Shown here piece after piece: positions 1 through 64,000 of a stretch of 64,000 nucleotides of DNA. The notes under the pieces are model-generated. The model was not told the origin of the DNA. It made no database searches and saw nothing but the letters and a program-made list of their open reading frames with translations. The translations under genes and the position numbers were made by a program. How positions within the stretch are numbered: position 1 is the stretch's first letter; each line of letters begins with the position of its first letter. The stretch comes from Candidatus Latescibacterota bacterium. GTDB taxonomy: Bacteria; Latescibacterota; UBA2968; GCA-2709665. The DNA lies in the NCBI GenBank assembly GCA_965219455.1, contig OZ244744.1, positions 1,984,001 to 2,048,000 of the forward strand, written 5' to 3'.

Positions 1-457
1 TTTCGAGGGGCAGTTCCTTCAGGCGTTCCGAAACAGCCGCCAGCGGGGGCGGGGCGAGCCGCGGGGCCACGAGTATTTCGCTTAAGGGATTGATGTCCGT
101 CCCGACGGGCACACGCCCCAGCAATGCGGCCTCGATGACGGTCGTTCCGCGCCCCAGGAAGGGATCGTAGACCGCGTCGCCGGGACTGGTGAGCCGCTCG
201 ATGAAAAACCGGGGCAACTGTGGCTTGAAGCAGGCGCGATACGAAACCTCGTGAAGCGAATTGGCCGCTCTCTGTTTCGACGTCCAGAACTCATTGACGT
301 AGACCGGAATATCGAAGTCCGGTTCGGGGAATTCCAGGATTGCCGTTTCCTTTCGGAATTCGTCGAATGCCTCGATATCGCCGAGGAATTCTTCAAACGA
401 TAATGATCCTGTTGACGTGTCATGCTGGTCAAATAACTCTATCTGTCTTGCCGCCAC
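1..457 (-). CDS. DNA methyltransferase (N4/N6 type), N-terminal part, runs off window edge; not in ORF track
   Basis: Manual translation gives VYVNEFWTSKQRAANSLHEVSYRACFKPQLPRFFIERLTSPGDAVYDPFLGRGTTVIEAALLGR..TDINP, containing the SAM-binding DPFxGxGTT motif; GTG at 457 follows GGAGGA. Confidence 0.85.
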   Translation of the reverse strand, partial: MAARQIELFDQHDTSTGSLSFEEFLGDIEAFDEFRKETAILEFPEPDFDIPVYVNEFWTSKQRAANSLHEVSYRACFKPQLPRFFIERLTSPGDAVYDPFLGRGTTVIEAALLGRVPVGTDINPLSEILVAPRLAPPPLAAVSERLKELPLE

Positions 458-570
458 TCACATCCTCCGGAATTGCTCAGGCACCAGGCCTGGAACACAA
501 CTCAAAGCGACTCCCGCACCAACTGAAAGTCCTCATCAACGCGGCTTCTTCACTAACGGTGTAAATTCGT

Positions 571-1605
571 CTACTCCCCTTCCGAGACCTGTCGGCGGCG
601 GCGGCGGGCAAGTTCCCGCATGTCCGTAACCGTGTCCGACTCGTCCACGATCTCCCTGCCAAGAATCTCTTCCAGCACGTCTTCCAACGTCAGGATCCCG
701 GCCAGCCCGCTGTATTCGTCGATCACCGCAAAGAGGTGCTGTTTGCGTTCCAGGAACATCTCGAGAACGCGGTCCAGCGAGACCGTCTCCGAGACAAAGT
801 GAACCGGCTGCATCAGTTCCGAAATGGGCGTTTGCCCCCGCCCGCCGGTCAGGGCGTTGAATGCATCCCGGCGCATCACGACGCCGATCACATCCTCGAA
901 TTCATTCTCGTAAACGGGAACCCGGCTGTACGGCCAGACGCCCGCCTCTTTCTGGGCCTGTTCCACGGTCAGATCCGCGCTCAACGCGAATACGACCGTT
1001 CGCGGCGTCATCACGTCCTTCGCGGTCTTGCGTTTCAGCGAAAGGATATTCTGCATCACGCGGGCTTCATCGGGTTGTATGGCACCGGTCCTCCTGCCCA
1101 TGCGCGCCATAACGGTGATCTCTTCCTCGGAGACCTCCTGGCTTGCCAGACCTTTTGAAAACGCACGGGTCACCAACCGGCACATCTCCACAAGTGGGTA
1201 CAGAACCCAGACCAGAAATTGGAGTGGCATCGCGACAAAGCCGGCCAGGGATCGGCTGTAAACCACGCCTACGGTCTTGGGGATGACTTCGGAGAGGACC
1301 AGGACGGACAGTGTGATAAAAACGGTGAAATAATGCTCCGATTGCCCTCCGAAAACCTTGACAAACGCCGCGCCGGCCACAAACGCGCCGCCGGTATTGG
1401 CGATGGTGTTCAGTGACAGGATGGCCGAGATGGACCGATCGACGTTTCGCATTCGCAGGTCTTTCAGGATCCGGCCAGAGGCGGTTCCCCTCTGTGCAAG
1501 GCTCTCGACATAACTGACGGGAACGGCGTAGAGAACCGCCTCGAAGAGCGAGCACATCGCGGAGACGACGATAACGGCGGTTACCGCAATAACAAGCTCA
1601 AACAA
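571..1605 (-). CDS. CNNM/DUF21 + CBS-pair (hemolysin-like) membrane protein
   Basis: CSLFEA, EVIPKT, DVMTPR, YSRVPVY, VIDEYSG, TLEDVLEEILGREIVDESD motifs. Confidence 0.9.
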   Translation of the reverse strand: MFELVIAVTAVIVVSAMCSLFEAVLYAVPVSYVESLAQRGTASGRILKDLRMRNVDRSISAILSLNTIANTGGAFVAGAAFVKVFGGQSEHYFTVFITLSVLVLSEVIPKTVGVVYSRSLAGFVAMPLQFLVWVLYPLVEMCRLVTRAFSKGLASQEVSEEEITVMARMGRRTGAIQPDEARVMQNILSLKRKTAKDVMTPRTVVFALSADLTVEQAQKEAGVWPYSRVPVYENEFEDVIGVVMRRDAFNALTGGRGQTPISELMQPVHFVSETVSLDRVLEMFLERKQHLFAVIDEYSGLAGILTLEDVLEEILGREIVDESDTVTDMRELARRRRRQVSEGE

Positions 1606-1683
1606 GTCTGTTCACCTCCTGCACACAAAGAAAGAGCCGTGAGTATATAGTCTCGGAAAATCGTGGGACCGCGCGATCCAGGG

Positions 1684-4422
1684 TCAATCCCCGGAATCAC
1701 GCCGTCCAAATTGAGCCGCAAGGATGAGGAAATCACGAAACCCCACCTCGCCGTCGACGTTCAGGTCGAACCTGGCGTCCCATCCCGCCGTACCAGCGCG
1801 GGACCCGAACGCCCGCGCGAAAGCCACGAAGTCGCTGAAACCCACCGTACCGTTCCCGTCGAAGTCCCCCCGCAAACCAACGGGCGCCTCCTGGAAAGTC
1901 GGCAGCCAGGCCCCGTTCGTCAGGACGAATTCTCCCTCGCCTTCCGAGAAGTCGCGCAACCGACCGGACGCGTCGCGGTACCGAAGCATGTCCAGAACCC
2001 GGGCCCTGCGTCCCGCGGTTCCATCCAGCGTAATCACGACGGCCCGCCCGTCGGTCTCGAGCCCATCCACCGCGACCACCTCGTCCGTTCGATTGAAGCC
2101 CACGCGGGTACTGTCCGCAAACGTCACCAGCAGGAGGCGCGGCATGATCTCCAGCGCCGGACGCGTCGCCGCGGGGCCCAGGTACAACGCCGCCACAACC
2201 GGCGTGGCGGTCACCGGACCGGTCGTCAATGCGAGCTGTCCGATCCGGGGGTGGTAGTCCGGCCGAAGGATATTGTTCCAGACAGGCTCGTAGCGGTCAA
2301 TCCGTACGTCCATGCCAGCCGGCGTCAGTAGATTGATCAGCAGCGAGGCGCCTCCGTAGGAAGCCTCAAACCGCCCCTCGCCCGCCGACACTATCTCCGC
2401 GTCCTCATCGAAATGCAGCAGCCACGTGAACCGCCGCGGTCGTTCCGCCTCCAGGTGATCGGCAATCAAGACCCGCTGGCGGTCCACCATCAATATCTGG
2501 CGCGTAAAGCGCTTCAGACCCAACTGGGGCGGGTACGCCGATGCCGCTTCCCCCCGCACATAGGGAAACTGCGTGGAAGCGTACCCGATGTGCGCCCACC
2601 CCGGATACCAGCGCGGCCACCGCTCTCCGTCGCCGTACTGCCCCTGCCCGTCCACCAGAACCGTATTGTGGTTCGCCGTTTCCTTCTTCAGCGTATAGCC
2701 CGGGTCAATCACCAGTTCCTTCCCGCTGCCGTAAAGCACAAAGCTGTTCTGCGCGGGATGGTTGTGCCCCACACCGCCGATCCAGGGATACGCCTCGATC
2801 AGACGAGCCAGTGTGTGCCCGCCCAGCGGCCGAGCGCCAAGCGCGAACATTGTGGCCTCCGGCCGCCACGAGGTCCGTGCAAAGTACATCTCCACGTCCG
2901 GGTAATAGGCCAGCTTCGGCATCAGCTCGTCCAGCGTTCCGACCGCCGTGCCCATGTCCCCGGCCAGTGCCTTCAACGTCCACCAGTGGGTACTCTGCCT
3001 GCCCGCGTGAATCAACTCCGCAATACGAAACAGCCGGGCGTCGCCATTGCGCCCGGCCAGCCAGTGCAGCCGTTCCATCGAGGGTACAACTCCGGGCCGG
3101 AACGTATCTTCAATCGCCGCGCCCGAATGCAGATCGGGATAGACGTAATGGATCGGAAAATAGCCTGTCTTCCTCAGCCACGCGTCCGCATGGGCGATGG
3201 TCCGCCCCGTTGTATGCTCATACAGGTCGATCCATCGAAACAGCGACCCCACGGAGAAGTTCCAGTAGGCAGGCCCCTCGTGGAACCCCCCGTCCTCCGC
3301 AAAGGTCTTCAGCGTCCCCTGCAGGCGGTCCCAGCTCCAGGCCATCCACATCTCGGCCTCGGGGACCTCGCCGTAAAGTGCGGCGCCAGCCACGCCGATG
3401 GCGTAATTGTCGAACCAGTAATGGTTCTGCTGCACCGTGCGCGCCCAGTACATCCGCTCCATAAAGGACGCCTCGAACATGAGTCGGGCCTGGTACGCCA
3501 GCTTCTCCCGGATGATCCGCCGCTCCTCCTCCGTGAACCAGTGGTAGAGCCAGTCGTAGGCGACCGCGGTCCCGTGGATCATATAGGCCGCGTCCAGGTC
3601 CAGATCCGGCGTGCTGTGCGACCAGCCGTCCGGGAGCCATTTATCGTATGTACAGATCGTGAGAACGTGTCGCCGGATTGCCTCGAAACGCTCGGTCGCA
3701 TCAGGGGAATTTCCCAGCAGGCACGGGATCGCCTGGTTCTCGATGCGCCACGCCCACCCCGCGCGCTTTGGCGGACCCGAGTTGGGAGGCGGCGTGCCTC
3801 GCAACATCCCCTGGAGACGGTAGAGCCGCTGTCCGGCTGCGCTGCGCCGTGCGTTGCGCAAACGCTCGGCGTCCCACCGCGTCACAAACAGACGCGGGCG
3901 CTCTTCCGCCAGGTCGGGCCGGATAACCGATGCCGCATCGACCTGTGCCGTCAGATGCGTCAGCTTCAGGCGAGCCACGCTGACACCGGGCCGTTCCCGC
4001 AGCACAAGGCGTATGTTCGTTTTTCCCGGCACATCCAGTCGAAAACCCCGATACGCCTCCCCGTACGCGCCCTTGGGCAATACGATCGGCTGCGGCTGCC
4101 GCTCTCCGTTCACCTCCAGCCAGAACGAATCGGTTGACGTCGACGGGGCCGAGCAGAGAACGCTCAGGCGGTAGATCCCCGGCATCAGATCCGGGTTGAG
4201 TGTCAACGCGAAATCCGCCCCGAGCGTGCGAACCACCGTTCCCACCTCCCGCCGGACCAGGTCGAACCCCCCTGAAGCAACCTGTCTGAGCGCTTCACCC
4301 TCAGCTGAAAAGAGTACGTCTTCCTGGATCAGATCGCTCGTCGACGGATCGTCCGGCAGGGCAAACGCTGGGCTTTCCATCAAAAATGCAAAGAAAAGGA
4401 CCAAAAGGAAATAACGCAGCAT
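1684..4422 (-). CDS. Secreted heparinase II/III-like (DUF4962) lyase-fold protein with C-terminal dockerin/EF-hand-like duplicated repeat
   Basis: Signal peptide MLRYFLLVLFFAFLMESPAFA; RPRLF, QNHYW, DGGFHEGPAYW, GHNHPAQNSF, HNTVLVDGQGQ; C-terminal GDFDGNGTVGFSDF and DLNVDGEVGFRDF; start moved to ATG 4422. Confidence 0.8.
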   Translation of the reverse strand: MLRYFLLVLFFAFLMESPAFALPDDPSTSDLIQEDVLFSAEGEALRQVASGGFDLVRREVGTVVRTLGADFALTLNPDLMPGIYRLSVLCSAPSTSTDSFWLEVNGERQPQPIVLPKGAYGEAYRGFRLDVPGKTNIRLVLRERPGVSVARLKLTHLTAQVDAASVIRPDLAEERPRLFVTRWDAERLRNARRSAAGQRLYRLQGMLRGTPPPNSGPPKRAGWAWRIENQAIPCLLGNSPDATERFEAIRRHVLTICTYDKWLPDGWSHSTPDLDLDAAYMIHGTAVAYDWLYHWFTEEERRIIREKLAYQARLMFEASFMERMYWARTVQQNHYWFDNYAIGVAGAALYGEVPEAEMWMAWSWDRLQGTLKTFAEDGGFHEGPAYWNFSVGSLFRWIDLYEHTTGRTIAHADAWLRKTGYFPIHYVYPDLHSGAAIEDTFRPGVVPSMERLHWLAGRNGDARLFRIAELIHAGRQSTHWWTLKALAGDMGTAVGTLDELMPKLAYYPDVEMYFARTSWRPEATMFALGARPLGGHTLARLIEAYPWIGGVGHNHPAQNSFVLYGSGKELVIDPGYTLKKETANHNTVLVDGQGQYGDGERWPRWYPGWAHIGYASTQFPYVRGEAASAYPPQLGLKRFTRQILMVDRQRVLIADHLEAERPRRFTWLLHFDEDAEIVSAGEGRFEASYGGASLLINLLTPAGMDVRIDRYEPVWNNILRPDYHPRIGQLALTTGPVTATPVVAALYLGPAATRPALEIMPRLLLVTFADSTRVGFNRTDEVVAVDGLETDGRAVVITLDGTAGRRARVLDMLRYRDASGRLRDFSEGEGEFVLTNGAWLPTFQEAPVGLRGDFDGNGTVGFSDFVAFARAFGSRAGTAGWDARFDLNVDGEVGFRDFLILAAQFGRRDSGD

Positions 4423-4494
4423 ATATCCGGCTCCCCAATCACTCCCCGAAAATCCAGAGCCGACACGTCGCCTTCGTCCTGCCACCGAACGCTA

Positions 4495-7400
4495 TCACAA
4501 CGTGGAGAACGCCACAATCGAGCCGTCCTCACACCCCAGCACCAGCCGTCCCTCCGCGAAGGCCGAGGCGGTCACACCCGCAGGCAGCACTCCCAATAAC
4601 GCCGTCTCCCCGTCTCCACTCACCCGCAGAACGCGGCCGTCCACGCACACCACAGCGGCTGTACTGCCCATGCGGACGACCCGCGCCGCGCCAGGGGCTA
4701 CGTCCACCGTCCACATCGGCGCACCCCCCGGGCCAAAGCCGATTGCCGTCGGCCCTTCCGTAGCAGCAAAAAGGACCTTCTCTCCGGAACCGTCCAGGAG
4801 CGCCAGCCCCGCCGGCACCTCGCCCAGGCAGTGGCCCCATCGCCTCGCCTTCTCTGCAAAGCTGTGCACCCTCAGGTTCTCCTGCCGATTGACCGCGCAG
4901 GCCACCTCCACCAGCCCGTCGCCGTCCAGGTCCGCAATCAGCACATCCTTCACCTGCGACGTCCATCCCGCATTGTAAAAGGTATGCTTCTGCTGTCCGT
5001 CGACACCGATCACGCGACAGACGCTGCCGGACGACAGGATGTCGCACCCCCCTACAATCTCCTTTTTCCCGTCCCCGTCCAGATCGTACGTCTCAAAGGT
5101 CAGGAACGTTCCATGGTCCGTGCGGTACTCCCACCGCTCATTTCCCTCCGCGTTCACCAGGTGCAGCCGCATATTGCCGGGTGTCACAACCACCTCACCG
5201 CTGCCGTCGCCGTCCAGGTCTTCCACCCACACGCGTTTGATACTCGATTTGTACCAGGACCAGTAGTCCCAGTACTGGTTGCCGTATTCGGGGTGATACC
5301 GCCAGATCTCCTCGCGGGTGGCGGCATCCAGCGCGCGCACGAACGTGTCCTCGCATCCCAGAACGATCCGGGCGGGGTCCCCCTCGCACAGCACCCCGGT
5401 GTGGACCGTATTGACCGGACTACCCGTCTCAAGAGTCCACGCGCACGCCCCATCCAAACCGAAGGCCACCAGCGCGTCTCCCTCACACGCGGCCAGCACC
5501 ACGTCCCCTCCTGCAATATGCAGGGCATTGATTCGCCCTTTCCCCCGCGCGGTCCACGCGGGCAACGGGGTCTTTGAATCCGATTGCAACGGGGCAACCG
5601 CCTCCTGTCCGCCGGCCCCGTCGAAAAGAACATCCGGATCGGGAATGGCGCCGGCCCCGACGTTGAGCGTGTGAACGGCTCCGCCGTCCAGCTCGCGTTC
5701 GCCCGACGCCCCCTCCCCATCGCGCCATAGAACCGCCAGGTCTTCGGAGGCATCCACCGCAAGCCTGCCCGATGCATCCAATTCCACGCCGCACGGCCTG
5801 GAAAACTGAACCGATAGCCCGCCAACTTTCAACGCCGTGCAGTTCGCCGCAAAAACACCCGCCCGCCAGACCGCCAGCAGGTCACACACCGCGTGCAGGC
5901 CATCCGCCCGCACCACCCCCGTGCAAATCGCAAAAGTCGCTTCCGGTGCTTTCACCCGCACCCATCCCGACGCGTTGCACTGCGCCTCAACCCGGTCTCC
6001 AACCCGATCCCCGGACCGTGCGTACAACAGATTAACAAAACGCATTGCATCGCCCGCCCCCAACACGTCACTCCGGCTCTGATACAGCTCCGTGAGCAGC
6101 GTCCGGTCCGTTCTCAATTGCTCGCCGAGCTCAGGATCATAGCCCGACTTCCACGACGCCGTGGGGCCGTAGAACGCCTCCTGGGTGCGGCAGGCCTGTC
6201 CCGACAGATTCTGAACCACAAAATCGGTCCGGCTGCCCTTCCACTCACTCTGGTGGAAAATACATGCATGATCCGACAGCTCCGGCTGTCCCAGACTGAA
6301 CCAGCGGCAACTACCGCTGTAGGTTGCCCTGTCCCGCGCGACCAGGCGGTCCACCACCAGGAAAAAATCTCCCTTCTTCCAGAGCAGCATCCGCGTCCAG
6401 TCCATACCCACATAGTCCGGTAGCGTCGTGGCGGAGAACCCGAACGTACGCAGATCCGCCTTCCCGTCCATCCGGCAGTAGCTTGGAAGTTCCTCCCCCA
6501 ACCCGTTCCGCGTTACCGTCACCATATTGTGATACTTGGGTGCGGTAAAATAAAGCTGGTCCGCGGACAGCAGCAGAAACCGGTCGTCCTGCGTGAGTGT
6601 GAGAATGGCATTGGCGTCCTCGTAGGAATGCGACCCTCCGCCCGTGCCGTCCAGGATCAGATACTGTGACGTCTTCTCCCAGCCACTCCGCATTGTCAGA
6701 ATATCGAATGTCTTCCCATACGGCACGCCCGGAGGCCTGAGCGCAACCGCGCCGGGAGAATGCTTGGGAATATCGTAATACAGCCGGTCCAGCGGAAACA
6801 CGCGCGTTCCAACCTGATCGCCAGGCGGCGCCACCTCCACCCCCGCATCGTAGAGCTGTCGGCACGGCATCAGGCCGCCGGAGGGTGCAATCTCGGGCGC
6901 CATATTTTCCAGGGCATAGCGCAGCCCGGCATCCCGCAGATAGAAGGACACCTGGGCCAGGAACCAGTTCGGATACGACTTCACGTCTCCGTCTCCTATG
7001 GTAGCGGCAAACCCGTTGCTCGTACAGTTCCCCACTGCGCGGTCCGCTGCCAGGCGCGCCATTCCATTGTCGAAAAACACCGTATTCCCCGTCAGCAGGG
7101 CATAGGTCGCGAAATCCCCGATGCTCTGGTTCCACCCGTGGGCGTTGTCGTCGCAGATCTGTTTGGAACAATAGGCGCCGATACGGAACAGCTCGTCAAC
7201 AAGCGCACGCCATTCCCGAGCTTCGGGAAGACGATAGTGCCGCTCAAAATAGATCGACCCGAACAGCACGCCCAGCGCGCACCGCGTCTGGTGGTTCTGG
7301 CGCGGCAGCTCCGACCCGGCCGAATGGCGCAGGCCTCTATTCTCCGCCCCTTCGGGTGACACCAGCACATTGTACAGAAAACGGACGATCTTCAGCCGGT

Positions 7401-8166
7401 CCGCCTCGGAAAACACATCACAAGTCTCCACGATCGGCCACATCATCATCACCGGCCAGAATCCCAGGTGAAGCTGGCTTTCTGGCGTGTGCAGCACCGG
7501 CGTCTCCATCAATGCCATCAGACCCTGTTTCAGCCCCTCCGCGATTCTTGTGTCTCCGCTTCGCAAATATGCCCACGCCGCCGATGGAACGTGCGACAGT
7601 CCCCCGTATCCCGTAAAATCGTAGACCCACCCTTCGGGGGTGGGACCGACGCTTGCCCAGCGCGCCACGTCCTCCACCTCCATTGGTCCGGACGACCCGT
7701 AGACCACTTCGTAGAGTCCGGGGATGCCCGCTTCAGCTCCGGCAATAACGCCCTCCAGGCGTGCGACAGCCGCATCCAGACCCACGTCGTCCGCGGCTCC
7801 CACCACGAGCGCGTTACGTCCCGTCCCCCACGGGTCCCAAACCGTGGTCAGCACGTACCCCCCTCGGCCCGGGTAGGCCCCGTCCACGAATGTCAACCAT
7901 CGATAGTAGAGGTACTCGATCCCCCGGTTGTCTCCCAGGCTGCCCACGAGAATCGCGTGGCGTTCCGGCCGGATATCCCACGCGGCGTACGCCGAATCGC
8001 CCGCCACGACGACCTCCGAACCGCACGCCCGCGCCAACGCCCCTGCGATGCGCAGGGCAGCGGCCTGCTGAGCGTCTCCGCCACCGGCCACCACCTCCAC
8101 AGCCCGCGCGTCGAACGGAATCTCCAGCGACATCTGCTTCACTTCACCAATCCTGTGCCCGCCCAT
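4495..8166 (-). CDS. Large heparinase II/III-like lyase-fold protein with C-terminal PQQ/FG-GAP beta-propeller
   Basis: RQNHQT, MRSGW, HSYEDAN, HNMVTV; C-terminal DLDGDG repeats; paralog of 8212-11949; start may be 8133. Confidence 0.7.
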   Translation of the reverse strand: MGGHRIGEVKQMSLEIPFDARAVEVVAGGGDAQQAAALRIAGALARACGSEVVVAGDSAYAAWDIRPERHAILVGSLGDNRGIEYLYYRWLTFVDGAYPGRGGYVLTTVWDPWGTGRNALVVGAADDVGLDAAVARLEGVIAGAEAGIPGLYEVVYGSSGPMEVEDVARWASVGPTPEGWVYDFTGYGGLSHVPSAAWAYLRSGDTRIAEGLKQGLMALMETPVLHTPESQLHLGFWPVMMMWPIVETCDVFSEADRLKIVRFLYNVLVSPEGAENRGLRHSAGSELPRQNHQTRCALGVLFGSIYFERHYRLPEAREWRALVDELFRIGAYCSKQICDDNAHGWNQSIGDFATYALLTGNTVFFDNGMARLAADRAVGNCTSNGFAATIGDGDVKSYPNWFLAQVSFYLRDAGLRYALENMAPEIAPSGGLMPCRQLYDAGVEVAPPGDQVGTRVFPLDRLYYDIPKHSPGAVALRPPGVPYGKTFDILTMRSGWEKTSQYLILDGTGGGSHSYEDANAILTLTQDDRFLLLSADQLYFTAPKYHNMVTVTRNGLGEELPSYCRMDGKADLRTFGFSATTLPDYVGMDWTRMLLWKKGDFFLVVDRLVARDRATYSGSCRWFSLGQPELSDHACIFHQSEWKGSRTDFVVQNLSGQACRTQEAFYGPTASWKSGYDPELGEQLRTDRTLLTELYQSRSDVLGAGDAMRFVNLLYARSGDRVGDRVEAQCNASGWVRVKAPEATFAICTGVVRADGLHAVCDLLAVWRAGVFAANCTALKVGGLSVQFSRPCGVELDASGRLAVDASEDLAVLWRDGEGASGERELDGGAVHTLNVGAGAIPDPDVLFDGAGGQEAVAPLQSDSKTPLPAWTARGKGRINALHIAGGDVVLAACEGDALVAFGLDGACAWTLETGSPVNTVHTGVLCEGDPARIVLGCEDTFVRALDAATREEIWRYHPEYGNQYWDYWSWYKSSIKRVWVEDLDGDGSGEVVVTPGNMRLHLVNAEGNERWEYRTDHGTFLTFETYDLDGDGKKEIVGGCDILSSGSVCRVIGVDGQQKHTFYNAGWTSQVKDVLIADLDGDGLVEVACAVNRQENLRVHSFAEKARRWGHCLGEVPAGLALLDGSGEKVLFAATEGPTAIGFGPGGAPMWTVDVAPGAARVVRMGSTAAVVCVDGRVLRVSGDGETALLGVLPAGVTASAFAEGRLVLGCEDGSIVAFSTL

Positions 8167-8211
8167 CTTTGCACCTCTCGCAGATATAACCGACTGCCTT
8201 CCCCAAAACCC

Positions 8212-11200
8212 TCACACGCCCAGCACCGAAAGCGTCCCATCCGACCCGCCAAGGATCAGGTGGCCCCTGCCGTCCGCAGCCAGGACGTGAACCGCGCCAC
8301 CCGCCCGGTGGCTGGCAATAGGCGTGCCCTCTCCGTCCAGGACCCACACGGTCCCGTCGTCACACCCCGCGACGATCTTCGCACCCCCGTTCAGATCACC
8401 GACCATCACCTGCAGCACGGGGGCGCCCAGGTTACGTCGCCACCGCTCCGTACCGTGCTCATCCAGCAAATAGAGATAAAAACAGTCAGACCCGACCACG
8501 ACCTCCGGCCTGCCGTCCCCATCCACGTCGACGGTGCAAACCGCGTTGACTTCCTCTCCAACCCGTTGCTTCCAGAGTGTCTCCAATCGACCGCCTGCCA
8601 GTCTCAATGCATAGACGTTCGACCGGTTCGTCCCGCACACAATCAGGTGATCCGCCCCCTGTACCCACACGTCGCACGCAGGCATCATCGACGCCCACCC
8701 GTCCAGCCCGTCGCTTGCATAATGGCCGCCGTCGGCGTCCAGCACGTAGCAGGACCCCCCGCAGGTGATCCGGCCCGGGCCGCCGATCACCTCCTGCCGC
8801 CCGTCTCCATTGATATCAGCAACACGTAGCGGCGCAAAAATCCCGTAAATCATAAAACTCCACCGCTCGTTTCCATCCTCGTCAAAACAGTGGAGCTTCC
8901 GGTCCGAGACCGCCGCCAGGATATCTGTCCGTCCGTCTCCACGCAGGTCGGCCGCCGTCACGAATTCCACCGCGGAATTCCGGGCGTACCGGTCCCACGT
9001 TCCTCTGTAAATCTCAAAGGCGTGTGACCACCGCACGCCGCCGCCTTCCTCCAGCAGATAGAGGCGCCGGTCGTCCGCGCCCGCAATCACACAACGCCGG
9101 CCGTCAAGTTCCACCGCACACACCGAAAGAACGCTCCCCTCCGCCTGGAAGGACCAGGCCGGCTTTCCGTTTTCATCCAGAGCCGCCACCCGTCCATCCT
9201 CCGTACCCAGGACCACCCCGTCCGCGCCGGCAGCGGCGCAGCGCACACCCGAACCGGCATCGTATGTCCAAATCCTGCGCAACCCGGGAACAGACGAAGC
9301 CTGCGCACGTGCCGGAGGACTCGCGTCCCAACCCCGCAGGTCCGCAACCCGATCCAGCGACAATGCACCCGCCCCGAGCCCCTGCGTTTTCACCTTTTGC
9401 CGGCCGGCCGCAACGCGTAACCTTTCTCCGCACAGCGTGATCTCAGCGGGTTCCGGCGCCACGACAACGCCGTCACCGGACTCCAGATCGAACTCGATCG
9501 AAACAGGAAGCTCGCTTTCAAAGATCCCGCCGGGCGCACACAGTAACGTCCCGTTGCACAGCGCAAACCACCCGTCGCCGGCCGCAAAGATGCCGGCGCG
9601 GCCGGAAAGAGGCCCAACCTCAAACGCGCCGGTCCCGCTCCCCGTCCCCACCACCATCCGGCCTTCCGACCCCTCAACCACCACGGCCGAATCGCCCACC
9701 CGACGCATCCGGTCGTCCACGGGCTTATGCGCATTCGACGCGTAGAACAGGTTGATAAACGTGTGCCGGTCTCCGACCGCCATCTCCCGGTTGGCCGACT
9801 CGCGCAGGATATTCACATAATCATCCGCATAGGGATATGCATCCCACCAGTGGCCGAAATTCTCCCAGTCCCGCTCCAGCGACAACCGGCCTCCACCCAC
9901 GCTCTGCAAAACAAACCGATCTTCCCGGCCGCTGTCCGGTTCTTTCTGCACCACCTCCAGCGTCCCGTCGTTCAAAGCGGGTGTCCCCAATGTGCGCCAG
10001 TGACACTGCAGCGCGAACGCACCTCCCTTTGTCGCTTCAACCTCATCCACCACCACAAAATAACGCCCCCTGCGCCACACCACGTTCCGAACCCACAACG
10101 CGCCCCAATCCCCTGTCACGGACGTCCGGCTCATTCCCACGTGACCCAGATCCGCCACACCCTCCAGCCGGCACAGTGCAGGTACTTCCCACGCCTCTCC
10201 ATCCCGGACCGCCGTCACGCCATTGTGGTGCTTAAGCGTCGGCCCCTCCGTGTACGACGCATCCACCAGGAAAATCCGATCGTTCGCCGAAAATTCCGGT
10301 ATGGTATTCCCGTCTTCGTGGCTGTGGTTGCCGTAAAAGATCCCGTGCAGCATCAGGTACTGGTCCTCCCGGCCAAACCCCTCCCGGAAACAGACCGTAT
10401 CGAACGCGTCTTCCCTTTGCAGGTTCAGCGGCTTCACCTCGCGCTCCCTCGCCTGCGGGTCTTCCGCGAAATCGTAGAACCCACCGGCGACCTCCAGCAC
10501 CTGCACCCCGGCCATCCCATCGGGGACCTCGGGCGCCAGGCCGTCGCAGAAATACTTCTCAAAACTCCGCACCAGCAACGGATCGTTCACGCTCTCGTAG
10601 CGCTCTCCCGGCGGCTGCGGCCGAAAATAGTCCGACGGCCTGTCGAACCGTTTGCCGAGCAGGAATGCCGCGCGTCCGTCCTGCAGCACATGCCCCGCTT
10701 TGACCAAAAAACTCGTCGGGTATCCTTCCATTGGAGCGCCCGTATCTCCAAACGCGGGCAGCGCACCCCGGTTGTTGCAGTAAAGCACAGCCTGGTCCAG
10801 AGACCGCTTGCAGTTTCCGTTGTCGATATACGTGGTATCCCCGCTTGCCAGCGAATAGGTCAGTATGTGGTCCAACGTCATCCACTGATAGGCGTTGGCA
10901 TCCTCAATCGGCTTGAACGACACCGCCTGCCCCTTGAACACGTCCGCGGACGCATCCATCCACTCCTTCGCATCCTCAAAACCATAGTGCGTTGAAAAAT
11001 ACCGACCCCCGAACCACGCCGCCAGCGCCACCAGCGTCTGGTGGTTCTGGCGGATCATCCGGTGTCCCACACCCTGACGGAAGAATTGGGTATACGCCCC
11101 CTCCGTGGAATCCATGATCCACAGCAGATATTGCGTGATCTTCAGCCGGTCCTCGTCCGAGAACACCGGGCTCTCCTCGATCAGGTCCCAGACCACCGCC

Positions 11201-11949
11201 AGCCACCAGACGTGAAAGTGCGCCATCACCCCGTGCTCACCCATCCTCAGATGCGCGTCCGCGATTTCACGAACGGCCGCGGCATACGCGTCGTGCCCGG
11301 TCCGGTGATACATCAACCCGTACGCGCCCGCCTCCGAAATCAGCTCAAAGCCCGCGCCTGATTCGGAAGCGTGCGGTGCGGTGGCACGCGCGATGAAGTC
11401 CTCCCGCCGCTCCTGCAACCACCCCTCCGGCGGACAGCCGAAAGCGTCGAACCCGGAACCGAGCCTGATGTCCATCAACCATCCCACTCTGAGCGTCTTT
11501 TCATCGGGCACTAACCCCAAAAAACGCGACGTCACACGCTCCAGCCCGTCGGCGTCGCTGGCCCCGAGCAGTACCACGTTCTTTCCGTTCCCCAGTGGAT
11601 TGTGCAGGGTCCGTAGCGCGTACCCGCCCCTGCCGGGATAACAGCGGTCTTCCACCGCCCACCACTGGTAATACAGCCACCGGATAAAGGCGTTGTCAGC
11701 CATATTTCCCAGCGCCACGACGTGCCCCTCCAGCAGCATCCCGGCCGCCGCCTCTCCCGCCCGGACCACCTCCAGCCGCGCGCCCGTCGCCGCCTCGATC
11801 CGCTCGACGATCCGTCCCGCCAACCGCTCGTGCGCTCCATCCCCGCCGATGACGATCTTCGCCTGGGGCTCGCCGTTGACCACCAGTACCGTCTCCAGAC
11901 ACATGTCTTTCAACACACCCACCTTCAGGCCCACCGATCGGTTCTTCAC
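8212..11949 (-). CDS. Large heparinase II/III-like lyase-fold protein with C-terminal PQQ/FG-GAP beta-propeller
   Basis: RQNHQT, EDANAYQW, PAFGD, HSHEDGN, HNGVT; DINGDG/DVDGDG repeats; GTG 11949 follows GAGGAGG. Confidence 0.72.
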   Translation of the reverse strand: MKNRSVGLKVGVLKDMCLETVLVVNGEPQAKIVIGGDGAHERLAGRIVERIEAATGARLEVVRAGEAAAGMLLEGHVVALGNMADNAFIRWLYYQWWAVEDRCYPGRGGYALRTLHNPLGNGKNVVLLGASDADGLERVTSRFLGLVPDEKTLRVGWLMDIRLGSGFDAFGCPPEGWLQERREDFIARATAPHASESGAGFELISEAGAYGLMYHRTGHDAYAAAVREIADAHLRMGEHGVMAHFHVWWLAVVWDLIEESPVFSDEDRLKITQYLLWIMDSTEGAYTQFFRQGVGHRMIRQNHQTLVALAAWFGGRYFSTHYGFEDAKEWMDASADVFKGQAVSFKPIEDANAYQWMTLDHILTYSLASGDTTYIDNGNCKRSLDQAVLYCNNRGALPAFGDTGAPMEGYPTSFLVKAGHVLQDGRAAFLLGKRFDRPSDYFRPQPPGERYESVNDPLLVRSFEKYFCDGLAPEVPDGMAGVQVLEVAGGFYDFAEDPQAREREVKPLNLQREDAFDTVCFREGFGREDQYLMLHGIFYGNHSHEDGNTIPEFSANDRIFLVDASYTEGPTLKHHNGVTAVRDGEAWEVPALCRLEGVADLGHVGMSRTSVTGDWGALWVRNVVWRRGRYFVVVDEVEATKGGAFALQCHWRTLGTPALNDGTLEVVQKEPDSGREDRFVLQSVGGGRLSLERDWENFGHWWDAYPYADDYVNILRESANREMAVGDRHTFINLFYASNAHKPVDDRMRRVGDSAVVVEGSEGRMVVGTGSGTGAFEVGPLSGRAGIFAAGDGWFALCNGTLLCAPGGIFESELPVSIEFDLESGDGVVVAPEPAEITLCGERLRVAAGRQKVKTQGLGAGALSLDRVADLRGWDASPPARAQASSVPGLRRIWTYDAGSGVRCAAAGADGVVLGTEDGRVAALDENGKPAWSFQAEGSVLSVCAVELDGRRCVIAGADDRRLYLLEEGGGVRWSHAFEIYRGTWDRYARNSAVEFVTAADLRGDGRTDILAAVSDRKLHCFDEDGNERWSFMIYGIFAPLRVADINGDGRQEVIGGPGRITCGGSCYVLDADGGHYASDGLDGWASMMPACDVWVQGADHLIVCGTNRSNVYALRLAGGRLETLWKQRVGEEVNAVCTVDVDGDGRPEVVVGSDCFYLYLLDEHGTERWRRNLGAPVLQVMVGDLNGGAKIVAGCDDGTVWVLDGEGTPIASHRAGGAVHVLAADGRGHLILGGSDGTLSVLGV

Positions 11950-12135
11950 GGCCGCCTCCTCGTTAAAAACAGCCTCCAGGAATTGTTTCGCCAACACGGG
12001 TCACAGACACCTGCCCGACGGTCCCGCAATACAAACGTGTGCTCCCCCTTCCTTCGGCGGAGCCAGCCTTCACAGGGCGTCCGGCCGGCTGCAGACTTAT
12101 GGCAGGCGATGTCGTCCTGTGGACCATCCATCAAT

Positions 12136-14490
12136 TTAACGCGATTCACCAGGTCCCGTTACGATGCCCTCATCCCGAAGTTCGTACCCCCGGCCCTGCA
12201 CGACCAGCAGAGCCAGCCCGTTCGAGTGAAGGCCGTCATACGCCACGCCATCTCGACCGCCCACCAGCACAAGGTCCTCCCCGATCCGCGCGACTTCCGT
12301 TTCACCCGATCGCTCGGTCTGCACCTTCGCGCGGTCAAGAGACCCATGCCCCGGGCACAACACAACCCCCAGGTTCCGGCGGCTTACCAGACCGGAGGGG
12401 GTAAACCTCAGATGGTACTGCTGGTGCCACTGTGATTCGTTCTTGCCCGTACGCATGGGCGGGGGGTCCCACCCCTCGCTCAGGGAGAAGAACGCGTTGT
12501 TGTGGTACATGAAATGCGCTTCGAGTGAACTCCCCTCCCGCTCCAGCAGGAAGGTTCTTTCCTGCTCGTCCACCGCGAAACGATTCCAGGAGTGGATATT
12601 CCACTGGAGCGCCGAATCAATGCCCGGAACCGCGGCAAACTCGTCGATCATCACAAAACAGCTCTGCGCCCTCAGGAAGAATACGTGCCGCCGGCACCGT
12701 TCCGCGCGGTCGCTGTAGCTGGCATCCGCGTTTCCGGCAAAGTAGACAAGCCGTTCGTCCTCGTATGGATTCTCGATGCTTCCCAGTGAATCGTGCGATC
12801 GCATGATCTGCGACGCGTCCGAAAGCGTGACGCAGTTGTGCGACTTCGTGTGCCATACCCAATGCGTGTGATGATCCGAACCGTACCCAATGTAATAACC
12901 GCTGGGCATCGCCATTACCTTGCCACCGGCGTGCAGAATGAAGTCGTTGTTGTTCGCGTGGGAATGGCTGATGGCGCCGAGCGGAGAAGAGCGAAAGATC
13001 AGCGCAACATCCCGTGCGGCATCGTTCAGGTTCGTCCGGACCGCGGCCCATCCGGCGGCCGGGAACACACGCAGGATCGATCCGTCCGCGTCCGAAGGCG
13101 GCCGCTTCTTTTCGGGCTCGGCCAGATAGAGTTGCGACAGAACACCAGAGCTTCTCCGTTCCGCCGGCGTTTGCATTTCCTCCGCCTCGGCCCGGAACGC
13201 CTTCACGTATTCCGTGAACTCATCCGTTCCCGTCTCCCGTCCGATCAGATCCACCAGATCCGCATTTGATCTCCAGGTGCCCGCCCACCGCTCCGTATGG
13301 TCGCCGAATCCCATCCACTCCGCGTAGGGCGGCAGACAGTACTGGCGCCACCGGGCGTGGCTCTTCCAGAAGGGACGCCGGTAGAGATCCACCCCCATAC
13401 CGCGCTTCAGCGTCGTGGCGAACATGGACATGATCGTCACGTAAGCCAAACCGTACGAGGGTCCTTCCGCCCATGCACCGTCGTCACCCGACCAGATCGG
13501 CCAGATGCCGCACAGCACCGGCCTCAGCCACTCCAGCCAGGACTGCGCTTCGGGAATGTGATCGTGAAACACCAGCGCAATGTGCGCCAGGAACACAATC
13601 TCACGACCGGCGTGCGAGTCGAAGCGCGTTACCCCGTAGGATCCCCTGTTGTGCATATGGTCGAACGTAATCTGTCCCCGCTGCCGGAATTGTTCCACGA
13701 CGGCGTCGCGTTCCTTGTCGGCAAAACGGTCCCACACCCAGTCGCACGCGTTCGAACCGTTCCAGATCACCGACATGTGGGCTTCGTCGTTGTGGGCAAG
13801 GTGGCTGGACCCCTCCGGGTCCCAACGGGATATGGACGCCAACCTCCGGCACGCGGCGCGGGCATATCGATCCTCCCCGCCCACGAGATAGGCCAACGCC
13901 AGGGTCTCGGCGCCTTTGACAAACCGCCGTGAGTTCCACATCACCGGCGCCCAGGTCTCGTGGTATGCCTGATAGTTCTCGCTTCGGTCCGGGAGAAAGG
14001 GCGGCTCGTCGATCTCGTGCGGCTCGCCGAGCACGGCCTCGGCGTGCCTCCGCAGACCTTCCCACGCGGAAGCCCGCTCGCGGTGCGCCGCCGCACGCAG
14101 CGCCGGCACCTCGTCCGGGCGGAGGTAGACGCGCGGGTGGTCCGCCGGGAATCGCTTCAGCCACTCGCTTGCCGGCGGCACCTCCACCACAGCGGCCTCG
14201 CGCCCGATTTCAAATGCGAAGACCTCGGACGTTGCGGCGGGCGCCGCGGACCACCGCCAGAAATACCTCCCGGGCTCAAATGCCGTTTCAGGAAGGAATA
14301 GGGGATCCTGCAAACCCCCCTTGTCCAGGCAGATGTTCTCAAAGCTCGAATCTCGCGCCACCTGCAGGCGATAGCCCGATGCCGAGTCCACGGGCAGCCA
14401 CGCAAAAACGGGGGGGTTGGTCCCCGGCCTGCCGTCTGCCCTGGGCTGGCGCGGATCTCTGTGCGGGTGCGGATGTCTGTGCTCTTTCAT
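12136..14490 (-). CDS. DUF4962/heparinase II/III family lyase-fold protein
   Basis: TNPPVFAW N-terminus, HPRVY, DGAWAEGPSY, GFGD, SHSHANNNDF, SHNCVT. Confidence 0.85.
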   Translation of the reverse strand: MKEHRHPHPHRDPRQPRADGRPGTNPPVFAWLPVDSASGYRLQVARDSSFENICLDKGGLQDPLFLPETAFEPGRYFWRWSAAPAATSEVFAFEIGREAAVVEVPPASEWLKRFPADHPRVYLRPDEVPALRAAAHRERASAWEGLRRHAEAVLGEPHEIDEPPFLPDRSENYQAYHETWAPVMWNSRRFVKGAETLALAYLVGGEDRYARAACRRLASISRWDPEGSSHLAHNDEAHMSVIWNGSNACDWVWDRFADKERDAVVEQFRQRGQITFDHMHNRGSYGVTRFDSHAGREIVFLAHIALVFHDHIPEAQSWLEWLRPVLCGIWPIWSGDDGAWAEGPSYGLAYVTIMSMFATTLKRGMGVDLYRRPFWKSHARWRQYCLPPYAEWMGFGDHTERWAGTWRSNADLVDLIGRETGTDEFTEYVKAFRAEAEEMQTPAERRSSGVLSQLYLAEPEKKRPPSDADGSILRVFPAAGWAAVRTNLNDAARDVALIFRSSPLGAISHSHANNNDFILHAGGKVMAMPSGYYIGYGSDHHTHWVWHTKSHNCVTLSDASQIMRSHDSLGSIENPYEDERLVYFAGNADASYSDRAERCRRHVFFLRAQSCFVMIDEFAAVPGIDSALQWNIHSWNRFAVDEQERTFLLEREGSSLEAHFMYHNNAFFSLSEGWDPPPMRTGKNESQWHQQYHLRFTPSGLVSRRNLGVVLCPGHGSLDRAKVQTERSGETEVARIGEDLVLVGGRDGVAYDGLHSNGLALLVVQGRGYELRDEGIVTGPGESR

Positions 14491-14552
14491 GGCGTTACCT
14501 CGCGATGATTTCAGTGATGCTGGTTAGAAAACCCGTTTCCAGTACGGCCGCC

Positions 14553-15533
14553 TCAGACCCTTGCAAGCGACGCCACCTGCTCCGGCCGCCCACTCTCGAT
14601 GCTCCGCCCTGCCTGGATCATCATCAGTGTGGCCATCAGCCCGTCCACGTGGTCCGCGGCCATGGGTGCGCCGGTTCGAAGCGCCTCGACAAACAGCCGG
14701 TTCTCCTCGACGAATCCACCCTCTTCACCGCGGTACACCACCGGCTCCTTCCCGGTTTCCGTATACGTCAGCGTACAGAACCGGTCGGTAAGTAGAACGG
14801 AACGATTTTCGGAGAAAATCTCCATGAAAAGCTTGCTGGTTAACGCCGGCCGGTTGGCATCTCCCTGGATCCAGCAACCGGCTGCGCCATTTTCAAACCT
14901 GAACGTGGCCGTCAGATTGTCCAGCCTCCCGTTTTGCTGATAATAATTCCCGCCTGCCGCGTAGACCTCCAACGGATCGGACCCGGCCACGTATCGCAGG
15001 ATATCGCACGAATGGCATCCCTGGCTATAAACGTTGCCTCCTCCCAGGATGGGATCGTTTGCCCAGGTATCCCCCCATCGGTTGTCCATCATCTGCATCA
15101 CCACCAGCAACGGCTCGGGGATCAGTTCCCGGGCCTTTTGTACCATCGGATAGTACCGCATCTTGAAGGCCGTAAAAAGCTGAATCGCCTCTCGCTCAAC
15201 CGCAACGCCGATCCTCCGGCAGTCTTCAACGGTCAGCGCGAGGGGCTTTTCCACCAGAATGTGCTTTCCGGCTTCCGCCGCCCGGATACAATAGTCGGCA
15301 TGGGTGTCGTGGTGCGTGCAGATATAGACGGTATCCAGTGAATCATCGGAAAGGATGCGGCCGGCATCGGCGGTGGCGTAGTCCCCGCCATGGCGCGTAC
15401 ATAGGGTGCGCGCCTTCTCTTCAACCACGTCGCAGAACGCCAGCATTCGTATGCCGTCCAGCCCGGCCACCGCCTCGCTATGCACACCCCCGATCGCTCC
15501 GCATCCGATCAGTCCCGCGCGAAGTTCCGACAT
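14553..15533 (-). CDS. Gfo/Idh/MocA family oxidoreductase
   Basis: GLIGCGAIG Rossmann motif, GKHILVEKP. Confidence 0.9.
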   Translation of the reverse strand: MSELRAGLIGCGAIGGVHSEAVAGLDGIRMLAFCDVVEEKARTLCTRHGGDYATADAGRILSDDSLDTVYICTHHDTHADYCIRAAEAGKHILVEKPLALTVEDCRRIGVAVEREAIQLFTAFKMRYYPMVQKARELIPEPLLVVMQMMDNRWGDTWANDPILGGGNVYSQGCHSCDILRYVAGSDPLEVYAAGGNYYQQNGRLDNLTATFRFENGAAGCWIQGDANRPALTSKLFMEIFSENRSVLLTDRFCTLTYTETGKEPVVYRGEEGGFVEENRLFVEALRTGAPMAADHVDGLMATLMMIQAGRSIESGRPEQVASLARV

Positions 15534-15645
15534 TTTCCGGCTCCTCCCTGATGTCTACATGGGTTTCCACATGTGTCTTGTCCGAAAGCCCGTTCTCCAC
15601 GCGCCAGGGACGCTTCTTCTGCGACGGAACGGTGCGCAGATACAA

Positions 15646-15671
15646 GTAGGGCGCAGCGTGCTGCGCCCTAC
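15646..15671. repeat. GTAG-type REP-like palindrome
   Basis: GTAGGGCGCAGC-GT-GCTGCGCCCTAC, a perfect 12-bp intergenic stem. Confidence 0.7.
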
Positions 15672-15737
15672 TTTCGTCCCTCCCGCCACGGGTGGCGCGT
15701 GATTGACGTTTCCGCCTTATCAACGGACTGTTATGAA

Positions 15738-18209
15738 TCAGATCCCGTAGCGGAACTGAATCTCGCGGGTGTCGCTTTTGCCGCTGACCCTGTCCTTGAT
15801 CCTTACCTCCAGGACCTGCACGCCCGGTTTGGCTTTGGCCAGGTCGATTTCAAAGTACTGCTGTTCGGTGGTGGCCGTTCCGGCGTGTTCGTACGACACC
15901 GACACCTGCGTCTTTCTGCGCTTGAAGAGCGAGGTGATGGCACCCGCCACGCCTTCCGACCGCCCGACGACGTTTCGGACAACATACTTCACCTCGTAGT
16001 CTGTTTGTCCGAAACGGTTCTTTTTCAGGTTGTAGATCTCGTAGTAGGCATACACCTTCTGTGCCTTCCTGTAATTCCTCGTGGGCATCGGTACAACCCG
16101 GATATCGCCCCTGCTGAACTTGCCGGCTGAATCCGCGTCACCGATTTCCGAAGCCAGCAGGATATCGCTGATCTTGAGCTTTTCGACGTTGTAGTCCGGG
16201 ACGTGGACAGCCTGCTTGTATAGCCCGGTATGTCCGGAGGCCAGGTCCTTGATCTGCACCTGGAGTTCGTATTTCCCCGGCGGAACGCGGGTCCTTAGCA
16301 TTTCGGGCAGAAACGCGCCTCTGACCCGGTCGAAGTCCGCCCGCCCCTCGTAGTAAAACTCCCGCGTATCCCGATAAATCGTCGTGTGTGCCGCATCCGC
16401 CAGGGCCATTGCGCACTGCACGCTGACCTGCGCTGAATCGGCCTGCTCGGCAATCCGGACCTGTTCCGGTGGAATGCCGTAGTAGACTTCTACGCTGGTT
16501 TGCCCATCGGAACCCTGGAAGTTGGCCAGGTCGTAATAAAAGTTCAACGCGGGTCCGTGGATTCCCGGCCTGTAATAGTCGGGGGTCTCGTGCGCGGCGT
16601 TCTGGTAGATGATCTCGGGTGCGTATTTGACCAGGCGGGTGATGTTGACAAGCTGGTTATTGAGAGCGGTGACCGGGGGAATCGGGGCGAAATTGAACTG
16701 CCCGCTCTTGTTTTCATCGGTAAACACGATCTCGATACCCCCCTGGATCTGCGTGTAGATCCAGGTTTCCCAGGGAACGGTGGCCATGTCGGTGTGGATC
16801 GTTACCGGTATGTAGTCGCCGAATTTGATCCGGGCGATCTGATTTCCGAATTCTTCGAACCGGGCTCCGTCCTGGTCATCGTAATCGCTCCGCGTGAGCG
16901 GCGCGGTCAGCGGGGTTCCTTCAAGGTCGCGTTCCTGGAACTCCTCTTCATCCGCGGCATCGGTATTGGAGGTGAAGCCGTCCTCCAGAAAACTGGCGTC
17001 GCGCTGATCGGCGCTACCGAAACCGTGGAGGTTGTCCTGGGTGCGCTGAGTAATCGGATGGCGAAACGCCCGGATCGGGAACACCGGGCCCGTAAACGTC
17101 ATAAAGGAAGCCTCGGCCCCGTAGAGACTGGCCGCCATGCGCATGCGGACCGCTTCCACGTCGGGGGTGAGGGTCAGGTCGCGATCGTAGGACCGCGACC
17201 GGTAGTCCGGCTTGCCGTAACGGATGTAGACTTCCCCCCGCTTGTCCCAGGGCGAAACCTTATCGGCAAAAAAGGTGCGGGCATACCAGACGCGCCGGAA
17301 ATGCTCGATGATGCGTTCGTTGACGCGGGTCATCACATCGGGGTCTCGCCGCAGCCAGAACCGCTCCTGGTAAGCCTTTCGCTGAGTCGTGTCCGGCAAC
17401 GCCTGATATTCCCGAAGTTCCTCCACGGAAGCCACGTACGCAATATCGGTGTACAATTCGCGCTCGCCCGGCTCGACAGTGTTCAGGAAGCGTTCGAAAT
17501 TGTCGAGCGCCTCATTGTATTTTTCCTCATAGAATAGGCCCTGTGCGACGATGGGCAGCAGCCGGTCCTCCTCGTCAAGCGCCGCCATATGTGGAGCAAT
17601 GTGAACGGAGATCTTGTCGTAGGCCGCGGACTGTATACATGCCAGGCCGAAATAATAGAGGCCGTCCGGATCGTCCGGCTCCATCTCCAGGTAGGTTTCG
17701 AAATATCCGAGAGCCTTCTCGTGGTCCTCCTTGAAACGCTCATGCGCCTCTCCCAACGCCCGGTAGGCCGCCGCCTGGTTGGGATCCAGCTCGATGGCCT
17801 TTTTTGCGGCGCCAATCGCCCGGCGGAAGTTGTGAAGGGCGCTGATCCCCTTTGCAGGCATCTCGGCGTACACAAGTGCAATGCCTGCGTGGGCCGCTGC
17901 ATTCTCTTCATCCAGTTTGAGCGCCCCGTCAAATGACTTCTTCGCCGCCTTGAAGTCGCCAACCTTGAGATTCACTCGTCCCAGAGCGGTGAGTATATGC
18001 GCATCCTCGGGAAAGGACTCGGCAAGCCGCGAGAAGGTGTCCAGTGCCTCGCCGATGCGGCGGTTATCCATCTGCCGTTCGCCAACGGCGAGTATGGAAT
18101 CCCTCATCGAAGTCGTGCCCGCTGCCGCAGATACGCTCAATCCCACCAACAGAACAGCAGTAGAGAAATGCTGAATAAGGACAGGCTGGAATCGATGTCC
18201 GGTGTCCAT
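15738..18209 (-). CDS. TPR + GWxTD-domain protein
   Basis: Signal peptide, TPR repeats, FWLRRDP..NERIIEHFRRVWYA, WDKRGEVYIRYGKPD, ETWIY, C-terminal beta domains. Confidence 0.8.
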   Translation of the reverse strand: MDTGHRFQPVLIQHFSTAVLLVGLSVSAAAGTTSMRDSILAVGERQMDNRRIGEALDTFSRLAESFPEDAHILTALGRVNLKVGDFKAAKKSFDGALKLDEENAAAHAGIALVYAEMPAKGISALHNFRRAIGAAKKAIELDPNQAAAYRALGEAHERFKEDHEKALGYFETYLEMEPDDPDGLYYFGLACIQSAAYDKISVHIAPHMAALDEEDRLLPIVAQGLFYEEKYNEALDNFERFLNTVEPGERELYTDIAYVASVEELREYQALPDTTQRKAYQERFWLRRDPDVMTRVNERIIEHFRRVWYARTFFADKVSPWDKRGEVYIRYGKPDYRSRSYDRDLTLTPDVEAVRMRMAASLYGAEASFMTFTGPVFPIRAFRHPITQRTQDNLHGFGSADQRDASFLEDGFTSNTDAADEEEFQERDLEGTPLTAPLTRSDYDDQDGARFEEFGNQIARIKFGDYIPVTIHTDMATVPWETWIYTQIQGGIEIVFTDENKSGQFNFAPIPPVTALNNQLVNITRLVKYAPEIIYQNAAHETPDYYRPGIHGPALNFYYDLANFQGSDGQTSVEVYYGIPPEQVRIAEQADSAQVSVQCAMALADAAHTTIYRDTREFYYEGRADFDRVRGAFLPEMLRTRVPPGKYELQVQIKDLASGHTGLYKQAVHVPDYNVEKLKISDILLASEIGDADSAGKFSRGDIRVVPMPTRNYRKAQKVYAYYEIYNLKKNRFGQTDYEVKYVVRNVVGRSEGVAGAITSLFKRRKTQVSVSYEHAGTATTEQQYFEIDLAKAKPGVQVLEVRIKDRVSGKSDTREIQFRYGI

Positions 18210-18220
18210 GTCGCGCCCCC

Positions 18221-18421
18221 TGGTGTTCTGTCCCGGAAATAAATCGCCTAAATTCGGCCGATCAGAAGCAGCAAAAACAGCTATCAGCTCTCAGCCGTCA
18301 GCTTGAACCAAAAACCCAATCAGTTGACATCAGCGCCGTGAAGAGACGGGACCAGAACGGGCGTAGCGAAACGGGATGAATCGGCGGATGAATGGTAACA
18401 TATTTCTGGGACGGGACACTA
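18221..18421 (-). mobile_element. MITE-like element, copy A
   Basis: Imperfect terminal inverted repeats GTGTTCTGTCCCGGAAATA ... TATTTCTGGGACGGGACAC; both ends match copy B at 55890-56055 in reverse orientation. Confidence 0.7.
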
Positions 18422-18435
18422 TTTGTTGAGATCCC

Positions 18436-20169
18436 TCAATCCGCCGCCGATATACCCGTCAGAGGCGTTGTGGCAACAATTCCCCTTCCCTCCCGAACGG
18501 TCACCGTCTGCCCGGCTTCAACGTTGTTGATCCGTTCTATCCGGCCGGAGGGCCAGACCACCTCCATTGCATCGACAATCCCGGCCTGGCCCAATCCGAA
18601 TGTCAATATCAGCTCACTCTGCGAACAATAGCTCGATCCCGCCCGGACGGAGCGACTCTGCACCGCCGTCCCCGACCGCACGCGCACCGTCGCGCCGACC
18701 CCGTCCCTGTTGGACCCTACCGGTTCCTCCCGGCCTTGCCCGGTCCCCAAGCCGGCCTGCGTGCCGTTTCCTACCAGCTTCACCCTCAGACAACGGTTCC
18801 TGTTGCCTCCGTCGTTGCGAAAAAGCGCGGGACGGCCGTTGTTGGTGGCAACCAGCACGTCCAGGTCGCCGTCGCCGTCGTAGTCCGCGTATGCGGCTCC
18901 GCGCCCCACCACGGGATCCGCCAGATCGCCGCTCGTCGCGCCCACTTCCGCGAGGCTGCCGTCGCCCGTGTTCCGGTACAGCAGAGGGCGCTGGGCATAG
19001 CTGAGGTGGGATTTCACCTGGTTGATCCGGCTGTCCACATGTCCGTTTGCCGCGAAAAGATCCAGGTGGCCGTCCAGATCAAAGTCGAAAAAGAATACGC
19101 CAAAGGTGACGAACGGCGCACTCGGGTGCCCCACGCCGGAAGGCAGGGTCCAATCTGTGAAGTAAGCGCCGGCCTGGTTCTGAAACAGCGAAATCATCTC
19201 GAAGGCGAAATTCCCGATGGCCACGTCCTCCCTGCCGGCATTGCGGAGGTCTCCGGCGTCCACGCCCATGCCCGACTTCGCCTCTCCAGCGGCGCTGAAC
19301 GCCACGCCCGCCAGAAGCCCATCCTCCGTAAACGTGCCATCCCCGTTGTTGCGGTAAAGATAATCCGGCATGGTGTCGTTGGACACAAGGATGTCAGGCC
19401 ATCCGTCCCCATTGTAATCCAGAGCGACCGCGGACATGCCCTTTCCAGGTTTTCCGCCGATTCCGGATGCTTCCGTGGCGTCCGAAAACCGGTCTCCGTC
19501 GTTCCGGAAAAGGCGCGAGTAAACGGGATCGTACAGCTGAGGCGCGTAGGATCGCGCGTTGGAACGCGCAGACAGCCAGTCGTCCCGTTCCGCGGTCCAC
19601 TGCACGTAGTTTCCCACGAACAGGTCAAGGTCCCGATCCCGGTCGTAGTCCAGCCATACCGCGCACACGCTCCACGTCGAGTCTCCCACCCCCATCTCTG
19701 CCGTGACGTCCTCAAACCGTCCGTTCCCCTGATTCCGGTACAGCCGGTTTGCGCCGAGGCAGGCCACGTACAGGTCCCTGTCTCCGTCGTTGTCATAATC
19801 TCCGGCCGAGCAGCCCATCCCGTACATGGGCTGCTCGAGCCCCGCCTGCGCCGTCACATCCGAAAAGCGCCCCTCTCCATCGTTCCGGTAGAGCGCCATC
19901 GTCGATGGCGGTTCTGATGCGCGCTCGTGCAACGGGGCGCCGTTGATCAGGAGAATATCCGCATCCCCATCGCCGTCATAGTCCCAAAACGCGCACCCGG
20001 ACCCCATCGTTTCCGGCATATACTCCCTGCCGGACCCGCCGTTATCGTGCCTGAACCGGATCCCTGCGGCCTCGGTCACATCCTTGAAGATCACCCCCTG
20101 CGCGAGGCTGTTTCCCTCCATGCACGTCAGGAACACAAAAAAGGTCCATATAATTCCGGAGCGTATCAC
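18436..20169 (-). CDS. CRTAC1 / ASPIC-UnbV family FG-GAP repeat protein
   Basis: FKDVTEAAGI, ETMGSG, many DYDxDGDxD repeats, SNRDGVGA, SYCSQSE..FGLG; GTG overlaps upstream TGA. Confidence 0.9.
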   Translation of the reverse strand: MIRSGIIWTFFVFLTCMEGNSLAQGVIFKDVTEAAGIRFRHDNGGSGREYMPETMGSGCAFWDYDGDGDADILLINGAPLHERASEPPSTMALYRNDGEGRFSDVTAQAGLEQPMYGMGCSAGDYDNDGDRDLYVACLGANRLYRNQGNGRFEDVTAEMGVGDSTWSVCAVWLDYDRDRDLDLFVGNYVQWTAERDDWLSARSNARSYAPQLYDPVYSRLFRNDGDRFSDATEASGIGGKPGKGMSAVALDYNGDGWPDILVSNDTMPDYLYRNNGDGTFTEDGLLAGVAFSAAGEAKSGMGVDAGDLRNAGREDVAIGNFAFEMISLFQNQAGAYFTDWTLPSGVGHPSAPFVTFGVFFFDFDLDGHLDLFAANGHVDSRINQVKSHLSYAQRPLLYRNTGDGSLAEVGATSGDLADPVVGRGAAYADYDGDGDLDVLVATNNGRPALFRNDGGNRNRCLRVKLVGNGTQAGLGTGQGREEPVGSNRDGVGATVRVRSGTAVQSRSVRAGSSYCSQSELILTFGLGQAGIVDAMEVVWPSGRIERINNVEAGQTVTVREGRGIVATTPLTGISAAD

Positions 20170-21329
20170 TTTTTTAGAGATGCTTTCAGCCGATTCAGTC
20201 TTGCCCTGGCGTCGACAACCCACGCCTGCTGTGCGGAATCCCGCCGGGCGAGCTTCAGATAAGCCCGCCAGTGGACAATGGCGCTCCCCACGTTGCCCTC
20301 CCGCTCGTGAATAACGCCCAGATTGTAGTGCCCGTCGGCAAAATCCGGCGCGAGACCGATCGCGCGCTCGTAGGCCGCAATCGCCGCCGGGTTGTCGCCG
20401 AGATTGAAATACGCGTTGGCCAGGCCCGCGTAGCGCCTGGCATGCTGGTACCCGGCCACCGACCGTGTATACGCCCCCTGATGCGCGTCCACAACCGACA
20501 CGACCGAATCCGGCGGCGCGCTTTCCGGTTTCAGCCGGATGGCCTCCCGGTACGAAAGCACCGCCTCCGCATACCTTCTCTGCCGGGAATATACATTGCC
20601 CAGGTTATAGTGCGCCTCAGCCAGGTCCGGTTTCAGCCGAATGGCCTCCAGTTGCCGGGATACGGCCCCGTCAATATCCCCGCTGAGCATATCGACAAGG
20701 CCCAGGTTCGCGTGTGCCTCGGCGTAGTCCGGCATCAGCGCGACGGCCTCCCGATACGCCGCGCGCGCCTCCTCAACTTTTCCCCGATCCAGAAACTGGG
20801 TGCCCGTCGCAACCTGCTGCGCGGCGGACTGACAACGGGAGACCGCCCGCAGGAAAAGCGCCTTCATCGGATCGACGGAAAAGGGCGGACCCGCCCTGGC
20901 GGCCCGCCGGTAGGCTGCGAGCGCGTCCCCGTACCCGCGCTGTCTCGCATCCATCAGGCCCAGAAGGTAGTGCGCCGCGGCGAAATCCGGAGCGGCCACG
21001 AGGGCTTTACGCAGGCGCGCGACCGTGAGGCCGAGCGCCGCCTGCGTCAGATTCCATTCCGCCTCGCTCTCGCCCCGGCTCCCGGCCACGAGGCCGGCGG
21101 CCTCGGCAAATGGCGGATACGCGTCGGGTGTCGCTCCCGCCCCCAATCCGGATGCCAGCGGCGGGATCAGACCAATCGCCTCCGTCAACCGGCTGGCCAA
21201 GCTATCGTCGAAGGCGACCCGTTCCGTGCTCGCGAGGAGAGGTTGCGCAAACATCACGCAGACCACCAGCGTACACAGCGCCCGGCCCACCGCGCCGACG
21301 CACAGGTTATTGGTGTACGTCCCGCACAC
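20166..21329 (-). CDS. Tetratricopeptide repeat protein
   Basis: PDYAEAHANLG, PDLAEAHYNLG, PDFADGHYNLG repeats; start uncertain. Confidence 0.85.
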   Translation of the reverse strand: MCGTYTNNLCVGAVGRALCTLVVCVMFAQPLLASTERVAFDDSLASRLTEAIGLIPPLASGLGAGATPDAYPPFAEAAGLVAGSRGESEAEWNLTQAALGLTVARLRKALVAAPDFAAAHYLLGLMDARQRGYGDALAAYRRAARAGPPFSVDPMKALFLRAVSRCQSAAQQVATGTQFLDRGKVEEARAAYREAVALMPDYAEAHANLGLVDMLSGDIDGAVSRQLEAIRLKPDLAEAHYNLGNVYSRQRRYAEAVLSYREAIRLKPESAPPDSVVSVVDAHQGAYTRSVAGYQHARRYAGLANAYFNLGDNPAAIAAYERAIGLAPDFADGHYNLGVIHEREGNVGSAIVHWRAYLKLARRDSAQQAWVVDARARLNRLKASLKK

Positions 21330-22164
21330 AGCGAAACCCGATGAAATTGCCCTTCTGGTCGGGATAAAATCTGAACCGGGCCGACGTTTTCAGATAATGG
21401 GGCAGGTGGTGCCAGGAACTGCCTCTCACCACACGGAACGTCCCGGTCGCCGGGCCGGATGGATCTTCCCTGGGACTTCGAGTGTAGTAAGTATTGTCGT
21501 ACCAGTCGTTGCACCACTCCCAGGCATTGCCCGCCATGTCAAGTAACCCGTACGGGCTCGCGCCCCTGGGCCTGGAACCCACCGGCATAGTTTGACAGAA
21601 CTCCCCGGGCACCGGACCGGCAGACGGATTCGCCCAGTTGGTACGCCCGCACGTCCCGCCCAGATCCATGATCGCGTAGTCTCTTCCGGGCGCCTCTTCA
21701 CCCCACGGGTATGTCCGTCCGTCCGTCCCCCGTGCCGCCTTTTCCCACTGCGCCTCGGTGGGCAGGCTTCCGCCCCGCCACCTGCAGTAGGCATCCGCCT
21801 CCGGCCACATCACCCCAACAGTCGGCTGCCGGTCTTTGGAAAACAACGGATTCCGGGTTTCCGGCGGCAATGAAACCCTCGTCGAACGGGCATAGGCGCG
21901 GAATTGAGCGTTCGTCACCTCGTATTTGTCAATATAAAACGCATTCAGATGGACGACGCGCGCGGGGCCTTCCGGGTCGAATCCACGATTCGTGCCCATC
22001 AGGAAATCGCCCGCGGTTACGACCAGCATCGTATCCACCGTGCCGGCCGGCGTCCGGTCCAGGAAGACCCCCTCCGGGAGGTCGTCCAGCAGGGACCCGC
22101 CGCTGCATCCGGCGCACACCAGGACGGCAACCCAGGCAGCCCGCAACCGCCCGCAACCGCGCAT
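21307..22164 (-). CDS. FGE-sulfatase (SUMF1-fold) lipoprotein
   Basis: CAGC lipobox-like; FLMG, YEVTN, LPTEAQWEKAARG, DMAGNAWEW, IGFRC. Confidence 0.85.
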   Translation of the reverse strand: MRGCGRLRAAWVAVLVCAGCSGGSLLDDLPEGVFLDRTPAGTVDTMLVVTAGDFLMGTNRGFDPEGPARVVHLNAFYIDKYEVTNAQFRAYARSTRVSLPPETRNPLFSKDRQPTVGVMWPEADAYCRWRGGSLPTEAQWEKAARGTDGRTYPWGEEAPGRDYAIMDLGGTCGRTNWANPSAGPVPGEFCQTMPVGSRPRGASPYGLLDMAGNAWEWCNDWYDNTYYTRSPREDPSGPATGTFRVVRGSSWHHLPHYLKTSARFRFYPDQKGNFIGFRCVRDVHQ

Positions 22165-22166
22165 TC

Positions 22167-23054
22167 TCAATTGATGTCCCGGGCGCACCGAACCCCCCAT
22201 CCATCGGTGGCGCCCGCGGGATCCGACCAACTCCTGTAGGTGATGCTGAGTTTGTTGGGGTCCTGGCCCGCCGCGGTCCGCCAAGACCCTCCCCGAAGTA
22301 CCCGGAACCGGCCCTGCTCCGGTCCCGTGGGGCCGATGGTGGCGCTCACCTTGTAATATTCCGAATCGTAGTAGTCCGCGCACCACTCCCACACGTTTCC
22401 CACCAGGTCCATGGCCCCGTAAAAACTCACGCCTTCGGGGTAGTTGCCCACCGGTGCAATGGTATTATCGTACCCGTCGTCGCCGTCCCTGTAATTCGCC
22501 CGGGAACCGTTCAGTCCCTTGTTCCAGGGGTAGGGCTCCCTCGCCTCGTCGCCGCGTGCGGTCTTCTCCCATTCCGCTTCGGTCGGCAACCTGGTCCCGC
22601 GCCAGGCGCAGTAGGCGGCCGCGTCGAACCAGTTGATGCCCACGGCCGGAAAGTCCGGCCTGGTTTCCGCCCGGTCGGGCCAGTCTCCGATACGGTCCTT
22701 GGACCCATGGCTGGCCGGCGTATGACGTTCCCGGTTACCCCCGTCGGAAGCTGCCCAGAACTTGAAATACTGGGCGTTCGTCACTTCAAACCGGTCGACG
22801 TAGAAGGCGCTCAGGTACACCTGCCGTGCCGGCTGCTGATCCTCCGGCCCTCTTTCCATGCCCATGGTGAAATGGCCAGCGGGCACCCGAACCATCTCAA
22901 CGCCCTCGAAAAGCCGCACCAAACCCACCGGAAGGGGCCGATCCTTGTTCGGGTCGACTTCCTCCACGGCGCCGGTGGGCGGTTCATCCGCTCCGCCGCA
23001 AGCCAGAACGCCCCACCACATCAGACAAACACAGAAAAACCCGATGGCACGCAT
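22167..23054 (-). CDS. FGE-sulfatase (SUMF1-fold) lipoprotein
   Basis: VLAC lipobox; FTMG, FEVTN, LPTEAEWEK, GNVWEW, RGGSW, GVRC. Confidence 0.85.
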   Translation of the reverse strand: MRAIGFFCVCLMWWGVLACGGADEPPTGAVEEVDPNKDRPLPVGLVRLFEGVEMVRVPAGHFTMGMERGPEDQQPARQVYLSAFYVDRFEVTNAQYFKFWAASDGGNRERHTPASHGSKDRIGDWPDRAETRPDFPAVGINWFDAAAYCAWRGTRLPTEAEWEKTARGDEAREPYPWNKGLNGSRANYRDGDDGYDNTIAPVGNYPEGVSFYGAMDLVGNVWEWCADYYDSEYYKVSATIGPTGPEQGRFRVLRGGSWRTAAGQDPNKLSITYRSWSDPAGATDGWGVRCARDIN

Positions 23055-23258
23055 GGTGGACCACCTCGCGCCGGGTCGAAGGCAAAAGCCCGACCGGTCC
23101 CTTTCTGCCCGCACCTCTTCTCTCTCTACCGATCCGTACGTCGATAACAAAACGGCGGCCAATGCGCTTTCCCGCCGACCCGGCCGGAGACACATTGCGC
23201 CGCCGTTAGCGCTGTTTACGTTGGTGGGCCCCAACAAGGGCCGCCATGGCATCCGATA

Positions 23259-24239
23259 CTAGAATGCGCCGCCGATGCTGAACCGAATCGGTGCGTCCAG
23301 CAACTCGCCGACATTGGTATAGGCGACGTCAACCAGCACCGTCCGGTCGCCCCAGTTGCCCTTGAAGCCCGCCCCGAAGCTGTAAGTCTCCAGGTCGTGG
23401 TTGAACTTGTATCCGGCTCGAAGGGCTACCGCACCCGACAGCCACAGTTCGCTGCCCATCTGCCAGCGCTGCTCGTAGTCGACCTGGTAGGAACTCCCGA
23501 ACGAGACAGTCAGGTAGTTCGGATCGGCCATCTCTCCGTAAATTTCCATCGCCACGCCGATATCGAAATTCATCGGCATCAGGAATTTCTGGTCTTCCGC
23601 CAACACCTTGGTGTCAGGACCGAAATTCCGCATGGCCAGAGCGATTCGGGAGCTTCGAAAACCCGTATAGAAGTGCGTGCCGGCGTCCAGTACGATCGAA
23701 GACATGTTGTCGACGTGCAGGGTCTCCGAAATATACACCGTCCGGATACCCAGGCCCAGCTTGTCGGTTGCCTGAAACGCATAGGCCACGCCAACGGACG
23801 TTCCGCCGCCCTTTACCATTTCCCCCGTGCCCTCGGGGTTGTATATGGTCCGTACCGCCATATCGCCCACGTCGTAATTCAACACGCTGAGACCCAACAC
23901 ACCCCAACCCGTCCTGTACGCAAACGCGCCGCTGTAAAATCCGGTGTCGACGAGCCAACGGGTGTGGGACAGCTGGTAGCCGAACCGCTTCAGGTGAACC
24001 AGACCCGCGGGGTTGAAAAAGATCGCATTTATGTCGTTCGACACGGCCGTAAATGCATCTCCCATAGCCGCCGCACGCGGGGATTGGGTCACTTTCATCC
24101 ATGGAAACGACGCCAGTCCCAGTTTCCGGAAGTCCTCGGACTTGAGGATTTCGGGTGCGTCCCGCGCTTCCGCGGGAGAGTTCCCGAATGCGCCGGCCAC
24201 GAGAACGGTCATCAGTGTCATGCAAAGTATCCGCTTCAT
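23259..24239 (-). CDS. PorV/PorQ family outer-membrane beta-barrel
   Basis: Signal peptide; PRAAAMGDAF..DINAIFFNPAGL; ALRAGY; terminal Phe. Confidence 0.85.
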   Translation of the reverse strand: MKRILCMTLMTVLVAGAFGNSPAEARDAPEILKSEDFRKLGLASFPWMKVTQSPRAAAMGDAFTAVSNDINAIFFNPAGLVHLKRFGYQLSHTRWLVDTGFYSGAFAYRTGWGVLGLSVLNYDVGDMAVRTIYNPEGTGEMVKGGGTSVGVAYAFQATDKLGLGIRTVYISETLHVDNMSSIVLDAGTHFYTGFRSSRIALAMRNFGPDTKVLAEDQKFLMPMNFDIGVAMEIYGEMADPNYLTVSFGSSYQVDYEQRWQMGSELWLSGAVALRAGYKFNHDLETYSFGAGFKGNWGDRTVLVDVAYTNVGELLDAPIRFSIGGAF

Positions 24240-24276
24240 AAGCTTATCGCTCCTTCCCGGAATTGCCTCACGCCGG

Positions 24277-26709
24277 CTATCGGATGACCATGAATTTCCC
24301 TATCCGCTTCTTCCCCTGACTTTCGGACACGAGAGATTCCACGACGAAGAAGTAGACGCCCGCAGAAATCGACCCCGTGCCCAGCGACATCGCCAACTGG
24401 TCCCACTGCGCTTCGCCCAGCCACAAATCGGAATCGTTCGGCGCATCCGTGCGGTCGTCGTGGAGGATCTTTCCGACCATGTCGCCCGCACTGTTAAAGA
24501 CATAGATCCAGCACTTGCTCGGCACATTGACGAACCGGATCTGTGGTTTGCCCGGGTACTGGAGATTCGCGTCGCCAACCCGGAACGGATTGGGTACCAC
24601 GAAAACCTCCCGGCCCAACTGCTCGGTTTCGCCCACCGCGGGCTGCTTCGGGCTGTAAAACGGCGGCTTGCGCTGCGACCGCGCCCACTGGCCGCCGTCC
24701 AGGCCGGCCTTCACCTGCGCCTGCACCAGAGCGGGCAGGGTGGCCATGGTGCCCACGCGTCCCACCCAGTCTTCGTGGCCCCTGGCGAACGGCCTCACCG
24801 AATACCAGTAGTTGAAGCCGGCTACCGACTCTACGTCCGTAAACGTATTCGTCCCGGCCGGGACCTCGCCGATCCTATCCCAAGGACCGTCCGGGTTCCA
24901 TTCGGAGCGGTAGATGCGGTAACCCGCCACGTCCTGCGCCTCCGTGCCCATATAGTCCGGGTTCATCGCGCCGTCCGCGGAGTTCCAGGTGAGCAGGTTC
25001 TGCGCCTCCGGGCTGTTGGAAACCGCCACGTACACGTCCGGCGGCGAATCCGGCACGTCGTATTCATTATCATAAGCCCACTTCGCCCGCTTGAAGAACT
25101 CCACCATCCATTCCTCGCCCTTCTTCAGGCCGTCGAAGTCGTAAAGATGGGACCGCGTCCAGGTGTAGAGGTCGCTCTCTCCGGCGCCCGAACCGCCCAC
25201 CCAGGCCACCACGAGCTTGGCCTTATCGCCGGGCCCCAGCGAGTACGGTCCGAAGGTCTGGGCGCTGTAATGCACGCCGATCTCGCCGGGATTCGCCTGA
25301 TAGCCGGCATCCGCGATCATATTGAACATGGTCTCCCGGTCGTGTGCGCCGGGCCTGGGGTCGGCGGACACCGTGGTGCTTTCGATCCGCCAGAAGCGCA
25401 CGGCGTGGGGCTGGTCGCCCTGGGGCTGGACATACTTGTCGGCATCCCTGGTATTGAATCCCCAGTCGCCGCCGTCCTCATACGCCAGCGGCCCAAAACC
25501 CATATACTGATAAGAGGTGAATTCGCCGTCCTTGCGGCCCGTATCGCAAGAAGGCGAAATAATCAGCTTGTTTACGGGATCGCCGGTATCGTCCCAGGGA
25601 AACTCCGGACTGTCGCCGTCCCAGTCCACGATCATCTTCAACCCCTTGGCCGGGCCCGAGTAGCCGGCATTCTCCGTATACACGACCCAGTCGTCGAGAC
25701 CGCCTACATTGTACCAATGCCAGCTATCCGACCGGTTGTAGTGGGACAGCCCCGCGTCCGAGATCATCCAGGCGCCGATGATGGGAACGAATACGTTTTC
25801 CAGCGTTTCCGCGGGCAGGTCCCTCTCGCCGTCGCCGTCGCTGTCACCCGTGTTCTCGATCTCGATCTCCGTAATGATGAAGTCGTCCCACGCCGGGTAG
25901 CTCCAGGCCATCGTGCGCCGTGTAAAGGTAACCCCCGCCAGCGTGGTCCACTTGGTCACGACGATCTCTTCGGGCCATTCGTCGGAACGGGACGACGGCG
26001 CGGCCGGTGGCCCGGCAGTCGCGTATTCCCCCCACGACCAGTTGCTGATCCTCACGGGGTCCCTGTTCAGCGGCGCCTCCTCCAGAATCTGCGCCAGGTT
26101 CTCGCTCCAGGTGGACGCGTAATACCACGGCGCGCCTTTACGCCACTCCACGCCCGGATTCTCGGCGGAGGAGGGCTGCGCCCTGATCTCCCCGCCCAGG
26201 TACTGCAGGTCCTCGTCCATGGAAGGGTCCGCCAACATGGGCACGATCTCGTCCAGCATGTCCGACCGCGGGCCCGTCAATACCACGTAGAACCCGTCCT
26301 TGGCGAAATTGTCGTAGGCTCTGGAGCCCTGGAAACTGGACGGCAGCCGCAGCGCGAGGCCAATGCCCTCCCCGTGGGACGTGCTCTCGATTCGCCCTTC
26401 GCTGTTGCAGTCGACGCGGAAGAAGGGCAACTGGCTCGCCCAGCCCTCCCCCGTAAGGATGTCCCCGCCCACCGTGGCCGGATAAACCATGCTGGAAGAC
26501 CGCGAGAGCGCGGCGCCAATGGAACCGCCCTGCGTACCCAGATTGGTCACCGACGTGTAAAGCATCCCGCGCTCCAGGGGTGCCCTGCCGGCGGACCCCG
26601 GGTGATTCGCCTGGCCCCAGACCTGCCCGGACCAGAATGTCGCCAGGGCTACAGCGAACGCCCATCCGCCGCACCCTTTCAGTACGGCGTTCAAACGGTT
26701 CGAACGCAT
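24277..26709 (-). CDS. Secreted protein with FN3-like domain and T9SS type A-like C-terminal domain
   Basis: Signal peptide; GYRIYRS..FTD..YWYSV; C-terminal VVPNPF..IRFVN..IYVFNSAGDMV..WD..SAGVYFFVVE..GKFMVIR; ATG after AGGAGGA. Confidence 0.7.
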   Translation of the reverse strand: MRSNRLNAVLKGCGGWAFAVALATFWSGQVWGQANHPGSAGRAPLERGMLYTSVTNLGTQGGSIGAALSRSSSMVYPATVGGDILTGEGWASQLPFFRVDCNSEGRIESTSHGEGIGLALRLPSSFQGSRAYDNFAKDGFYVVLTGPRSDMLDEIVPMLADPSMDEDLQYLGGEIRAQPSSAENPGVEWRKGAPWYYASTWSENLAQILEEAPLNRDPVRISNWSWGEYATAGPPAAPSSRSDEWPEEIVVTKWTTLAGVTFTRRTMAWSYPAWDDFIITEIEIENTGDSDGDGERDLPAETLENVFVPIIGAWMISDAGLSHYNRSDSWHWYNVGGLDDWVVYTENAGYSGPAKGLKMIVDWDGDSPEFPWDDTGDPVNKLIISPSCDTGRKDGEFTSYQYMGFGPLAYEDGGDWGFNTRDADKYVQPQGDQPHAVRFWRIESTTVSADPRPGAHDRETMFNMIADAGYQANPGEIGVHYSAQTFGPYSLGPGDKAKLVVAWVGGSGAGESDLYTWTRSHLYDFDGLKKGEEWMVEFFKRAKWAYDNEYDVPDSPPDVYVAVSNSPEAQNLLTWNSADGAMNPDYMGTEAQDVAGYRIYRSEWNPDGPWDRIGEVPAGTNTFTDVESVAGFNYWYSVRPFARGHEDWVGRVGTMATLPALVQAQVKAGLDGGQWARSQRKPPFYSPKQPAVGETEQLGREVFVVPNPFRVGDANLQYPGKPQIRFVNVPSKCWIYVFNSAGDMVGKILHDDRTDAPNDSDLWLGEAQWDQLAMSLGTGSISAGVYFFVVESLVSESQGKKRIGKFMVIR

Positions 26710-26815
26710 CGTATCCTCCTTAGCGTTATATAGTTCCTCAGGAAATAACCGCATGGTAGCGGGAACCCGCATAACCCACCGGGCTCCCGCCGTTCGTGAC
26801 GTTTACCGGAATGGA

Positions 26816-29800
26816 TCAGAACTGCATTCTCAGACCCATTTCCATGCGTCGGGGATGGTTATAGAAGCTCCGGTCGCGGGTATCCCCGTACAGGAGGAAG
26901 TGAGAGTTGTCCGGGCGTGCCGTTTGCAGGCCCCAGTTGGTCCAGTCGGTGGTATTGAAGGAACTGTCGTCCTGCTGGTTGAACAGGTTTCGCACCTCCA
27001 GGAACAGGCTCATATCGCCGCGCCCCTGGCCGAACGGAAAGCGCTTCTCAACGGCCAGGTCGGTCCAGGTGCGGATGGGCCTCAGGCGCCGCTCCCGGCC
27101 GGAATTCGGCGGCGTGTACCAGAACGATCCGGTATTCTGCATGCGCCAGAGCAGGTTGACCCGCCAGTTGGCAAGGAACTTGCTTCCGAACACCTGGAAA
27201 TCGGGTCCGTAGTCCCCCGGCGTCAGGTAGAGAAACTGCACGCTGCCCTGGTTGCGGATGTTGCCGCCGTCGGCGTTCAGGCCGGTCTGATACCCCCTGG
27301 CCCAGACGTGGATGTGGTCCAGTTCGAAGTCGTCCAGACCGATGAGCCCGTATTCGCGGGCCGTCATCCGGGTCTGCTCGTATCCCCGGCCTCCTGGCCT
27401 GCCGTCTCGCCGGGCGTTGCTCCGGATAACTCTGTTTGCGGTGGCGCCGATCGTCCGGATCTGATCCTGCGTAAGGGCCACCGGCACCTCGACGCCGTTC
27501 TCCACCCTGTATTCGTACCAGTAGCGACCGCTGGCAATGTAAAGCGAGTCCGGGAAAAGGAAGTTGAACCAGGCGTCGAAGTTGCCCCATCCGGCCTGCG
27601 CCCACGTCATGTTGTACGCCACGTTGATGGCGAAGTTGTGGCTGAGCGGCTTCCGCAGGGAGAATTCCAGACCCCGCTGCTCTTCGAACCCGTTGTTGTG
27701 CAGCACCCGGGCGTAGGGATGCACGTAGCCCGGCTTGTGCGGCGCGTAGAAACGGACGTCGGAATGGTAATGGTACTGGTCCTTCGCGCTCTTGTAATAC
27801 AGCGCGATCGCGCCGGTGTAGTCCTGCACGAAGTTCCAGTCGGCCCCCACCTCCATCGACACGGTCTTTTCGGGTCGGATTTCGGTGGTGCCCTGTCCGC
27901 TACGTATGGGGTAAGACGGCCGCATCGCGTTGTAACGCTCGCCCGAATCGACAACGCCGTTCCCGTTCCAGTCCTGGTCGGGACCCGAGGTCCGCCAGTC
28001 CCCGTTGAACAGGTAATAGATGTCGGGATAGGCCAGGAACAGACCCGCGAAATAGTGCATGGACGACCGCGCCGTGATGGGATGCGACACCCCCACCCGC
28101 GGGCTCAGGTTCTTGAACACGACCGGTTCGCGGTGGGGCGCATTCTGGAATCTCAGCGGCGAGTTGTACATGGGCGAGAACGCGTAAGCGCCCGAAGCCG
28201 GGAACTTGGATACCGGGTCGAACAGGTCCAGGCGCAGGCCGGCATTGATGACCATGCCTTCGAACTCCATCTTATCCTGCGCGTAAATGGCAAGGTGCTG
28301 GGGCTTGACAGGATCTCCGATCACGCCCTGCGCGCCCGCGAACTCCAGCCGCCTGGCCTGTGCGCTCTCTCCGGTGTAGCGGGTAAGAAACATGTTGTAC
28401 TTGATGAATTCGAAACCGGCCTTCACGAAATGCCCCTTCGTGATCTGGCTGGCCAGATCCAGCTTGACCTGGTACCGATTCCGTTCCGCAACCTGGTAAT
28501 GGCGGACCTCCCGGTCCACGGCGAACCAGCCGTCCGCATCCGTACGCACGTCCGACGTTCTCGCTGCGATTTCGCTGGTGTCGTCGACGGTTGAATAGCG
28601 CGATATCCGGAGGTCGTAGAATGTCCGGGGCGAGAGAGAATGGGTGATGGCCAGGTATTGCATATTGTTGGTCGTGCTCATCTTACCCGCAGCGCTCCAA
28701 TCCTCCGGCAGGAAGATGTTCTTCCCGCTGTCATACAGACCACGGATGACGCCGCTGGCGGTACCCGCGGACCGTTCGTTCCGCCAGGAATCCCGGTCCG
28801 TTCCGATAAACTTCTTGTTGTACTCGAACAGACCGCCGATCTTCATCTTGATGTTTTCGGATGCGCGGACGGTGACGCTGTATGATCCCTGGTAATTATT
28901 CAAAGAGGGAATAAACCGCCCTATGTCGTCATAGTAGCCCCTCTCCGTGCCCGAGGGATAGACGGGCGCCTTCCGGGCCGTCTTGCCCGAAACGATGAAC
29001 GAAGCGCTCTTGGAAAGCGGCCCCGAGATATTTCCCTCCACCTCGTGGCCGGTGATTTCATCGTAGTCCGCGCGCTGGTGGGTGAGCCGACCCGTTTCCG
29101 GGTCCCGCTCGTTCTGCCACTCGCCCTCGCCCCATTTCATCTTGTCGAGATGCATCGGGCTTTCGTAGACGTTTGCGCCCCAGTGCTTCTGCCCCGGCGG
29201 CGTCCGTCGGTACTCCGCCCATCCGTGGAAGTTCTGGCCGCCGTCTTTCGTAATTATACTGACGACCCCGGCCTGAGCGTTGCCGTACTCGGCGTTCATC
29301 CCGCCCGTAACCACGGAAATCTCCTGGACGGTCGACCGGTTGATGGCCTTCCAGTTGTGGGACCCGGCGCCGTCGCTGTTGACGATTTTCACGCCGTCCA
29401 CGTAATAGGCCACGTCTCCGCCCGTGCGGCTTCGCCATTCACCGGGGCGGTTGCTTCCCCGCATGCGGTCGGAACCGTCCAGGTGTACGCCCGGCTGCAG
29501 CGTGATCATTTCGGCGGTGGTGCGCACGATGGGAAGTTGCTCGATCTCATCGGCGCCCACGATGTACTTGCTGAAGGTCTTGTCGACCTCCACCGGAGGG
29601 CGCTCCGCCTTGACAACCATTTCACCGAGTTCCAGCGTGGCCTCCTGGAGCCTGAAATCGACCTCCGTGGTCACGTCGGCCTGAACCCGAACGTCCGTCT
29701 GGGACTCGGTCTGATATCCGATCAGGGACGCCTTAATGGTATAAAGCCCCGGATCGGCGCGCAGGATCACGTAGAACCCCTCCGCATCGGCCGTGGACCC

Positions 29801-29965
29801 GATGTTCAGGCCCTCGATGACCACGTTGGCGCCGGGCAGCGATTCGCCCTGTTGGTCCAGGACCTTTCCAACAATCTTTCCGGTCGTGCCGGCCCAGGCG
29901 CTACCACTTAACGCCAGTGCCGTGCAGAGGGAAAGAACTCCGAAAAACAAAACCCACTTTTTCAT
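26816..29965 (-). CDS. TonB-dependent receptor with N-terminal carboxypeptidase-regulatory-like domain
   Basis: GTTGKIVGKV..LPGANV, YYVDG, TGGMNAEYGNAQAGVV..TKDG, YAQDKME, LSPRVGVSHPI, VRNLFN, terminal F. Confidence 0.9.
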   Translation of the reverse strand: MKKWVLFFGVLSLCTALALSGSAWAGTTGKIVGKVLDQQGESLPGANVVIEGLNIGSTADAEGFYVILRADPGLYTIKASLIGYQTESQTDVRVQADVTTEVDFRLQEATLELGEMVVKAERPPVEVDKTFSKYIVGADEIEQLPIVRTTAEMITLQPGVHLDGSDRMRGSNRPGEWRSRTGGDVAYYVDGVKIVNSDGAGSHNWKAINRSTVQEISVVTGGMNAEYGNAQAGVVSIITKDGGQNFHGWAEYRRTPPGQKHWGANVYESPMHLDKMKWGEGEWQNERDPETGRLTHQRADYDEITGHEVEGNISGPLSKSASFIVSGKTARKAPVYPSGTERGYYDDIGRFIPSLNNYQGSYSVTVRASENIKMKIGGLFEYNKKFIGTDRDSWRNERSAGTASGVIRGLYDSGKNIFLPEDWSAAGKMSTTNNMQYLAITHSLSPRTFYDLRISRYSTVDDTSEIAARTSDVRTDADGWFAVDREVRHYQVAERNRYQVKLDLASQITKGHFVKAGFEFIKYNMFLTRYTGESAQARRLEFAGAQGVIGDPVKPQHLAIYAQDKMEFEGMVINAGLRLDLFDPVSKFPASGAYAFSPMYNSPLRFQNAPHREPVVFKNLSPRVGVSHPITARSSMHYFAGLFLAYPDIYYLFNGDWRTSGPDQDWNGNGVVDSGERYNAMRPSYPIRSGQGTTEIRPEKTVSMEVGADWNFVQDYTGAIALYYKSAKDQYHYHSDVRFYAPHKPGYVHPYARVLHNNGFEEQRGLEFSLRKPLSHNFAINVAYNMTWAQAGWGNFDAWFNFLFPDSLYIASGRYWYEYRVENGVEVPVALTQDQIRTIGATANRVIRSNARRDGRPGGRGYEQTRMTAREYGLIGLDDFELDHIHVWARGYQTGLNADGGNIRNQGSVQFLYLTPGDYGPDFQVFGSKFLANWRVNLLWRMQNTGSFWYTPPNSGRERRLRPIRTWTDLAVEKRFPFGQGRGDMSLFLEVRNLFNQQDDSSFNTTDWTNWGLQTARPDNSHFLLYGDTRDRSFYNHPRRMEMGLRMQF

Positions 29966-30063
29966 TGCCGAATCTCCGTTTTAATTGTGGTCTCCCAGCT
30001 TAACTGCGGCCGTACACGCCCGTAGGGATTACGCCTCCTCCTTTCCCGGGCACGCGGGGCTCG

Positions 30064-30807
30064 CTACTTTCCCGATTCGTAGAATTTGACCGCGACCTCC
30101 AGATCCAGCATCTGCAGCAGTGGCATAACTCCCTTTATGCCCCAGGCCTCCCGAGGACCGAGGGTCCCGACCAGGAAATTGTGCTGAGCCCGGAAATCCA
30201 GTGAAAAATTGTTCGTCATGAACCGTTCGACGCCGAACCCGAAATGGCCTCCAAGCGCCCACCGGCTCTCGACCACCGGTGTGAGGACCACGCCCGGGTC
30301 CAATACGTTCTCATCGGCGCCCTCGACCGCGATGCCCTTCTGCCCGGGATAAATCAGGCCGCTCACGCGATTGTTGTAGCTGTGAAATCCTCCACCGGCA
30401 ACGACGTAGGGGGACGTCATCTGGTTCGAGAAAAGGTTCGATTTGTCACCGACTCGAAAAATCACGTTGCACAGCACGCTGTTGATCCGCATACTGGCTT
30501 CGGAATTCGGGCTTGAATAATCTCTCGAGTCTTCGTTCCAGGTGAAAGTCTGACTCTCGATCTTGCCGCCGGTGTATTTCAGCCGATGATATTCAAACTC
30601 GAGCGCGGTGTTGACATCCCGGTTGTAGACCACGCTGCCACCCCACCGCACGGCCTGGTTGTACCAGTTGGTGCGCAGGCCCATAACGGGCAGGTTGTAA
30701 CCCAGCATCAACCGCCCGCCGATCCGGTTATACTCCTGTGCGCCGGAATCCGTTGCGAGAAACAACGCCAGAAATCCGACAACAGCCGTAACCCTCCATG
30801 TGCCCAT
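30064..30807 (-). CDS. Outer-membrane beta-barrel protein
   Basis: Signal peptide, amphipathic strands, PYVVAGGG, GFGVE; ATG after AAGGAGG. Confidence 0.7.
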   Translation of the reverse strand: MGTWRVTAVVGFLALFLATDSGAQEYNRIGGRLMLGYNLPVMGLRTNWYNQAVRWGGSVVYNRDVNTALEFEYHRLKYTGGKIESQTFTWNEDSRDYSSPNSEASMRINSVLCNVIFRVGDKSNLFSNQMTSPYVVAGGGFHSYNNRVSGLIYPGQKGIAVEGADENVLDPGVVLTPVVESRWALGGHFGFGVERFMTNNFSLDFRAQHNFLVGTLGPREAWGIKGVMPLLQMLDLEVAVKFYESGK

Positions 30808-31160
30808 AGACTGCCCTCCTTGGTGATGGATCAGGTCTCGCGAGCGCCGCCGACAATGTCCCGCGGGACAAGTTCCGTTTGCAGTGCTGTGGCTTAGCGG
30901 CCCGTTGAAAAAGTCCATCCGGGCCGCGGAGCAACTTTATCGACGGATTGTTAACCTGTCACCGACTCCCCCGACAACACACCCGGCGTTGCCTCCATCG
31001 CCCGTTCGGCGGCTTCCGGAACGGTGGTCTGCATTTGCGGGGAGAGGGCCGCTAATTGCGGGTACGGCAGGACGGTGCCCCTCCCACAGAGAAAGCCCTC
31101 AAGATGCCGTTTTGATACCCGCCAGCGATGCGGGTACGCCTGAAATTTAAGATATAAGGA

Positions 31161-31190
31161 ATAATAACACCTACCAACAGATTTTGTCAA
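31161..31190 (-). promoter_or_regulatory. Sigma70-like promoter for the minus-strand OM operon
   Basis: TTGACA-18 nt-TATTAT with extended -10 TG, in an AT-rich stretch. Confidence 0.6.
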
Positions 31191-31461
31191 GAGAAAAAAA
31201 GGGGTGGTTTTGAGATTTTCAGGAAGGCTGGCCCGAACTTGGGCGCGGCGGGGTGGCGCACAGGCTTTTTTTGAATGAAATCGGGCGGAAATTCAACTGC
31301 TCAGGGTGCTGCCATACGGCGCAATCGGGGCGACCATGGAATCCGTAAATTATATTCATTCCAGACTCCTGGGGGACCCCGGCGGCGAGGGGGTTCGATC
31401 TGCCGCGGGGCGGTCTGACCGATCGAAATAACACCAGCATACACTCCACGGTCGATGGGAC

Positions 31462-31490
31462 TTGCAATCCCTCCCGGTATGATTTAGACT
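31462..31490 (+). promoter_or_regulatory. Sigma70-like promoter for the plus-strand run
   Basis: TTGCAA-17 nt-TAGACT. Confidence 0.45.
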
Positions 31491-31600
31491 TGGGTTGATA
31501 GACATTCGAAACGCGGCGCCCATCCGGATTGCGCCGGTTCTCAGGCGACCCGGATTGGTGTGGCGCGGTCTCGTGTTCTGTCCCTGAAAGGATGCCGCCG

Positions 31601-33700
31601 ATGGTGGATCCCGCGGCCCCGCGGCTGATTCTGTCTGCCGATGAACTGGACGAACTGCGCAGACGCTGCTCCTCGTCTCACGCACGGTTCTACCGGGCGC
31701 TGGTCCGAGATCTGAACGGCCGTCTGGCTCACGATCCGCCCGGTACGCTCTGGGACCTGGAAGAACCGGCGTACAGCGATATCCTCGAGATCTGTTTTTC
31801 GCTGGTGGTGAACTGCGGCATCGCCTACCATCTTACCGGCGACAGGCGGTGGAGCGGCCTGGCCGAACGCTGGCTGACTCGGTGGGTCGAGGTCGACGCC
31901 GCGGATGGCGAAAAGGTCAAATCCTCCTATCTGGTGGCCTTTCACGTCATGGCCCTGGCCTATGGCGTGGACCTGTTCGGACGTGTTCTCCCGGATGCGC
32001 TCGTGCGCCGGGCGGTGGAGGTGTTGCGGGTCGAGACCGGGCGGATGGTCCGGCATATGGATACGGGCGAGGCCGGCTGGAGCCGGCGATACCATTACCA
32101 CGATTGCTGGGTGCCGGTTTTCGGCGCCGGCGTCGGCTGCCTGGCCTTGATGCCGTACGCGCCCGAAGCCGGGGCCTGGTTATCCACGGTTGAAAGAGAG
32201 GTTGAACGGATCGTCTCCATCCAGGGTGAGGACGGCGCATGGAACGAGGGCGTGGCCCCGTTGAATTACGCGCTGGCGCCCATGCTGTTCTACCTGGAGG
32301 GCCGGAAACGGATCTTCGGTGAGAATGCGTTTGATATTGCATGGCTGAAGGCGCTGGCGCGCTGGCGCGCGTACCACCTTCTGCCGGACGGAAGCCACGT
32401 ATTTCTGGACGATTCGACGCCCAGCGGCCGGTATCACGGGGAGACCGGCGGGGTCGTGGCTTTCCAGCTGTACAAGCTCGCGGCGGAGTTCAACGACGGC
32501 CTGGCGCAGTGGCAGGCGGAGCGGGAGGCGTCCCGGACGTTTCTGAAGGATTACCACGACTACGGCTGGAGCTTTCTGTGGTACGATCCGCGGGTTCGGG
32601 CGGAACCTCCGGACGGCCTGCCTGCATCGGCTTTTTTCCCGTCATTGGGTCAGTTTTTTTCGCGCGCCGGGTTTGACGAGGGCGCGTCGGTACTGAGCTT
32701 CGAGTGTACCGTTCCGGGCGGTCCGCTGGCGCAGGCCCGGCGAGATTCGTGGCTTCCGATACAGACCATTACGCACAATAAACACGCCCACTACCGGGAC
32801 CGCGCCAGTTTTACGTTTTTTGTCAACGGACACTATTTTTTCAGACCATCGGGATATTTTCGATTCGACACCGCGTTCAAGAATGCGCTCACCTTTGGCG
32901 GGCGGGGACAGTCGGTCGACCCCGACACCGGCGGTGAGGTGACGGGCCTTTATTCCGGCGAGAACGATGTATATTCGGCCGTGCGGTGTGAGGCGGCGGC
33001 GGCGTATCCCGACGTGCCGGACCTGTTCTCCTTCGAACGCACCGTGCTGCACGTCAGGAACCGCCACGCCGTGTTCATCCTGGATCGCGTCCGGTTCTCC
33101 GGCCGTGAGCCCCGCCCCGTGGAAACCCATTTTCACGTGGGGCAAGAGGTCGAAACCCGGATCGGAACGGACGGATCGCTCCGGCTGCAGGCGCCTTCCG
33201 GGCAGGCATGCCGCCTCTATCAGGCCAGTTCGCAGGCGTCGACATTCGAACGAATCCCGCAGCCGGTGGATCCCTACTGGAAGGCGTATCTGTCCGGCTA
33301 CGACATTCCACCGGAAGATCTGGAAGCGATGGATCAGGCGGATCTTCGCTTCCGTTTCGGGATGGCCGGCGAGACGTCGCTCGATGTCCTGTGGGTGATT
33401 CTTCCTCATGGCGGGGATTGCGTTGTCAGACAGCGGGCCGATGGTTCGATGATTGCTATGTGGTATATGGCACCCGATCATCCGCCACAGTTGGTTCTGG
33501 TGCCCTTACTGGAGGACGGCGAGACGCCTGTTCGGGGACCGGCGCTTCCGCAACGGCCGGAGAGGATATTTGTGCTCGGAGGGCCGTCCGGAGGCCGGAT
33601 CAGACTCGCCCTGGAGCACCAGGATGGCGAACGATGGGGTACGGTGTTGGGCGAGGGCCGGGAATATGACCTGACGGAGGCCGGGACGGTTCGTGTTTAA
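31601..33700 (+). CDS. Heparinase II/III-like (DUF4962) lyase-fold protein, divergent
   Basis: APRLIL, EDGAWNEG, FLWYDP..PP, DRASF, KNALTFGGRGQ, AAAAYP; no signal peptide. Confidence 0.75.
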   Translation: MVDPAAPRLILSADELDELRRRCSSSHARFYRALVRDLNGRLAHDPPGTLWDLEEPAYSDILEICFSLVVNCGIAYHLTGDRRWSGLAERWLTRWVEVDAADGEKVKSSYLVAFHVMALAYGVDLFGRVLPDALVRRAVEVLRVETGRMVRHMDTGEAGWSRRYHYHDCWVPVFGAGVGCLALMPYAPEAGAWLSTVEREVERIVSIQGEDGAWNEGVAPLNYALAPMLFYLEGRKRIFGENAFDIAWLKALARWRAYHLLPDGSHVFLDDSTPSGRYHGETGGVVAFQLYKLAAEFNDGLAQWQAEREASRTFLKDYHDYGWSFLWYDPRVRAEPPDGLPASAFFPSLGQFFSRAGFDEGASVLSFECTVPGGPLAQARRDSWLPIQTITHNKHAHYRDRASFTFFVNGHYFFRPSGYFRFDTAFKNALTFGGRGQSVDPDTGGEVTGLYSGENDVYSAVRCEAAAAYPDVPDLFSFERTVLHVRNRHAVFILDRVRFSGREPRPVETHFHVGQEVETRIGTDGSLRLQAPSGQACRLYQASSQASTFERIPQPVDPYWKAYLSGYDIPPEDLEAMDQADLRFRFGMAGETSLDVLWVILPHGGDCVVRQRADGSMIAMWYMAPDHPPQLVLVPLLEDGETPVRGPALPQRPERIFVLGGPSGGRIRLALEHQDGERWGTVLGEGREYDLTEAGTVRV

Positions 33701-33757
33701 AGAAACAGAGGGCGCCGTCGCAGGGTCCGTTTCGAATCCGGGACGGAGGTAGAAGCT

Positions 33758-34348
33758 GTGAGAATCAGCGGGGTCTGGGAACGGCAGCAGGAGCACGTCC
33801 CCGTCGTTATGGTCCGGGAAGACCTGGCCGACCTGCCCTCATATCCGCTTCCCCGGGGTTACGTCATCCGCTACTACAGGGCCGGCGAAGACCACCTCTG
33901 GGCCGAAATCGAGATCTCTGTGGCGTCGTTCGATTCGGTGGACGGGGCACTGGCCTACTTCGAGCGCGAGTTCGGACCGGGCCGCGACCGGATGGAGGCC
34001 AGGTGTCTGTATCTGGAAGACCCGAACGGCCGCGCGGTCGGTACGAGCACGGCCTGGTACAACGACGCGTTCAACGGAAGGGACTACGGCCGCATCCACT
34101 GGGTCGCAGTCCGTCCCGAGTATCAGGGCCGGGGTCTGGCCAAGCCGCTTCTCGCGGCCTCCCTGCGACGGATCTCGGACTTCCACGATCGCGCCTACCT
34201 GACCACCCAGACCACCAGCGCCCGCGCGATCAACCTCTACCTGGACTTCGGTTTTGTGCCATTCGAAACCTGCGATCGGTGCGCCGCGGGCTGGGCGTGG
34301 CTCGCCTCCGTCCTGGACCACCCGTCTCTCGCAGGGTACAGAGAATGA
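33758..34348 (+). CDS. GNAT family N-acetyltransferase
   Basis: IHWVAVRPEYQGRGLAK, AINLYLDFGF. Confidence 0.9.
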   Translation: MRISGVWERQQEHVPVVMVREDLADLPSYPLPRGYVIRYYRAGEDHLWAEIEISVASFDSVDGALAYFEREFGPGRDRMEARCLYLEDPNGRAVGTSTAWYNDAFNGRDYGRIHWVAVRPEYQGRGLAKPLLAASLRRISDFHDRAYLTTQTTSARAINLYLDFGFVPFETCDRCAAGWAWLASVLDHPSLAGYRE

Positions 34349-34452
34349 GTGGGTGAAGGCGGCAATGTTTTCCCCAGCGGTCGGGCGAGGGCTCGTCGCT
34401 GTTCAACTTTGATATTGGAATAGCAATCACTTTTTTAAAGGAGACCCCTTAA

Positions 34453-35328
34453 ATGGCCGGTAAACCCTATTCGCCGGAAGGGAAAACGGTTGTTCGGAAA
34501 CATGACATCATCGAAGGCCTGCGGAAGATGGGGGTGGCGCCAGGTGATACCGTGTTTTTTCACAATTCCCTGAGCAGTATGGGATACGTGGAGGGCGGCG
34601 CTGAAACCGTCATCGAAGCCTTCCTCGAGGCGGTAGGGTCACGGGGTACGGTTGCGGTGCATACGTGTCACTTCAACGGATGGCACTACGACTATGCCCG
34701 CACCAGAAGGAAACCGGCGTTCGACGTGCGCCGCTCGCCGTCCAGGATGGGGCGGATCACGGAGGTGTTCCGTCAACATCCGGGAGCGGTGAGATGCCTG
34801 GACTCCAGCAACCCGATGTGTGCGATCGGGAACCACGCGGATTACCTGGCGGAAGGCGCGATTCGCTGCTTCACGCCGTGCGGACGGGATACGGCCTGGG
34901 GGAAGCTCGGTGAACTGGATGCGCACTATATGTTCCTGGGTACCGGATGGAACAGTTGCACGATGATGCACGCCTGCGAGGAATACGGGCATGCGCCTTA
35001 CGCCTTGATGGACGAGCCGTCCCGCCTGGAGGTGGCGGACGAACGGGGCCGGAACCATCTCCACGTCCAGAAGGTGCATACGCCGAACGTGCCGCGAGAT
35101 TATTTTCTGATGGAACCTGAAATGCAGAAACGGGAGCTTGTTCAGTACGGGCAAATTGGCGATGCGAAAGTGACCAAAATGAACGCCAGAGAACTGATTG
35201 ACGAGGGCACCCGGTGTATCGTGGAAGATCCCGGCTTCTTGCTGAAGGACCGCAGCTTTATCGAGCAGTGCCGGGATCATCAGAGGGGGCTGATTCCTCC
35301 GGGTTACCGGGGCGCCTCGGACGTGTAA
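34453..35328 (+). CDS. AAC(3)/YokD family N-acetyltransferase
   Basis: GDTVFFHNSLSSMGYVEGGAETVIEA, MGRITEVFR, CTMMHACEE. Confidence 0.85.
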   Translation: MAGKPYSPEGKTVVRKHDIIEGLRKMGVAPGDTVFFHNSLSSMGYVEGGAETVIEAFLEAVGSRGTVAVHTCHFNGWHYDYARTRRKPAFDVRRSPSRMGRITEVFRQHPGAVRCLDSSNPMCAIGNHADYLAEGAIRCFTPCGRDTAWGKLGELDAHYMFLGTGWNSCTMMHACEEYGHAPYALMDEPSRLEVADERGRNHLHVQKVHTPNVPRDYFLMEPEMQKRELVQYGQIGDAKVTKMNARELIDEGTRCIVEDPGFLLKDRSFIEQCRDHQRGLIPPGYRGASDV

Positions 35329-35354
35329 CCGGATGACAGCCGACGGAGGCCGGG

Positions 35355-36050
35355 ATGCAGATTCTGCCGGATATCTATCTCGCGGACGGGTTTGCTTATG
35401 CGCAACACGCGAATTTCTATGTGTTGCATAGCGATGCGGGCACGATCGTGGTCGACGCCGGGTCGGTGCCCGCCGACCTGGATCGAGCCGAAGCACAGTT
35501 GGGCGTATGGGGGATCTCGCTGGAGAAAGTCGATTTCCTGTTCTTGACGCATAGCCATTACGATCACATCGGCAATGCGGCCGCAATTCGGGAGCGGGGC
35601 GCGTTCGTAATCGCCGGGCCGGGCGACGCGGAAGGGATTGAGAGATCGGACGCGCGCACCATTCCGTACGCCGCGGGATTCCGGTTGCCGGCCTGCAGGG
35701 TGGACCGGGTGGTCGAGGACGGCGACACGATCGAAGCCTGTGGATTCCGGTTTGACGTCATTCATGCGCCGGGCCACACGAACGGATGTGTCATCTTTCA
35801 GTTCCAACACGTGGAAAAGACGATCTGGCTGGCCGGCGACGTGCTGTTCTGCGGAAATACCAGCTATCAGCCTGAGTTGGGCTGGCAGGGGGGCGAGGAA
35901 TTCGACAAACCCACGTATATACGGACCCTGAAGCGACTTTCGGAACGGCACGTGGATTGCATCCTGTCCGGACACCATATGCCGTATCTACGGGAAGGCT
36001 ATCGACTGGTCGGGCGCGCGTACGCGAAGGCGTTGATCGAATGGCGCTAA
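35355..36050 (+). CDS. Metallo-beta-lactamase-fold hydrolase
   Basis: THSHYDHIG, PGHT, GD, SGH. Confidence 0.9.
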   Translation: MQILPDIYLADGFAYAQHANFYVLHSDAGTIVVDAGSVPADLDRAEAQLGVWGISLEKVDFLFLTHSHYDHIGNAAAIRERGAFVIAGPGDAEGIERSDARTIPYAAGFRLPACRVDRVVEDGDTIEACGFRFDVIHAPGHTNGCVIFQFQHVEKTIWLAGDVLFCGNTSYQPELGWQGGEEFDKPTYIRTLKRLSERHVDCILSGHHMPYLREGYRLVGRAYAKALIEWR

Positions 36051-36187
36051 GCGCGAGTCCGGCGCGAAGGATTGAGAGGCCGGATTCCGCGGCATACTTC
36101 TCCGGCGTGGAGCCGGGACCGTCGCATGTAACCGAGGCAGAAATCTTGTGGCAGGTAGCGGGCACACCACTGTAGCGAAGAGGAGAG

Positions 36188-37753
36188 ATGGCCGCGATGC
36201 TATCCCAACAGGATATCGCTGATGGCGCAAGGGCCCTGGGGTTGCTGCCGGGCACGATCGTGATGGTGCATTCGTCTCTGAGCAGCCTGGGACCCGTATC
36301 CGGCGGCGCTAACGCGGTGATCGACGCTTTGGTGGAGGTACTGGGGCAGCATGGGACGTTGTTGATGCCCACGCATCCGGCGCGGGACGGACGCACGTTC
36401 GATCCGGAGACAGTACCCTCGGACATGGGCGTCATCAGCGAGACGTTTCGGTTGCGGCCGGGCGTGTTGCGAAGCCGGCATCCCTATCATCCGGTAGCGG
36501 GGTACGGAGCGAGGGCGGAGGAGATCCTGTCCGATCATGAGAAGAGCGCAGCGCCCGATGGACCGGAAACGCCGTATGGCCGCCTGATTCCTCTTGGCGG
36601 AAAGGTGTTGCACCTGGGATGCGACCTGGATACGATGACGCTGCTGCATACGGTAGAGGCGGAGCTGGACCTGCCCTACCTGCGTGAATTGGAAATGATG
36701 TATGTCGATGCCTCCGGCGGTATTCGTACGTTGTCGATACGCCGTTGTCCAGGCGGTCACCGCGGCGGCGTGTTGAAATTCGATCGGATGTTCACAGCCG
36801 AGGGCGCGATGGTGACGGGTGCAGTCGGACCGGCGGTCTGCCGCCTGATCGACGCCCCGGGAGCCGCGGCCATCATGCGGCGCGAAATGTCGCGCGATCC
36901 CGGGTTTGCGCTGGACGAGAATCCGAACTGCGCCGATTGCGTGGGATACCGGGAGAAGATCGCGAGATCGTCCGCCGTCCGTCCGTCGGTCCGGCACGAT
37001 GCGCCATCCACATCGGGGGAATCCCTGAAGTCTATGCTGGAGAATGAGGATTTCAGCCTGAGCGTGCCGCTTTGGGCGGTGGATGCCAATCCCGATAAAA
37101 CGCTTGATTCGGTCGCGAAGGCGGGGGTTTCACAGGTCGAAATGCATACGAATCACCTGGTCCATATGGCTATCCTTGGCGAAGGACTGGAGGATCGGGG
37201 CCTCAACGTTGTTGTATCGCGCACACCGTTCGCATCTTCCGCGATGCTGGCGGAGGCTTGTGAAATTGCAGCCGGTTTCGATGCAAAGCACCTGCATGTC
37301 CGGCTGCCTGAGGACCTCGATCGGGCGGACCTGAACGGTGCACTTGAACGGCTCTCCCGGGTCGCCGATGACAATGGGATGGACGTGCTTGTGGGGAATC
37401 CCGCGGGTGTGAACCCGTCGGATATCGCCGGAGGGTTGAGAGAGATCGGGTCGGCCAGGTTGCAGATGGCGTACGATCCGGCGGCCGTCGCGCTTTCGGG
37501 TGGAAGCCCGTTCTATATGGGTCTGTATAAGGGACCGATCCGCCGGTTTGTGGGGCACGTCGACTTCAGGGACGTTGTGGCGGCCAGCGGGGATCCGGCG
37601 GTTCCGGGGCGGGGCAACGCGGAACCCGTAGAGATTCTTTCCAATCTCAGATGTCGAAGTTTCGATGGAATCTTCTGCCTCTGGCCGTTGCCCGGCCGCG
37701 CAGGATTCTGGAATGCGGTGAACCGTTTTCGGAATATCATGGAGCGTATCTAA
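36188..37753 (+). CDS. AAC(3)-family acetyltransferase fused to a xylose-isomerase-like TIM barrel
   Basis: N-terminal MVHSSLSSLG..GGA, RSRHP, TLLHTVE, CADC; C-terminal HVDFRD..PGRGN..FDG. Confidence 0.75.
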   Translation: MAAMLSQQDIADGARALGLLPGTIVMVHSSLSSLGPVSGGANAVIDALVEVLGQHGTLLMPTHPARDGRTFDPETVPSDMGVISETFRLRPGVLRSRHPYHPVAGYGARAEEILSDHEKSAAPDGPETPYGRLIPLGGKVLHLGCDLDTMTLLHTVEAELDLPYLRELEMMYVDASGGIRTLSIRRCPGGHRGGVLKFDRMFTAEGAMVTGAVGPAVCRLIDAPGAAAIMRREMSRDPGFALDENPNCADCVGYREKIARSSAVRPSVRHDAPSTSGESLKSMLENEDFSLSVPLWAVDANPDKTLDSVAKAGVSQVEMHTNHLVHMAILGEGLEDRGLNVVVSRTPFASSAMLAEACEIAAGFDAKHLHVRLPEDLDRADLNGALERLSRVADDNGMDVLVGNPAGVNPSDIAGGLREIGSARLQMAYDPAAVALSGGSPFYMGLYKGPIRRFVGHVDFRDVVAASGDPAVPGRGNAEPVEILSNLRCRSFDGIFCLWPLPGRAGFWNAVNRFRNIMERI

Positions 37754-37841
37754 CGAGCGGATTGCGTCTCGGCGGTCCGTAGGTACGGCCGCCACAGCGA
37801 CCTGCGGATGCCAGGAACGCGATTGATTGGGAAGGTGAAAC

Positions 37842-39542
37842 ATGTCGGAGAACGAAGACCTGCCGGAGATTGTTGTAGAGAAAAACGTCCCGGTCGAAAT
37901 GCCGGACGGGATCAAACTTCGTGCCAACATATTTCGGCCCGATGCCCCGGGCCGGTATCCCGGCCTCCTGATGCGAACCCCGTATGGAAAGGCCCAGGGC
38001 GGATTCGAGCGTTTCGTGCGGTCCGGTTATGCGGTGGTCACCCAGGATTCCCGCGGCCGCTATGCGTCGGAAGGGACGTATATTCCCTATACGGTTGAGG
38101 GCGGCACCCCCGATGCTCAGGATGGCTACGAGAGTGTCGAGTGGCTGGCGCGGCAGCCGTTCTGTAACGGAAGGGTCGGCACGTTCGGGGGGTCTTACAA
38201 CGCCTGGATGCAGTGGATGCTTGCAAAGCTCCGGCCGCCGCACCTGGTCGCCATGTGCGCCTGGTCGATTCCACTTGAAAACACCGAGGTCGACTGGTGG
38301 GGCGCCTTCCGACCCGGGCGGCGGATCAAGTGGTGGATGGGAACGATCGCGCCGGATCTCCGCAGGCGGGAGGGTGCACCTGGACCGCACCGGAAGGAAG
38401 AGGCACTGGAAATCTGGGAGAACATCGAGCAGATGCGGTGGCTATACTTTATGCCATGGTTGGACTTTCCACGTTATCTGCCCGAAGGAATGGCAGGGTA
38501 CGCCGAGGACTGGTTGCGGCATCCGAACCGCAGGTGCTGGAAATTCGACGAGGTGCACCGGGAGGTGGAAGTCCCTAACCTGGATTTCAGCGGGTGGTAC
38601 GACCATTGCGGAGGAACGATGGCGCACCTCGGGCTGATGCAGAAACATGGCCGGTCGGAAATTGCAAGAACGCAGACGCGGCTCGTTATCGGTCCCTGGA
38701 ACCACAGCGGACTGGGAAACCGGCGCCAGGGCGGGATCGACTTCGGGCCTGAGGCCCAAATGGATATGCAGGATCGGATGATCCGGTGGTTCGACCGCTG
38801 GCTGAAGGAAACCGATAACGGCATGGACCGGGAACCGCCGGTGCGGTACTTCGTGATGGGCTCGGGCAAATGGAAGTCGGCGGCGACCTGGCCCCCCGGG
38901 GGAGCGATTGGGACGGACTACTATCTGGACAGCGACGGCGACGCGCACCTGGCCGCGGGGTCCGGACGTCTGCAGGATGGACCCGGAGCTGGCCGGAAAC
39001 CCGATAGGTACGAGTACGATCCGAACGACCCGGTACCCACCCTCTGGTCGCGGGCGTTGTTTACGGAGCCTTCGGACAGGAAGATACTTGATTACCGCCA
39101 GGACATCCTGATCTTTCGGACGCCTCCCCTGGAGGTTGAAGTGGAAACCGTGGGGTATCCCGAATTGGTGCTGTACGCGGGGACTTCGGCGGCGGATACC
39201 GATTTTTTCGCCCGTCTTGTGGACGAAGTTCCGGACGGCCCGGCGACGGACGTCGCCTATGGGATGGTCCGCGCACGGCACCGGCTGTCGATGGACGAGG
39301 AGAATTTCATCACCCCGGGAGAGGTGACAGAGTATCGTATCCGCATGACGCCGACGGCCTGCAGGTTTCTCGCGGGGCACCGGATCCGCCTGGAAATCAC
39401 AAGCAGCGATTTTCCGAACCACGACCGGAATCACAATACCGGCGGGAACGACCTCGCCGAGACCGAACTGTTGACGGCGACACAGGTAGTCCATCACACC
39501 GCGAAATACCCCTCACGTTTGATCCTGAAGGTTGTGGACTGA
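37842..39542 (+). CDS. CocE/NonD family serine hydrolase
   Basis: RTPYGK, QDSRGRYASEG, GGSYNA, GWYD, GPWNH, SSDFP. Confidence 0.92.
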   Translation: MSENEDLPEIVVEKNVPVEMPDGIKLRANIFRPDAPGRYPGLLMRTPYGKAQGGFERFVRSGYAVVTQDSRGRYASEGTYIPYTVEGGTPDAQDGYESVEWLARQPFCNGRVGTFGGSYNAWMQWMLAKLRPPHLVAMCAWSIPLENTEVDWWGAFRPGRRIKWWMGTIAPDLRRREGAPGPHRKEEALEIWENIEQMRWLYFMPWLDFPRYLPEGMAGYAEDWLRHPNRRCWKFDEVHREVEVPNLDFSGWYDHCGGTMAHLGLMQKHGRSEIARTQTRLVIGPWNHSGLGNRRQGGIDFGPEAQMDMQDRMIRWFDRWLKETDNGMDREPPVRYFVMGSGKWKSAATWPPGGAIGTDYYLDSDGDAHLAAGSGRLQDGPGAGRKPDRYEYDPNDPVPTLWSRALFTEPSDRKILDYRQDILIFRTPPLEVEVETVGYPELVLYAGTSAADTDFFARLVDEVPDGPATDVAYGMVRARHRLSMDEENFITPGEVTEYRIRMTPTACRFLAGHRIRLEITSSDFPNHDRNHNTGGNDLAETELLTATQVVHHTAKYPSRLILKVVD

Positions 39543-39600
39543 TTCGGCGGCAAGCGACGCGGATACGCGAGAAAACCGGGATAGGCGGCGCGAAAATCAA

Positions 39601-40818
39601 ATGAGTTCAACATTCAAATGGCGCCTCTGTCATCCGGAGGTCGAATCGACAGATGGCGACGTGCCGTGCGCGAGGGAGGCGCCGGGCGCCATGCTGGCCT
39701 ACCATGGACGGATCTTCATGTTTGGTGGCGGTACGCTCAGATACGGCGCGTCGTCCGGACAGGGCAACAAGTCCACGCTGGGCGCACTGAATGACCTGTG
39801 GGCGTACGATCCGTCGATCGGGAAATGGACCCGGCTGGAAGAAAACGACGGTGCGACCGGGTTCGATATCTCGGCAGACCGTCCGTGCGCACGCATGTTG
39901 CCGGCATGGGTTGAGATAGACGACCGGTTCTATTTGTTCGGCGGGTTGTCGATCCTGAGCGAGGGATGGAAGTTCACCCTGTTGAACGACCTGTGGATGT
40001 ACGATCCTTCGGAAGCGCGCTGGACGCTGCTGGAGCCCGACGACGGCCTCCTGATGGAGCACCCTGACTGCGCGGGTCGGGGTCGACCGACCACCATGGG
40101 TGGGTTCGGAACGGCCGTTATCGGGAGGAAGATCTATCTGTTCGGCGGATGGGGCCACCGGGCGCCGCTTCCACCGACGGTGGAGACCGCGGTGCTGAGC
40201 AGGCAACTCTGGACTTATGATACCGGTACGGGGACGTGGGAGCGGATCGAAGCGGCGGATGACGCGGCCTGGCCGCCGAAGCGGTACGTCGCGTCGATGA
40301 CGGCCTGCCAGGGTCGTATATATCTTTGGGGAGGACGGGATACGCAGGACCGGGATCCGCAATTCTATAACGATCTCTGGCGGTTCGATCCGGATACCCG
40401 GGTATGGACCTGTCTCGCGAAAAATGACTTCGAGGCGGCAAACCGGCCTTCCGCCCGCTACGGCCAGGGTTCGGCCCGGATAGGAGATCGATGGTACGTT
40501 TTCGGCGGGTTCGGACCGCGGGGGACCTTCATGCCGGAAGAAGTGAATGGACCGCAACTGAACGATCTCTGGTGTGTGAATCTGAATTCCGGAGACTGGA
40601 CCTGCCTCCAGGCGCACGACGGATCGAAAGACTACTCGGAATCCGCGGCGTATCCGGGCGTACGGCGGGTGCCGGGCATGGTGGCCGTGGATGAATCGGT
40701 GTACCTGTTCGGCGGGCTGGACCTGGCGAGCGGGCCGAACAACGACGGGCCCGTGACGGGCTTTAACGACTTATGGGTCGGGCGCGAAGCGTCAGCGCGC
40801 TTTGCGATAGACAATTAG
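39601..40818 (+). CDS. Kelch-repeat beta-propeller protein
   Basis: Six (I/F/V)YxFGG ... NDLWxYD ... W type repeats. Confidence 0.85.
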   Translation: MSSTFKWRLCHPEVESTDGDVPCAREAPGAMLAYHGRIFMFGGGTLRYGASSGQGNKSTLGALNDLWAYDPSIGKWTRLEENDGATGFDISADRPCARMLPAWVEIDDRFYLFGGLSILSEGWKFTLLNDLWMYDPSEARWTLLEPDDGLLMEHPDCAGRGRPTTMGGFGTAVIGRKIYLFGGWGHRAPLPPTVETAVLSRQLWTYDTGTGTWERIEAADDAAWPPKRYVASMTACQGRIYLWGGRDTQDRDPQFYNDLWRFDPDTRVWTCLAKNDFEAANRPSARYGQGSARIGDRWYVFGGFGPRGTFMPEEVNGPQLNDLWCVNLNSGDWTCLQAHDGSKDYSESAAYPGVRRVPGMVAVDESVYLFGGLDLASGPNNDGPVTGFNDLWVGREASARFAIDN

Positions 40819-42371
40819 CCTCAATGCGAAAATAATGTTGATGAATTTCGGGGTATTGAAGACTAAGCGAGAATGCGAATAAGTCTATATTTTTCAATAG
40901 GAAAAGGCCTTCCATTTTGGTATATTGGGAAGCGACAAACGACCCATTTAACCCAAAACGAAAGGCCACGTACAGTGAGACGAAAGAAAGCGGATTTGCA
41001 CGCGCGTGTCAACGACAATTTGAAGATGGAATTCACCGGTGAAGGCCTCACCTCGTATGCGGGTTTGGAACTGTTGATGCGATATTTGCGAAACGTGGAT
41101 TGGAACAGGCAGTTGCGCCGTCACCTGGGCAGTGTGGGCTTTGGCGGCGATTTCGGTGTGGTGAGCCTGTGCCGTGTTCTGTTGGGTTTGCTGTGGGTAG
41201 GCGGCCGTCGGTTGCGGCATCTGGATTTCTTGAAAGGAGATCCCCTGCTGCAGCGGTTTTGCGGTCTGACGGATCTACCGACCCCCCGCAGCGTGAGTAC
41301 GTTTCTGAGACGGTTTTCCGACAAGGGTCTCAACGCCCTGAAAGCCCTCAACGCCGACGTGGTTGCCCATAAGATCAACCTGTTGCGCGCCCGAAAATTG
41401 ACGATCGACGTGGACGGCACCGTCTTGTGCACCGGAAAACGCGTCGGCGGTGCCCGCCGCGGGTATAATCCGCATCATCGCAAAGTCCCCAGTTACTATC
41501 CGATCACCGCCTACCTGGCCGACAGTGGTCATTTTCTGGGCGTGCACAACCGGGCAGGCAACGTCAATGATGGCAGCGCCTCCATCCTGTTTCTAAAGGA
41601 CGTGTTTTCCCAGATCAAAGAGACCTTGGGACACGCCTACACTCTGCGATTCCGCATGGATGGCGCCTTTTTCAAAGAGGATGTGGTGAACACGCTCATC
41701 AAGAACAAGGCCTCGTATGCCATCAAGGTACCCTTCTGGAAAGGCCTGGACTTACAGCACAAAATCCGTCAATGCAGCAACTGGCAGCGCATCGAGAAGG
41801 GCGTCGACGGCTTCACGTCAACGCTGACGGTCAAAAAATGGAAACGCACCCTCAACATTGCCATCTTTCGAAAACGCGTGATGCATCAAACCCGAAAGAA
41901 CTACCAGTTGGACCTGTTCGATCCCGATGATGGCACCTTCGAATACAGTGCGGTGGCTACCAATCTACCCTTCAAGTTGCGCGCGCTCTGGCGCTTCATG
42001 GCAGGCCGTGGTGCCCACGAAAAAGCCATTGGCGAACTCAAGACCGGACTTAGCTTCGATACCATCCCCACGCACCATTACCACGCCAATAGTGCCTGGC
42101 AACAGTTCGTCATTCTCGCGCACAACCTCCTGGTCAACTTCCAAATCGAAACCGGACTCACAAAACGCAATCGCACCTTGAAAAATACCAACCGATGGCC
42201 GCTCAAATCCATACGTACTCTCCGGTTCGAGCTCATCAACCGAGCCGGACACCTCGTGCGACCCGAAGGGCGTCTAACCCTGCGCCTCCAACGCAACAAG
42301 CACACCGAAAAACAATACCGTAAAATCTGCAACGCGCTCCAGAAAGCCGCCTGATTTATTTCACATTGAGG
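40819..42371 (+). mobile_element. IS1380-family insertion sequence, 1553 bp, with TTAG target duplication
   Basis: IRL CCTCAATGCGAAATAA, IRR reverse complement CCTCAATGTGAAATAA; TTAG at 40815-40818 and 42372-42375; lower GC than flanks. Confidence 0.92.
40975..42354 (+). CDS. IS1380-family DDE transposase
   Basis: LTSYAGL, TIDVDGT, GYNP, RMDGAF, RGAHEKAIGELK, ILAHNL; probable GTG start. Confidence 0.9.
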   Translation: MRRKKADLHARVNDNLKMEFTGEGLTSYAGLELLMRYLRNVDWNRQLRRHLGSVGFGGDFGVVSLCRVLLGLLWVGGRRLRHLDFLKGDPLLQRFCGLTDLPTPRSVSTFLRRFSDKGLNALKALNADVVAHKINLLRARKLTIDVDGTVLCTGKRVGGARRGYNPHHRKVPSYYPITAYLADSGHFLGVHNRAGNVNDGSASILFLKDVFSQIKETLGHAYTLRFRMDGAFFKEDVVNTLIKNKASYAIKVPFWKGLDLQHKIRQCSNWQRIEKGVDGFTSTLTVKKWKRTLNIAIFRKRVMHQTRKNYQLDLFDPDDGTFEYSAVATNLPFKLRALWRFMAGRGAHEKAIGELKTGLSFDTIPTHHYHANSAWQQFVILAHNLLVNFQIETGLTKRNRTLKNTNRWPLKSIRTLRFELINRAGHLVRPEGRLTLRLQRNKHTEKQYRKICNALQKAA

Positions 42372-42388
42372 TTAGTGACGGGAGATCG

Positions 42389-43213
42389 ATGATGAAGCTG
42401 ATGATTATGACGGATCTGGAGGGTGTGGCTGGCATTTTGAATTTCGAGGACTGGTGCGTGCCGGGCGCAATGTATTACGATAAAGCGAAGAGACTCCTGA
42501 CGCTGGAGGTCAACGCCGCGGTGGACGGGTTTTGCGAAGGCGGCGCGGAAGCAATCCTGGTGGTCGACGGGCACGGGCACGGCGCGATGGATCCTGAGCT
42601 GCTGGACGAGCGCGCTCAGGTGATGCGGGGCCACGCGGATCCGATCTGGCCCTGGAGTCTGGACGGGTCTTACCAGGGCCTGGCATACGTGGGGCAGCAC
42701 GCGAAGGCGGGTACACCCTATTCGCACCTGACCCATACGGGAAGTTTCGCCTGCGTGGACTATGCGATCAACGGGATTTCGATTGGTGAATACGGGCAAC
42801 TCGTGTTGTGTGCGATGGAACTGGGAGTGCCCACGATTTTCGCGGCGGGCGAACAGGCGTTTGCGAAGGAGGCGGAGGCGCTTACGCCCGGCGTGGTAAC
42901 GGTGAGCGTCAAGCGTGGTCTGCTTCCCGACGGTCTGGATGATCTGGATGCCGAAGCGTACGGCCGCGCCAAGCTGAGCGCCGTCAACCTCGCGCCGGCG
43001 AGGTCCCGCGCGCTGATCCGAGAGAGCGCCCTGAAAGCGATCGCAAAGCTGAAGATGAATCCGGCGGCTTTCCGATACCCGGAAATGAATCCGCCTTACG
43101 TTCGTACCGCACGCTACAGAAAGCGCGGCGAGACCCCGGGATTCCGTACCCGCGACGAGCACCCCGACAGCATTGTCGGATTGATGAATATGGCGTCAAC
43201 GAAGGTGGCGTAG
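42389..43213 (+). CDS. Peptidase M55 (DppA-like D-aminopeptidase)
   Basis: TDLEGVAG, EVNAA, VDGHG, GQHA, HT, IGEY. Confidence 0.85.
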   Translation: MMKLMIMTDLEGVAGILNFEDWCVPGAMYYDKAKRLLTLEVNAAVDGFCEGGAEAILVVDGHGHGAMDPELLDERAQVMRGHADPIWPWSLDGSYQGLAYVGQHAKAGTPYSHLTHTGSFACVDYAINGISIGEYGQLVLCAMELGVPTIFAAGEQAFAKEAEALTPGVVTVSVKRGLLPDGLDDLDAEAYGRAKLSAVNLAPARSRALIRESALKAIAKLKMNPAAFRYPEMNPPYVRTARYRKRGETPGFRTRDEHPDSIVGLMNMASTKVA

Positions 43214-43286
43214 CGCGTCTGGGGTGAATCAGACTGGACGAGGACGAACCGCGGAATGGAATAATCGAGTGACATGGAATGCTGAC

Positions 43287-43919
43287 ATGGTGCAAATAAC
43301 ACACGAATTCGACGCGCCCGGGCCGCAGCCGAACGGCATGCAGGCCACGCGGGACGGAATCTGGTTTCTGGATCAGAAAACGAACCAGGCGGCCCTGGTT
43401 TCCTTCGCGGGCGAAACGTTAAAGACGCTGGAAACAGCGTCGGACCGCGGGAGCGGGATTACGGATACGGGGTCGGCGCTGTGGCTGGCCTCCACGTATG
43501 ACAGGAAGATCCTCCGTGTGGATCGCGATACGGGCGAGACACTGGACCATTTCGATACCCCCGGCGCGGCCGTGACGGGGGCCCACGGCCTGGAGTTGCG
43601 CGACGGCCGCCTGTGGATGGCCGTTCCGCCGGCGGCGACGATATATGAGGTGGATCCGGAGCGCGGCTTCGAAGTGGTACGCTCGATTCCCGCTCCTGGG
43701 AAAAGGCCGCACGGTATCGCGTGGGAGGGCAGCGACCTCTGGTGTGTCGAAACCAATCAACGTGCTATTTACCGGTTGAACTCGGCGAATGGAGCGATCC
43801 GCGAAAAGATCGAGATTCCCGAAGACGACCCTGAGCCGCACGGGATGACGATGTGGGACGGGGCGTTCTGGTACTGTGACGCCGGTTCCCGGGCGGTGTG
43901 CCGGGTGACGGCGGGATAA
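43287..43919 (+). CDS. Small beta-propeller protein (glutaminyl cyclase/virginiamycin lyase-like)
   Basis: Repeated P-[NH]-G-x-x-W-DG-x-x-W blades. Confidence 0.6.
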   Translation: MVQITHEFDAPGPQPNGMQATRDGIWFLDQKTNQAALVSFAGETLKTLETASDRGSGITDTGSALWLASTYDRKILRVDRDTGETLDHFDTPGAAVTGAHGLELRDGRLWMAVPPAATIYEVDPERGFEVVRSIPAPGKRPHGIAWEGSDLWCVETNQRAIYRLNSANGAIREKIEIPEDDPEPHGMTMWDGAFWYCDAGSRAVCRVTAG

Positions 43920-44034
43920 AGCAGGCAAGTCCGTTTCGGTTCTTGTGATTTCGTCGGAATGCCGCGAGGGCATTCCCGGGGGTGCCGGCCGACGGTGTGC
44001 GGCTCCTTGTCTCCCGTCTGAACGAGAGATGGTC

Positions 44035-45033
44035 ATGGGCGAGAAAAACGAAGACGGGGCGCGCGTTTTCGCGCTGTCGGACGTCCACGTGGACTCGGGG
44101 CTGAATCTGACCTGGATCCAGGCGCTCTCCGAGTCCGATTTCCAGCGGGATGTATTGATTCTGGCCGGAGACGTGAGCGACCGCATGGACCGGTTGGCGT
44201 CTGCACTGGCCCGTTTGCGCTCCAGGTTCGCGAGCGTTTTTTTTGTACCGGGAAACCATGAATTGTGGATCCGGGGAACGGGGGCGCCCCGCGGGTCTCT
44301 GGGCAAATTCGATCAGGTGCTTGCCCTTTGCGACAGTCTCGACGTCAGGACGCGACCCGGCAGGGTCGGAAATAGCGAAGGCGTGTGGATCGTCCCTCTC
44401 TTTTCGTGGTATATGAAACCCGAGGAGGGAACCGACAGTTTATATGTACCCAAGGCGGGCGAAGATATGACACTGTCAATGTGGAGCGATAACCATTTCG
44501 TCAGATGGCCGGGGACGGCGAGGCCGGCCGCGGAATTTTTCCTTCGCGCAAACGAGAGATACGTCTTGCGGGAATACGATGCGCCGGTAATTTCGTTCAG
44601 CCACTTCCTGCCAAGACGGGAACTGATATTCGGCATACCCGAACAATGGCTGTCCGGCAAATCGTTGGCGGATCCCCATCCCGGGTTCAACTTCAGCCGG
44701 GTGGCCGGGTGCGGGCGTCTGGATGCACAGGTTCGGCGACTCGGGTCGACCATTCACGTTTACGGTCATCAGCATCGAAACCGTTTTCGCAAGATTGACG
44801 GCATCACCTATGTTTCTCACTGTTTGGGATACCCGCGGGAGAGGGAGACGGGACATATTCGAGGGCTTGAAGGCGGTCCCAGGCTGGTCTGGGATTCCAG
44901 CGGACCGGCGCCCGATCCGGAAACGCCACACCCGCTGCCAGACCTGGCACGGGACGGCGCTGTCCGTCGATCCCCGGCGAGCGCGGGGGATACCTCCTCG
45001 GACAATCCTTTGAAAAAGACGGAAACAGCGTAA
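44035..45033 (+). CDS. Calcineurin-like metallophosphoesterase
   Basis: SDVH, AGD, PGNHE, SHF, GHQH. Confidence 0.88.
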   Translation: MGEKNEDGARVFALSDVHVDSGLNLTWIQALSESDFQRDVLILAGDVSDRMDRLASALARLRSRFASVFFVPGNHELWIRGTGAPRGSLGKFDQVLALCDSLDVRTRPGRVGNSEGVWIVPLFSWYMKPEEGTDSLYVPKAGEDMTLSMWSDNHFVRWPGTARPAAEFFLRANERYVLREYDAPVISFSHFLPRRELIFGIPEQWLSGKSLADPHPGFNFSRVAGCGRLDAQVRRLGSTIHVYGHQHRNRFRKIDGITYVSHCLGYPRERETGHIRGLEGGPRLVWDSSGPAPDPETPHPLPDLARDGAVRRSPASAGDTSSDNPLKKTETA

Positions 45034-45091
45034 ACCGACCGCATCAAGTCCGAACAGGGCAATCATCGATACGAGTTGGGGGCGGTAGTGT

Positions 45092-45586
45092 ATGAAACGG
45101 CTTTATGTGATCCGGCATGCAAAATCGAGCTGGAGCGATCAGGGGCTGAGTGATTTCGATCGCCCGCTGAACAAACGTGGCAAGCGGGACGCGCCTATTA
45201 TGGGCACGCGCCTGAAAAAAAACGGGGCGAAACCCGACATTGTCGTCTCAAGCCCTGCAAAACGTGCCGTAAAAACGGCCCGCGCGATTGCGAAGGCATT
45301 GGGATTCTCGACAGGGAAAATCATAGAGGAGATGGCGATTTACCATGCGAGCCTGCACGACCTGATTGCCGTGGTGAGGGAAATCCCGGAATTTTGTGGT
45401 GAAGTGATTATGGTAGGACATAATCCGGGCTTCTCGGAGCTGGCCGGTTTTCTTGCTTCAGATTCGGACGTTTATATGCAAACCTGCGCCGTGTGTTGCG
45501 TGGATCTGGAGGTCGATTCCTGGGCGCAGGTATCGGGCGGTGTCGGGCGGATGGTATCGTACGATTATCCGAAGAAATACACATAG
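45092..45586 (+). CDS. sixA: SixA-like phosphohistidine phosphatase
   Basis: RHAKSSW, DRPLNKRG, SSPAKRA, VGHNPG. Confidence 0.85.
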   Translation: MKRLYVIRHAKSSWSDQGLSDFDRPLNKRGKRDAPIMGTRLKKNGAKPDIVVSSPAKRAVKTARAIAKALGFSTGKIIEEMAIYHASLHDLIAVVREIPEFCGEVIMVGHNPGFSELAGFLASDSDVYMQTCAVCCVDLEVDSWAQVSGGVGRMVSYDYPKKYT

Positions 45587-45592
45587 ACTGCG

Positions 45593-46345
45593 ATGATCGA
45601 CCTTACGATTGAAAACGGAATTGCCTGGCTGACGCTGAACCGGCCCGAGGTGTTGAACGCAATGGATCTCGGAAGTGTGCGGGCGCTGGCCGCGCACCTG
45701 GAAGGGATGCACGAACGGGAGGACGTCCGTATAGTGGTCACCGAAGGCGCGGGTCGGGCGTTCTGTGCGGGGAGTGATCTGACCGACCTGGCGGCGTTGT
45801 CTCCCGCGGAGGCCGCGGCCGTGGAACGGGAACATGAGAATGCATTCGCCCTGTTGGATGCGATACCCCAACCGACCGTCGCCATGTTGCACGGTTACGT
45901 GCTCGGCGGCGGGGTGGGTATGGCGCTGTATCATGACTTCCGGATCGCAGCTGTATCGGCAAGGCTGGGGATGCCGGAAGTGAAACTGGGATGGACGCCG
46001 CCGTGGGGAATGGGACGGCTGGTCGACGTCGTTGGCGGATCGGCGGCAAGGTGGATCGCGATGGGGTGCGAAACGGTAACGGGCGACGAGGCAAAGTGTC
46101 TCGGCCTGGTGCACGACTGCGTTGCGGACGACGTATTGAGGGATCGGGTCAGGGCATTTGCGCTTCGTCTCGCGTCGTTTCCGCCGGTGGCGCTGAGAGA
46201 GACCAAGGCCCTGCTGAACCGGATATCCTCGCCCCGCGACGCAAAGTGGGATGCCGCCGCGTCAGAGGCCTTTGAGCTTTGTTTCGGTACGGACGAAGCG
46301 CGCGCGAACGTGGCCGCGTTCATTGCGCGGAAGAAAAACACATGA
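45593..46345 (+). CDS. Enoyl-CoA hydratase/isomerase family protein
   Basis: LNRPEVLNA, AFCAGSDL, GGG, GMPEVKLG. Confidence 0.9.
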   Translation: MIDLTIENGIAWLTLNRPEVLNAMDLGSVRALAAHLEGMHEREDVRIVVTEGAGRAFCAGSDLTDLAALSPAEAAAVEREHENAFALLDAIPQPTVAMLHGYVLGGGVGMALYHDFRIAAVSARLGMPEVKLGWTPPWGMGRLVDVVGGSAARWIAMGCETVTGDEAKCLGLVHDCVADDVLRDRVRAFALRLASFPPVALRETKALLNRISSPRDAKWDAAASEAFELCFGTDEARANVAAFIARKKNT

Positions 46346-47916
46346 TGGACGTTGCGGCGGATCGAACGCTGTACCTGGATTTCGCGGGTTTCGCCGGGAA
46401 ACAGCCGGATCGGGAGTGGATGTTGTACGAACGGGGCGACGGGCGCGTTTTCCGATGGACGTACGCCGCGTTCCTGCAAAGCGTTCATCAGGCGGCCAAT
46501 CTCCTGCGTGAGATGGGAATCCGCGAGGGAGACGTTTTCAATCTGCATCTGTCCAACCACCCCGCCTACGCGCAGTTGATTCTTGCCGCATCGCACCTGG
46601 GTGCAACGGCAATGCCCACGAATCCGGCTTCTACCGCGGATGAACTGGCGTATCTGGTGGGGCATTCCGAGAGCAAGGTGATGTTTACCGAGGCAGGATG
46701 CCTGGAGGCGGCGAACCGGGTTGCGGCGGATTCGAATATCGTTCCGGTGGTGTGCAATACGGGCGAAGAGGTTCCCGGCGAATGCCCGGTTTATGAAGAA
46801 GCGCTGTCCGGACAGAGCGTCGAACCGCCGGATGGGGCCGGCGCGGCGGAGCGTGTCGTGCAACTCCTGTATACTTCGGGTACCACGTCGCGGCCCAAAG
46901 GGGTGATGCTGACCAACGCCTGCTTCGTCTACGGCGCCGAAGTGTTCGCCGCGTGTTCCGGATTGCAGCGGCAGGACCGGCACCTGGTGGCGCTTCCGCT
47001 CTTTCACGCGGGGGCGCAATGCCACGCGTTGTGGCCGTCCCTGGTGACCGGCGCGAGCGTGGCGGTGATGGCCCGTTTCAGCGCGAGCCGGTTTTTTGAA
47101 CAGGCCATCGAATACGGCTGCACGATGGCCGCCATGTTCGGGGCATTGTTGCGGATGCTGCTGAACCAGCCGGAGCGGAAGACCGACGCGGCCCATGGGA
47201 TACGGAACATCACGTTCGCCCAGAATCTGACTCCGGCGCAGTACGAGGCCTGGCCTCGGCGGTTCAGGTCGTCGTTGCAGCAGCTATGGGGGATGACGGA
47301 AACGTGCGGGCTCCCGGTAATGAGTCCGTTGAAGGGCGGGCGCAACCTCGCTGCAATGGGGAAGCCGGTGCCCGGGTATGAAGTGAAGGTGGTGGACGAA
47401 ACGGGTGAGGAGGCGGGTGCAGGCGCGCCGGGCGAGGTGATTGTGAAGGGGATACCGGGACGAACGATCATGCTGGGTTATCTGACGAATCCCGGGGCAA
47501 CGGCCGAAACCCTGCGATGCCATCCGGACGGGACCTGGCTGTATTCAGGGGATACGGTACGTGCGGACGAAGACGGGTTTCTGTATTTTCTGGATCGGGG
47601 GAAGGATCTGATCAGGCGTGCCGGAGAAAATATCTCCAGCATCGAAGTGGAGGGCGTGATTCTGGAATGCGAAGGTGTCACCGATGTCTGCGTGGTGGGC
47701 CTGCCTGATGAGATTCGGGATGAACGCGTCGTCGCGGCCGTCGTGTCGAAACCTGAAGCGGATCCGAGCGAAGAAACAATACGGACGTATTGCGCAAAAC
47801 GTCTCGCGGCGTTCAAGGTGCCGGACACGATCGAGTTTGTGGATGCGTTGCCGAGAACGTCGGTCGGCAAAATTCAGAAGCAGGTTGTACGGGACCGGTT
47901 GGCATCCGCGTCGTGA
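46342..47916 (+). CDS. Acyl-CoA ligase, CaiC-like
   Basis: YTSGTTSRPKG, WGMTE, SGD, RRAGENIS, LPRTSVGKIQK; start overlaps upstream stop. Confidence 0.88.
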   Translation: MMDVAADRTLYLDFAGFAGKQPDREWMLYERGDGRVFRWTYAAFLQSVHQAANLLREMGIREGDVFNLHLSNHPAYAQLILAASHLGATAMPTNPASTADELAYLVGHSESKVMFTEAGCLEAANRVAADSNIVPVVCNTGEEVPGECPVYEEALSGQSVEPPDGAGAAERVVQLLYTSGTTSRPKGVMLTNACFVYGAEVFAACSGLQRQDRHLVALPLFHAGAQCHALWPSLVTGASVAVMARFSASRFFEQAIEYGCTMAAMFGALLRMLLNQPERKTDAAHGIRNITFAQNLTPAQYEAWPRRFRSSLQQLWGMTETCGLPVMSPLKGGRNLAAMGKPVPGYEVKVVDETGEEAGAGAPGEVIVKGIPGRTIMLGYLTNPGATAETLRCHPDGTWLYSGDTVRADEDGFLYFLDRGKDLIRRAGENISSIEVEGVILECEGVTDVCVVGLPDEIRDERVVAAVVSKPEADPSEETIRTYCAKRLAAFKVPDTIEFVDALPRTSVGKIQKQVVRDRLASAS

Positions 47917-47988
47917 CACAGACCGCGTGGTAAGAAGCCAACCGCATGGGCGCCCGTTACTTTTTAAACAACACCGGGGGATAACCTT

Positions 47989-48789
47989 ATGCAGGGGATG
48001 ATTTCGCAGGACCAGTGGAGCGATTACCACCGGGACGGGTTTTTGAAAATCGGCAGGCAGTGCAGCAGCGGGGAACTGGCCGGGCTACAGCGGCGAATCG
48101 ACGAGATTATGCTGGGCGAGGCGCCGCTGGATTATGGACGGTTGACGATGCAACTGGATCAGAACACGGACCATTATGAAGATGTGAAGGGAGGAGGAAT
48201 CGGCCATCAGGGCGCGAGTCTGGGTTATCGGAAGATTCAGGGACTGGAGTACGATGCATTATTTCTGACTTATTTGGAGAAGCCGATTTTCAGGGAAATC
48301 TGCGCGTATGTCTACGGAGCCCATGCGACCATCGCCTGTTTCCGGGCGATGTTCATGAACAAACCGGCGCAACAGGGTTCCGACCTGCCCTGGCATCAGG
48401 ACGGCGGGGGTTCGTGGCATCTGGATCGGGACCCGCTGGTCACCGTCTGGACGGCGCTGGATCCGGCCAAACCGGAGAATGGATGCGTGCAGGTGGTGCC
48501 GGGTTCGCATCAGTTGGGAATCCTGAGCGAGCAGGGACATACCATTACGGGGGAACAGGAACGGGAATTGTGTACCGACGACAGGATCGTGGACCTGACG
48601 ATGGAGCCCGGAGAGGTCGTGGTTCTCCACAACTGGCTGCTGCACCGGTCCGGCGTGAACCGGGTGGATATAGCCAGGCGGGCGTTCAGCGTGTGTTATA
48701 TCGACGCGCGAACCCGGTCAAGCCGCAAGTCCTCATTCTCGACGATCTTTGGAGAGGACGCATTGATGCCCGAACAGGTCGCGGCGTAG
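47989..48789 (+). CDS. PhyH-family Fe(II)/2OG dioxygenase
   Basis: PWHQD, WTALD..ENGC..VPGSH, LHRSGVN..RR. Confidence 0.9.
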   Translation: MQGMISQDQWSDYHRDGFLKIGRQCSSGELAGLQRRIDEIMLGEAPLDYGRLTMQLDQNTDHYEDVKGGGIGHQGASLGYRKIQGLEYDALFLTYLEKPIFREICAYVYGAHATIACFRAMFMNKPAQQGSDLPWHQDGGGSWHLDRDPLVTVWTALDPAKPENGCVQVVPGSHQLGILSEQGHTITGEQERELCTDDRIVDLTMEPGEVVVLHNWLLHRSGVNRVDIARRAFSVCYIDARTRSSRKSSFSTIFGEDALMPEQVAA

Positions 48790-48802
48790 CCAGGAGACAG
48801 AT

Positions 48803-49939
48803 ATGATCATTGATTCACACGCGTATTGTTTCGAGCCGGGGGATACGCCGGCCGGTTTCGAAAACAGCGATGCGCATTTGACTTGGATCCAGGAGGCTCA
48901 GGGCCTGCACCAGCAGCCGGCATGGCGCGTGAGGGACCGGGCGCCGGCGACTTCGGACGGATTGATCCCGCCGGATTACGGGTCCTGGAGGGAATTGCCC
49001 GACGTGGACTTTCGCGTGGACAGACAGACGGGGCGCGTGGTCTGGACGATCGACGGAGAGGATTATACAAAGCAGTTTTATCCGCCCAATCTGCGGAACC
49101 TGGAGTATACGCCACACAGTCTGATCGCGGAGATGGATTACGCGGACGTCGACGTGGCGCTCATCCACACGAATCCGATGTTGTCCCGAAACAGTGAATT
49201 CCTGGCCGATTGCGTGCGACAATACCCGGACCGGCTCCGGTCCATGGCGCCCGTGGACGAGTGGCGCATCCGTACCGAGACGGATGCCGTGATTCAGGAA
49301 CTCCAGACAGCCATTCAGGAACACGGGCTCCACGCCATCAAGTTCAACGCCCGGCCGGCCTATTTCGCCGGCCCGGAGCCGTGGGATGCGGCATCCTGCC
49401 ATCCGTTCTGGGATGCGGCGACGTCTCTCGGCGTGCCGATTTTTTTTACGCTGGGATCCGGGCCGGGGGACGTGACGCGGCGCATGACGCCGGAAGATGC
49501 CCGCCAGGGGTATCTGGAGGAGCAAAAAACGTTCGTCCGATGGATGGAACGCTATCCCGATACGGTTGTGAATCTGACGCACGGATTCCCCTGGCGCGCG
49601 TTTGTCTCGGACGGTGAATTTATCCCGATGCCGCGGGAGATCTGGTTGCCGTTCGAAAACCCGAATTGCAATCTCGAGGTCTGCTTCCCTGTCCGAATCG
49701 GAGACTGGTTCGACTTTCCGTACCGGGAGGTGTGGCCGGTGCTGGAGGCAATGGTCGCCAATGTGGGCGCGGATCACCTGAACTGGGGTACGGATATGCC
49801 GTTTCAGAATCGGTTCTGTACGTACCGGCAGTCGAGGCGATGGATTGAGAAGTATTGCGAGTATTTGAGCGACGACGACCTGAGGATGATTATGGGCGGG
49901 ACTACCGCGAGGATTCTGGGGCTGGATTCAAATATATAA
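48803..49939 (+). CDS. Amidohydrolase family protein
   Basis: IIDSHA, WGTDMPF, GGTTARI. Confidence 0.8.
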   Translation: MIIDSHAYCFEPGDTPAGFENSDAHLTWIQEAQGLHQQPAWRVRDRAPATSDGLIPPDYGSWRELPDVDFRVDRQTGRVVWTIDGEDYTKQFYPPNLRNLEYTPHSLIAEMDYADVDVALIHTNPMLSRNSEFLADCVRQYPDRLRSMAPVDEWRIRTETDAVIQELQTAIQEHGLHAIKFNARPAYFAGPEPWDAASCHPFWDAATSLGVPIFFTLGSGPGDVTRRMTPEDARQGYLEEQKTFVRWMERYPDTVVNLTHGFPWRAFVSDGEFIPMPREIWLPFENPNCNLEVCFPVRIGDWFDFPYREVWPVLEAMVANVGADHLNWGTDMPFQNRFCTYRQSRRWIEKYCEYLSDDDLRMIMGGTTARILGLDSNI

Positions 49940-49957
49940 TATAAGAGGAACGCGCGC

Positions 49958-51793
49958 ATGGTGTGGAAAGGTGCCGAGCAGGAGATGAACTGGGATCTGA
50001 CGAGCTATTTCCCGGCGTTCAACGGGCCGGTGATGGCCAGTTTCAAGAAAGCCCTGGAGAGGGATACGCAGGATCTGTTGGGTAAAGCGAGGGCGCTGCC
50101 GCCGCTGGCGGAGGCCAACGTGGATACGTGGGAGGACATCTTCCTCCGAAGCGAGGACCTGTTTATGCGGCTGCGTCATCTCGGATCGTACGTGGGATGT
50201 CTGACGGCGGCCGACGCGCGGAACGAGGCGTATCTGAAGGAGGAAGCCGCCCTGACGCTCCAATACGCCGAGGGTTCAAAACTGCAGACCGAGCTGTTGC
50301 GGGGTTTGAAAACGGCATCCGACTGCAGCTTCGAGACCCTCGCCGGCCGGGAGGCGCTATCGGACGCCGGCCATTTCCTTGGACGGATGCGCCGGGAGGC
50401 GCGGTATACGATGGATTCGGAGCGCGAGGCGCTCGCCGCCGACCTGAGGGTGGACGGTATATCGGCGTGGGGCCGGCTTTACGATACCCTGTCCGGGAAG
50501 CTCGAGTTTGAAATGAGGTTTCCGGATGAACGGACCGAGACCCTGCCCATTTCCCAGCGGCGGTCGTTGATGGAAAATCCGGACCGGCGGGTCCGCAAGG
50601 CTGCATTCGAGGGCGGCAACGCCGCGTGGGAGGGGGTTGAAGACGTAACGGCGGCCGCATTGAATGCGATATCAGGCGCGCGACTCACGTTGAACAAGTA
50701 CCGGGAGGTCCCGCATTTTCTGGAGGTGGCCCTGTTCCAGTCCGCCATTACGCGGAAGACACTGGATGCGATGTTCGAAGCGATATTTTCCGAAATCGAG
50801 GTTGGGCGCCGGATCCTGCGTTTCAGGGCGAAGGCGATGGGCGTGCAAAAGGTTGCCTGGTTTGACCTCGGAGCGCCGCTGTCCTTTTCCGATGTGTCGC
50901 CGATGGATTGGGACGAAGGAAAATCCCTGGTGCAGGGTGCGTTCGCCAGGGCCTATCCGGCCCTGGGGGAGTTTACGCAGGACATGTACGACAGGCGGTG
51001 GATCGACTATGAACCGCGCGCGGGAAAACGTCCGGGTGGTTTTTGTACCGGTTCGTCGATGATCTCGGAGTCGCGGATTTTTATGACGTACAACCGGACA
51101 ATGGGTGACGCACTGACCCTGGCTCACGAGGCCGGACACGCGTTTCACAGCCACGTCATGCGCGATCTGCGTCCGTTTGCGCGGGGGTACCCAATGACGT
51201 TGGCGGAGTCGGCGTCCACGTTCGCGGAGATGATCCTGGCTGACGGGGTCCTTTCGGACCCGGAAGTGGATGATCTACAAAAGGCCGTGGTTCTGGATTC
51301 GGAAGTGGGCCACGCCGGCGCCTATCTCATGGACATTCCGGTGCGGTTTGAGTTTGAAAAGGCGCTTTACGAAGAGCGCGGCAGCGGAGAACTGAGCGTA
51401 TCTCAGTTGAAAGCGCTGATGACCGAAAAGCAGCGGGGTGTATTCGGCGACATGCTTCAGGAGGGGGGCGAGGATCCCTATTTCTGGGCATCCAAGCTGC
51501 ATTTCTACATTACGGGAGTCACGTTTTACAATTTCCCTTATACATTCGGCTATCTGTTGAGCCGGGGTCTGTTTGCGGCGTTCAAGAAGGAAGGCCCGGA
51601 TTTCCTGCCCCGGTACGAGAGGTTTTTGCGTTTAACGGGCAGCGACACAGCTGAAAACGTGGCGAAACGAAGCATCGGCAGTGACCTCGAACAGCCGGAT
51701 TTCTGGGTGCGGGCGATCCGCAGCCTTGAGGCGCCGCTGGCACAACTGGAGGTGCTGTTGCCCCGTGTACTGCCCGCGGGCGACGAGGGATAA
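49958..51793 (+). CDS. pepF: Oligoendopeptidase F (M3B)
   Basis: WDL N-terminus, GKRPGGFC, AHEAGHAFH, LAESAS, FYNFPYTFG. Confidence 0.9.
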   Translation: MVWKGAEQEMNWDLTSYFPAFNGPVMASFKKALERDTQDLLGKARALPPLAEANVDTWEDIFLRSEDLFMRLRHLGSYVGCLTAADARNEAYLKEEAALTLQYAEGSKLQTELLRGLKTASDCSFETLAGREALSDAGHFLGRMRREARYTMDSEREALAADLRVDGISAWGRLYDTLSGKLEFEMRFPDERTETLPISQRRSLMENPDRRVRKAAFEGGNAAWEGVEDVTAAALNAISGARLTLNKYREVPHFLEVALFQSAITRKTLDAMFEAIFSEIEVGRRILRFRAKAMGVQKVAWFDLGAPLSFSDVSPMDWDEGKSLVQGAFARAYPALGEFTQDMYDRRWIDYEPRAGKRPGGFCTGSSMISESRIFMTYNRTMGDALTLAHEAGHAFHSHVMRDLRPFARGYPMTLAESASTFAEMILADGVLSDPEVDDLQKAVVLDSEVGHAGAYLMDIPVRFEFEKALYEERGSGELSVSQLKALMTEKQRGVFGDMLQEGGEDPYFWASKLHFYITGVTFYNFPYTFGYLLSRGLFAAFKKEGPDFLPRYERFLRLTGSDTAENVAKRSIGSDLEQPDFWVRAIRSLEAPLAQLEVLLPRVLPAGDEG

Positions 51794-51846
51794 TCGTTGG
51801 CGTTCAGACCGTCGTGGTGCCTGGAAATCACAGAGAGGAAGAGGAG

Positions 51847-52833
51847 ATGGGCGACAACGTTCGTTGGGGCATCCTGAGCACGGGATCCATTGCAAGGTCG
51901 TTCGCGAAGGGCCTCGAGGCGGTTCCCGGCGCGGAACTGGTCGCCGTGGGTTCACGGACGCAGGAAGCGGCGGATGCATTCGGAGACGAATTCGGCATTC
52001 CGCGGCGGCTCCCGAGCTACGCGGCCCTGGCGAACGATCCGGACGTGGACGTTATCTACGTTGCCACGCCCCATTCACTCCACAAGGAGAACAGCATCCT
52101 GTGTCTCAAGGCGGGCAAACCGGTATTGTGCGAGAAGCCCTTCACGATCAATCGTTCGGAGGCGGCGGAAGTCGTTGCGGTTGCGCGTGAAGAAGGGCTT
52201 TTTCTGATGGAAGCCATGTGGACGCGCTTCCTGCCGATTATGTACCAGGTGAGGCAGTGGTTGCGCGACGACGCCATCGGCGATGTCCGTCTGGTTTCGG
52301 CGGACTTCGGGTTTGGATCCAGTCCCGGCACGACAAAGTCCCGCCTCTACGATCCGGCCCTGGGCGGCGGCGCGCTGATGGACGTGGGGATCTACTCTCT
52401 GTCGTTCGCGTCCATGGTGTTCCGGCGCGAGCCGTCGAGGGTTCTGAGTATGGCGCACATCGGGAAGTTGGCGGTGGACGAACAGGCCGGGATGATGCTC
52501 GGGTACGACGCGGGAGAGATGGCGATGCTGTTTACGTCGATCCAGTGCAGCACGACTCACTGGGCTCATATTATGGGTACCAAAGGGATGATCCGCATTC
52601 ATCCGCCGTACTGGCGTGGAACGACCGCGACGCTGGTGAGAAACGGCAAGGAGACGGTCGTCGAGCGCCGGTACGATGGGAATGGTTACAACTGCCAGGC
52701 CGAAGCGGTGGGACGTTATTTGCGTGACGGGAAACTGGAAAGCGACGTCATTCCTCTGGATGAGACCGTTGCGATTATGGGTACGATGGATACGGTTCGG
52801 GATCGGATAGGGCTGAAATTCCCGATGGAATAA
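51847..52833 (+). CDS. Gfo/Idh/MocA family oxidoreductase
   Basis: WGILSTGSIA, CEKP, EAMW, GGGALMDVGIY. Confidence 0.92.
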   Translation: MGDNVRWGILSTGSIARSFAKGLEAVPGAELVAVGSRTQEAADAFGDEFGIPRRLPSYAALANDPDVDVIYVATPHSLHKENSILCLKAGKPVLCEKPFTINRSEAAEVVAVAREEGLFLMEAMWTRFLPIMYQVRQWLRDDAIGDVRLVSADFGFGSSPGTTKSRLYDPALGGGALMDVGIYSLSFASMVFRREPSRVLSMAHIGKLAVDEQAGMMLGYDAGEMAMLFTSIQCSTTHWAHIMGTKGMIRIHPPYWRGTTATLVRNGKETVVERRYDGNGYNCQAEAVGRYLRDGKLESDVIPLDETVAIMGTMDTVRDRIGLKFPME

Positions 52834-52871
52834 ACGTGGAAACATAGTGCCACGGGCTATACCCTGGTTTT

Positions 52872-52968
52872 CCTCCCCCTTTCCTTTAGGAGAGGGGGCC
52901 GGGGGGAGAGGTCCGAGGACGGCTGAACGCTGATACCTGTTTTTCCTGACCGCTGATCGCTGGCGGCC
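52872..52968. repeat. REP-like hairpin plus GCTGA heptamer repeats
   Basis: CCCCCTTTCCTTTAGGAGAGGGGG stem, then GCTGAAC/GCTGATA/CTGACC/GCTGATC units; similar units on the opposite strand at 18278-18303. Confidence 0.5.
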
Positions 52969-53021
52969 AGGAATTGTGACGCGATACATACCATTTATAA
53001 TATTATTATACTAAATTAAAT

Positions 53022-54002
53022 ATGGAGAAACCGATGAAGTATGGGCGCGTTGAAGGGATTGACACGCCGGTTTCCCGGCTCGTTCAGGGCACGTTGATGC
53101 TGTCGACGGACGACCTGGAGGCGAACATCGGGTTTCTTGACGGGATCCTGGCGCTGGGTTGCAACAGTTTCGATACCGCGCAGATATATGGAAACGGACA
53201 GGCGGAGCGTACGCTGGGTGCCTGGATGGATCGACGCGGCAATCGAAGCGACGTATTCATTCTGAGCAAGGGCGGCCATCCCAATGCGGACCGCCGTCGG
53301 GTGACGGTGTTCGACGTGGCGTCCGATCTGTTTGATTCCCTGGCTCGGCTCAGGACGGATTACATCGACCTCTACCTGCTTCATCGGGACGATCCGGAGT
53401 TGCCGGTGGGGCCGCTCGTGGAGGCGCTGAACGAGCACATGTCCGAAGGGCGCATCCGGGCGTTCGGCGGATCCAACTGGTCGGTGAAGCGCATCGATGA
53501 AGCGAATTTATATGCGCAGAATCACGGCCTGAGGCCCTTCGTGGCCAGCAGTCCGAATTTCAGCCTCGCCGTGCGCATGAAAGAGATCTGGGAGGGCTGT
53601 CTGAGTATCTCCGGTCCTCGAGGGGCCGAGGAACGCGCCTGGTACCGGAAATCGCAGATGCCCGTGTTTTCCTGGTCCAGCCTGGCGCAGGGCTTTTTCT
53701 CCGGACTCCTTTCGCGCGGGAACGTCACGGAGATGGCGAATGAAATGACGGAAGGGTGCGCACAGGTCTACGGATACGAGGAGAACTTCAAGCGGCTGGA
53801 CCGCGCGGTCGAACTTGCCAACGAGCGAGGAAAGACCGTGGCGCAGGTCGCGCTCGCGTTTCTCTTCAACCAGCCTCTGAACGTCTTCACTGTGTCGGGC
53901 TGCAGGTCGGTCGAGGAAAGCCGTCTGAACCAGGAGGCCATGGAAATCCGGCTTTCGCCGGAGGAACTGGACTGGCTGGATCTGCGACGGGACAGCCGAT
54001 GA
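53022..54002 (+). CDS. Aldo/keto reductase
   Basis: FDTAQIYG, SKGG, DYIDLYLLHRD, GGSNW, WSSLAQG. Confidence 0.92.
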   Translation: MEKPMKYGRVEGIDTPVSRLVQGTLMLSTDDLEANIGFLDGILALGCNSFDTAQIYGNGQAERTLGAWMDRRGNRSDVFILSKGGHPNADRRRVTVFDVASDLFDSLARLRTDYIDLYLLHRDDPELPVGPLVEALNEHMSEGRIRAFGGSNWSVKRIDEANLYAQNHGLRPFVASSPNFSLAVRMKEIWEGCLSISGPRGAEERAWYRKSQMPVFSWSSLAQGFFSGLLSRGNVTEMANEMTEGCAQVYGYEENFKRLDRAVELANERGKTVAQVALAFLFNQPLNVFTVSGCRSVEESRLNQEAMEIRLSPEELDWLDLRRDSR

Positions 54003-54157
54003 CGGATAACGTGCAACCGGAGATGGATCTATTCGTCTAAATCCTCAGGATCGGTTTCGTGTCGAAAAACGGGCAGGGTATCCGAGGATCCCGAACCGGT
54101 TTTCCAGGAAATATCCGGCCGAACTGCAAAAAAGCGTCTCCTGCGGCGCTTTGGGCT

Positions 54158-54187
54158 TGACACAAATAGGCAATAGGGCTAAATATT
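54158..54187 (+). promoter_or_regulatory. Possible sigma70 promoter of the REC-GDH/kinase pair
   Basis: Perfect TTGACA followed 17 nt later by a weak -10 (TAAATAT). Confidence 0.35.
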
Positions 54188-54242
54188 CGATGTATCATGG
54201 TCGGACCTCAATCACGCATGGATTTGCGCGGGCAATGGAACG

Positions 54243-55892
54243 ATGCCAGGGACAAATTTGAAAACGTTGTTGATTGAAGACAACCCACTGCACACGCGGC
54301 TGATCCGAGAACTGCTCGCCGAGTCAAAGAGCCCGGAATTCGAGGTGGATGCGGCGGATACGCTCACGGAAGGGCTGAACCGGCTTTCAGCGGACGATCA
54401 CGAGTTGCTGCTACTGGACCTGGTGCTCCCCGACAGCGAGGACCTGGACACCTACTACCGCGTGCGCGCCGCATATCCGGACCTGACGGTTGTGATCCTT
54501 TCCAGCATGAAGGATATCAAACTGGCGGCCCGTGCCGTCGAAGCGGGGGCGCAGGATTATCTGGTCAAGTCCCAATTGAACGGCCCCCTTCTGGTACGGT
54601 CGATCCGATACGCCGTAGAACGCAGCCGGGCACTGCACGCCGAATGGGAGTCGCCGATGTTCCGGCTGGCGCAGCAACAGTTTCTGAAGGCCGCCCACCT
54701 GATGGAACTGGACGACAACATCCGGCAGCGGCTTTTGTTTCCCCAGCGTACCCACATGGTCACCTTTCCGTTCCGGCGCGACGAGCACGAGTACGTGGAA
54801 ACGGTCTCGGGTTATCGGATCCAGCATCTGTTGACGATGGGACCCACCAAGGGCGGCGTGCGTTACCATCACGACGTGAACCTGGGCGAGGTGACCGCCC
54901 TGGCGATGTGGATGACCTGGAAGTGCGCCCTGATGAACCTGCCGTTTGGCGGCGCCAAAGGGGGCGTGAGGATTGATCCGACCGTACTCTCACGCTCCGA
55001 ACTGCAGCGCCTGACGCGTCGCTATACGTCGGAGATCATCGACGTTATCGGACCACAGAAGGATATCCCTGCGCCGGATATGGGCACCGACGAACACGTG
55101 ATGGCCTGGATGATGGACACATACAGCCACCAGATGGGACATACCGTGCCGGCGGTCGTGACCGGCAAACCGGTGGTGCTGGGCGGCTCCGAAGGACGCC
55201 GCGAGGCGACGGGACGGGGGTTGGTGTATCTGGTGGAGGAGGCGGCCAAACATATCGGGATGGACCTGCGCCGTGCGACCGCCGTCGTCCAGGGGTTTGG
55301 AAACGTGGGAAGCAATGCGGCGAGATTCCTGGAAGCCTGCGGGGTCAAACTCGTGGGCGTCAGTGACGTGACCACCGGCATTTACAACCCCGATGGTCTT
55401 TCCTTGGATTCGCTGCTGCAACACACGGAAGAAAACCGGTTTCTGGAAGGTTACGCCGGCGGAGATGCCGTGAGCAATCAGGAATTGCTCGAGATACCGT
55501 GCGACATTCTAGTACCCGCAGCCCTGCAGAATCAGATCACAGCGGACAATGCCGAACGGATCACGTGCAGGATCCTGGCCGAAGGCGCCAACGGCCCCAC
55601 CACACTAGAGGCGGACGAGATTCTGCAGGAAAAGGGGACCTTTATCCTGCCGGACGTGCTCGGCAATGCCGGAGGGGTTACGGTTTCCTATTTCGAATGG
55701 GTGCAGGATACGCAGAATTACATGTGGACGCTGGAGGAGATCAACGATAAACTCCGGAAGATTCTGCTCCACGCGTTCCAACGGACCATGCGAAGATCGC
55801 AACGGGACGGGCTGGATATCCGTACGGCGGCGCTCATTGAAGGGATCCACCGTGTAACGCAGGCGAAACTCCTGAGGGGTATCTTCCCATAG
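54243..55892 (+). CDS. Response-regulator receiver fused to Glu/Leu/Phe/Val (glutamate) dehydrogenase
   Basis: REC: LLIEDN, LLLLDLVLPD, ILSS, DYLVK. GDH: GPTKGGVRY, MTWKCAL, GGAKGG, DIPAPD, VTGKP, QGFGNVG, EGANGP, NAGGVTVSYFEW. Confidence 0.92.
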   Translation: MPGTNLKTLLIEDNPLHTRLIRELLAESKSPEFEVDAADTLTEGLNRLSADDHELLLLDLVLPDSEDLDTYYRVRAAYPDLTVVILSSMKDIKLAARAVEAGAQDYLVKSQLNGPLLVRSIRYAVERSRALHAEWESPMFRLAQQQFLKAAHLMELDDNIRQRLLFPQRTHMVTFPFRRDEHEYVETVSGYRIQHLLTMGPTKGGVRYHHDVNLGEVTALAMWMTWKCALMNLPFGGAKGGVRIDPTVLSRSELQRLTRRYTSEIIDVIGPQKDIPAPDMGTDEHVMAWMMDTYSHQMGHTVPAVVTGKPVVLGGSEGRREATGRGLVYLVEEAAKHIGMDLRRATAVVQGFGNVGSNAARFLEACGVKLVGVSDVTTGIYNPDGLSLDSLLQHTEENRFLEGYAGGDAVSNQELLEIPCDILVPAALQNQITADNAERITCRILAEGANGPTTLEADEILQEKGTFILPDVLGNAGGVTVSYFEWVQDTQNYMWTLEEINDKLRKILLHAFQRTMRRSQRDGLDIRTAALIEGIHRVTQAKLLRGIFP

Positions 55893-56055
55893 TGTCCCGT
55901 CCCAGAAATATGTTACCATTCATCCGCCGATTCATCCCGTCTCGCTACGTTGCCTTCGCTCGCCGACCTTGGGCAGGGCGCCTTGCTCAGGCGCCTTGCC
56001 AGCCGGGCGACTCGGCGGCCGAATTTCGGCAATCTATTTCTGGGACAGAACAATA
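55890..56055 (+). mobile_element. MITE-like element, copy B
   Basis: TAGTGTCCCGTCCCAGAAATA ... TATTTCTGGGACAGAACAATA inverted ends; 59/60 match of one end to 18362-18421. Confidence 0.72.
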
Positions 56056-56067
56056 GGAAGGTCTGAA

Positions 56068-59000
56068 ATGGACGATTATGCCGACCCGCGTCTGGTGCGG
56101 CTGGCCGCGATAGCCGCGCAAACGGCGAATCTTATCGTTGTAATGCTGTCCCTCCTGGTTCTCTGCGGATGGCTGGTCAGCGCACCCGTCGCCGAATGGA
56201 TGTCTCTATTGACGGCGGGGATGTTCGTACTCACGGGCGTGGCGCTGTGGCTGCTGCGCAGCGGGAGGTCGTCCGACAGGCGGCAGTTCCTGGGGAAGGC
56301 AATCGGCGCCGTGGTGGTGGTCTTCGCGTTTCTGGAAATGGTTGGTGCGGGCCCCGTATTTATCGGTTTCGAGGCCGGCGCGGGGCATATGTTGCGCGAT
56401 GAGGCGTGTAATTTCGCCCTGATCGGTCTGGCCTTGTTTCTCTGGCGATTTAAAATCAGAGGAAGCGCATGGCCGGCGCTGACGTGTCTGTCTGTCGCTT
56501 CAATCGTATCGATCGGTTATGCAATTGGACATTTTTACCTGACGCTCTCGCCCCGGGAAGTGACATGGGATATTCAGATGAGCGCCGTCACAACGCTCAC
56601 ATTCGGCCTGCTGTGCATTGGCCTGTTTTTATCCCGACCGGACCTGGAACCAACGACAACCATCGTCAGCTCGACCGCTGGCGGTTCGATGGCGCGCCGG
56701 TTGCTGCCTCCCGCTTTCCTGATTCCGCTGGCTCTGGGCTGGCTCTGGCCTCACAGCGAAGTGATATTGGGCTTCGAATCCGGAATGTCTCTGTTCTCCC
56801 TGGGGGTGATCGTAGCGCTGAACATTCTGATCTGGTGGTACGCCCGGTCGCTCGCGTATCTGGACTCCGAACGGAAGCGCTCAGAACAGGCATTGCGTGA
56901 GAGCGAAGCCCGGCTCAAGCTGGCAATGGAAGCCGCCCACATGGGGAGTTGGGATTCCAACCTGCTGACCGGAGAACTGGTCTGGTCGGATCTGGTGGCG
57001 CCGTTGTTCGGCCTTAAACCGGAAGTGTTCGAAGGTACGCGCGAGGCGTTCTATGGACTCGTGCACCCCGAAGACCGGGCGATGGTTCGCAGTGCGGTGC
57101 GGCGCACGATCAGGGAAGGGGTGGATTTCGAGGTCGAGCACCGGGTTGTATGGCCGGACGGGACGGTTCGGTGGCTGGGAAATAAAGGCCGCGTTTTCGG
57201 CGACGGCGCGGGGCAGTATGTACATATGATTGGTACGGTGCGGGATATCACGCTACGCAAGCGAACCGAGATACAGCTGCAGGAAAAGAACCGGCAACTC
57301 GAGAAAACCGCGGCTGCCGAGCGTGAAGCGAACGAAGCGCTGAAGAAGAGCTCGGTCGCCCTGGAGCGTTCAAGGGCGGAGCTGCAGAAAGCAAAAGACG
57401 CCGCGGAAAAGGCGAATCGCGCAAAAAGCGAGTTTCTGGCCAATATGAGCCACGAGATCCGTACGCCGATGAATGGCATCATGGGCATGACGGAGCTTCT
57501 GGGCAACACGGAGTTGACGCCTCAACAGCGCGAGTATCTCAAGTTGAGCAGGCAGTCTTCGGAGGCCTTACTGGCACTTCTGAACGATATTCTCGATTTC
57601 TCCAAACTCGAGGTGGACCGGCTGGAACTGGAGGCGATCGGCTTCGACCTCCGCGATACGCTGGGGGACACCGTTCAGACCCTTGCGGTTAAAGCCACAC
57701 AGAAGGGGCTGGAACTGGCGTGCCATATTGCACCGGAGGTTCCGGACAGGCTGGTGGGGGACCCGGGCCGTTTGCGGCAGATCGTGATCAACCTGGTGGA
57801 CAACGCCATAAAGTTCACGGAGAAAGGCGACGTGCTGGTTGACGTAAAGGTGGACGCACGGGAGGAAGAGAAGCTCTGTCTGAGGTTCTTTGTTCGGGAT
57901 ACCGGCATCGGGATCGCACCCGAAGATCGGCGGATCATTTTCGACTCTTTCAGCCAGGTAGACTCTTCTACTTCCCGGCGGTTTGGAGGAACGGGGCTGG
58001 GCCTGGCGATTTCATCCCAACTGGCCACGATGATGGGTGGACGCATGTGGGTGGAGAGCGCGCATGACAAAGGGAGCACGTTTTATTTCACAGCGCTCTT
58101 CGAGGCCCAACCCCAGCCGGCGAAGCGGTCGGCGGCCGATCTCCAGTCCCTGGTGGGTCTCCGGGCGCTGGTGGTGGATAACAACCGTACAAACCGGTTT
58201 ATCTTCGAGGAGATGCTGGGAACCTGGGGTATGAAAATTGACGTGGCGGATTCGGGGCCGGCCGCGCTCGAGACACTGCGGGAGGCTGGCGAGGCGGATT
58301 CGCCGTTCCACCTTTTCTTACTGGACGCAATGATGCCCGGTATGGACGGGTTCGCGCTGGCCGAGCGAATACGCCGGGATCCGGATGTGAAAAACGTACC
58401 GATTCTGATACTTTCGTCCGCGGGAAGAACACGCGACGCGGTGCGATGTGACGCCTTGGGGCTTGCGCGATGTCTGACAAAGCCGGTCAAGCAGTCCGAC
58501 CTGCTCGATGCCGCGCTGGCAGCCCTGAACGTAAGCGTTATCGAGCCCGTAGATATCGCAAAGATTGCGGAACCGTTGCCGCCCGCCCATAGGCGCCGCG
58601 TCCTGTTGGCAGAGGACGGCATGGTCAACCAGAAGGTGATTGTGGACCTGCTCGGGCCGCGCGGGCACCAGGTTACCGCCGTCAACAACGGCAAGGAAGT
58701 ACTCGCGGCGCTGGAGAACGACACATTCGACCTGATCCTGATGGATATTCAGATGCCGGAGATGGATGGGTTGGAGGCAACACGGATTATCAGGGAACGG
58801 GAAACGTCGACGGGGGCGCATATTCGAATTGCGGCGATGACGGCCCACGTGATGCAGGGAGACCGAGAGCGGTGTCTGGAACAGGGGATGGACGACTACC
58901 TTTCCAAGCCGATCCGGGCGGGACATCTCTTCGATGTTGTGGAGAATAACGGCTCATCCGGCAGCGTATCGCAGGCGGAGCCCGGCGATGATGCTGTCGC

Positions 59001-59340
59001 TCTGGATTGGCAGGGAGCCCTGGAACAGGTTGGCGGCAACGAGGCGCTTCTGGGTGAACTGGCCGGCCTGTTTGTTACGGAGTACGCGAAGCACCTTGAA
59101 GAAATGAAACGGGCGATCGCAAACGGTGATGGATCGCGGCTGCGGCGCGCGGCCCACACACTGAAGGGGTCGGCGGCTATTTTCCTTGCCGATCCGACCG
59201 TCGAGGCGGCGTTGCGGCTGGAAACCATGGCGCGCGAAGGGGATCTTGAAGACGCGAATGAAGCGCTCGCCGCGCTGGAACGGGCAGCGGACGGGTTGCT
59301 GCCGGCGCTGAAAGAAAAAGCTGCCGCGGTTGTTGCGTAG
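56068..59340 (+). CDS. Membrane hybrid sensor histidine kinase (TM-PAS-HisKA-HATPase-REC-REC-Hpt)
   Basis: Multi-TM N-terminus; PAS VHPEDR..WPDG; FLANMSHEIRTPMNG; NAIKFT, DTGIG, GGTGLGL; two receivers; AAHTLKGS. Confidence 0.95.
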   Translation: MDDYADPRLVRLAAIAAQTANLIVVMLSLLVLCGWLVSAPVAEWMSLLTAGMFVLTGVALWLLRSGRSSDRRQFLGKAIGAVVVVFAFLEMVGAGPVFIGFEAGAGHMLRDEACNFALIGLALFLWRFKIRGSAWPALTCLSVASIVSIGYAIGHFYLTLSPREVTWDIQMSAVTTLTFGLLCIGLFLSRPDLEPTTTIVSSTAGGSMARRLLPPAFLIPLALGWLWPHSEVILGFESGMSLFSLGVIVALNILIWWYARSLAYLDSERKRSEQALRESEARLKLAMEAAHMGSWDSNLLTGELVWSDLVAPLFGLKPEVFEGTREAFYGLVHPEDRAMVRSAVRRTIREGVDFEVEHRVVWPDGTVRWLGNKGRVFGDGAGQYVHMIGTVRDITLRKRTEIQLQEKNRQLEKTAAAEREANEALKKSSVALERSRAELQKAKDAAEKANRAKSEFLANMSHEIRTPMNGIMGMTELLGNTELTPQQREYLKLSRQSSEALLALLNDILDFSKLEVDRLELEAIGFDLRDTLGDTVQTLAVKATQKGLELACHIAPEVPDRLVGDPGRLRQIVINLVDNAIKFTEKGDVLVDVKVDAREEEKLCLRFFVRDTGIGIAPEDRRIIFDSFSQVDSSTSRRFGGTGLGLAISSQLATMMGGRMWVESAHDKGSTFYFTALFEAQPQPAKRSAADLQSLVGLRALVVDNNRTNRFIFEEMLGTWGMKIDVADSGPAALETLREAGEADSPFHLFLLDAMMPGMDGFALAERIRRDPDVKNVPILILSSAGRTRDAVRCDALGLARCLTKPVKQSDLLDAALAALNVSVIEPVDIAKIAEPLPPAHRRRVLLAEDGMVNQKVIVDLLGPRGHQVTAVNNGKEVLAALENDTFDLILMDIQMPEMDGLEATRIIRERETSTGAHIRIAAMTAHVMQGDRERCLEQGMDDYLSKPIRAGHLFDVVENNGSSGSVSQAEPGDDAVALDWQGALEQVGGNEALLGELAGLFVTEYAKHLEEMKRAIANGDGSRLRRAAHTLKGSAAIFLADPTVEAALRLETMAREGDLEDANEALAALERAADGLLPALKEKAAAVVA

Positions 59341-59351
59341 TGGATCGAATG

Positions 59352-59536
59352 CGGAGTCCGCCGGTTGCATTGATGACGAGAAAGCAGATTGGTTTTAACT
59401 AAAGATGATGCCCCCTTTGGGGGCATCTTTTGGTATATTGGGAATGCGAACACTACCTTTGACGTGTCCCCAACCATTCACGGATCCTCAGAATTGGTGC
59501 GCATTTACGTAAAGGTTCCATAACACCGAATTTATG
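59352..59536 (+). repeat. Dispersed intergenic repeat, copy 1
   Basis: CGGAG..GCATTGATGA..GCAGATTGGTTTTAA..GATGCCCCCTTTGGGGGCAT..TTGGTATATTGGGAAT..GATCCTCAGA..CGTAAAGGTTC; shared with copies 2 and 3. Confidence 0.8.
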
Positions 59537-59696
59537 AGTGGATTCAGCGCATCTGGAAAATATCTCGTGCTGCTTAATTCAACATTCCAGATCGCAAGAA
59601 ATATGGAGGTCTCCCTCTGTGCTTCTTTTTTCGCGAATCCATCATCTTCCACCCCCGCACAATGGCTTATCGAACCTTAGAGGAAGCGTGTGTGAA

Positions 59697-60000
59697 GGTG
59701 GGGCAGACATTCCTGTCTGCCATTCTCATTGTCCTTCTGCCGCAATACAACCAGAAGAAATGCTTGCGCCGCCGTTATGGAGCCAATACTCGTCGTCGCG
59801 CTTGAGCCACATCTCAAGCACTTCGTGGAAGGTACGGCGTGTGGCCACGGGCGATCGCATCAGCCAGGCGAAAGGTGATCCAATAGATAGTGTCGTCCTT
59901 TTCCAATGGGGGAGACAGCTGCGAGTCGTGGCGTGCCAGTACACAGGATTCCGAGGTTCCGGTTTGAAGTATATGAGCAGACAGGAATGTCTGCTCCACC
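59697..60000 (-). pseudogene. Decayed RAYT (REP-associated tyrosine transposase) N-terminal fragment between inverted REPs
   Basis: Frameshifted LPHW / TIYWITFRLADAI; flanked by GGTGG(G/A)GCAGACATTCCTGTCTGC in inverted orientation at 59697-59721 and 59975-60000. Confidence 0.7.
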
Positions 60001-60087
60001 TTTTCAAGCCTACCCTTCCTGCCAATAAAGTGTGAGGCAACTTTCCCTCCGAGTTTGATTTAGAATATTGGGCCGAGCGGAGAATCT

Positions 60088-60315
60088 ATGAAGAAGGCTA
60101 ATGCGGAAGAGCTTCGTCCTGAATATTGCCGTGAAGATCTCGGTCCCGGCGTCCGTGGAAAGTATCTGGAATCTTTCCGACCGGGGACCAACCTGGTTTT
60201 GCTGCAACCTGACGTCGCGAAGGCATTTCCAACCGAGGAAGCCGTAAATGATGCGCTTCGGTCGTTTATGAACGCGGATGATGGTCCGGTTGACGCCCGG
60301 ACGGGCGGCGAATGA
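60088..60315 (+). CDS. BrnA-like antitoxin, no adjacent BrnT
   Basis: ELRPEY..GVRGKY..TNLVLLQPDVAKAFPTEEAVNDALR. Confidence 0.65.
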   Translation: MKKANAEELRPEYCREDLGPGVRGKYLESFRPGTNLVLLQPDVAKAFPTEEAVNDALRSFMNADDGPVDARTGGE

Positions 60316-60374
60316 AATTTCGCTATGCTGGGTGAATCCGAGAAGTCAATTTAAACTTGATCCGGAGGACTGTG

Positions 60375-60593
60375 ATGACTCAACTTCTCGAGAAAGCGAT
60401 TTCGGAAATCAAGAAGCTTTCCAATGATGAGCAAGACGCGATTGCGGCCGTCCTGATGGCGGAGTTGGAGTCAGAACGCCAGTGGGAACGTGCATTTGAC
60501 TCGACGGCAGAGCAGTTGTCAGGTCTTGCAAATGAGGCTCTCGATGAATACCGAACAGGCAAGACTGAACCGTTCGAATCGCACGGCTCATGA
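60375..60593 (+). CDS. Putative antitoxin
   Basis: MTQLLEKAISEIKKLSNDEQDAIA..W..AF..LANEAL.EY..GKT; GGAGG RBS; overlaps the following toxin start. Confidence 0.65.
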   Translation: MTQLLEKAISEIKKLSNDEQDAIAAVLMAELESERQWERAFDSTAEQLSGLANEALDEYRTGKTEPFESHGS

Positions 60594-60721
60594 TATCCCG
60601 GACAACCCGTCGTTTTCGTGACGCGCTACTCGATCTTCCCCGACCCGTCCAGGTTCAGGCTGCCGCTGCACGGTCAACTAACAGGATAACTCAATTTTCC
60701 GGAGCCCACCGGATGCATTGA
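60590..60721 (+). pseudogene. Truncated RelE/ParE-like toxin
   Basis: ATGA overlap with antitoxin; MISRTTRRFRDALLDLPRPVQVQA then runs into repeat copy 2 and stops after 43 aa. Confidence 0.6.
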
Positions 60722-60806
60722 TGACACCATAGAGCAGATTGGTTTTAAGTAAGTATGATGCCCCCTTTGGGGGCATTTCTTGGTATATTGGGAATACGAA
60801 CATTAC
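60684..60806 (+). repeat. Dispersed intergenic repeat, copy 2 (right part missing)
   Basis: Close match to 59352-59456; left GGATAA shared with copy 3. Confidence 0.8.
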
Positions 60807-60949
60807 AGGATGATTCGATCCTGAACATTGGTATATCCAGAGACCTGGAACACACTGTCACAACGGCTCGGCAAACCCGAAATTCGGCACGAACGGAAGA
60901 AGCGCATATACGCGCAGAAACAAAGAATGTCCTCCCCCCAGTTTTCTTC

Positions 60950-60979
60950 TTGTATAACATCATTTATGATGTATATTCT
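60950..60979 (+). promoter_or_regulatory. Promoter/operator of the HigBA-like module
   Basis: TTGTAT..TATATT with internal palindrome ACATCA-TTTA-TGATGT just before ATG 60982. Confidence 0.5.
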
Positions 60980-60981
60980 AC

Positions 60982-61371
60982 ATGAACCGAAAATGGCGCA
61001 TCCTCTATTACATAGCTGAAAACGGATACTGCCCCGTTCAAGAGTTCATTGATAGTCGCTCAGATCGAGACCAGGCCAAGACGTTCAGTTGGCTTGCTCA
61101 ATTGGAAATAGACGGACCGAGCCTACCCAGGCCATATACGGATCTCTTGGACAGCGGAATCCACGAACTCAGACTAACGCTTTCTGGCGACCAGGTGCGC
61201 ATCCTCTACTTTTTCTGTTTCAGAGATTTCATTGTATTGACCCACGCTTTTGTGAAGCGTACCCGGCGCGTACCGGTCGCTGAAATTCACCTCGCCAAGA
61301 AGTATCGTGAGGATTTCCTTTCTCGATTTGACGAGGGTAGTTTAAAGGAGGAACTGGATGAGGAGCTTTAG
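60982..61371 (+). CDS. RelE/HigB (Gp49-like) toxin
   Basis: CPVQEFI..L..GPSL..PY..GIHELR..RILYF..VLTHAFVKRT..EI. Confidence 0.88.
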   Translation: MNRKWRILYYIAENGYCPVQEFIDSRSDRDQAKTFSWLAQLEIDGPSLPRPYTDLLDSGIHELRLTLSGDQVRILYFFCFRDFIVLTHAFVKRTRRVPVAEIHLAKKYREDFLSRFDEGSLKEELDEEL

Positions 61372-61648
61372 ACGTCATCTGGACGAAAAGCTCAAAGATG
61401 AGCGATTCAGGCGACTGTATGACGAAGAGCGACAGCTTACCGAGCTGTCGTTGAAGATACACCAAATGCGAGCGCAGCTGGGTCTTTCGCAGCAGGAGGT
61501 TGCCAGAAGAGCGAAGGTCACACAACAGCAATTGTCAAAGGTTGAGAATGGGATCAATTGCAATTTGACAACGTTTTTGAAGGTATGCCATGCTCTGGAT
61601 CTGACGGTAGAGTTAGAACGACCCAACGCCAGACAGCAGGTGAGTTGA
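61358..61648 (+). CDS. XRE HTH antitoxin (HigA-like)
   Basis: GLSQQEVARRAKVTQQQLSKVENG; overlaps toxin 3' end. Confidence 0.88.
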   Translation: MRSFRRHLDEKLKDERFRRLYDEERQLTELSLKIHQMRAQLGLSQQEVARRAKVTQQQLSKVENGINCNLTTFLKVCHALDLTVELERPNARQQVS

Positions 61649-61801
61649 TTCTGTGTGGAAGTGAAGCCGCCTACGCCGGTTCATTAGCTCTCTGAAACTC
61701 TTAGATGCCAGGTGAGGAGACGTCCTCGCGCCGTATTTCCAGAAGAAGATATCGATATTTTGCAGGGCGAGCCCTGGACCTGGATTCCTGGAGGTTTGGA
61801 C

Positions 61802-62017
61802 ATGAGAAATGAATTCACCGCGATGATCGAACACGACGGCGAATGGATCATTGCCTTTTGTCCTGAGATCCCCGGCGCCAATGGACAGGGAAAGAACAGG
61901 GACGATGCACTTGCGAGCTTACGAGAAGCGATATCGCTCATCCTGGAGGATCGGCGGGAGGACGGACTTCGCGCTGTGCCTGCAGAGGCGGAACGTGAAA
62001 TTGTCGTGATCGAATGA
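61802..62017 (+). CDS. HicB-family antitoxin
   Basis: FTAMIE..WIIAFCPEIPGANGQG..LREAI.LILE; GGAGG RBS. Confidence 0.85.
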   Translation: MRNEFTAMIEHDGEWIIAFCPEIPGANGQGKNRDDALASLREAISLILEDRREDGLRAVPAEAEREIVVIE

Positions 62018-62024
62018 AACGACA

Positions 62025-62089
62025 CCCTTCGGCAGCCTTTCGACCCTTCGACAGGCTCAGGGACCACAAGCTCAAGACAATGCTCAGGG
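62025..62089 (+). repeat. Nested CTTCGACA.GCTCAG REP-like repeat, copy 1
   Basis: Near-identical core to 63557-63623. Confidence 0.75.
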
Positions 62090-62231
62090 TGCAGTCTCAA
62101 ACGCCGAGCTAAGTGTACGAAGACCGTGAGACGTCAAAGGAAACCGGACAAAGGCAATGACATTACAATGGAGGATCTGAATGGCTGGCTGGCTAGAATT
62201 GACATTCCCGGTTGAAGCTGGCAAGGGATCT

Positions 62232-62765
62232 GTGATTGTTATCGATGACGAACGTGTCCATTTGCTCGCAGATCCCCTCCGGCGGCGCATCCTCGAAACT
62301 CTTGGCGAGGGGAAATCCGTGGAGGAGATTTCATCGATATTGGGTATGACCGATACCCGGGTCCTCCGTCACCTGCAACGACTCGCGGAATCAGATGTCG
62401 TACATCTTCAAGAAACGGGCAGCGATCCCAGGGCCTGGCGATGCATCCCTGTGGCGGGCAAGATTCGAATCCGGGACACACTTGATGAGACGGCCAAAAC
62501 CTCCCTGCCTGTACCTTCGGAGGTTGCCTGTCAGTTTAATCAGGCGTTTCGCGAAAGTGCGGACGGCATATTCGGTCCGAATTTCCAAAGCTCTGTCAAC
62601 CATAACCGGGCTCGACTCTCGGAAGAACAGGCGGCCGAATTCAACCGTCGGCTCCTGGACCTGATAGAGGAGTACTTTCCACCTGGCAGAGGCGATCCCA
62701 CCGGAATCAAGTATGGCTTTTTCGGCGTGCTGACCCCGATTGATCTTCCTCCTATCGAGTCGTGA
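62232..62765 (+). CDS. ArsR-like winged-helix protein
   Basis: LADPLRRRILE..SVEEIS..RHLQRL; C-terminal LSEEQAAEF..L. Confidence 0.75.
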   Translation: MIVIDDERVHLLADPLRRRILETLGEGKSVEEISSILGMTDTRVLRHLQRLAESDVVHLQETGSDPRAWRCIPVAGKIRIRDTLDETAKTSLPVPSEVACQFNQAFRESADGIFGPNFQSSVNHNRARLSEEQAAEFNRRLLDLIEEYFPPGRGDPTGIKYGFFGVLTPIDLPPIES

Positions 62766-62916
62766 CAGAAAGGTATTTGCACCCATCTTGCGTGCGAATG
62801 TCCCACATCCTTTCACAACACGGTTACTTCTGTGACCGCGGAGTTCACCCCCAACCCGGCGCGGTTCGGGGGCACTGAACCGTTACGCGCCATTGCAGTT
62901 CGACGGAGATCAAGAA

Positions 62917-63441
62917 ATGACAACCTTCTATCTCATTCGGCATGGAGAACCCAATTGGGATTTAGCTGCCGGAGAGGATCTCAAAGGCGCCCAGGTGGGG
63001 TGGGCAGCCCATATCGTTCCGTTGACCGAGACTGGCATCAGCCAGATTGAGAATGCTTCAAGAACCCTGTCAACTGAAGATCCTGAGCTCATTATTTCGT
63101 CGCCAATGTCTCGGTCGCTGCAGTCGGCTGCCATACTCAGCCGCATACTCGAACTTCCACTTCGAGTCGAGTTTGATCTGCACGAATGGATTTGTGGATG
63201 GCGCGATTCGCTTGAGCTTGTCGGCGAAACCGTGGCAGAAATGCAAAAGCTGGGAGGCGAGTGGCCTCCGGGTGAGACAAGAGATTGGGAGCCGATGTCC
63301 AGTGTGCGCGACCGTGTCAATCGTGTTTTAGGACAATACCGGACCTTCCATCGTGTTGTCGTTGCGTGTCATGAAACCGTTATTCTCTCGCTCACCGGAA
63401 AGAGGATGGGGTTTGCTGAATTTGTAAGGATAGAAAAGTAG
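62917..63441 (+). CDS. Histidine phosphatase family protein
   Basis: LIRHG, SSPMSRSLQSA, DLHEW, VACH. Confidence 0.85.
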   Translation: MTTFYLIRHGEPNWDLAAGEDLKGAQVGWAAHIVPLTETGISQIENASRTLSTEDPELIISSPMSRSLQSAAILSRILELPLRVEFDLHEWICGWRDSLELVGETVAEMQKLGGEWPPGETRDWEPMSSVRDRVNRVLGQYRTFHRVVVACHETVILSLTGKRMGFAEFVRIEK

Positions 63442-63556
63442 CAGCTTTGTAATCCGAAACCGGGGATCACCATGCCACCGGCTGGCGCATCCAGTGACAC
63501 AACCGGTTGTGCTGCTGTTCGAACGCCTCGGCTATTTCAAATAAAAATAGCACTTG

Positions 63557-63623
63557 CCCTTCGGCCGCCCTTCGACCCTTCGACAGGCTCTGGGACCACA
63601 AGCTCAGCGTGTAAGCTCAACGG
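63557..63623 (+). repeat. Nested REP-like repeat, copy 2
   Basis: CCCTTCGGC.GCC.TTCGACCCTTCGACAGGCTC.GGGACCACAAGCTCA. Confidence 0.75.
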
Positions 63624-63678
63624 CCCCGCCCGGGGTACGCAAACCGGACGATGTCATACGCAAGTGGGTCGGGCATCG

Positions 63679-63881
63679 GGATAATCCGCATCTTCGGAGC
63701 CCGGTGGACGCATTGATTAACGAAATGTAGACAGGGTTTAGTTAGTGACGATGCCTCCGATAGGTGCATTTTTAAATATGTTCGGAATGCATGAATCTGG
63801 GAGTGATACGTTGCCGAACGTACGGAGATCCTCAGATTTGATGCCTATTGCCGTAAAGGTTCGGTAACATCGTGGTTATAG
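63679..63881 (+). repeat. Dispersed intergenic repeat, copy 3 (diverged, longest)
   Basis: GGATAA..CGGAGCCC..GCATTGAT..GATGCC..GCAT..GGAATGC..GATCCTCAGA..CGTAAAGGTTC..TAACA..TTAT. Confidence 0.65.
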
Positions 63882-63960
63882 GCCATCAGCTAAGACACAA
63901 AGGGGCGCAGGCCCCGTAACACAACCCATATTTTCGCATTCAAAGTCACAGAAAATGGAT

Positions 63961-64000
63961 ATGGCAAAACAGAAGATTTATTTGGATTCAACTGTTCCAA
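63961..64000 (+). CDS. Start of a probable PIN-domain (VapC-like) protein, cut by window edge
   Basis: MAKQKIYLDSTVP resembles the PIN N-terminal [IV]YLD motif; only 13 codons visible. Confidence 0.45.
   Translation, partial: MAKQKIYLDSTVP

What the first reader, a model, noticed from the sequence alone, without database searches (positions are those of the whole stretch)
6622..10890. Tandem lyase paralogs with reciprocally swapped His/Tyr at the putative catalytic positions
Seen: the two ~1200-aa paralogs align locally without gaps. Site 1 is KPIEDANA-Y-QW (Y370) versus KQICDDNA-H-GW (H343). Site 2 is GNHS-H-EDGN (H560) versus GSHS-Y-EDAN (Y515). Numbering follows the ORF track, and both keep RQNHQT. 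Known: in the heparinase II / PL15 / PL17 / dermatan-sulfate-epimerase fold, the Tyr after the acidic motif and the His of HxHxD act on opposite faces of uronate C5. Inference: the double swap creates a mirror-image active site. The pair may handle opposite C5 epimers, use syn versus anti elimination, or act as epimerase plus lyase. I know of no description of such a swapped pair.
Basis: partly seen in the sequence, partly recalled or inferred. Interest (0 to 1): 0.78.

Follow-up and report, generated by a model that had tools for sequence, protein, structure and literature searches.

The report
Lyase-fold paralog with rebuilt active site
Two neighbouring genes encode uncharacterised relatives of heparinase-type sugar lyases; one keeps the usual catalytic tyrosines and metal site, while the other belongs to an old, conserved branch that swapped the catalytic tyrosine for histidine and dismantled the metal site.

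Summary
P0002 (8212-11997, -) has Y370 and H560; P0001 (4495-8166, -) has H343 and Y515; both keep RQNHQT. Both fold with high confidence as a toroid plus beta-sandwich, matching PL39, PL15, PL12, PL35, PL21, PL17 lyases and DS-epimerase 1. They belong to a large unannotated family: 1436 representative clusters.

Of 878 aligned columns, these two sites best separate one clade from the rest. The clade has 37 of 160 rows, SH-like support 99, and SH-aLRT 98 with the trait columns removed. No row has Tyr at both sites, and one has His at both.

Site 1 is the catalytic Tyr. Site 2 is the second His of HxH, a metal ligand in DS-epi1, PL35 and PL17. The first, catalytic His is kept in both paralogs. 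Two more positions changed with them: the metal Asp (D579 to S534) and the partner Tyr (Y582 to Q537).

So this is a one-time, four-position remodelling: double-Tyr to single His, and a metal site replaced by Tyr plus Ser/Thr. It is not a mirror-image site. No model coordinates were available, so geometry is untested. New variant of a known kind; moderate interest.

The parts
8212..11997 (-). P0002, 1261 aa. Canonical (YH-type) member: N-terminal alpha/beta domain, (alpha/alpha)6 toroid, beta-sandwich and C-terminal FG-GAP/PQQ-like beta-propeller. No room upstream for a signal peptide.
   Evidence: propeller Pfam hits from about residue 907; Hepar_II_III_C only E 0.023. (AF2 of residues 1-895, pLDDT 93.2). 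(Foldseek: PL39 6jp4 E 4.4e-19, PL15, PL12, PL35, PL21, DS-epi1, PL17).
4495..8166 (-). P0001, 1223 aa. Remodelled (HY-type) paralog with the same domain order, 45 nt downstream of P0002.
   Evidence: (AF2 of residues 1-858, pLDDT 93.7). (Foldseek: HepIII 5jmd E 6.9e-16; PL39 6jp4 TM 0.56/0.62). (member of the HY clade).
11035..11052 (-). P0002 RQNHQT (316-321). N318/H319 are the Asn/His pair that neutralises the uronate carboxylate. H319 is equivalent to His311 of Atu3025 and His205 of DS-epi1.
   Evidence: H319 is found in 99 of 108 YH rows and 26 of 26 HY/HF rows.
7285..7302 (-). P0001 RQNHQT (289-294). N291/H292 are retained.
10888..10890 (-). P0002 Y370 (TAT). Site 1, the catalytic Tyr, equivalent to Tyr365 of Atu3025 and Tyr261 of DS-epi1.
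   Evidence: (direct profile alignment to 3a0o).. Tyr in 117 of 123 rows outside the HY clade.
7138..7140 (-). P0001 H343 (CAC). Site 1, His in place of the catalytic Tyr.
   Evidence: His in 28 of 37 clade rows and in 1 of 123 rows outside.
10324..10326 (-). P0002 H558. First His of HxH, equivalent to the catalytic or carboxylate-contacting His (His531 of Atu3025, His450 of DS-epi1).
   Evidence: Present in 108 of 108 YH rows and 26 of 26 HY/HF rows.
6628..6630 (-). P0001 H513. First His of HxH, retained.
10318..10320 (-). P0002 H560 (CAC). Site 2, second His of HxH, equivalent to the metal ligands His452 (DS-epi1) and His403 (GAGase II).
   Evidence: PMC8006597 and PMC12088678 passages. His in 112 of 123 rows outside the clade.
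6622..6624 (-). P0001 Y515 (TAC). Site 2, Tyr in place of the metal-ligand His.
   Evidence: Tyr in 29 of 37 and Phe in 4 of 37 clade rows; Tyr in 1 of 123 outside.
10252..10263 (-). P0002 D579-A-S-Y582. D579 is the metal-ligand acid, equivalent to Glu470 of DS-epi1 and Asp421 of GAGase II. Y582 is the second Tyr of the double-Tyr motif, equivalent to Tyr473 of DS-epi1.
   Evidence: In 108 YH rows, 579 is D in 97 and E in 8, and 582 is Y in 103.
6556..6567 (-). P0001 S534-A-D-Q537. Both the metal-ligand acid and the partner Tyr are lost.
   Evidence: in the clade, 579 is Thr or Ser in 22 of the 35 rows that have a residue there. AF2 pLDDT for block 531-540 is 79, against 93-97 for its neighbours.
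10222..10227 (-). P0002 H591-N592 (HN motif). Probable third metal ligand; which of the two residues is uncertain.
   Evidence: Spacing is like Asn481 of DS-epi1. This is an inference.
6526..6531 (-). P0001 H546-N547 (HN motif), retained.
12136..14490 (-). P0057, 784 aa. Canonical DUF4962 + Hepar_II_III_C protein, first gene of the same-strand run.
   Evidence: Synteny is conserved in L001-L003.
1684..4485 (-). P0058, 933 aa. Canonical DUF4962 + Hepar_II_III_C protein with a hydrophobic N-terminus and a dockerin-like C-terminus. Last gene of the run, 9 nt after P0001.
   Evidence: (3a0o E 1.5e-15, 6hzn E 1.2e-12, dockerin chains E 2.9e-8).

Best explanation
P0002 and P0001 are neighbouring paralogs, in the genome of a Latescibacterota-like bacterium. 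They belong to a large, unannotated family that has the uronate lyase/epimerase fold and a fused C-terminal beta-propeller.

P0002 keeps the full canonical set:
- the Asn-His neutraliser (N318/H319);
- the catalytic Tyr (Y370) with its partner Tyr (Y582);
- the first His of HxH (H558);
- a divalent-metal site made of H560, D579 and H591 or N592.

P0001 belongs to one ancient clade in which two coupled modules were rebuilt together.
- The double-Tyr module became a single His (H343; the partner Tyr became Q537).
- The metal module was dismantled. The ligand His became Tyr (Y515) and the ligand Asp became Ser/Thr (S534).

I infer that the Tyr515 ring fills the former metal pocket, with its hydroxyl hydrogen-bonded to the Ser/Thr. 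That would give a metal-free brace for the HxH loop. His343 would take over proton transfer at uronate C5.

The result would be a metal-independent enzyme of altered specificity or chemistry, working in the same pathway as its canonical neighbours.

**Shown:** the fold, the residue equivalences, the clade restriction and the four-position co-change.
**Inferred:** the Tyr-Ser/Thr brace, the catalytic role of His343, and uronate as the substrate.
For: - **Fold.**. Sequence-level links: profile against heparinase III, E 1.5e-4; hhalign of 160 family rows against P0058, E 1.5e-4.
- **Residue mapping.** Three routes agree: as the bridge.
- **Metal role of the second His and of the acid about 18 residues later.** DS-epi1 uses His452/Glu470/Asn481. 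GAGase II uses His403/Asp421/His457, and alanine mutants are inactive. PL17 AlyA3 uses His431/Asp449/His480; the metal lies 11 A from catalytic Tyr466 at the domain interface and is read as structural.
- **Double-Tyr motif.** Tyr261/Tyr473 in DS-epi1, with Tyr473 three residues after the ligand Glu470, matching D579/Y582.
- **Coupling outside the clade (123 rows).** When 560 is not His, 579 is not Asp/Glu in 5 of 11 rows, against 3 of 112 when it is His (Fisher p 1e-4). When 370 is not Tyr, 582 is not Tyr in 6 of 6 rows, against 10 of 117 (p 2e-6). Related rows are not independent, so these p-values overstate the case.
- **Clade.** 37 of 160 rows, SH-like 99. 35 of 79 rows, SH-aLRT 98, with columns 370, 560, 579 and 582 removed.
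- **State inside the clade.** Site 1 is His in 28 of 37 rows; site 2 is Tyr in 29 and Phe in 4 of 37. Position 579 is Thr or Ser in 22 of the 35 rows that have a residue there.
- **Retained residues.** Among the 26 HY/HF rows: N318 26, H319 26, H558 26, D562 26, N564 25, R538 26, R637 26, D651 26. Newly fixed in the clade of 37: H at 260 in 34, R at 402 in 31, E at 568 in 26. This points to a changed but working site.
- **Genomes.** 123 family ORFs in 67 loci: HY 58, YH 45, YY 0.
Against: - No atomic coordinates of the models were available. The position of Tyr515 relative to His343, to S534 and to the substrate cleft is untested.
- The metal site of P0002 is inferred from homology only. Canonical relatives differ here: Atu3025 has Gln and P0057 has Pro at the ligand-acid position, and heparinase III has Gln at the second His.
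- The third-ligand assignment (H591 or N592) is uncertain.
- The change arose once, so the four positions cannot be shown to depend on each other inside the clade. The tool found only 1-2 independent pairs.
- Tyr at site 2 is as well kept as His at site 1 (29 against 28 of 37). That also fits a catalytic Tyr.
- No substrate is known for any member of the family. Neither protein has a signal peptide, and the neighbourhood gives no clear substrate clue.
Confidence: 0.6

Rival explanations
1. Tyr515 is a relocated catalytic acid/base that approaches C5 from the beta-sandwich side, and His343 acts from the toroid side. The geometry is inverted relative to P0002. The pair would then handle opposite C5 epimers, use syn versus anti elimination, or act as epimerase plus lyase.
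For: - His at site 1 with Tyr or Phe at site 2 makes up 34 of 200 aligned members. YY occurs in 0 and HH in 1.
- The two columns are the top two discriminators out of 878.
- Tyr is kept in 29 of 37 clade rows.
- In these folds the metal site is described as close to the active site, on the same loop as the carboxylate-contacting His (PMC8006597 passages).
- P0001 orthologs sit next to a YH-type gene in 5 of 5 loci.
Against: - Site 2 corresponds to a metal ligand, not to the catalytic His, and that catalytic His is kept in both paralogs.
- In PL17 the metal is 11 A from the catalytic Tyr.
- Phe replaces the Tyr in 4 of 37 clade rows, including the otherwise conserved P0050 and P0060.
- The ligand Asp and the partner Tyr changed as well. 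That is expected for the loss of two modules, not for an inversion.
- Most HY-type genes lie in arrays of 3-4 HY-type genes with no YH neighbour (L052-L067).
Confidence: 0.15
2. HY-type proteins are catalytically dead. Having lost the catalytic Tyr pair and the metal, they serve as glycan-binding or scaffolding partners of the active YH-type and canonical enzymes encoded beside them.
For: - The canonical proton-transfer Tyr, its partner Tyr and two metal ligands are all missing.
- Alanine mutants of the equivalent metal ligands inactivate GAGase II and DS-epi1.
- Some clade members are further degraded. In P0038, P0090, P0136 and P0195 the first His of HxH is Lys.
Against: - Among the 26 HY/HF rows, the carboxylate-neutralising Asn-His, the first His of HxH, D562, N564, R538, R637 and D651 are kept in 25 or 26 each.
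- His at site 1 is itself conserved, in 28 of 37 rows that are under 50% identical to each other.
- New clade-specific residues are fixed.
- A binding-only protein could still conserve many of these residues, so this reading is not excluded.
Confidence: 0.2

Closest known systems
Dermatan sulfate epimerase 1 (human DS-epi1, PDB 6HZN) and heparinase II (PL21, 2FUQ)
   Same: Toroid plus beta-sandwich fold: Foldseek E 5e-14 and 4e-13 for 6hzn, about 5e-13 for 2fuq. P0002 carries the same motif set: NH-His, catalytic Tyr, HxH with the second His on the metal, an acidic ligand about 18-19 residues later, and a partner Tyr 3 residues after that ligand.
   Different: Sequence identity is about 11-12%. 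This family adds an N-terminal alpha/beta domain and a C-terminal beta-propeller. P0001 lacks both Tyr residues and two metal ligands. HepII ligand numbers are recalled; I found no text to confirm them.
PL39 alginate lyase Dp0100 catalytic domain (6JP4)
   Same: Best overall structural match: E 4.4e-19 with TM 0.52/0.60 for P0002, and E 8.3e-16 with TM 0.56/0.62 for P0001. Its listed catalytic residues are of the same type: Tyr239, His405, Asn186/His187 (PMC12088678 table).
   Different: 12-14% identity. No sequence-level hit from the family profile. Substrate equivalence is untested.
PL15 oligo-alginate lyase Atu3025 (3A0O/3AFL)
   Same: The only solved relative aligned residue by residue across all motifs (E 5.9e-22; the three canonical neighbours in that profile contribute to the score). 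His311, Tyr365 and His531 fall on H319, Y370 and H558. I recall that Atu3025 is a cytoplasmic exo-lyase. That would fit the lack of a signal peptide here.
   Different: Atu3025 has Gln at the ligand-acid position and no propeller.
PL17 oligo-alginate lyases Alg17c and AlyA3 (4NEI, 7BJT)
   Same: Same fold. A His/Asp/His metal site sits at the domain interface, with the same +18 spacing from the ligand His to the Asp.
   Different: The catalytic base Tyr in PL17 lies 17 residues after the ligand Asp, not 3. There is no propeller.
Canonical DUF4962 + Hepar_II_III_C proteins in the same window (P0057, P0058, and 31529-33700)
   Same: Same superfamily and same operon-like run. Motifs align column by column.
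   Different: They reach the Pfam thresholds. P0001 and P0002 do not (Hepar_II_III_C E 0.023 in P0002, nothing in P0001). Identity to P0002 is 16-18%.

Membership tests
Heparinase II/III-like lyase/epimerase fold (PL12, PL15, PL17, PL21, PL35, PL39, DS-epimerase) | (alpha/alpha)6 toroid followed by an antiparallel beta-sandwich | tested here: met
   AF2 models have pLDDT 93.2 and 93.7 and pTM 0.93. The top 30 or more Foldseek PDB hits for both models are all from these families, with E 4e-19 to 1e-12.
Heparinase II/III-like lyase/epimerase fold | Significant match to the Pfam models Hepar_II_III_C or DUF4962 | tested here: not met
   P0002 matches Hepar_II_III_C at E 0.023, 14.7 bits, against a cut-off of 24; P0001 has no match. 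Homology is still supported by profiles: heparinase III E 1.5e-4 and hhalign against P0058 E 1.5e-4.
Heparinase II/III-like lyase/epimerase fold | Asn/His carboxylate neutraliser on the toroid (NH motif) | tested here: met
   N318/H319 and N291/H292. Aligned to His311 of Atu3025 and, through P0058, to the NH motif of DS-epi1.
Heparinase II/III-like lyase/epimerase fold | Catalytic Tyr about 50-55 residues after the NH motif | tested here: inconclusive
   Met in P0002: Y370 aligns to Tyr365 of Atu3025. Not met in P0001: H343.
Heparinase II/III-like lyase/epimerase fold | First His of the HxH loop on the beta-sandwich | tested here: met
   H558 and H513. Present in all 134 YH, HY and HF rows counted. 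Aligned to His531 of Atu3025.
Metal-dependent subgroup (PL17, PL21, PL35, DS-epi1) | Metal triad: second His of HxH, an Asp/Glu about 18 residues later, and a third His/Asn | tested here: inconclusive
   By sequence, P0002 has H560, D579 and H591/N592, while P0001 has Y515, S534 and H546/N547. Actual metal binding is not testable with these tools.
Polysaccharide lyase (any CAZy PL family) | Demonstrated beta-elimination on a uronate-containing glycan, or sequence membership in a CAZy PL family | not testable with these tools
   No CAZy library was available. NCBIfam gives no name for the catalytic part. No characterised homolog was found.
FG-GAP / PQQ-like beta-propeller | Repeated blades matching propeller models | tested here: met
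   Beta-prop_CGLA E 2.6e-24 and FG-GAP_3 E 4e-12 in P0002; FG-GAP_3 E 2.6e-8 in P0001; designed propellers, E 9e-30.

The most novel reading that the evidence does not exclude
The HY clade is a new mechanistic class within the heparinase II/III-like fold. It would be a metal-independent uronate lyase or C5-epimerase in which a His on the toroid replaces the Tyr-Tyr proton relay. The Tyr that took over the former metal-ligand position would take part in catalysis, for example by tuning His343 or the HxH loop. Canonical and remodelled paralogs encoded side by side would then process different C5 epimers, or different linkages, of one glycan.
Probability: 0.15. Interest if true: 0.75.

Novelty: new variant of a known kind. 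Interest (0 to 1): 0.5.

Why it matters
- **An unannotated family.** It is large: 1436 representative clusters at E <= 1e-3 and 741 at E <= 1e-30. It is expanded in tandem arrays in Latescibacterota and also occurs in Lentisphaerae, Armatimonadetes, Planctomycetota, Verrucomicrobia and Kiritimatiellia MAGs. Pfam and NCBIfam do not cover its catalytic part.
- **A natural experiment.** One old clade has replaced the residue regarded as the universal proton shuttle of this fold and has removed the metal site, yet it stays conserved. Assaying a canonical and a remodelled member side by side would show whether the Tyr and the metal are really indispensable for uronate C5 chemistry. It could also reveal a metal-independent lyase or epimerase.
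- **An annotation point.** The second His of HxH should not be read as the catalytic one.

Tried and rejected
- **Single-sequence searches against solved structures.** These found only propeller matches.
- **Four-sequence profile against the PDB.** It found nothing. An 18-sequence profile reached heparinase III, but only over the distal beta-sandwich, not the motifs.
- **First hhalign against P0057.** It was weak (E 5.5e-4, probability 30%) and misaligned the toroid. I therefore relied on P0058 and on the combined alignment A8.
- **Test for repeated, independent co-variation of the two sites.** It had no power. There were only 1-2 independent pairs because the change arose once. I give the clade result instead and do not claim co-evolution.
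- **Literature check of the heparinase II zinc ligands.** It returned nothing relevant, so those residue numbers remain recalled.
- **Neighbourhood of an HY-type array, L063.** It showed PhyH, a beta-helix/PKD protein and DUF6785/DUF6784 proteins, which give no substrate clue.
- **Dimer prediction for P0001 with P0002.** Not run. The catalytic parts alone exceed the tool's 1000-residue limit, and I make no binding claim.
- **Supplements.** None were read. ESI figures of PMC8006597 and Figure S1 of PMC8600288 may show the ligand alignments directly.

Full report
**1.

The region carries two long ORFs on the minus strand: P0002 (8212-11997, 1261 aa) and P0001 (4495-8166, 1223 aa), 45 nt apart. 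BLASTP aligns them over their full length at 28% identity, E 5e-111.

| Site | P0002 | P0001 |
|---|---|---|
| Site 1 | Y370 (KPIEDANAYQW) | H343 (KQICDDNAHGW) |
| Site 2 | H560 (GNHSHEDGN) | Y515 (GSHSYEDAN) |
| Shared motif | RQNHQT, 316-321 | RQNHQT, 289-294 |

**2. What the proteins are**

Pfam recognises only the C-terminal FG-GAP/PQQ-like propeller. The catalytic part falls below threshold: Hepar_II_III_C at E 0.023 in P0002, and nothing in P0001. NCBIfam gives no name.

AlphaFold2 models of the N-terminal 895 and 858 residues were built on alignments of 81 and 92 sequences. Both are confident, with pLDDT 93.2 and 93.7 and pTM 0.93.

Foldseek against the PDB returns only toroid plus beta-sandwich uronate enzymes at the top, with E 4e-19 to 1e-12:
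- PL39 Dp0100 (best match, TM up to 0.62);
- PL15 exoHep and Atu3025;
- PL12 heparinase III;
- PL35 GAGases;
- PL21 heparinase II;
- human DS-epimerase 1;
- PL17, PL33 and PL40.

Profiles also link the family to this superfamily by sequence: heparinase III at E 1.5e-4, and the canonical neighbour P0058 at E 1.5e-4 by hhalign.

The two genes sit inside a same-strand run of four superfamily genes: P0057, P0002, P0001, P0058. The outer two are ordinary DUF4962 + Hepar_II_III_C proteins. That order is kept in three related genomes (L001-L003). Neither P0001 nor P0002 has room for a signal peptide, because each stop-to-stop frame begins just upstream of the start codon.

**3. The family is large and unannotated**

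- A four-sequence profile of the catalytic part found 1436 representative clusters (50% identity) at E <= 1e-3, and 741 at E <= 1e-30. I saw the best 150.
- The source names attached to relatives are "hypothetical protein" or "VCBS repeat-containing protein", from Gemmatimonadota- or Latescibacteria-labelled MAGs.
- In species-representative genomes, 67 loci were recovered. Most are from Candidatus Latescibacterota. Others are from Lentisphaerae, Armatimonadetes, Planctomycetota, Verrucomicrobia, Kiritimatiellia and Zipacnadia MAGs.
- Several genomes carry many copies in tandem arrays.

**4. The two sites across homologs**

In 200 aligned members, site1/site2 is YH in 138, HY in 32, HF in 2, HH in 1 and YY in 0. 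The remaining 27 carry other combinations.

I removed 39 close relatives of the window proteins and one 300-aa fragment, leaving 160 rows: YH 108, HY 24, other 28.
- On a FastTree of these rows, with a few columns around each of the two sites left out, every HY row falls in one clade of 37 rows. That clade holds 24 HY rows, 13 variants and no YH row, with SH-like support 99.
- An IQ-TREE quick search used 79 rows that I chose: 35 clade rows (the two longest branches dropped) and 44 others. It used 539 columns, with columns 370, 560, 579 and 582 and their immediate neighbours removed. The clade again forms one side of a branch, SH-aLRT 98.

Ranked by how well they separate this clade from the other 123 rows, columns 370 and 560 come first and second of 878, at 0.71 each. 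Column 579 is third at 0.40.

But the change happened essentially once. The tree gives 2 changes per site and only 1-2 independent pairs. This is therefore a clade signature, not repeated co-evolution.

In the 67 genome loci, 123 family ORFs split into HY 58, YH 45, a third type with Phe at site 1 in 14, and 6 others. None is YY.

**5. What the two sites correspond to**

Three alignments agree:
- hhalign of the 160-row family profile against P0058;
- a MAFFT alignment of 18 propeller-less members with the three canonical window proteins;
- the profile of that alignment against PDB sequences (Atu3025 E 5.9e-22, helped by the canonical rows).

P0058 in turn aligns to Atu3025 and DS-epi1. The resulting equivalences are:

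| P0002 | P0001 | Equivalent in solved enzymes |
|---|---|---|
| H319 | H292 | His311 (Atu3025), His205 (DS-epi1) |
| Y370 | H343 | Tyr365 (Atu3025), Tyr261 (DS-epi1) |
| H558 | H513 | His531 (Atu3025), His450 (DS-epi1) |
| H560 | Y515 | His452 (DS-epi1) |
| D579 | S534 | Glu470 (DS-epi1) |
| Y582 | Q537 | Tyr473 (DS-epi1) |

What I read in the literature (passages only in each case):
- **PMC8006597.** His452, Glu470 and Asn481 bind Mn2+. His450 sits on the same loop and contacts the carboxylate. His205, Tyr261 and Tyr473 form a "His/double-Tyr" catalytic motif, which the paper also finds in heparinase II and Atu3025.
- **PMC12088678.** In PL35 GAGase II, His403, Asp405, Asp421 and His457 surround Mn2+, and their alanine mutants are inactive. 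Its table lists the first His as the catalytic one in PL12, PL15, PL17, PL21 and PL39.
- **PMC8600288.** In PL17 AlyA3, His431, Asp449 and His480 hold a metal at the domain interface, 11 A from catalytic Tyr466. The authors read this as structural.

Site 1 is therefore the catalytic Tyr. Site 2 is a metal ligand, next to a catalytic His that both paralogs keep.

**6. The change involves at least four positions in two modules**

| Position (P0002 numbering) | 108 YH rows | HY clade |
|---|---|---|
| 579 | Asp 97, Glu 8 | Thr or Ser in 22 of 35 rows with a residue there |
| 582 | Tyr 103 | Variable |

Outside the clade (123 rows), the pairs are coupled in scattered lineages:
- Loss of His560 goes with loss of the acid at 579: 5 of 11 rows, against 3 of 112 (Fisher p 1e-4).
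- Loss of Tyr370 always goes with loss of Tyr582: 6 of 6 rows, against 10 of 117 (p 2e-6).
- Related rows are not independent, so these p-values are indicative only.

This supports reading 560/579 as one unit (the metal site) and 370/582 as another (the double Tyr). In the HY clade both units changed.

The clade still keeps most of the site, and it fixed new residues of its own:
- Among the 26 HY/HF rows, N318, H319, H558, D562, R538, R637 and D651 are each kept in 26 and N564 in 25.
- In the clade of 37, H at 260 is fixed in 34, R at 402 in 31 and E at 568 in 26.

**7. Most likely mechanism**

P0002 is a canonical, probably metal-bearing uronate lyase or epimerase of unknown substrate. P0001 is a remodelled paralog.
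- His343 replaces the Tyr-Tyr relay as the proton-transfer residue.
- Tyr515, with Ser/Thr at 534, replaces the His-metal-Asp bridge that holds the HxH loop.

Two observations fit a packing and hydrogen-bond role for this Tyr better than acid/base catalysis. Hydroxyl residues are preferred at 579, and Phe is tolerated at site 2 in 4 of 37 rows, including the well-conserved P0050 and P0060. These steps are inferred. I could not obtain model coordinates, so no distances were measured.

**8. Pairing in genomes**

P0001 orthologs lie directly after a YH-type gene in 5 of 5 loci (L001-L005). In the two more distant genomes, that neighbour is only 29-30% identical to P0002.

Most other HY-type genes lie in arrays of three or four HY-type genes without a YH neighbour (L052-L067). 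A fixed YH/HY partnership is therefore not a general rule.

**9. Novelty**

Full-text searches found no description of a Tyr-to-His variant of this fold, nor of this toroid-plus-propeller family. The library lacks most subscription journals, and I had no CAZy data, so this is absence in what I could search.

I rate the finding a new variant of a known kind. It is of real interest to carbohydrate-enzyme specialists, but it is not the mirror-image site first proposed.

Noticed in passing
window 31529-33700 (+): A third canonical-looking heparinase II/III-like protein (Hepar_II_III_C E 2.3e-6). In the alignment it has Pro at the catalytic-Tyr column, Pro at the ligand-acid column, and FKN in place of the HN motif. 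It is another member with a non-canonical site.
   Followed up: partly
L011-L021, L026, L034, L036, L037 (for example L013:6200-9949): A third paralog type lies directly upstream of YH-type genes in 14 loci. Its N-terminal domain and toroid are about 30% identical to P0002, with RH for NH and Phe at site 1. The propeller is present, but the beta-sandwich part is too diverged to align.
   Followed up: partly
L052-L067: Tandem arrays of three or four HY-type genes recur in Latescibacterota and 'Gemmatimonadota'-labelled MAGs. Each array position has its own signature at columns 579, 582 and 591: FGY, -RH, -RH, QSM.
   Followed up: partly
window 1684-4485 (-): The C-terminus of P0058 matches dockerin modules of cellulosomal proteins (PDB 2y3n_B, E 2.9e-8), and its N-terminus is hydrophobic. 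It is the only gene of the four-gene run that looks secreted.
   Followed up: no
window 21307-23252 (-): Two adjacent FGE-sulfatase (formylglycine-generating enzyme-like) genes whose ORFs overlap. No sulfatase gene was seen among the ORFs I scanned.
   Followed up: no
window 23259-29965 (-): A PorV-like protein, an 831-aa protein with no Pfam match, and a TonB-dependent receptor with a CarboxypepD_reg domain lie upstream of the lyase-fold genes. This suggests an uptake locus.
   Followed up: no
window 34453-35328 and 36188-37753 (+): Two genes with the aminoglycoside 3-N-acetyltransferase (Antibiotic_NAT) domain, the second fused to about 290 extra residues.
   Followed up: no
window 40873-42354 (+) and 60001-64000: A DDE transposase gene (DDE_Tnp_1_4) lies at the first position. 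Separately, GC falls to 0.52 in the last 4 kb, against about 0.60 elsewhere.
   Followed up: no
window 54243-55892 (+): A Glu/Leu/Phe/Val dehydrogenase fused to an N-terminal response-regulator receiver domain. It lies next to a hybrid histidine kinase (55969-59340).
   Followed up: no
P0001 and P0002, residues about 30-180: An N-terminal alpha/beta domain precedes the toroid and is conserved across the family (YPGxGGY motif). A GH115 alpha-glucuronidase appears as a weak Foldseek hit for the P0001 model (4zmh_B, E 2.5e-5, TM 0.14). Which part of the model it matches is not known.
   Followed up: no

Follow-up and report, generated by a model that had tools for sequence, protein, structure and literature searches.

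A glutamate dehydrogenase (GDH) that carries an N-terminal receiver (REC) domain, and the hybrid sensor histidine kinase encoded next to it, probably constitute a dedicated multistep phosphorelay that acts on an enzyme and not on a promoter. The two genes lie on the same strand of the window, meaning the whole 64,000-nucleotide stretch of Candidatus Latescibacterota DNA that was analyzed (Table 1). The pair combines defined domains and intact residues with gene linkage and a fusion of single origin. An earlier note on this DNA had proposed a phosphorelay wired to GDH, a proposal supported by every check open to computation.

Table 1. Features of the REC-GDH and kinase locus, given as window positions
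Feature	Position	Strand	Description and basis
REC-GDH open reading frame	54243-55892	+	549 aa; receiver and complete GDH in one frame
Receiver (REC) domain, residues 1-133	54243..54641	+	PF00072; E12/D13, D59, S87, K109; helix α5 predicted at 114-133 (AlphaFold2 model)
Four-residue break, residues 134-137, between REC helix α5 and first GDH helix	54642..54653	+	Model and conserved junction
Complete GDH part, residues 136-549 and stop	54648..55892	+	Alignment to 1b26, PF02812, PF00208
Dispersed repeat copy, ~150 nt	55893..56052	.	45 genome matches including this copy
Hybrid sensor histidine kinase	56068..59340	+	1090 aa from ATG 56068
N-terminal membrane region	56068..56970	+	~6-7 hydrophobic segments in first 260 residues (Kyte-Doolittle)
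PAS_3	56977..57240	+	PF08447, 70.4 bits
HisKA	57421..57612	+	PF00512; H-box SHEIRTP, His codon 57451-57453 (H462)
HATPase_c catalytic domain	57757..58095	+	PF02518, 100.6 bits
First kinase receiver	58168..58512	+	Response_reg; Asp codon 58324-58326 (D753)
Second kinase receiver	58600..58941	+	Response_reg; Asp codon 58744-58746 (D893)
Hpt	59056..59298	+	PF01627; HTLKGS, His codon 59155-59157 (H1030)
Terminator-like hairpin	59407..59437	+	9-bp stem, 7 G-C pairs, T-rich tail; 67 nt past kinase stop; consensus scan

Pfam recognizes three domains in REC-GDH: PF00072 (Response_reg) at residues 9-110, with 57.8 bits against a cut-off of 30.2, followed by PF02812 (ELFV_dehydrog_N) at residues 167-296 and PF00208 (ELFV_dehydrog) at residues 314-546, both over their cut-offs at 177.6 and 267.5 bits, respectively. 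A receiver with all phosphorylation residues, fused in frame to a complete GDH with glutamate-type lysines, is what the earlier note had described, and both halves of that description stand. In the receiver, the motifs IEDN (11-14, with E12 and D13), LLDL (57-60, with D59), ILSS (85-88, with S87), and YLVK (106-109, with K109) supply the acid pocket, the phospho-acceptor Asp, the Ser/Thr, and the Lys at the positions that correspond to 12/13, 57, 87, and 109 of CheY. The alignment with Thermotoga maritima GDH 1b26 (416 aa) is uninterrupted, pairing residues 136-549 with its residues 3-416 (E 2.8e-140). The lysine motifs that had been noticed (TKGG, TWK, and GAKGG) fall within GPTKGG (200-205), TWK (225-227), and GGAKGG (236-241), and PAPDMG (276-281), GFGNVG (351-356), and VTVSYFEW (479-486) are also present. 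Across 104 aligned GDHs, fused and unfused, there is no variation at K203, K227, K239, D279, or S482, whose roles in catalysis and glutamate binding are assigned from Clostridium symbiosum GDH. Scores below the NCBIfam equivalog cut-offs (GdhB_Halo, 496.4 versus 620 bits; GdhA_Arch, 482.6 versus 750 bits) bar naming the protein as either of those archaeal equivalogs, and the GDH assignment is unaffected.

The junction between receiver and GDH carries a conserved EW(D/E)SPMF motif, in which E134 and W135 are invariant among 23 fused proteins. Across it, AlphaFold2 predicts a helix at 114-133, a break, and a second helix at 138-154. The model built from the 104-row alignment reached a pLDDT of 90.6 and a pTM of 0.77, a value that the GDH part alone could carry, and the one from the 23-row alignment was of low quality (pLDDT 66.8, falling under 50 in the GDH N-domain); no receiver-GDH orientation in the AlphaFold2 model is confident. 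Foldseek comparison with solved GDHs returned target TM-scores of 0.92-0.97. None of the 50 best Foldseek matches listed is a solved structure spanning both REC and GDH: their alignments cover ~402-421 columns and their chains 392-427 residues, close to the 414 residues of the GDH part alone. Both the sequence and the fold matches include the GltAB-GudB complex 7mfm.

The fusion might have been a product of assembly or gene calling, with two genes read through as one, a reading to which we give next to no credence. The frame is open across the junction and the junction motif is conserved. Moreover, the suggestion that the fusion may exist in databases proved correct, and it is common there: 120 of the 120 best database matches listed are fused proteins of 539-566 aa with the same three Pfam domains, and the full-length frame occurs in 14 of 14 other genomes of the same genus. 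The database fusions, the conserved junction, and the same-genus frames together refute an artefact. Fused genes from different phyla are intermingled in a single clade of the GDH tree, by which the fusion is shown to have arisen once. Two members of that clade, L013 and L015, have lost the receiver yet keep an intact GDH, with no kinase nearby, which marks the receiver as a regulatory add-on. A search of representative proteins with residues 1-160 found 111 at E<=1e-30, a count that is no measure of family size: only 14 of 150 listed representative matches cross the REC-GDH junction, and the rest are longer multi-receiver proteins. One candidate, L053, had matched query residues 6-549 and was rejected as a fusion because it consists of two genes, one for a NarL-type regulator and, after it, one for GDH; it was counted as unfused. 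The fusion is carried by Gimesia maris and the gene pair by the cultured Halomonas stenophila CECT 7744 and Lujinxingia vulgaris TMQ2, so the hypothesis is directly testable.

Directly downstream, the earlier note had placed a membrane PAS kinase with two receivers and an Hpt. Its domains were borne out, with PAS_3, HisKA, HATPase_c, both Response_reg domains, and Hpt all over the Pfam cut-offs. The initiation codon is most likely ATG 56068 in place of TTG 55969, given the AGGAAGG directly upstream and the conservation of this start in same-genus genomes. No Pfam family matches the first 301 residues even at E<=1, and this N-terminal region is ~35% identical to those of the adjacent kinases at six other loci (L002, L004, L083, L084, L116, and L117). 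The kinase has the H-box His, both receiver Asp residues, and the Hpt His that characterize an unorthodox hybrid, and every residue for a His-Asp-His-Asp relay is thus present between it and REC-GDH. Among 15 aligned adjacent kinases, both receiver Asp residues are conserved in all, and the Hpt His is found in 13, with the Hpt of the other two lying outside the aligned segment. The order HisKA-HATPase-REC-Hpt and a His-Asp-His-Asp relay to a separate receiver are shared with kinases of the BarA, TorS, and ArcB type, whereas the window kinase has two receivers rather than one, and the proposed terminal acceptor is an enzyme instead of a transcription factor. BarA and TorS are its best NCBIfam similarities, yet all scores remain far under the equivalog cut-offs (BarA, 491.2 versus 890; TorS, 464.7 versus 676.5; ArcB, 357.7 versus 838).

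Conservation of the gene pair, a check that had been named in advance, gave a clear outcome. An adjacent HisKA-HATPase-REC-REC hybrid kinase, with its Hpt fused or separate, is found at 19 of the 23 fused loci with readable flanks, spread over several phyla, versus 0 of 143 unfused GDH loci (68 and 75 from two scans); related loci among the fused set are not independent samples. The 19 comprise the window, five same-genus genomes, and L002, L004, L005, L007, L009, L014, L082, L083, L084, L116, L117, L119, and L120, and the names among them include Planctomycetota, Gemmatimonadota, Halomonas, Microbulbifer, and Lujinxingia. The best kinase score at unfused loci was 121 bits, whereas adjacent kinases from beyond the genus of the window scored 392-580 bits. 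The sensor part varies on a constant core: a membrane region plus PAS in the window, a membrane region alone in L002, L004, L082, and L083, GAF plus PAS in Halomonas, and CHASE in Microbulbifer and Lujinxingia, while the L005 kinase has two extra receivers and sits behind an MCP-CheA-CheB cluster. Such variation is as expected of a one-output module with exchangeable inputs. At L009, from a Microbulbifer metagenome-assembled genome, a separate 118-aa Hpt gene lies exactly between the kinase and REC-GDH genes; its product matches Pfam Hpt at 43.9 bits and shares 38% identity with the Hpt of the window.

Similarity searches with the window kinase core returned the GDH-adjacent kinase as best match in four of five other genomes tested and as second in the fifth (517 versus 548 bits). 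In a tree of 33 kinase cores, the 15 adjacent kinases fell into two groups, neither of which contained any of the 18 non-adjacent paralogues. One group unites 13 adjacent kinases with 88% SH-aLRT support; L009 and L014 lie outside it, in a polytomy. This is a large paralogous family, and genomes without the adjacent pair still hold hybrid kinases that are 40-51% identical, so the orthology of the adjacent kinases is not settled by similarity alone.

The exceptions to linkage bear on whether the receiver could be a structural or oligomerization domain, either unphosphorylated or phosphorylated by small molecules, with the kinase signaling elsewhere and adjacency reflecting co-transfer or co-expression. 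At four fused loci the flanks are good yet hold no adjacent kinase (L010, L011, L085, and L086); the receiver is degenerate in the first two and intact in the last two. L010 and L011 form with L012 a clade in which D13 is replaced by Gly or Ser and S/T87 by Ile. These losses and the kinase-less loci favor the alternative. Against this, E12, D59, and K109 are invariant in 23 of 23 aligned fused homologues, and D13 and S/T87 are kept in all outside that one clade. Kinase adjacency follows the receiver across the fused and unfused loci, and the free-standing Hpt gene of L009 likewise speaks against the alternative. We therefore regard it as unlikely.

In the window, 175 nt separate the GDH stop from the kinase ATG, whereas the gap is only 11-16 nt in G051, G058, and G150, three of the five genomes of the genus that were examined. 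The longer spacer is due to insertion of a dispersed repeat, which is absent from the same spacer in those three genomes; full-length copies in the genome of the window are 76-92% identical, and the copy in the spacer has a predicted folding energy of -73.4 kcal/mol (z -3.86). The repeat is outside the signaling module, though it parts the two genes here. The hairpin past the kinase likely ends the transcription unit, which is only a hint, as the region holds 5 terminator-like sites against a mean of 5.0 in shuffled sequence, with no excess. A promoter scan found no sigma-70-like promoter in 53900-59700. Contigs of the sponge metatranscriptome run X1 are identical to 54802-55610 (in three pieces) and to 56572-56783; none in X1 bridges the GDH and kinase genes, and DNA may be carried over into RNA libraries. 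Beyond the pair, the 165-aa open reading frame at 59538-60035 has no Pfam match even at E<=1. The claim that no DNA-binding response regulator is nearby was upheld: from genome position 1,676,372 to 2,565,781, nothing matches REC except the three receivers of REC-GDH and the kinase, and the nearest helix-turn-helix gene (62181-62765) is of ArsR type, without a receiver.

Genome-wide, REC-GDH is the only GDH found in 5.84 Mb (the only PF00208 match), and the only Hpt match is that of the kinase beside it. Genes for glutamine synthetase and glutamate synthase are present. About nine other receiver genes have no PF00512 kinase within 5 kb, and any of these receivers could in principle accept phosphate from the Hpt. 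REC-GDH might accordingly take part in the relay without being its output, its receiver acting as a phosphate sink or competitor and its GDH body as a metabolite-sensing input, an arrangement that we consider improbable. Equally doubtful is its corollary, that metabolic state (glutamate, 2-oxoglutarate, NAD(P)H) tunes the phosphate reaching a response regulator elsewhere. Besides the kinase-less receivers, the two receivers within the kinase itself would fit such a scheme, and precedents are at hand: Bacillus subtilis GDH has a second role in regulating GltC, and in some chemotaxis systems phosphate is drained by single-domain receivers acting as sinks. However, no DNA-binding response regulator is conserved beside the pair in the Pfam-scanned loci, and the GDH catalytic residues are invariant. 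Because no other GDH was found in the genome, REC-GDH must also work as an enzyme.

We instead lean towards a His-Asp-His-Asp relay with D59 as its final acceptor, by which GDH activity is switched; the phosphotransfer and its effect on activity are what we infer. The membrane PAS kinase would autophosphorylate on its H-box His, and the phosphoryl group would pass to one of the two kinase receivers, then to the Hpt His, and finally to D59 of REC-GDH. Phosphorylation of D59 would alter the α4-β5-α5 face of the receiver. In the model, α5 is followed, after the four-residue break, by the helix that opens the GDH core domain, and since only these four residues part the two helices, a change in the receiver could reach the enzyme. 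Activity may be switched because receivers pack differently against GDH, or against each other, within the hexamer. The relay would thereby gate, at the post-translational level, the passage of carbon and nitrogen through GDH at the 2-oxoglutarate/glutamate node, a role suggested by the lone GDH alongside glutamine synthetase and glutamate synthase genes.

Receiver-enzyme fusions in which phosphorylation can act on the enzyme directly, without DNA binding, have precedent. CheB, the PleD/WspR REC-GGDEF proteins, the RpfG REC-HD-GYP protein, and REC-PP2C proteins resemble REC-GDH in having an N-terminal CheY-like receiver fused to a catalytic domain, with control by occlusion in CheB and by oligomerization in PleD, either of which may apply to REC-GDH. 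Their output is a signaling enzyme, whereas that of REC-GDH is a hexameric oxidoreductase of central metabolism. A CheB also happens to be encoded as a neighbor at L005. Post-translational, signal-dependent control at the 2-oxoglutarate/glutamate node is likewise familiar, from GarA/OdhI-PknG in Actinobacteria and from GltAB-GudB and RocG-GltC in Bacillus. Those systems act through separate partners, namely a Thr-phosphorylated FHA protein or enzyme-enzyme and enzyme-regulator binding, while REC-GDH holds the phospho-acceptor domain within the GDH chain and would use His-Asp chemistry.

Bacterial censuses found REC domains on standard metabolic enzymes (Galperin 2018, PMC5847659), and in Table 1 of P2CS 2009, on the enzymes of two-component proteins, glutamate dehydrogenase (EC 1.4.1.3) has the status "Probable" (PMC2716373). 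In these catalogue entries we found nothing on a partner kinase, conservation, phylogeny, or function of REC-GDH (PMC5847659, PMC2716373). The expectation that experimental characterization would be lacking agreed with our literature searches, which found none of REC-GDH, and GDH only as the "probable" entry of the 2009 table. Our comparison shows that several bacterial phyla have maintained the gene pair, and this suggests that a signal acts on GDH directly rather than via its expression.

A bolder picture, which we offer with more doubt than conviction, is of a cassette that spreads horizontally and in some cases includes a separate Hpt gene, with exchangeable sensors, GDH on/off as its sole output, and no transcriptional arm. 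The only Hpt relay of this genome would then solely gate its only GDH, MCP-CheA-CheB would feed in for some carriers, and the system might be the first case of His-Asp control over a central carbon/nitrogen enzyme.

Two-component systems have mostly been studied as switches of transcription, motility, and second messengers. If the proposed relay is real, bacteria would also switch flux at the carbon/nitrogen junction by His-Asp signaling within seconds. The several phyla and differing sensors provide natural variants for finding the signals that control GDH, and the pair would represent a portable, sensor-exchangeable enzyme switch for engineering.

The region's ORF listing holds two long ORFs on the same strand. 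The first encodes a receiver domain fused to glutamate dehydrogenase (REC-GDH), with the receiver and both dehydrogenase domains scoring above the curated Pfam cut-offs. Residues 136–549 align with residues 3–416 of the 416-residue Thermotoga maritima GDH (1b26) with no gap of note (E 2.8e-140). As the reference is covered end to end, REC-GDH comprises a complete GDH plus an extra N-terminal domain of ~135 residues. The receiver contains E12/D13, D59, S87, and K109, a numbering close to that of CheY. An earlier note, made from the sequence alone, had described this fusion and a neighboring Hpt hybrid kinase; its domains, phosphorylation residues, and complete GDH were all confirmed, including the three lysines (K203, K227, and K239). 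Across 104 aligned GDHs, fused as well as unfused, these lysines do not vary, nor do D279, S482, and the dinucleotide motif GFGNVG; catalytic roles are assigned to them after GDH of Clostridium symbiosum.

An AlphaFold2 model of REC-GDH, with the 104-row alignment as input, was confident (pLDDT 90.6). In the model, receiver helix α5 (114–133) is followed by a four-residue break and the first GDH helix (138–154), and an EW(D/E)SPMF junction motif is kept across the fused family. The 50 best Foldseek matches listed are all GDH chains of ~410 residues, so no solved structure among them covers the combined architecture. Among the matches listed for the receiver, the nearest ones that do not belong to REC-GDH proteins (P0123–P0129; 43–46% identity) occur as tandem pairs in proteins of ~590–1280 residues, which places the GDH receiver, as judged by sequence, in a broad DLxLPDS-type subfamily.

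For the kinase, the listed TTG start (55969) was set aside in favor of ATG 56068, the start conserved in same-genus genomes. This ATG is preceded by AGGAAGG and yields 1090 residues. Pfam assigns PAS_3, HisKA (H462 in SHEIRTP), and HATPase_c domains, followed by two receivers (D753 and D893), and an Hpt domain (H1030 in HTLKGS). The nearest NCBIfam models are BarA, TorS, and ArcB, with scores far below their cut-offs. Residues 1–260 contain ~6–7 hydrophobic segments, and a Pfam search relaxed to E ≤ 1 assigned the membrane region to no family. This region recurs with ~35% identity in the GDH-adjacent kinases of other lineages (loci L002, L004, L083, L084, L116, and L117), and is a candidate uncharacterized membrane sensor domain. 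A strong hairpin and a T-rich tail follow the kinase gene; such sites are no commoner in the region than in shuffled sequence.

Features of the REC-GDH locus and of comparison loci
Feature	Location	Strand	Remark
REC-GDH ORF	54243–55892	+	549-aa protein
Receiver domain	REC-GDH residues 9–110
Glu/Leu/Phe/Val dehydrogenase domains	REC-GDH residues 167–296 and 314–546
Dispersed structured repeat	55893–56052		~150 nt, between GDH and kinase genes
Hybrid kinase	56068–59340	+
Kinase membrane region	56068–56970
Hairpin with T-rich tail	59407–59437
Low-G+C stretch	59400–64000
Gp49/HigB-like toxin gene	60982–61371		low-G+C stretch
Small ORF	61358–61648		overlaps toxin gene
ArsR-type HTH gene	62181–62765		low-G+C stretch
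Histidine phosphatase gene	62893–63441		low-G+C stretch
L005 cluster	103–9644		Pirellulales MAG
L010 REC-GDH	8001–9644		Planctomycetota subclade
L011 REC-GDH	8004–9647		Planctomycetota subclade
L012 REC-GDH	2339–3982		Planctomycetota subclade
L013 GDH	8001–9254		unfused
L015 GDH	8001–9251		unfused
L011 upstream genes	3501–7843		CMAS, DUF1295
L085 upstream genes	8581–10590		CMAS
L053 regulator and GDH	7992–10272		Gaiellaceae MAG

We examined all fetched fused loci for an adjoining hybrid kinase with a HisKA–HATPase–REC–REC core. Such a kinase directly adjoins REC-GDH in 19 loci: the window, all five same-genus genomes examined, L002, L004, L005, L007 (Halomonas stenophila), L009 (Microbulbifer), L014 (Lujinxingia vulgaris), L082, L083, L084, and the metagenome loci L116, L117, L119, and L120. 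None was found in L010, L011, L085, or L086, where 5 kb or more could be read on both sides; the contigs of L003, L006, L008, L012, and L118 were too short to judge. At unfused GDH loci, core-type kinases were found in 0 of 143 (two sets, 68 and 75), with a best score of 121 bits versus 392–580 bits for adjacent kinases outside the window's genus. The loci share kinship, and 19 versus 0/143 is read as a pattern, not a statistical test. The co-occurrence of kinase and receiver from locus to locus makes two alternatives less likely: that REC-GDH serves as a sink or metabolite sensor in a relay that has a different output, and that its receiver is no longer phosphorylated. The comparative evidence supports the earlier proposal of a phosphorelay acting on GDH.

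The partnership is most telling in the Microbulbifer locus, where the kinase terminates after its second receiver and a separate 118-aa Hpt gene, overlapping the kinase stop codon, sits between the kinase and REC-GDH genes. This protein matches the Pfam Hpt model at 43.9 bits and shares 38% identity with the window's Hpt; the gene order thus reads out His-Asp, His, Asp. Both receiver Asp residues are retained in 15/15 aligned adjacent kinases, and the sensor parts vary: the window's kinase combines a membrane region and PAS, those of L002, L004, L082, and L083 have this membrane region but lack PAS, that of Halomonas has GAF and PAS, and those of Microbulbifer and Lujinxingia have CHASE. In L005, the pair closes a chemotaxis-like cluster ordered MCP, CheA-like kinase (Hpt–HATPase–CheW–REC), CheB, a kinase with four receivers (two beyond the core) and an Hpt, and REC-GDH; there, the GDH relay may receive input from a chemosensory pathway.

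When the window's kinase core was used as query, the GDH-adjacent kinase was the top match in four of five other genomes and second in the fifth. A kinase-core tree of 33 rows (15 adjacent, 18 non-adjacent; duplicates of included loci and segments <350 residues removed) united 13 adjacent kinases (support 88%) and, separately, the two CHASE kinases, with none of the 18 non-adjacent paralogues inside either group. Co-inheritance of kinase and REC-GDH is likely, and is graded below proof owing to the 88% support and the similar hybrid-kinase paralogues also found in genomes without the pair.

The best 120 matches listed from a 5.8-billion-protein collection all share the three Pfam domains (539–566 aa, 68–90% identity), with named sources among them being Gimesia, other Planctomycetes, Latescibacteria, Gemmatimonadota, Amphritea, and Pontibacterium. 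In a sample of 151 genomes from the window's phylum, REC-GDH occurs at full length in 15/15 of its genus, its own included, and in five of another family; the other four genomes of its family encode only unfused GDH (~50% identity). In a maximum likelihood tree built on the GDH portion of 91 rows (23 fused, 68 unfused; L001, the window's own duplicate, excluded), every fused row falls within one clade of 25 (SH-aLRT 99), sister to unfused Myxococcota GDH. Because the members of this clade span Planctomycetota, Pseudomonadota, Gemmatimonadota, and Myxococcota, the tree indicates a single origin of the fusion, horizontal spread, and occasional loss.

The clade includes two unfused genes, L013 and L015, which keep an EWD(S/T)PMF motif directly after a short new N-terminus, with no receiver or receiver-like sequence upstream. 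That both dropped the receiver yet keep an intact GDH argues for a regulatory rather than structural receiver. In the subclade of L010–L012, D13 is replaced by Gly or Ser and S/T87 by Ile, with D59 and K109 retained. Given these losses and the lack of a neighboring kinase in L010 and L011, the same control may have decayed, or the receiver may be kinase-independent. CMAS (cyclopropane-fatty-acyl-phospholipid synthase-like) genes lie just upstream of REC-GDH in kinase-less L011 and L085, with a DUF1295 gene also upstream in L011.

The window belongs to a single 5.84-Mb contig. In this genome, PF00208 matches only the REC-GDH gene, large NAD-GDH (PF05088) was not found, and the only Hpt match is the kinase's. 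Apart from the three here, none of the genome's 21 receiver and 9 HisKA matches lies within ~360 kb of the locus. Glutamate synthase and glutamine synthetase genes occur elsewhere, so GDH is not the sole glutamate route. Directly past the putative kinase terminator, G+C falls from ~0.59–0.61 to 0.50–0.55, and this stretch may be an acquired island.

The GDH stop and kinase ATG are 11–16 nt apart in three same-genus genomes (G051, G058, and G150), which lack the structured repeat at this site, and 175 nt apart in the window and G125 because the repeat is inserted there. Counting this copy, the repeat has 45 matches across the window's genome (full-length copies 76–92% identical), inverted termini (GTCCCAGAAATA...TATTTCTGGGAC), and a folding energy of −73.4 kcal/mol (z −3.86). 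Metatranscriptome contigs from its many copies stack on this site, with summed depth up to 2322 in run X3. In one sponge metatranscriptome run, parts of each gene are matched exactly by contigs; none of these spans both genes, and they may stem from DNA carry-over.

The pair is best read as a relay of four steps whose last acceptor would be D59 and whose output would be GDH activity. Conserved gene linkage, intact residues, and the tight α5-to-GDH junction are direct observations; from these we infer that phosphotransfer would end on D59 and that its phosphorylation would alter GDH, with the effect, its sign, and the signal likewise inferred. Control would operate by CheB-like occlusion or through oligomerization.

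A full-text literature search found no paper on a receiver–GDH fusion. Table 1 of P2CS (PMC2716373) includes EC 1.4.1.3 among the enzymes of two-component proteins, with the status "probable", and a passage of Galperin 2018 (PMC5847659) relates that bacterial censuses saw receivers joined to standard metabolic enzymes. The architecture is therefore already catalogued, and enzyme-output response regulators are a known kind of system. GrtK/GrtR, as described in 2026 (PMC12918730), regulates a gdh gene in the ordinary way, through transcription. In L053, a NarL-type response regulator gene (REC and GerE) directly upstream of an unfused GDH could be a transcriptional counterpart of the fused arrangement. 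What appears new is a dedicated, cross-phylum kinase–Hpt–REC-GDH module with exchangeable sensors, not previously described or tested, whose interpretation is readily testable in cultured carriers.
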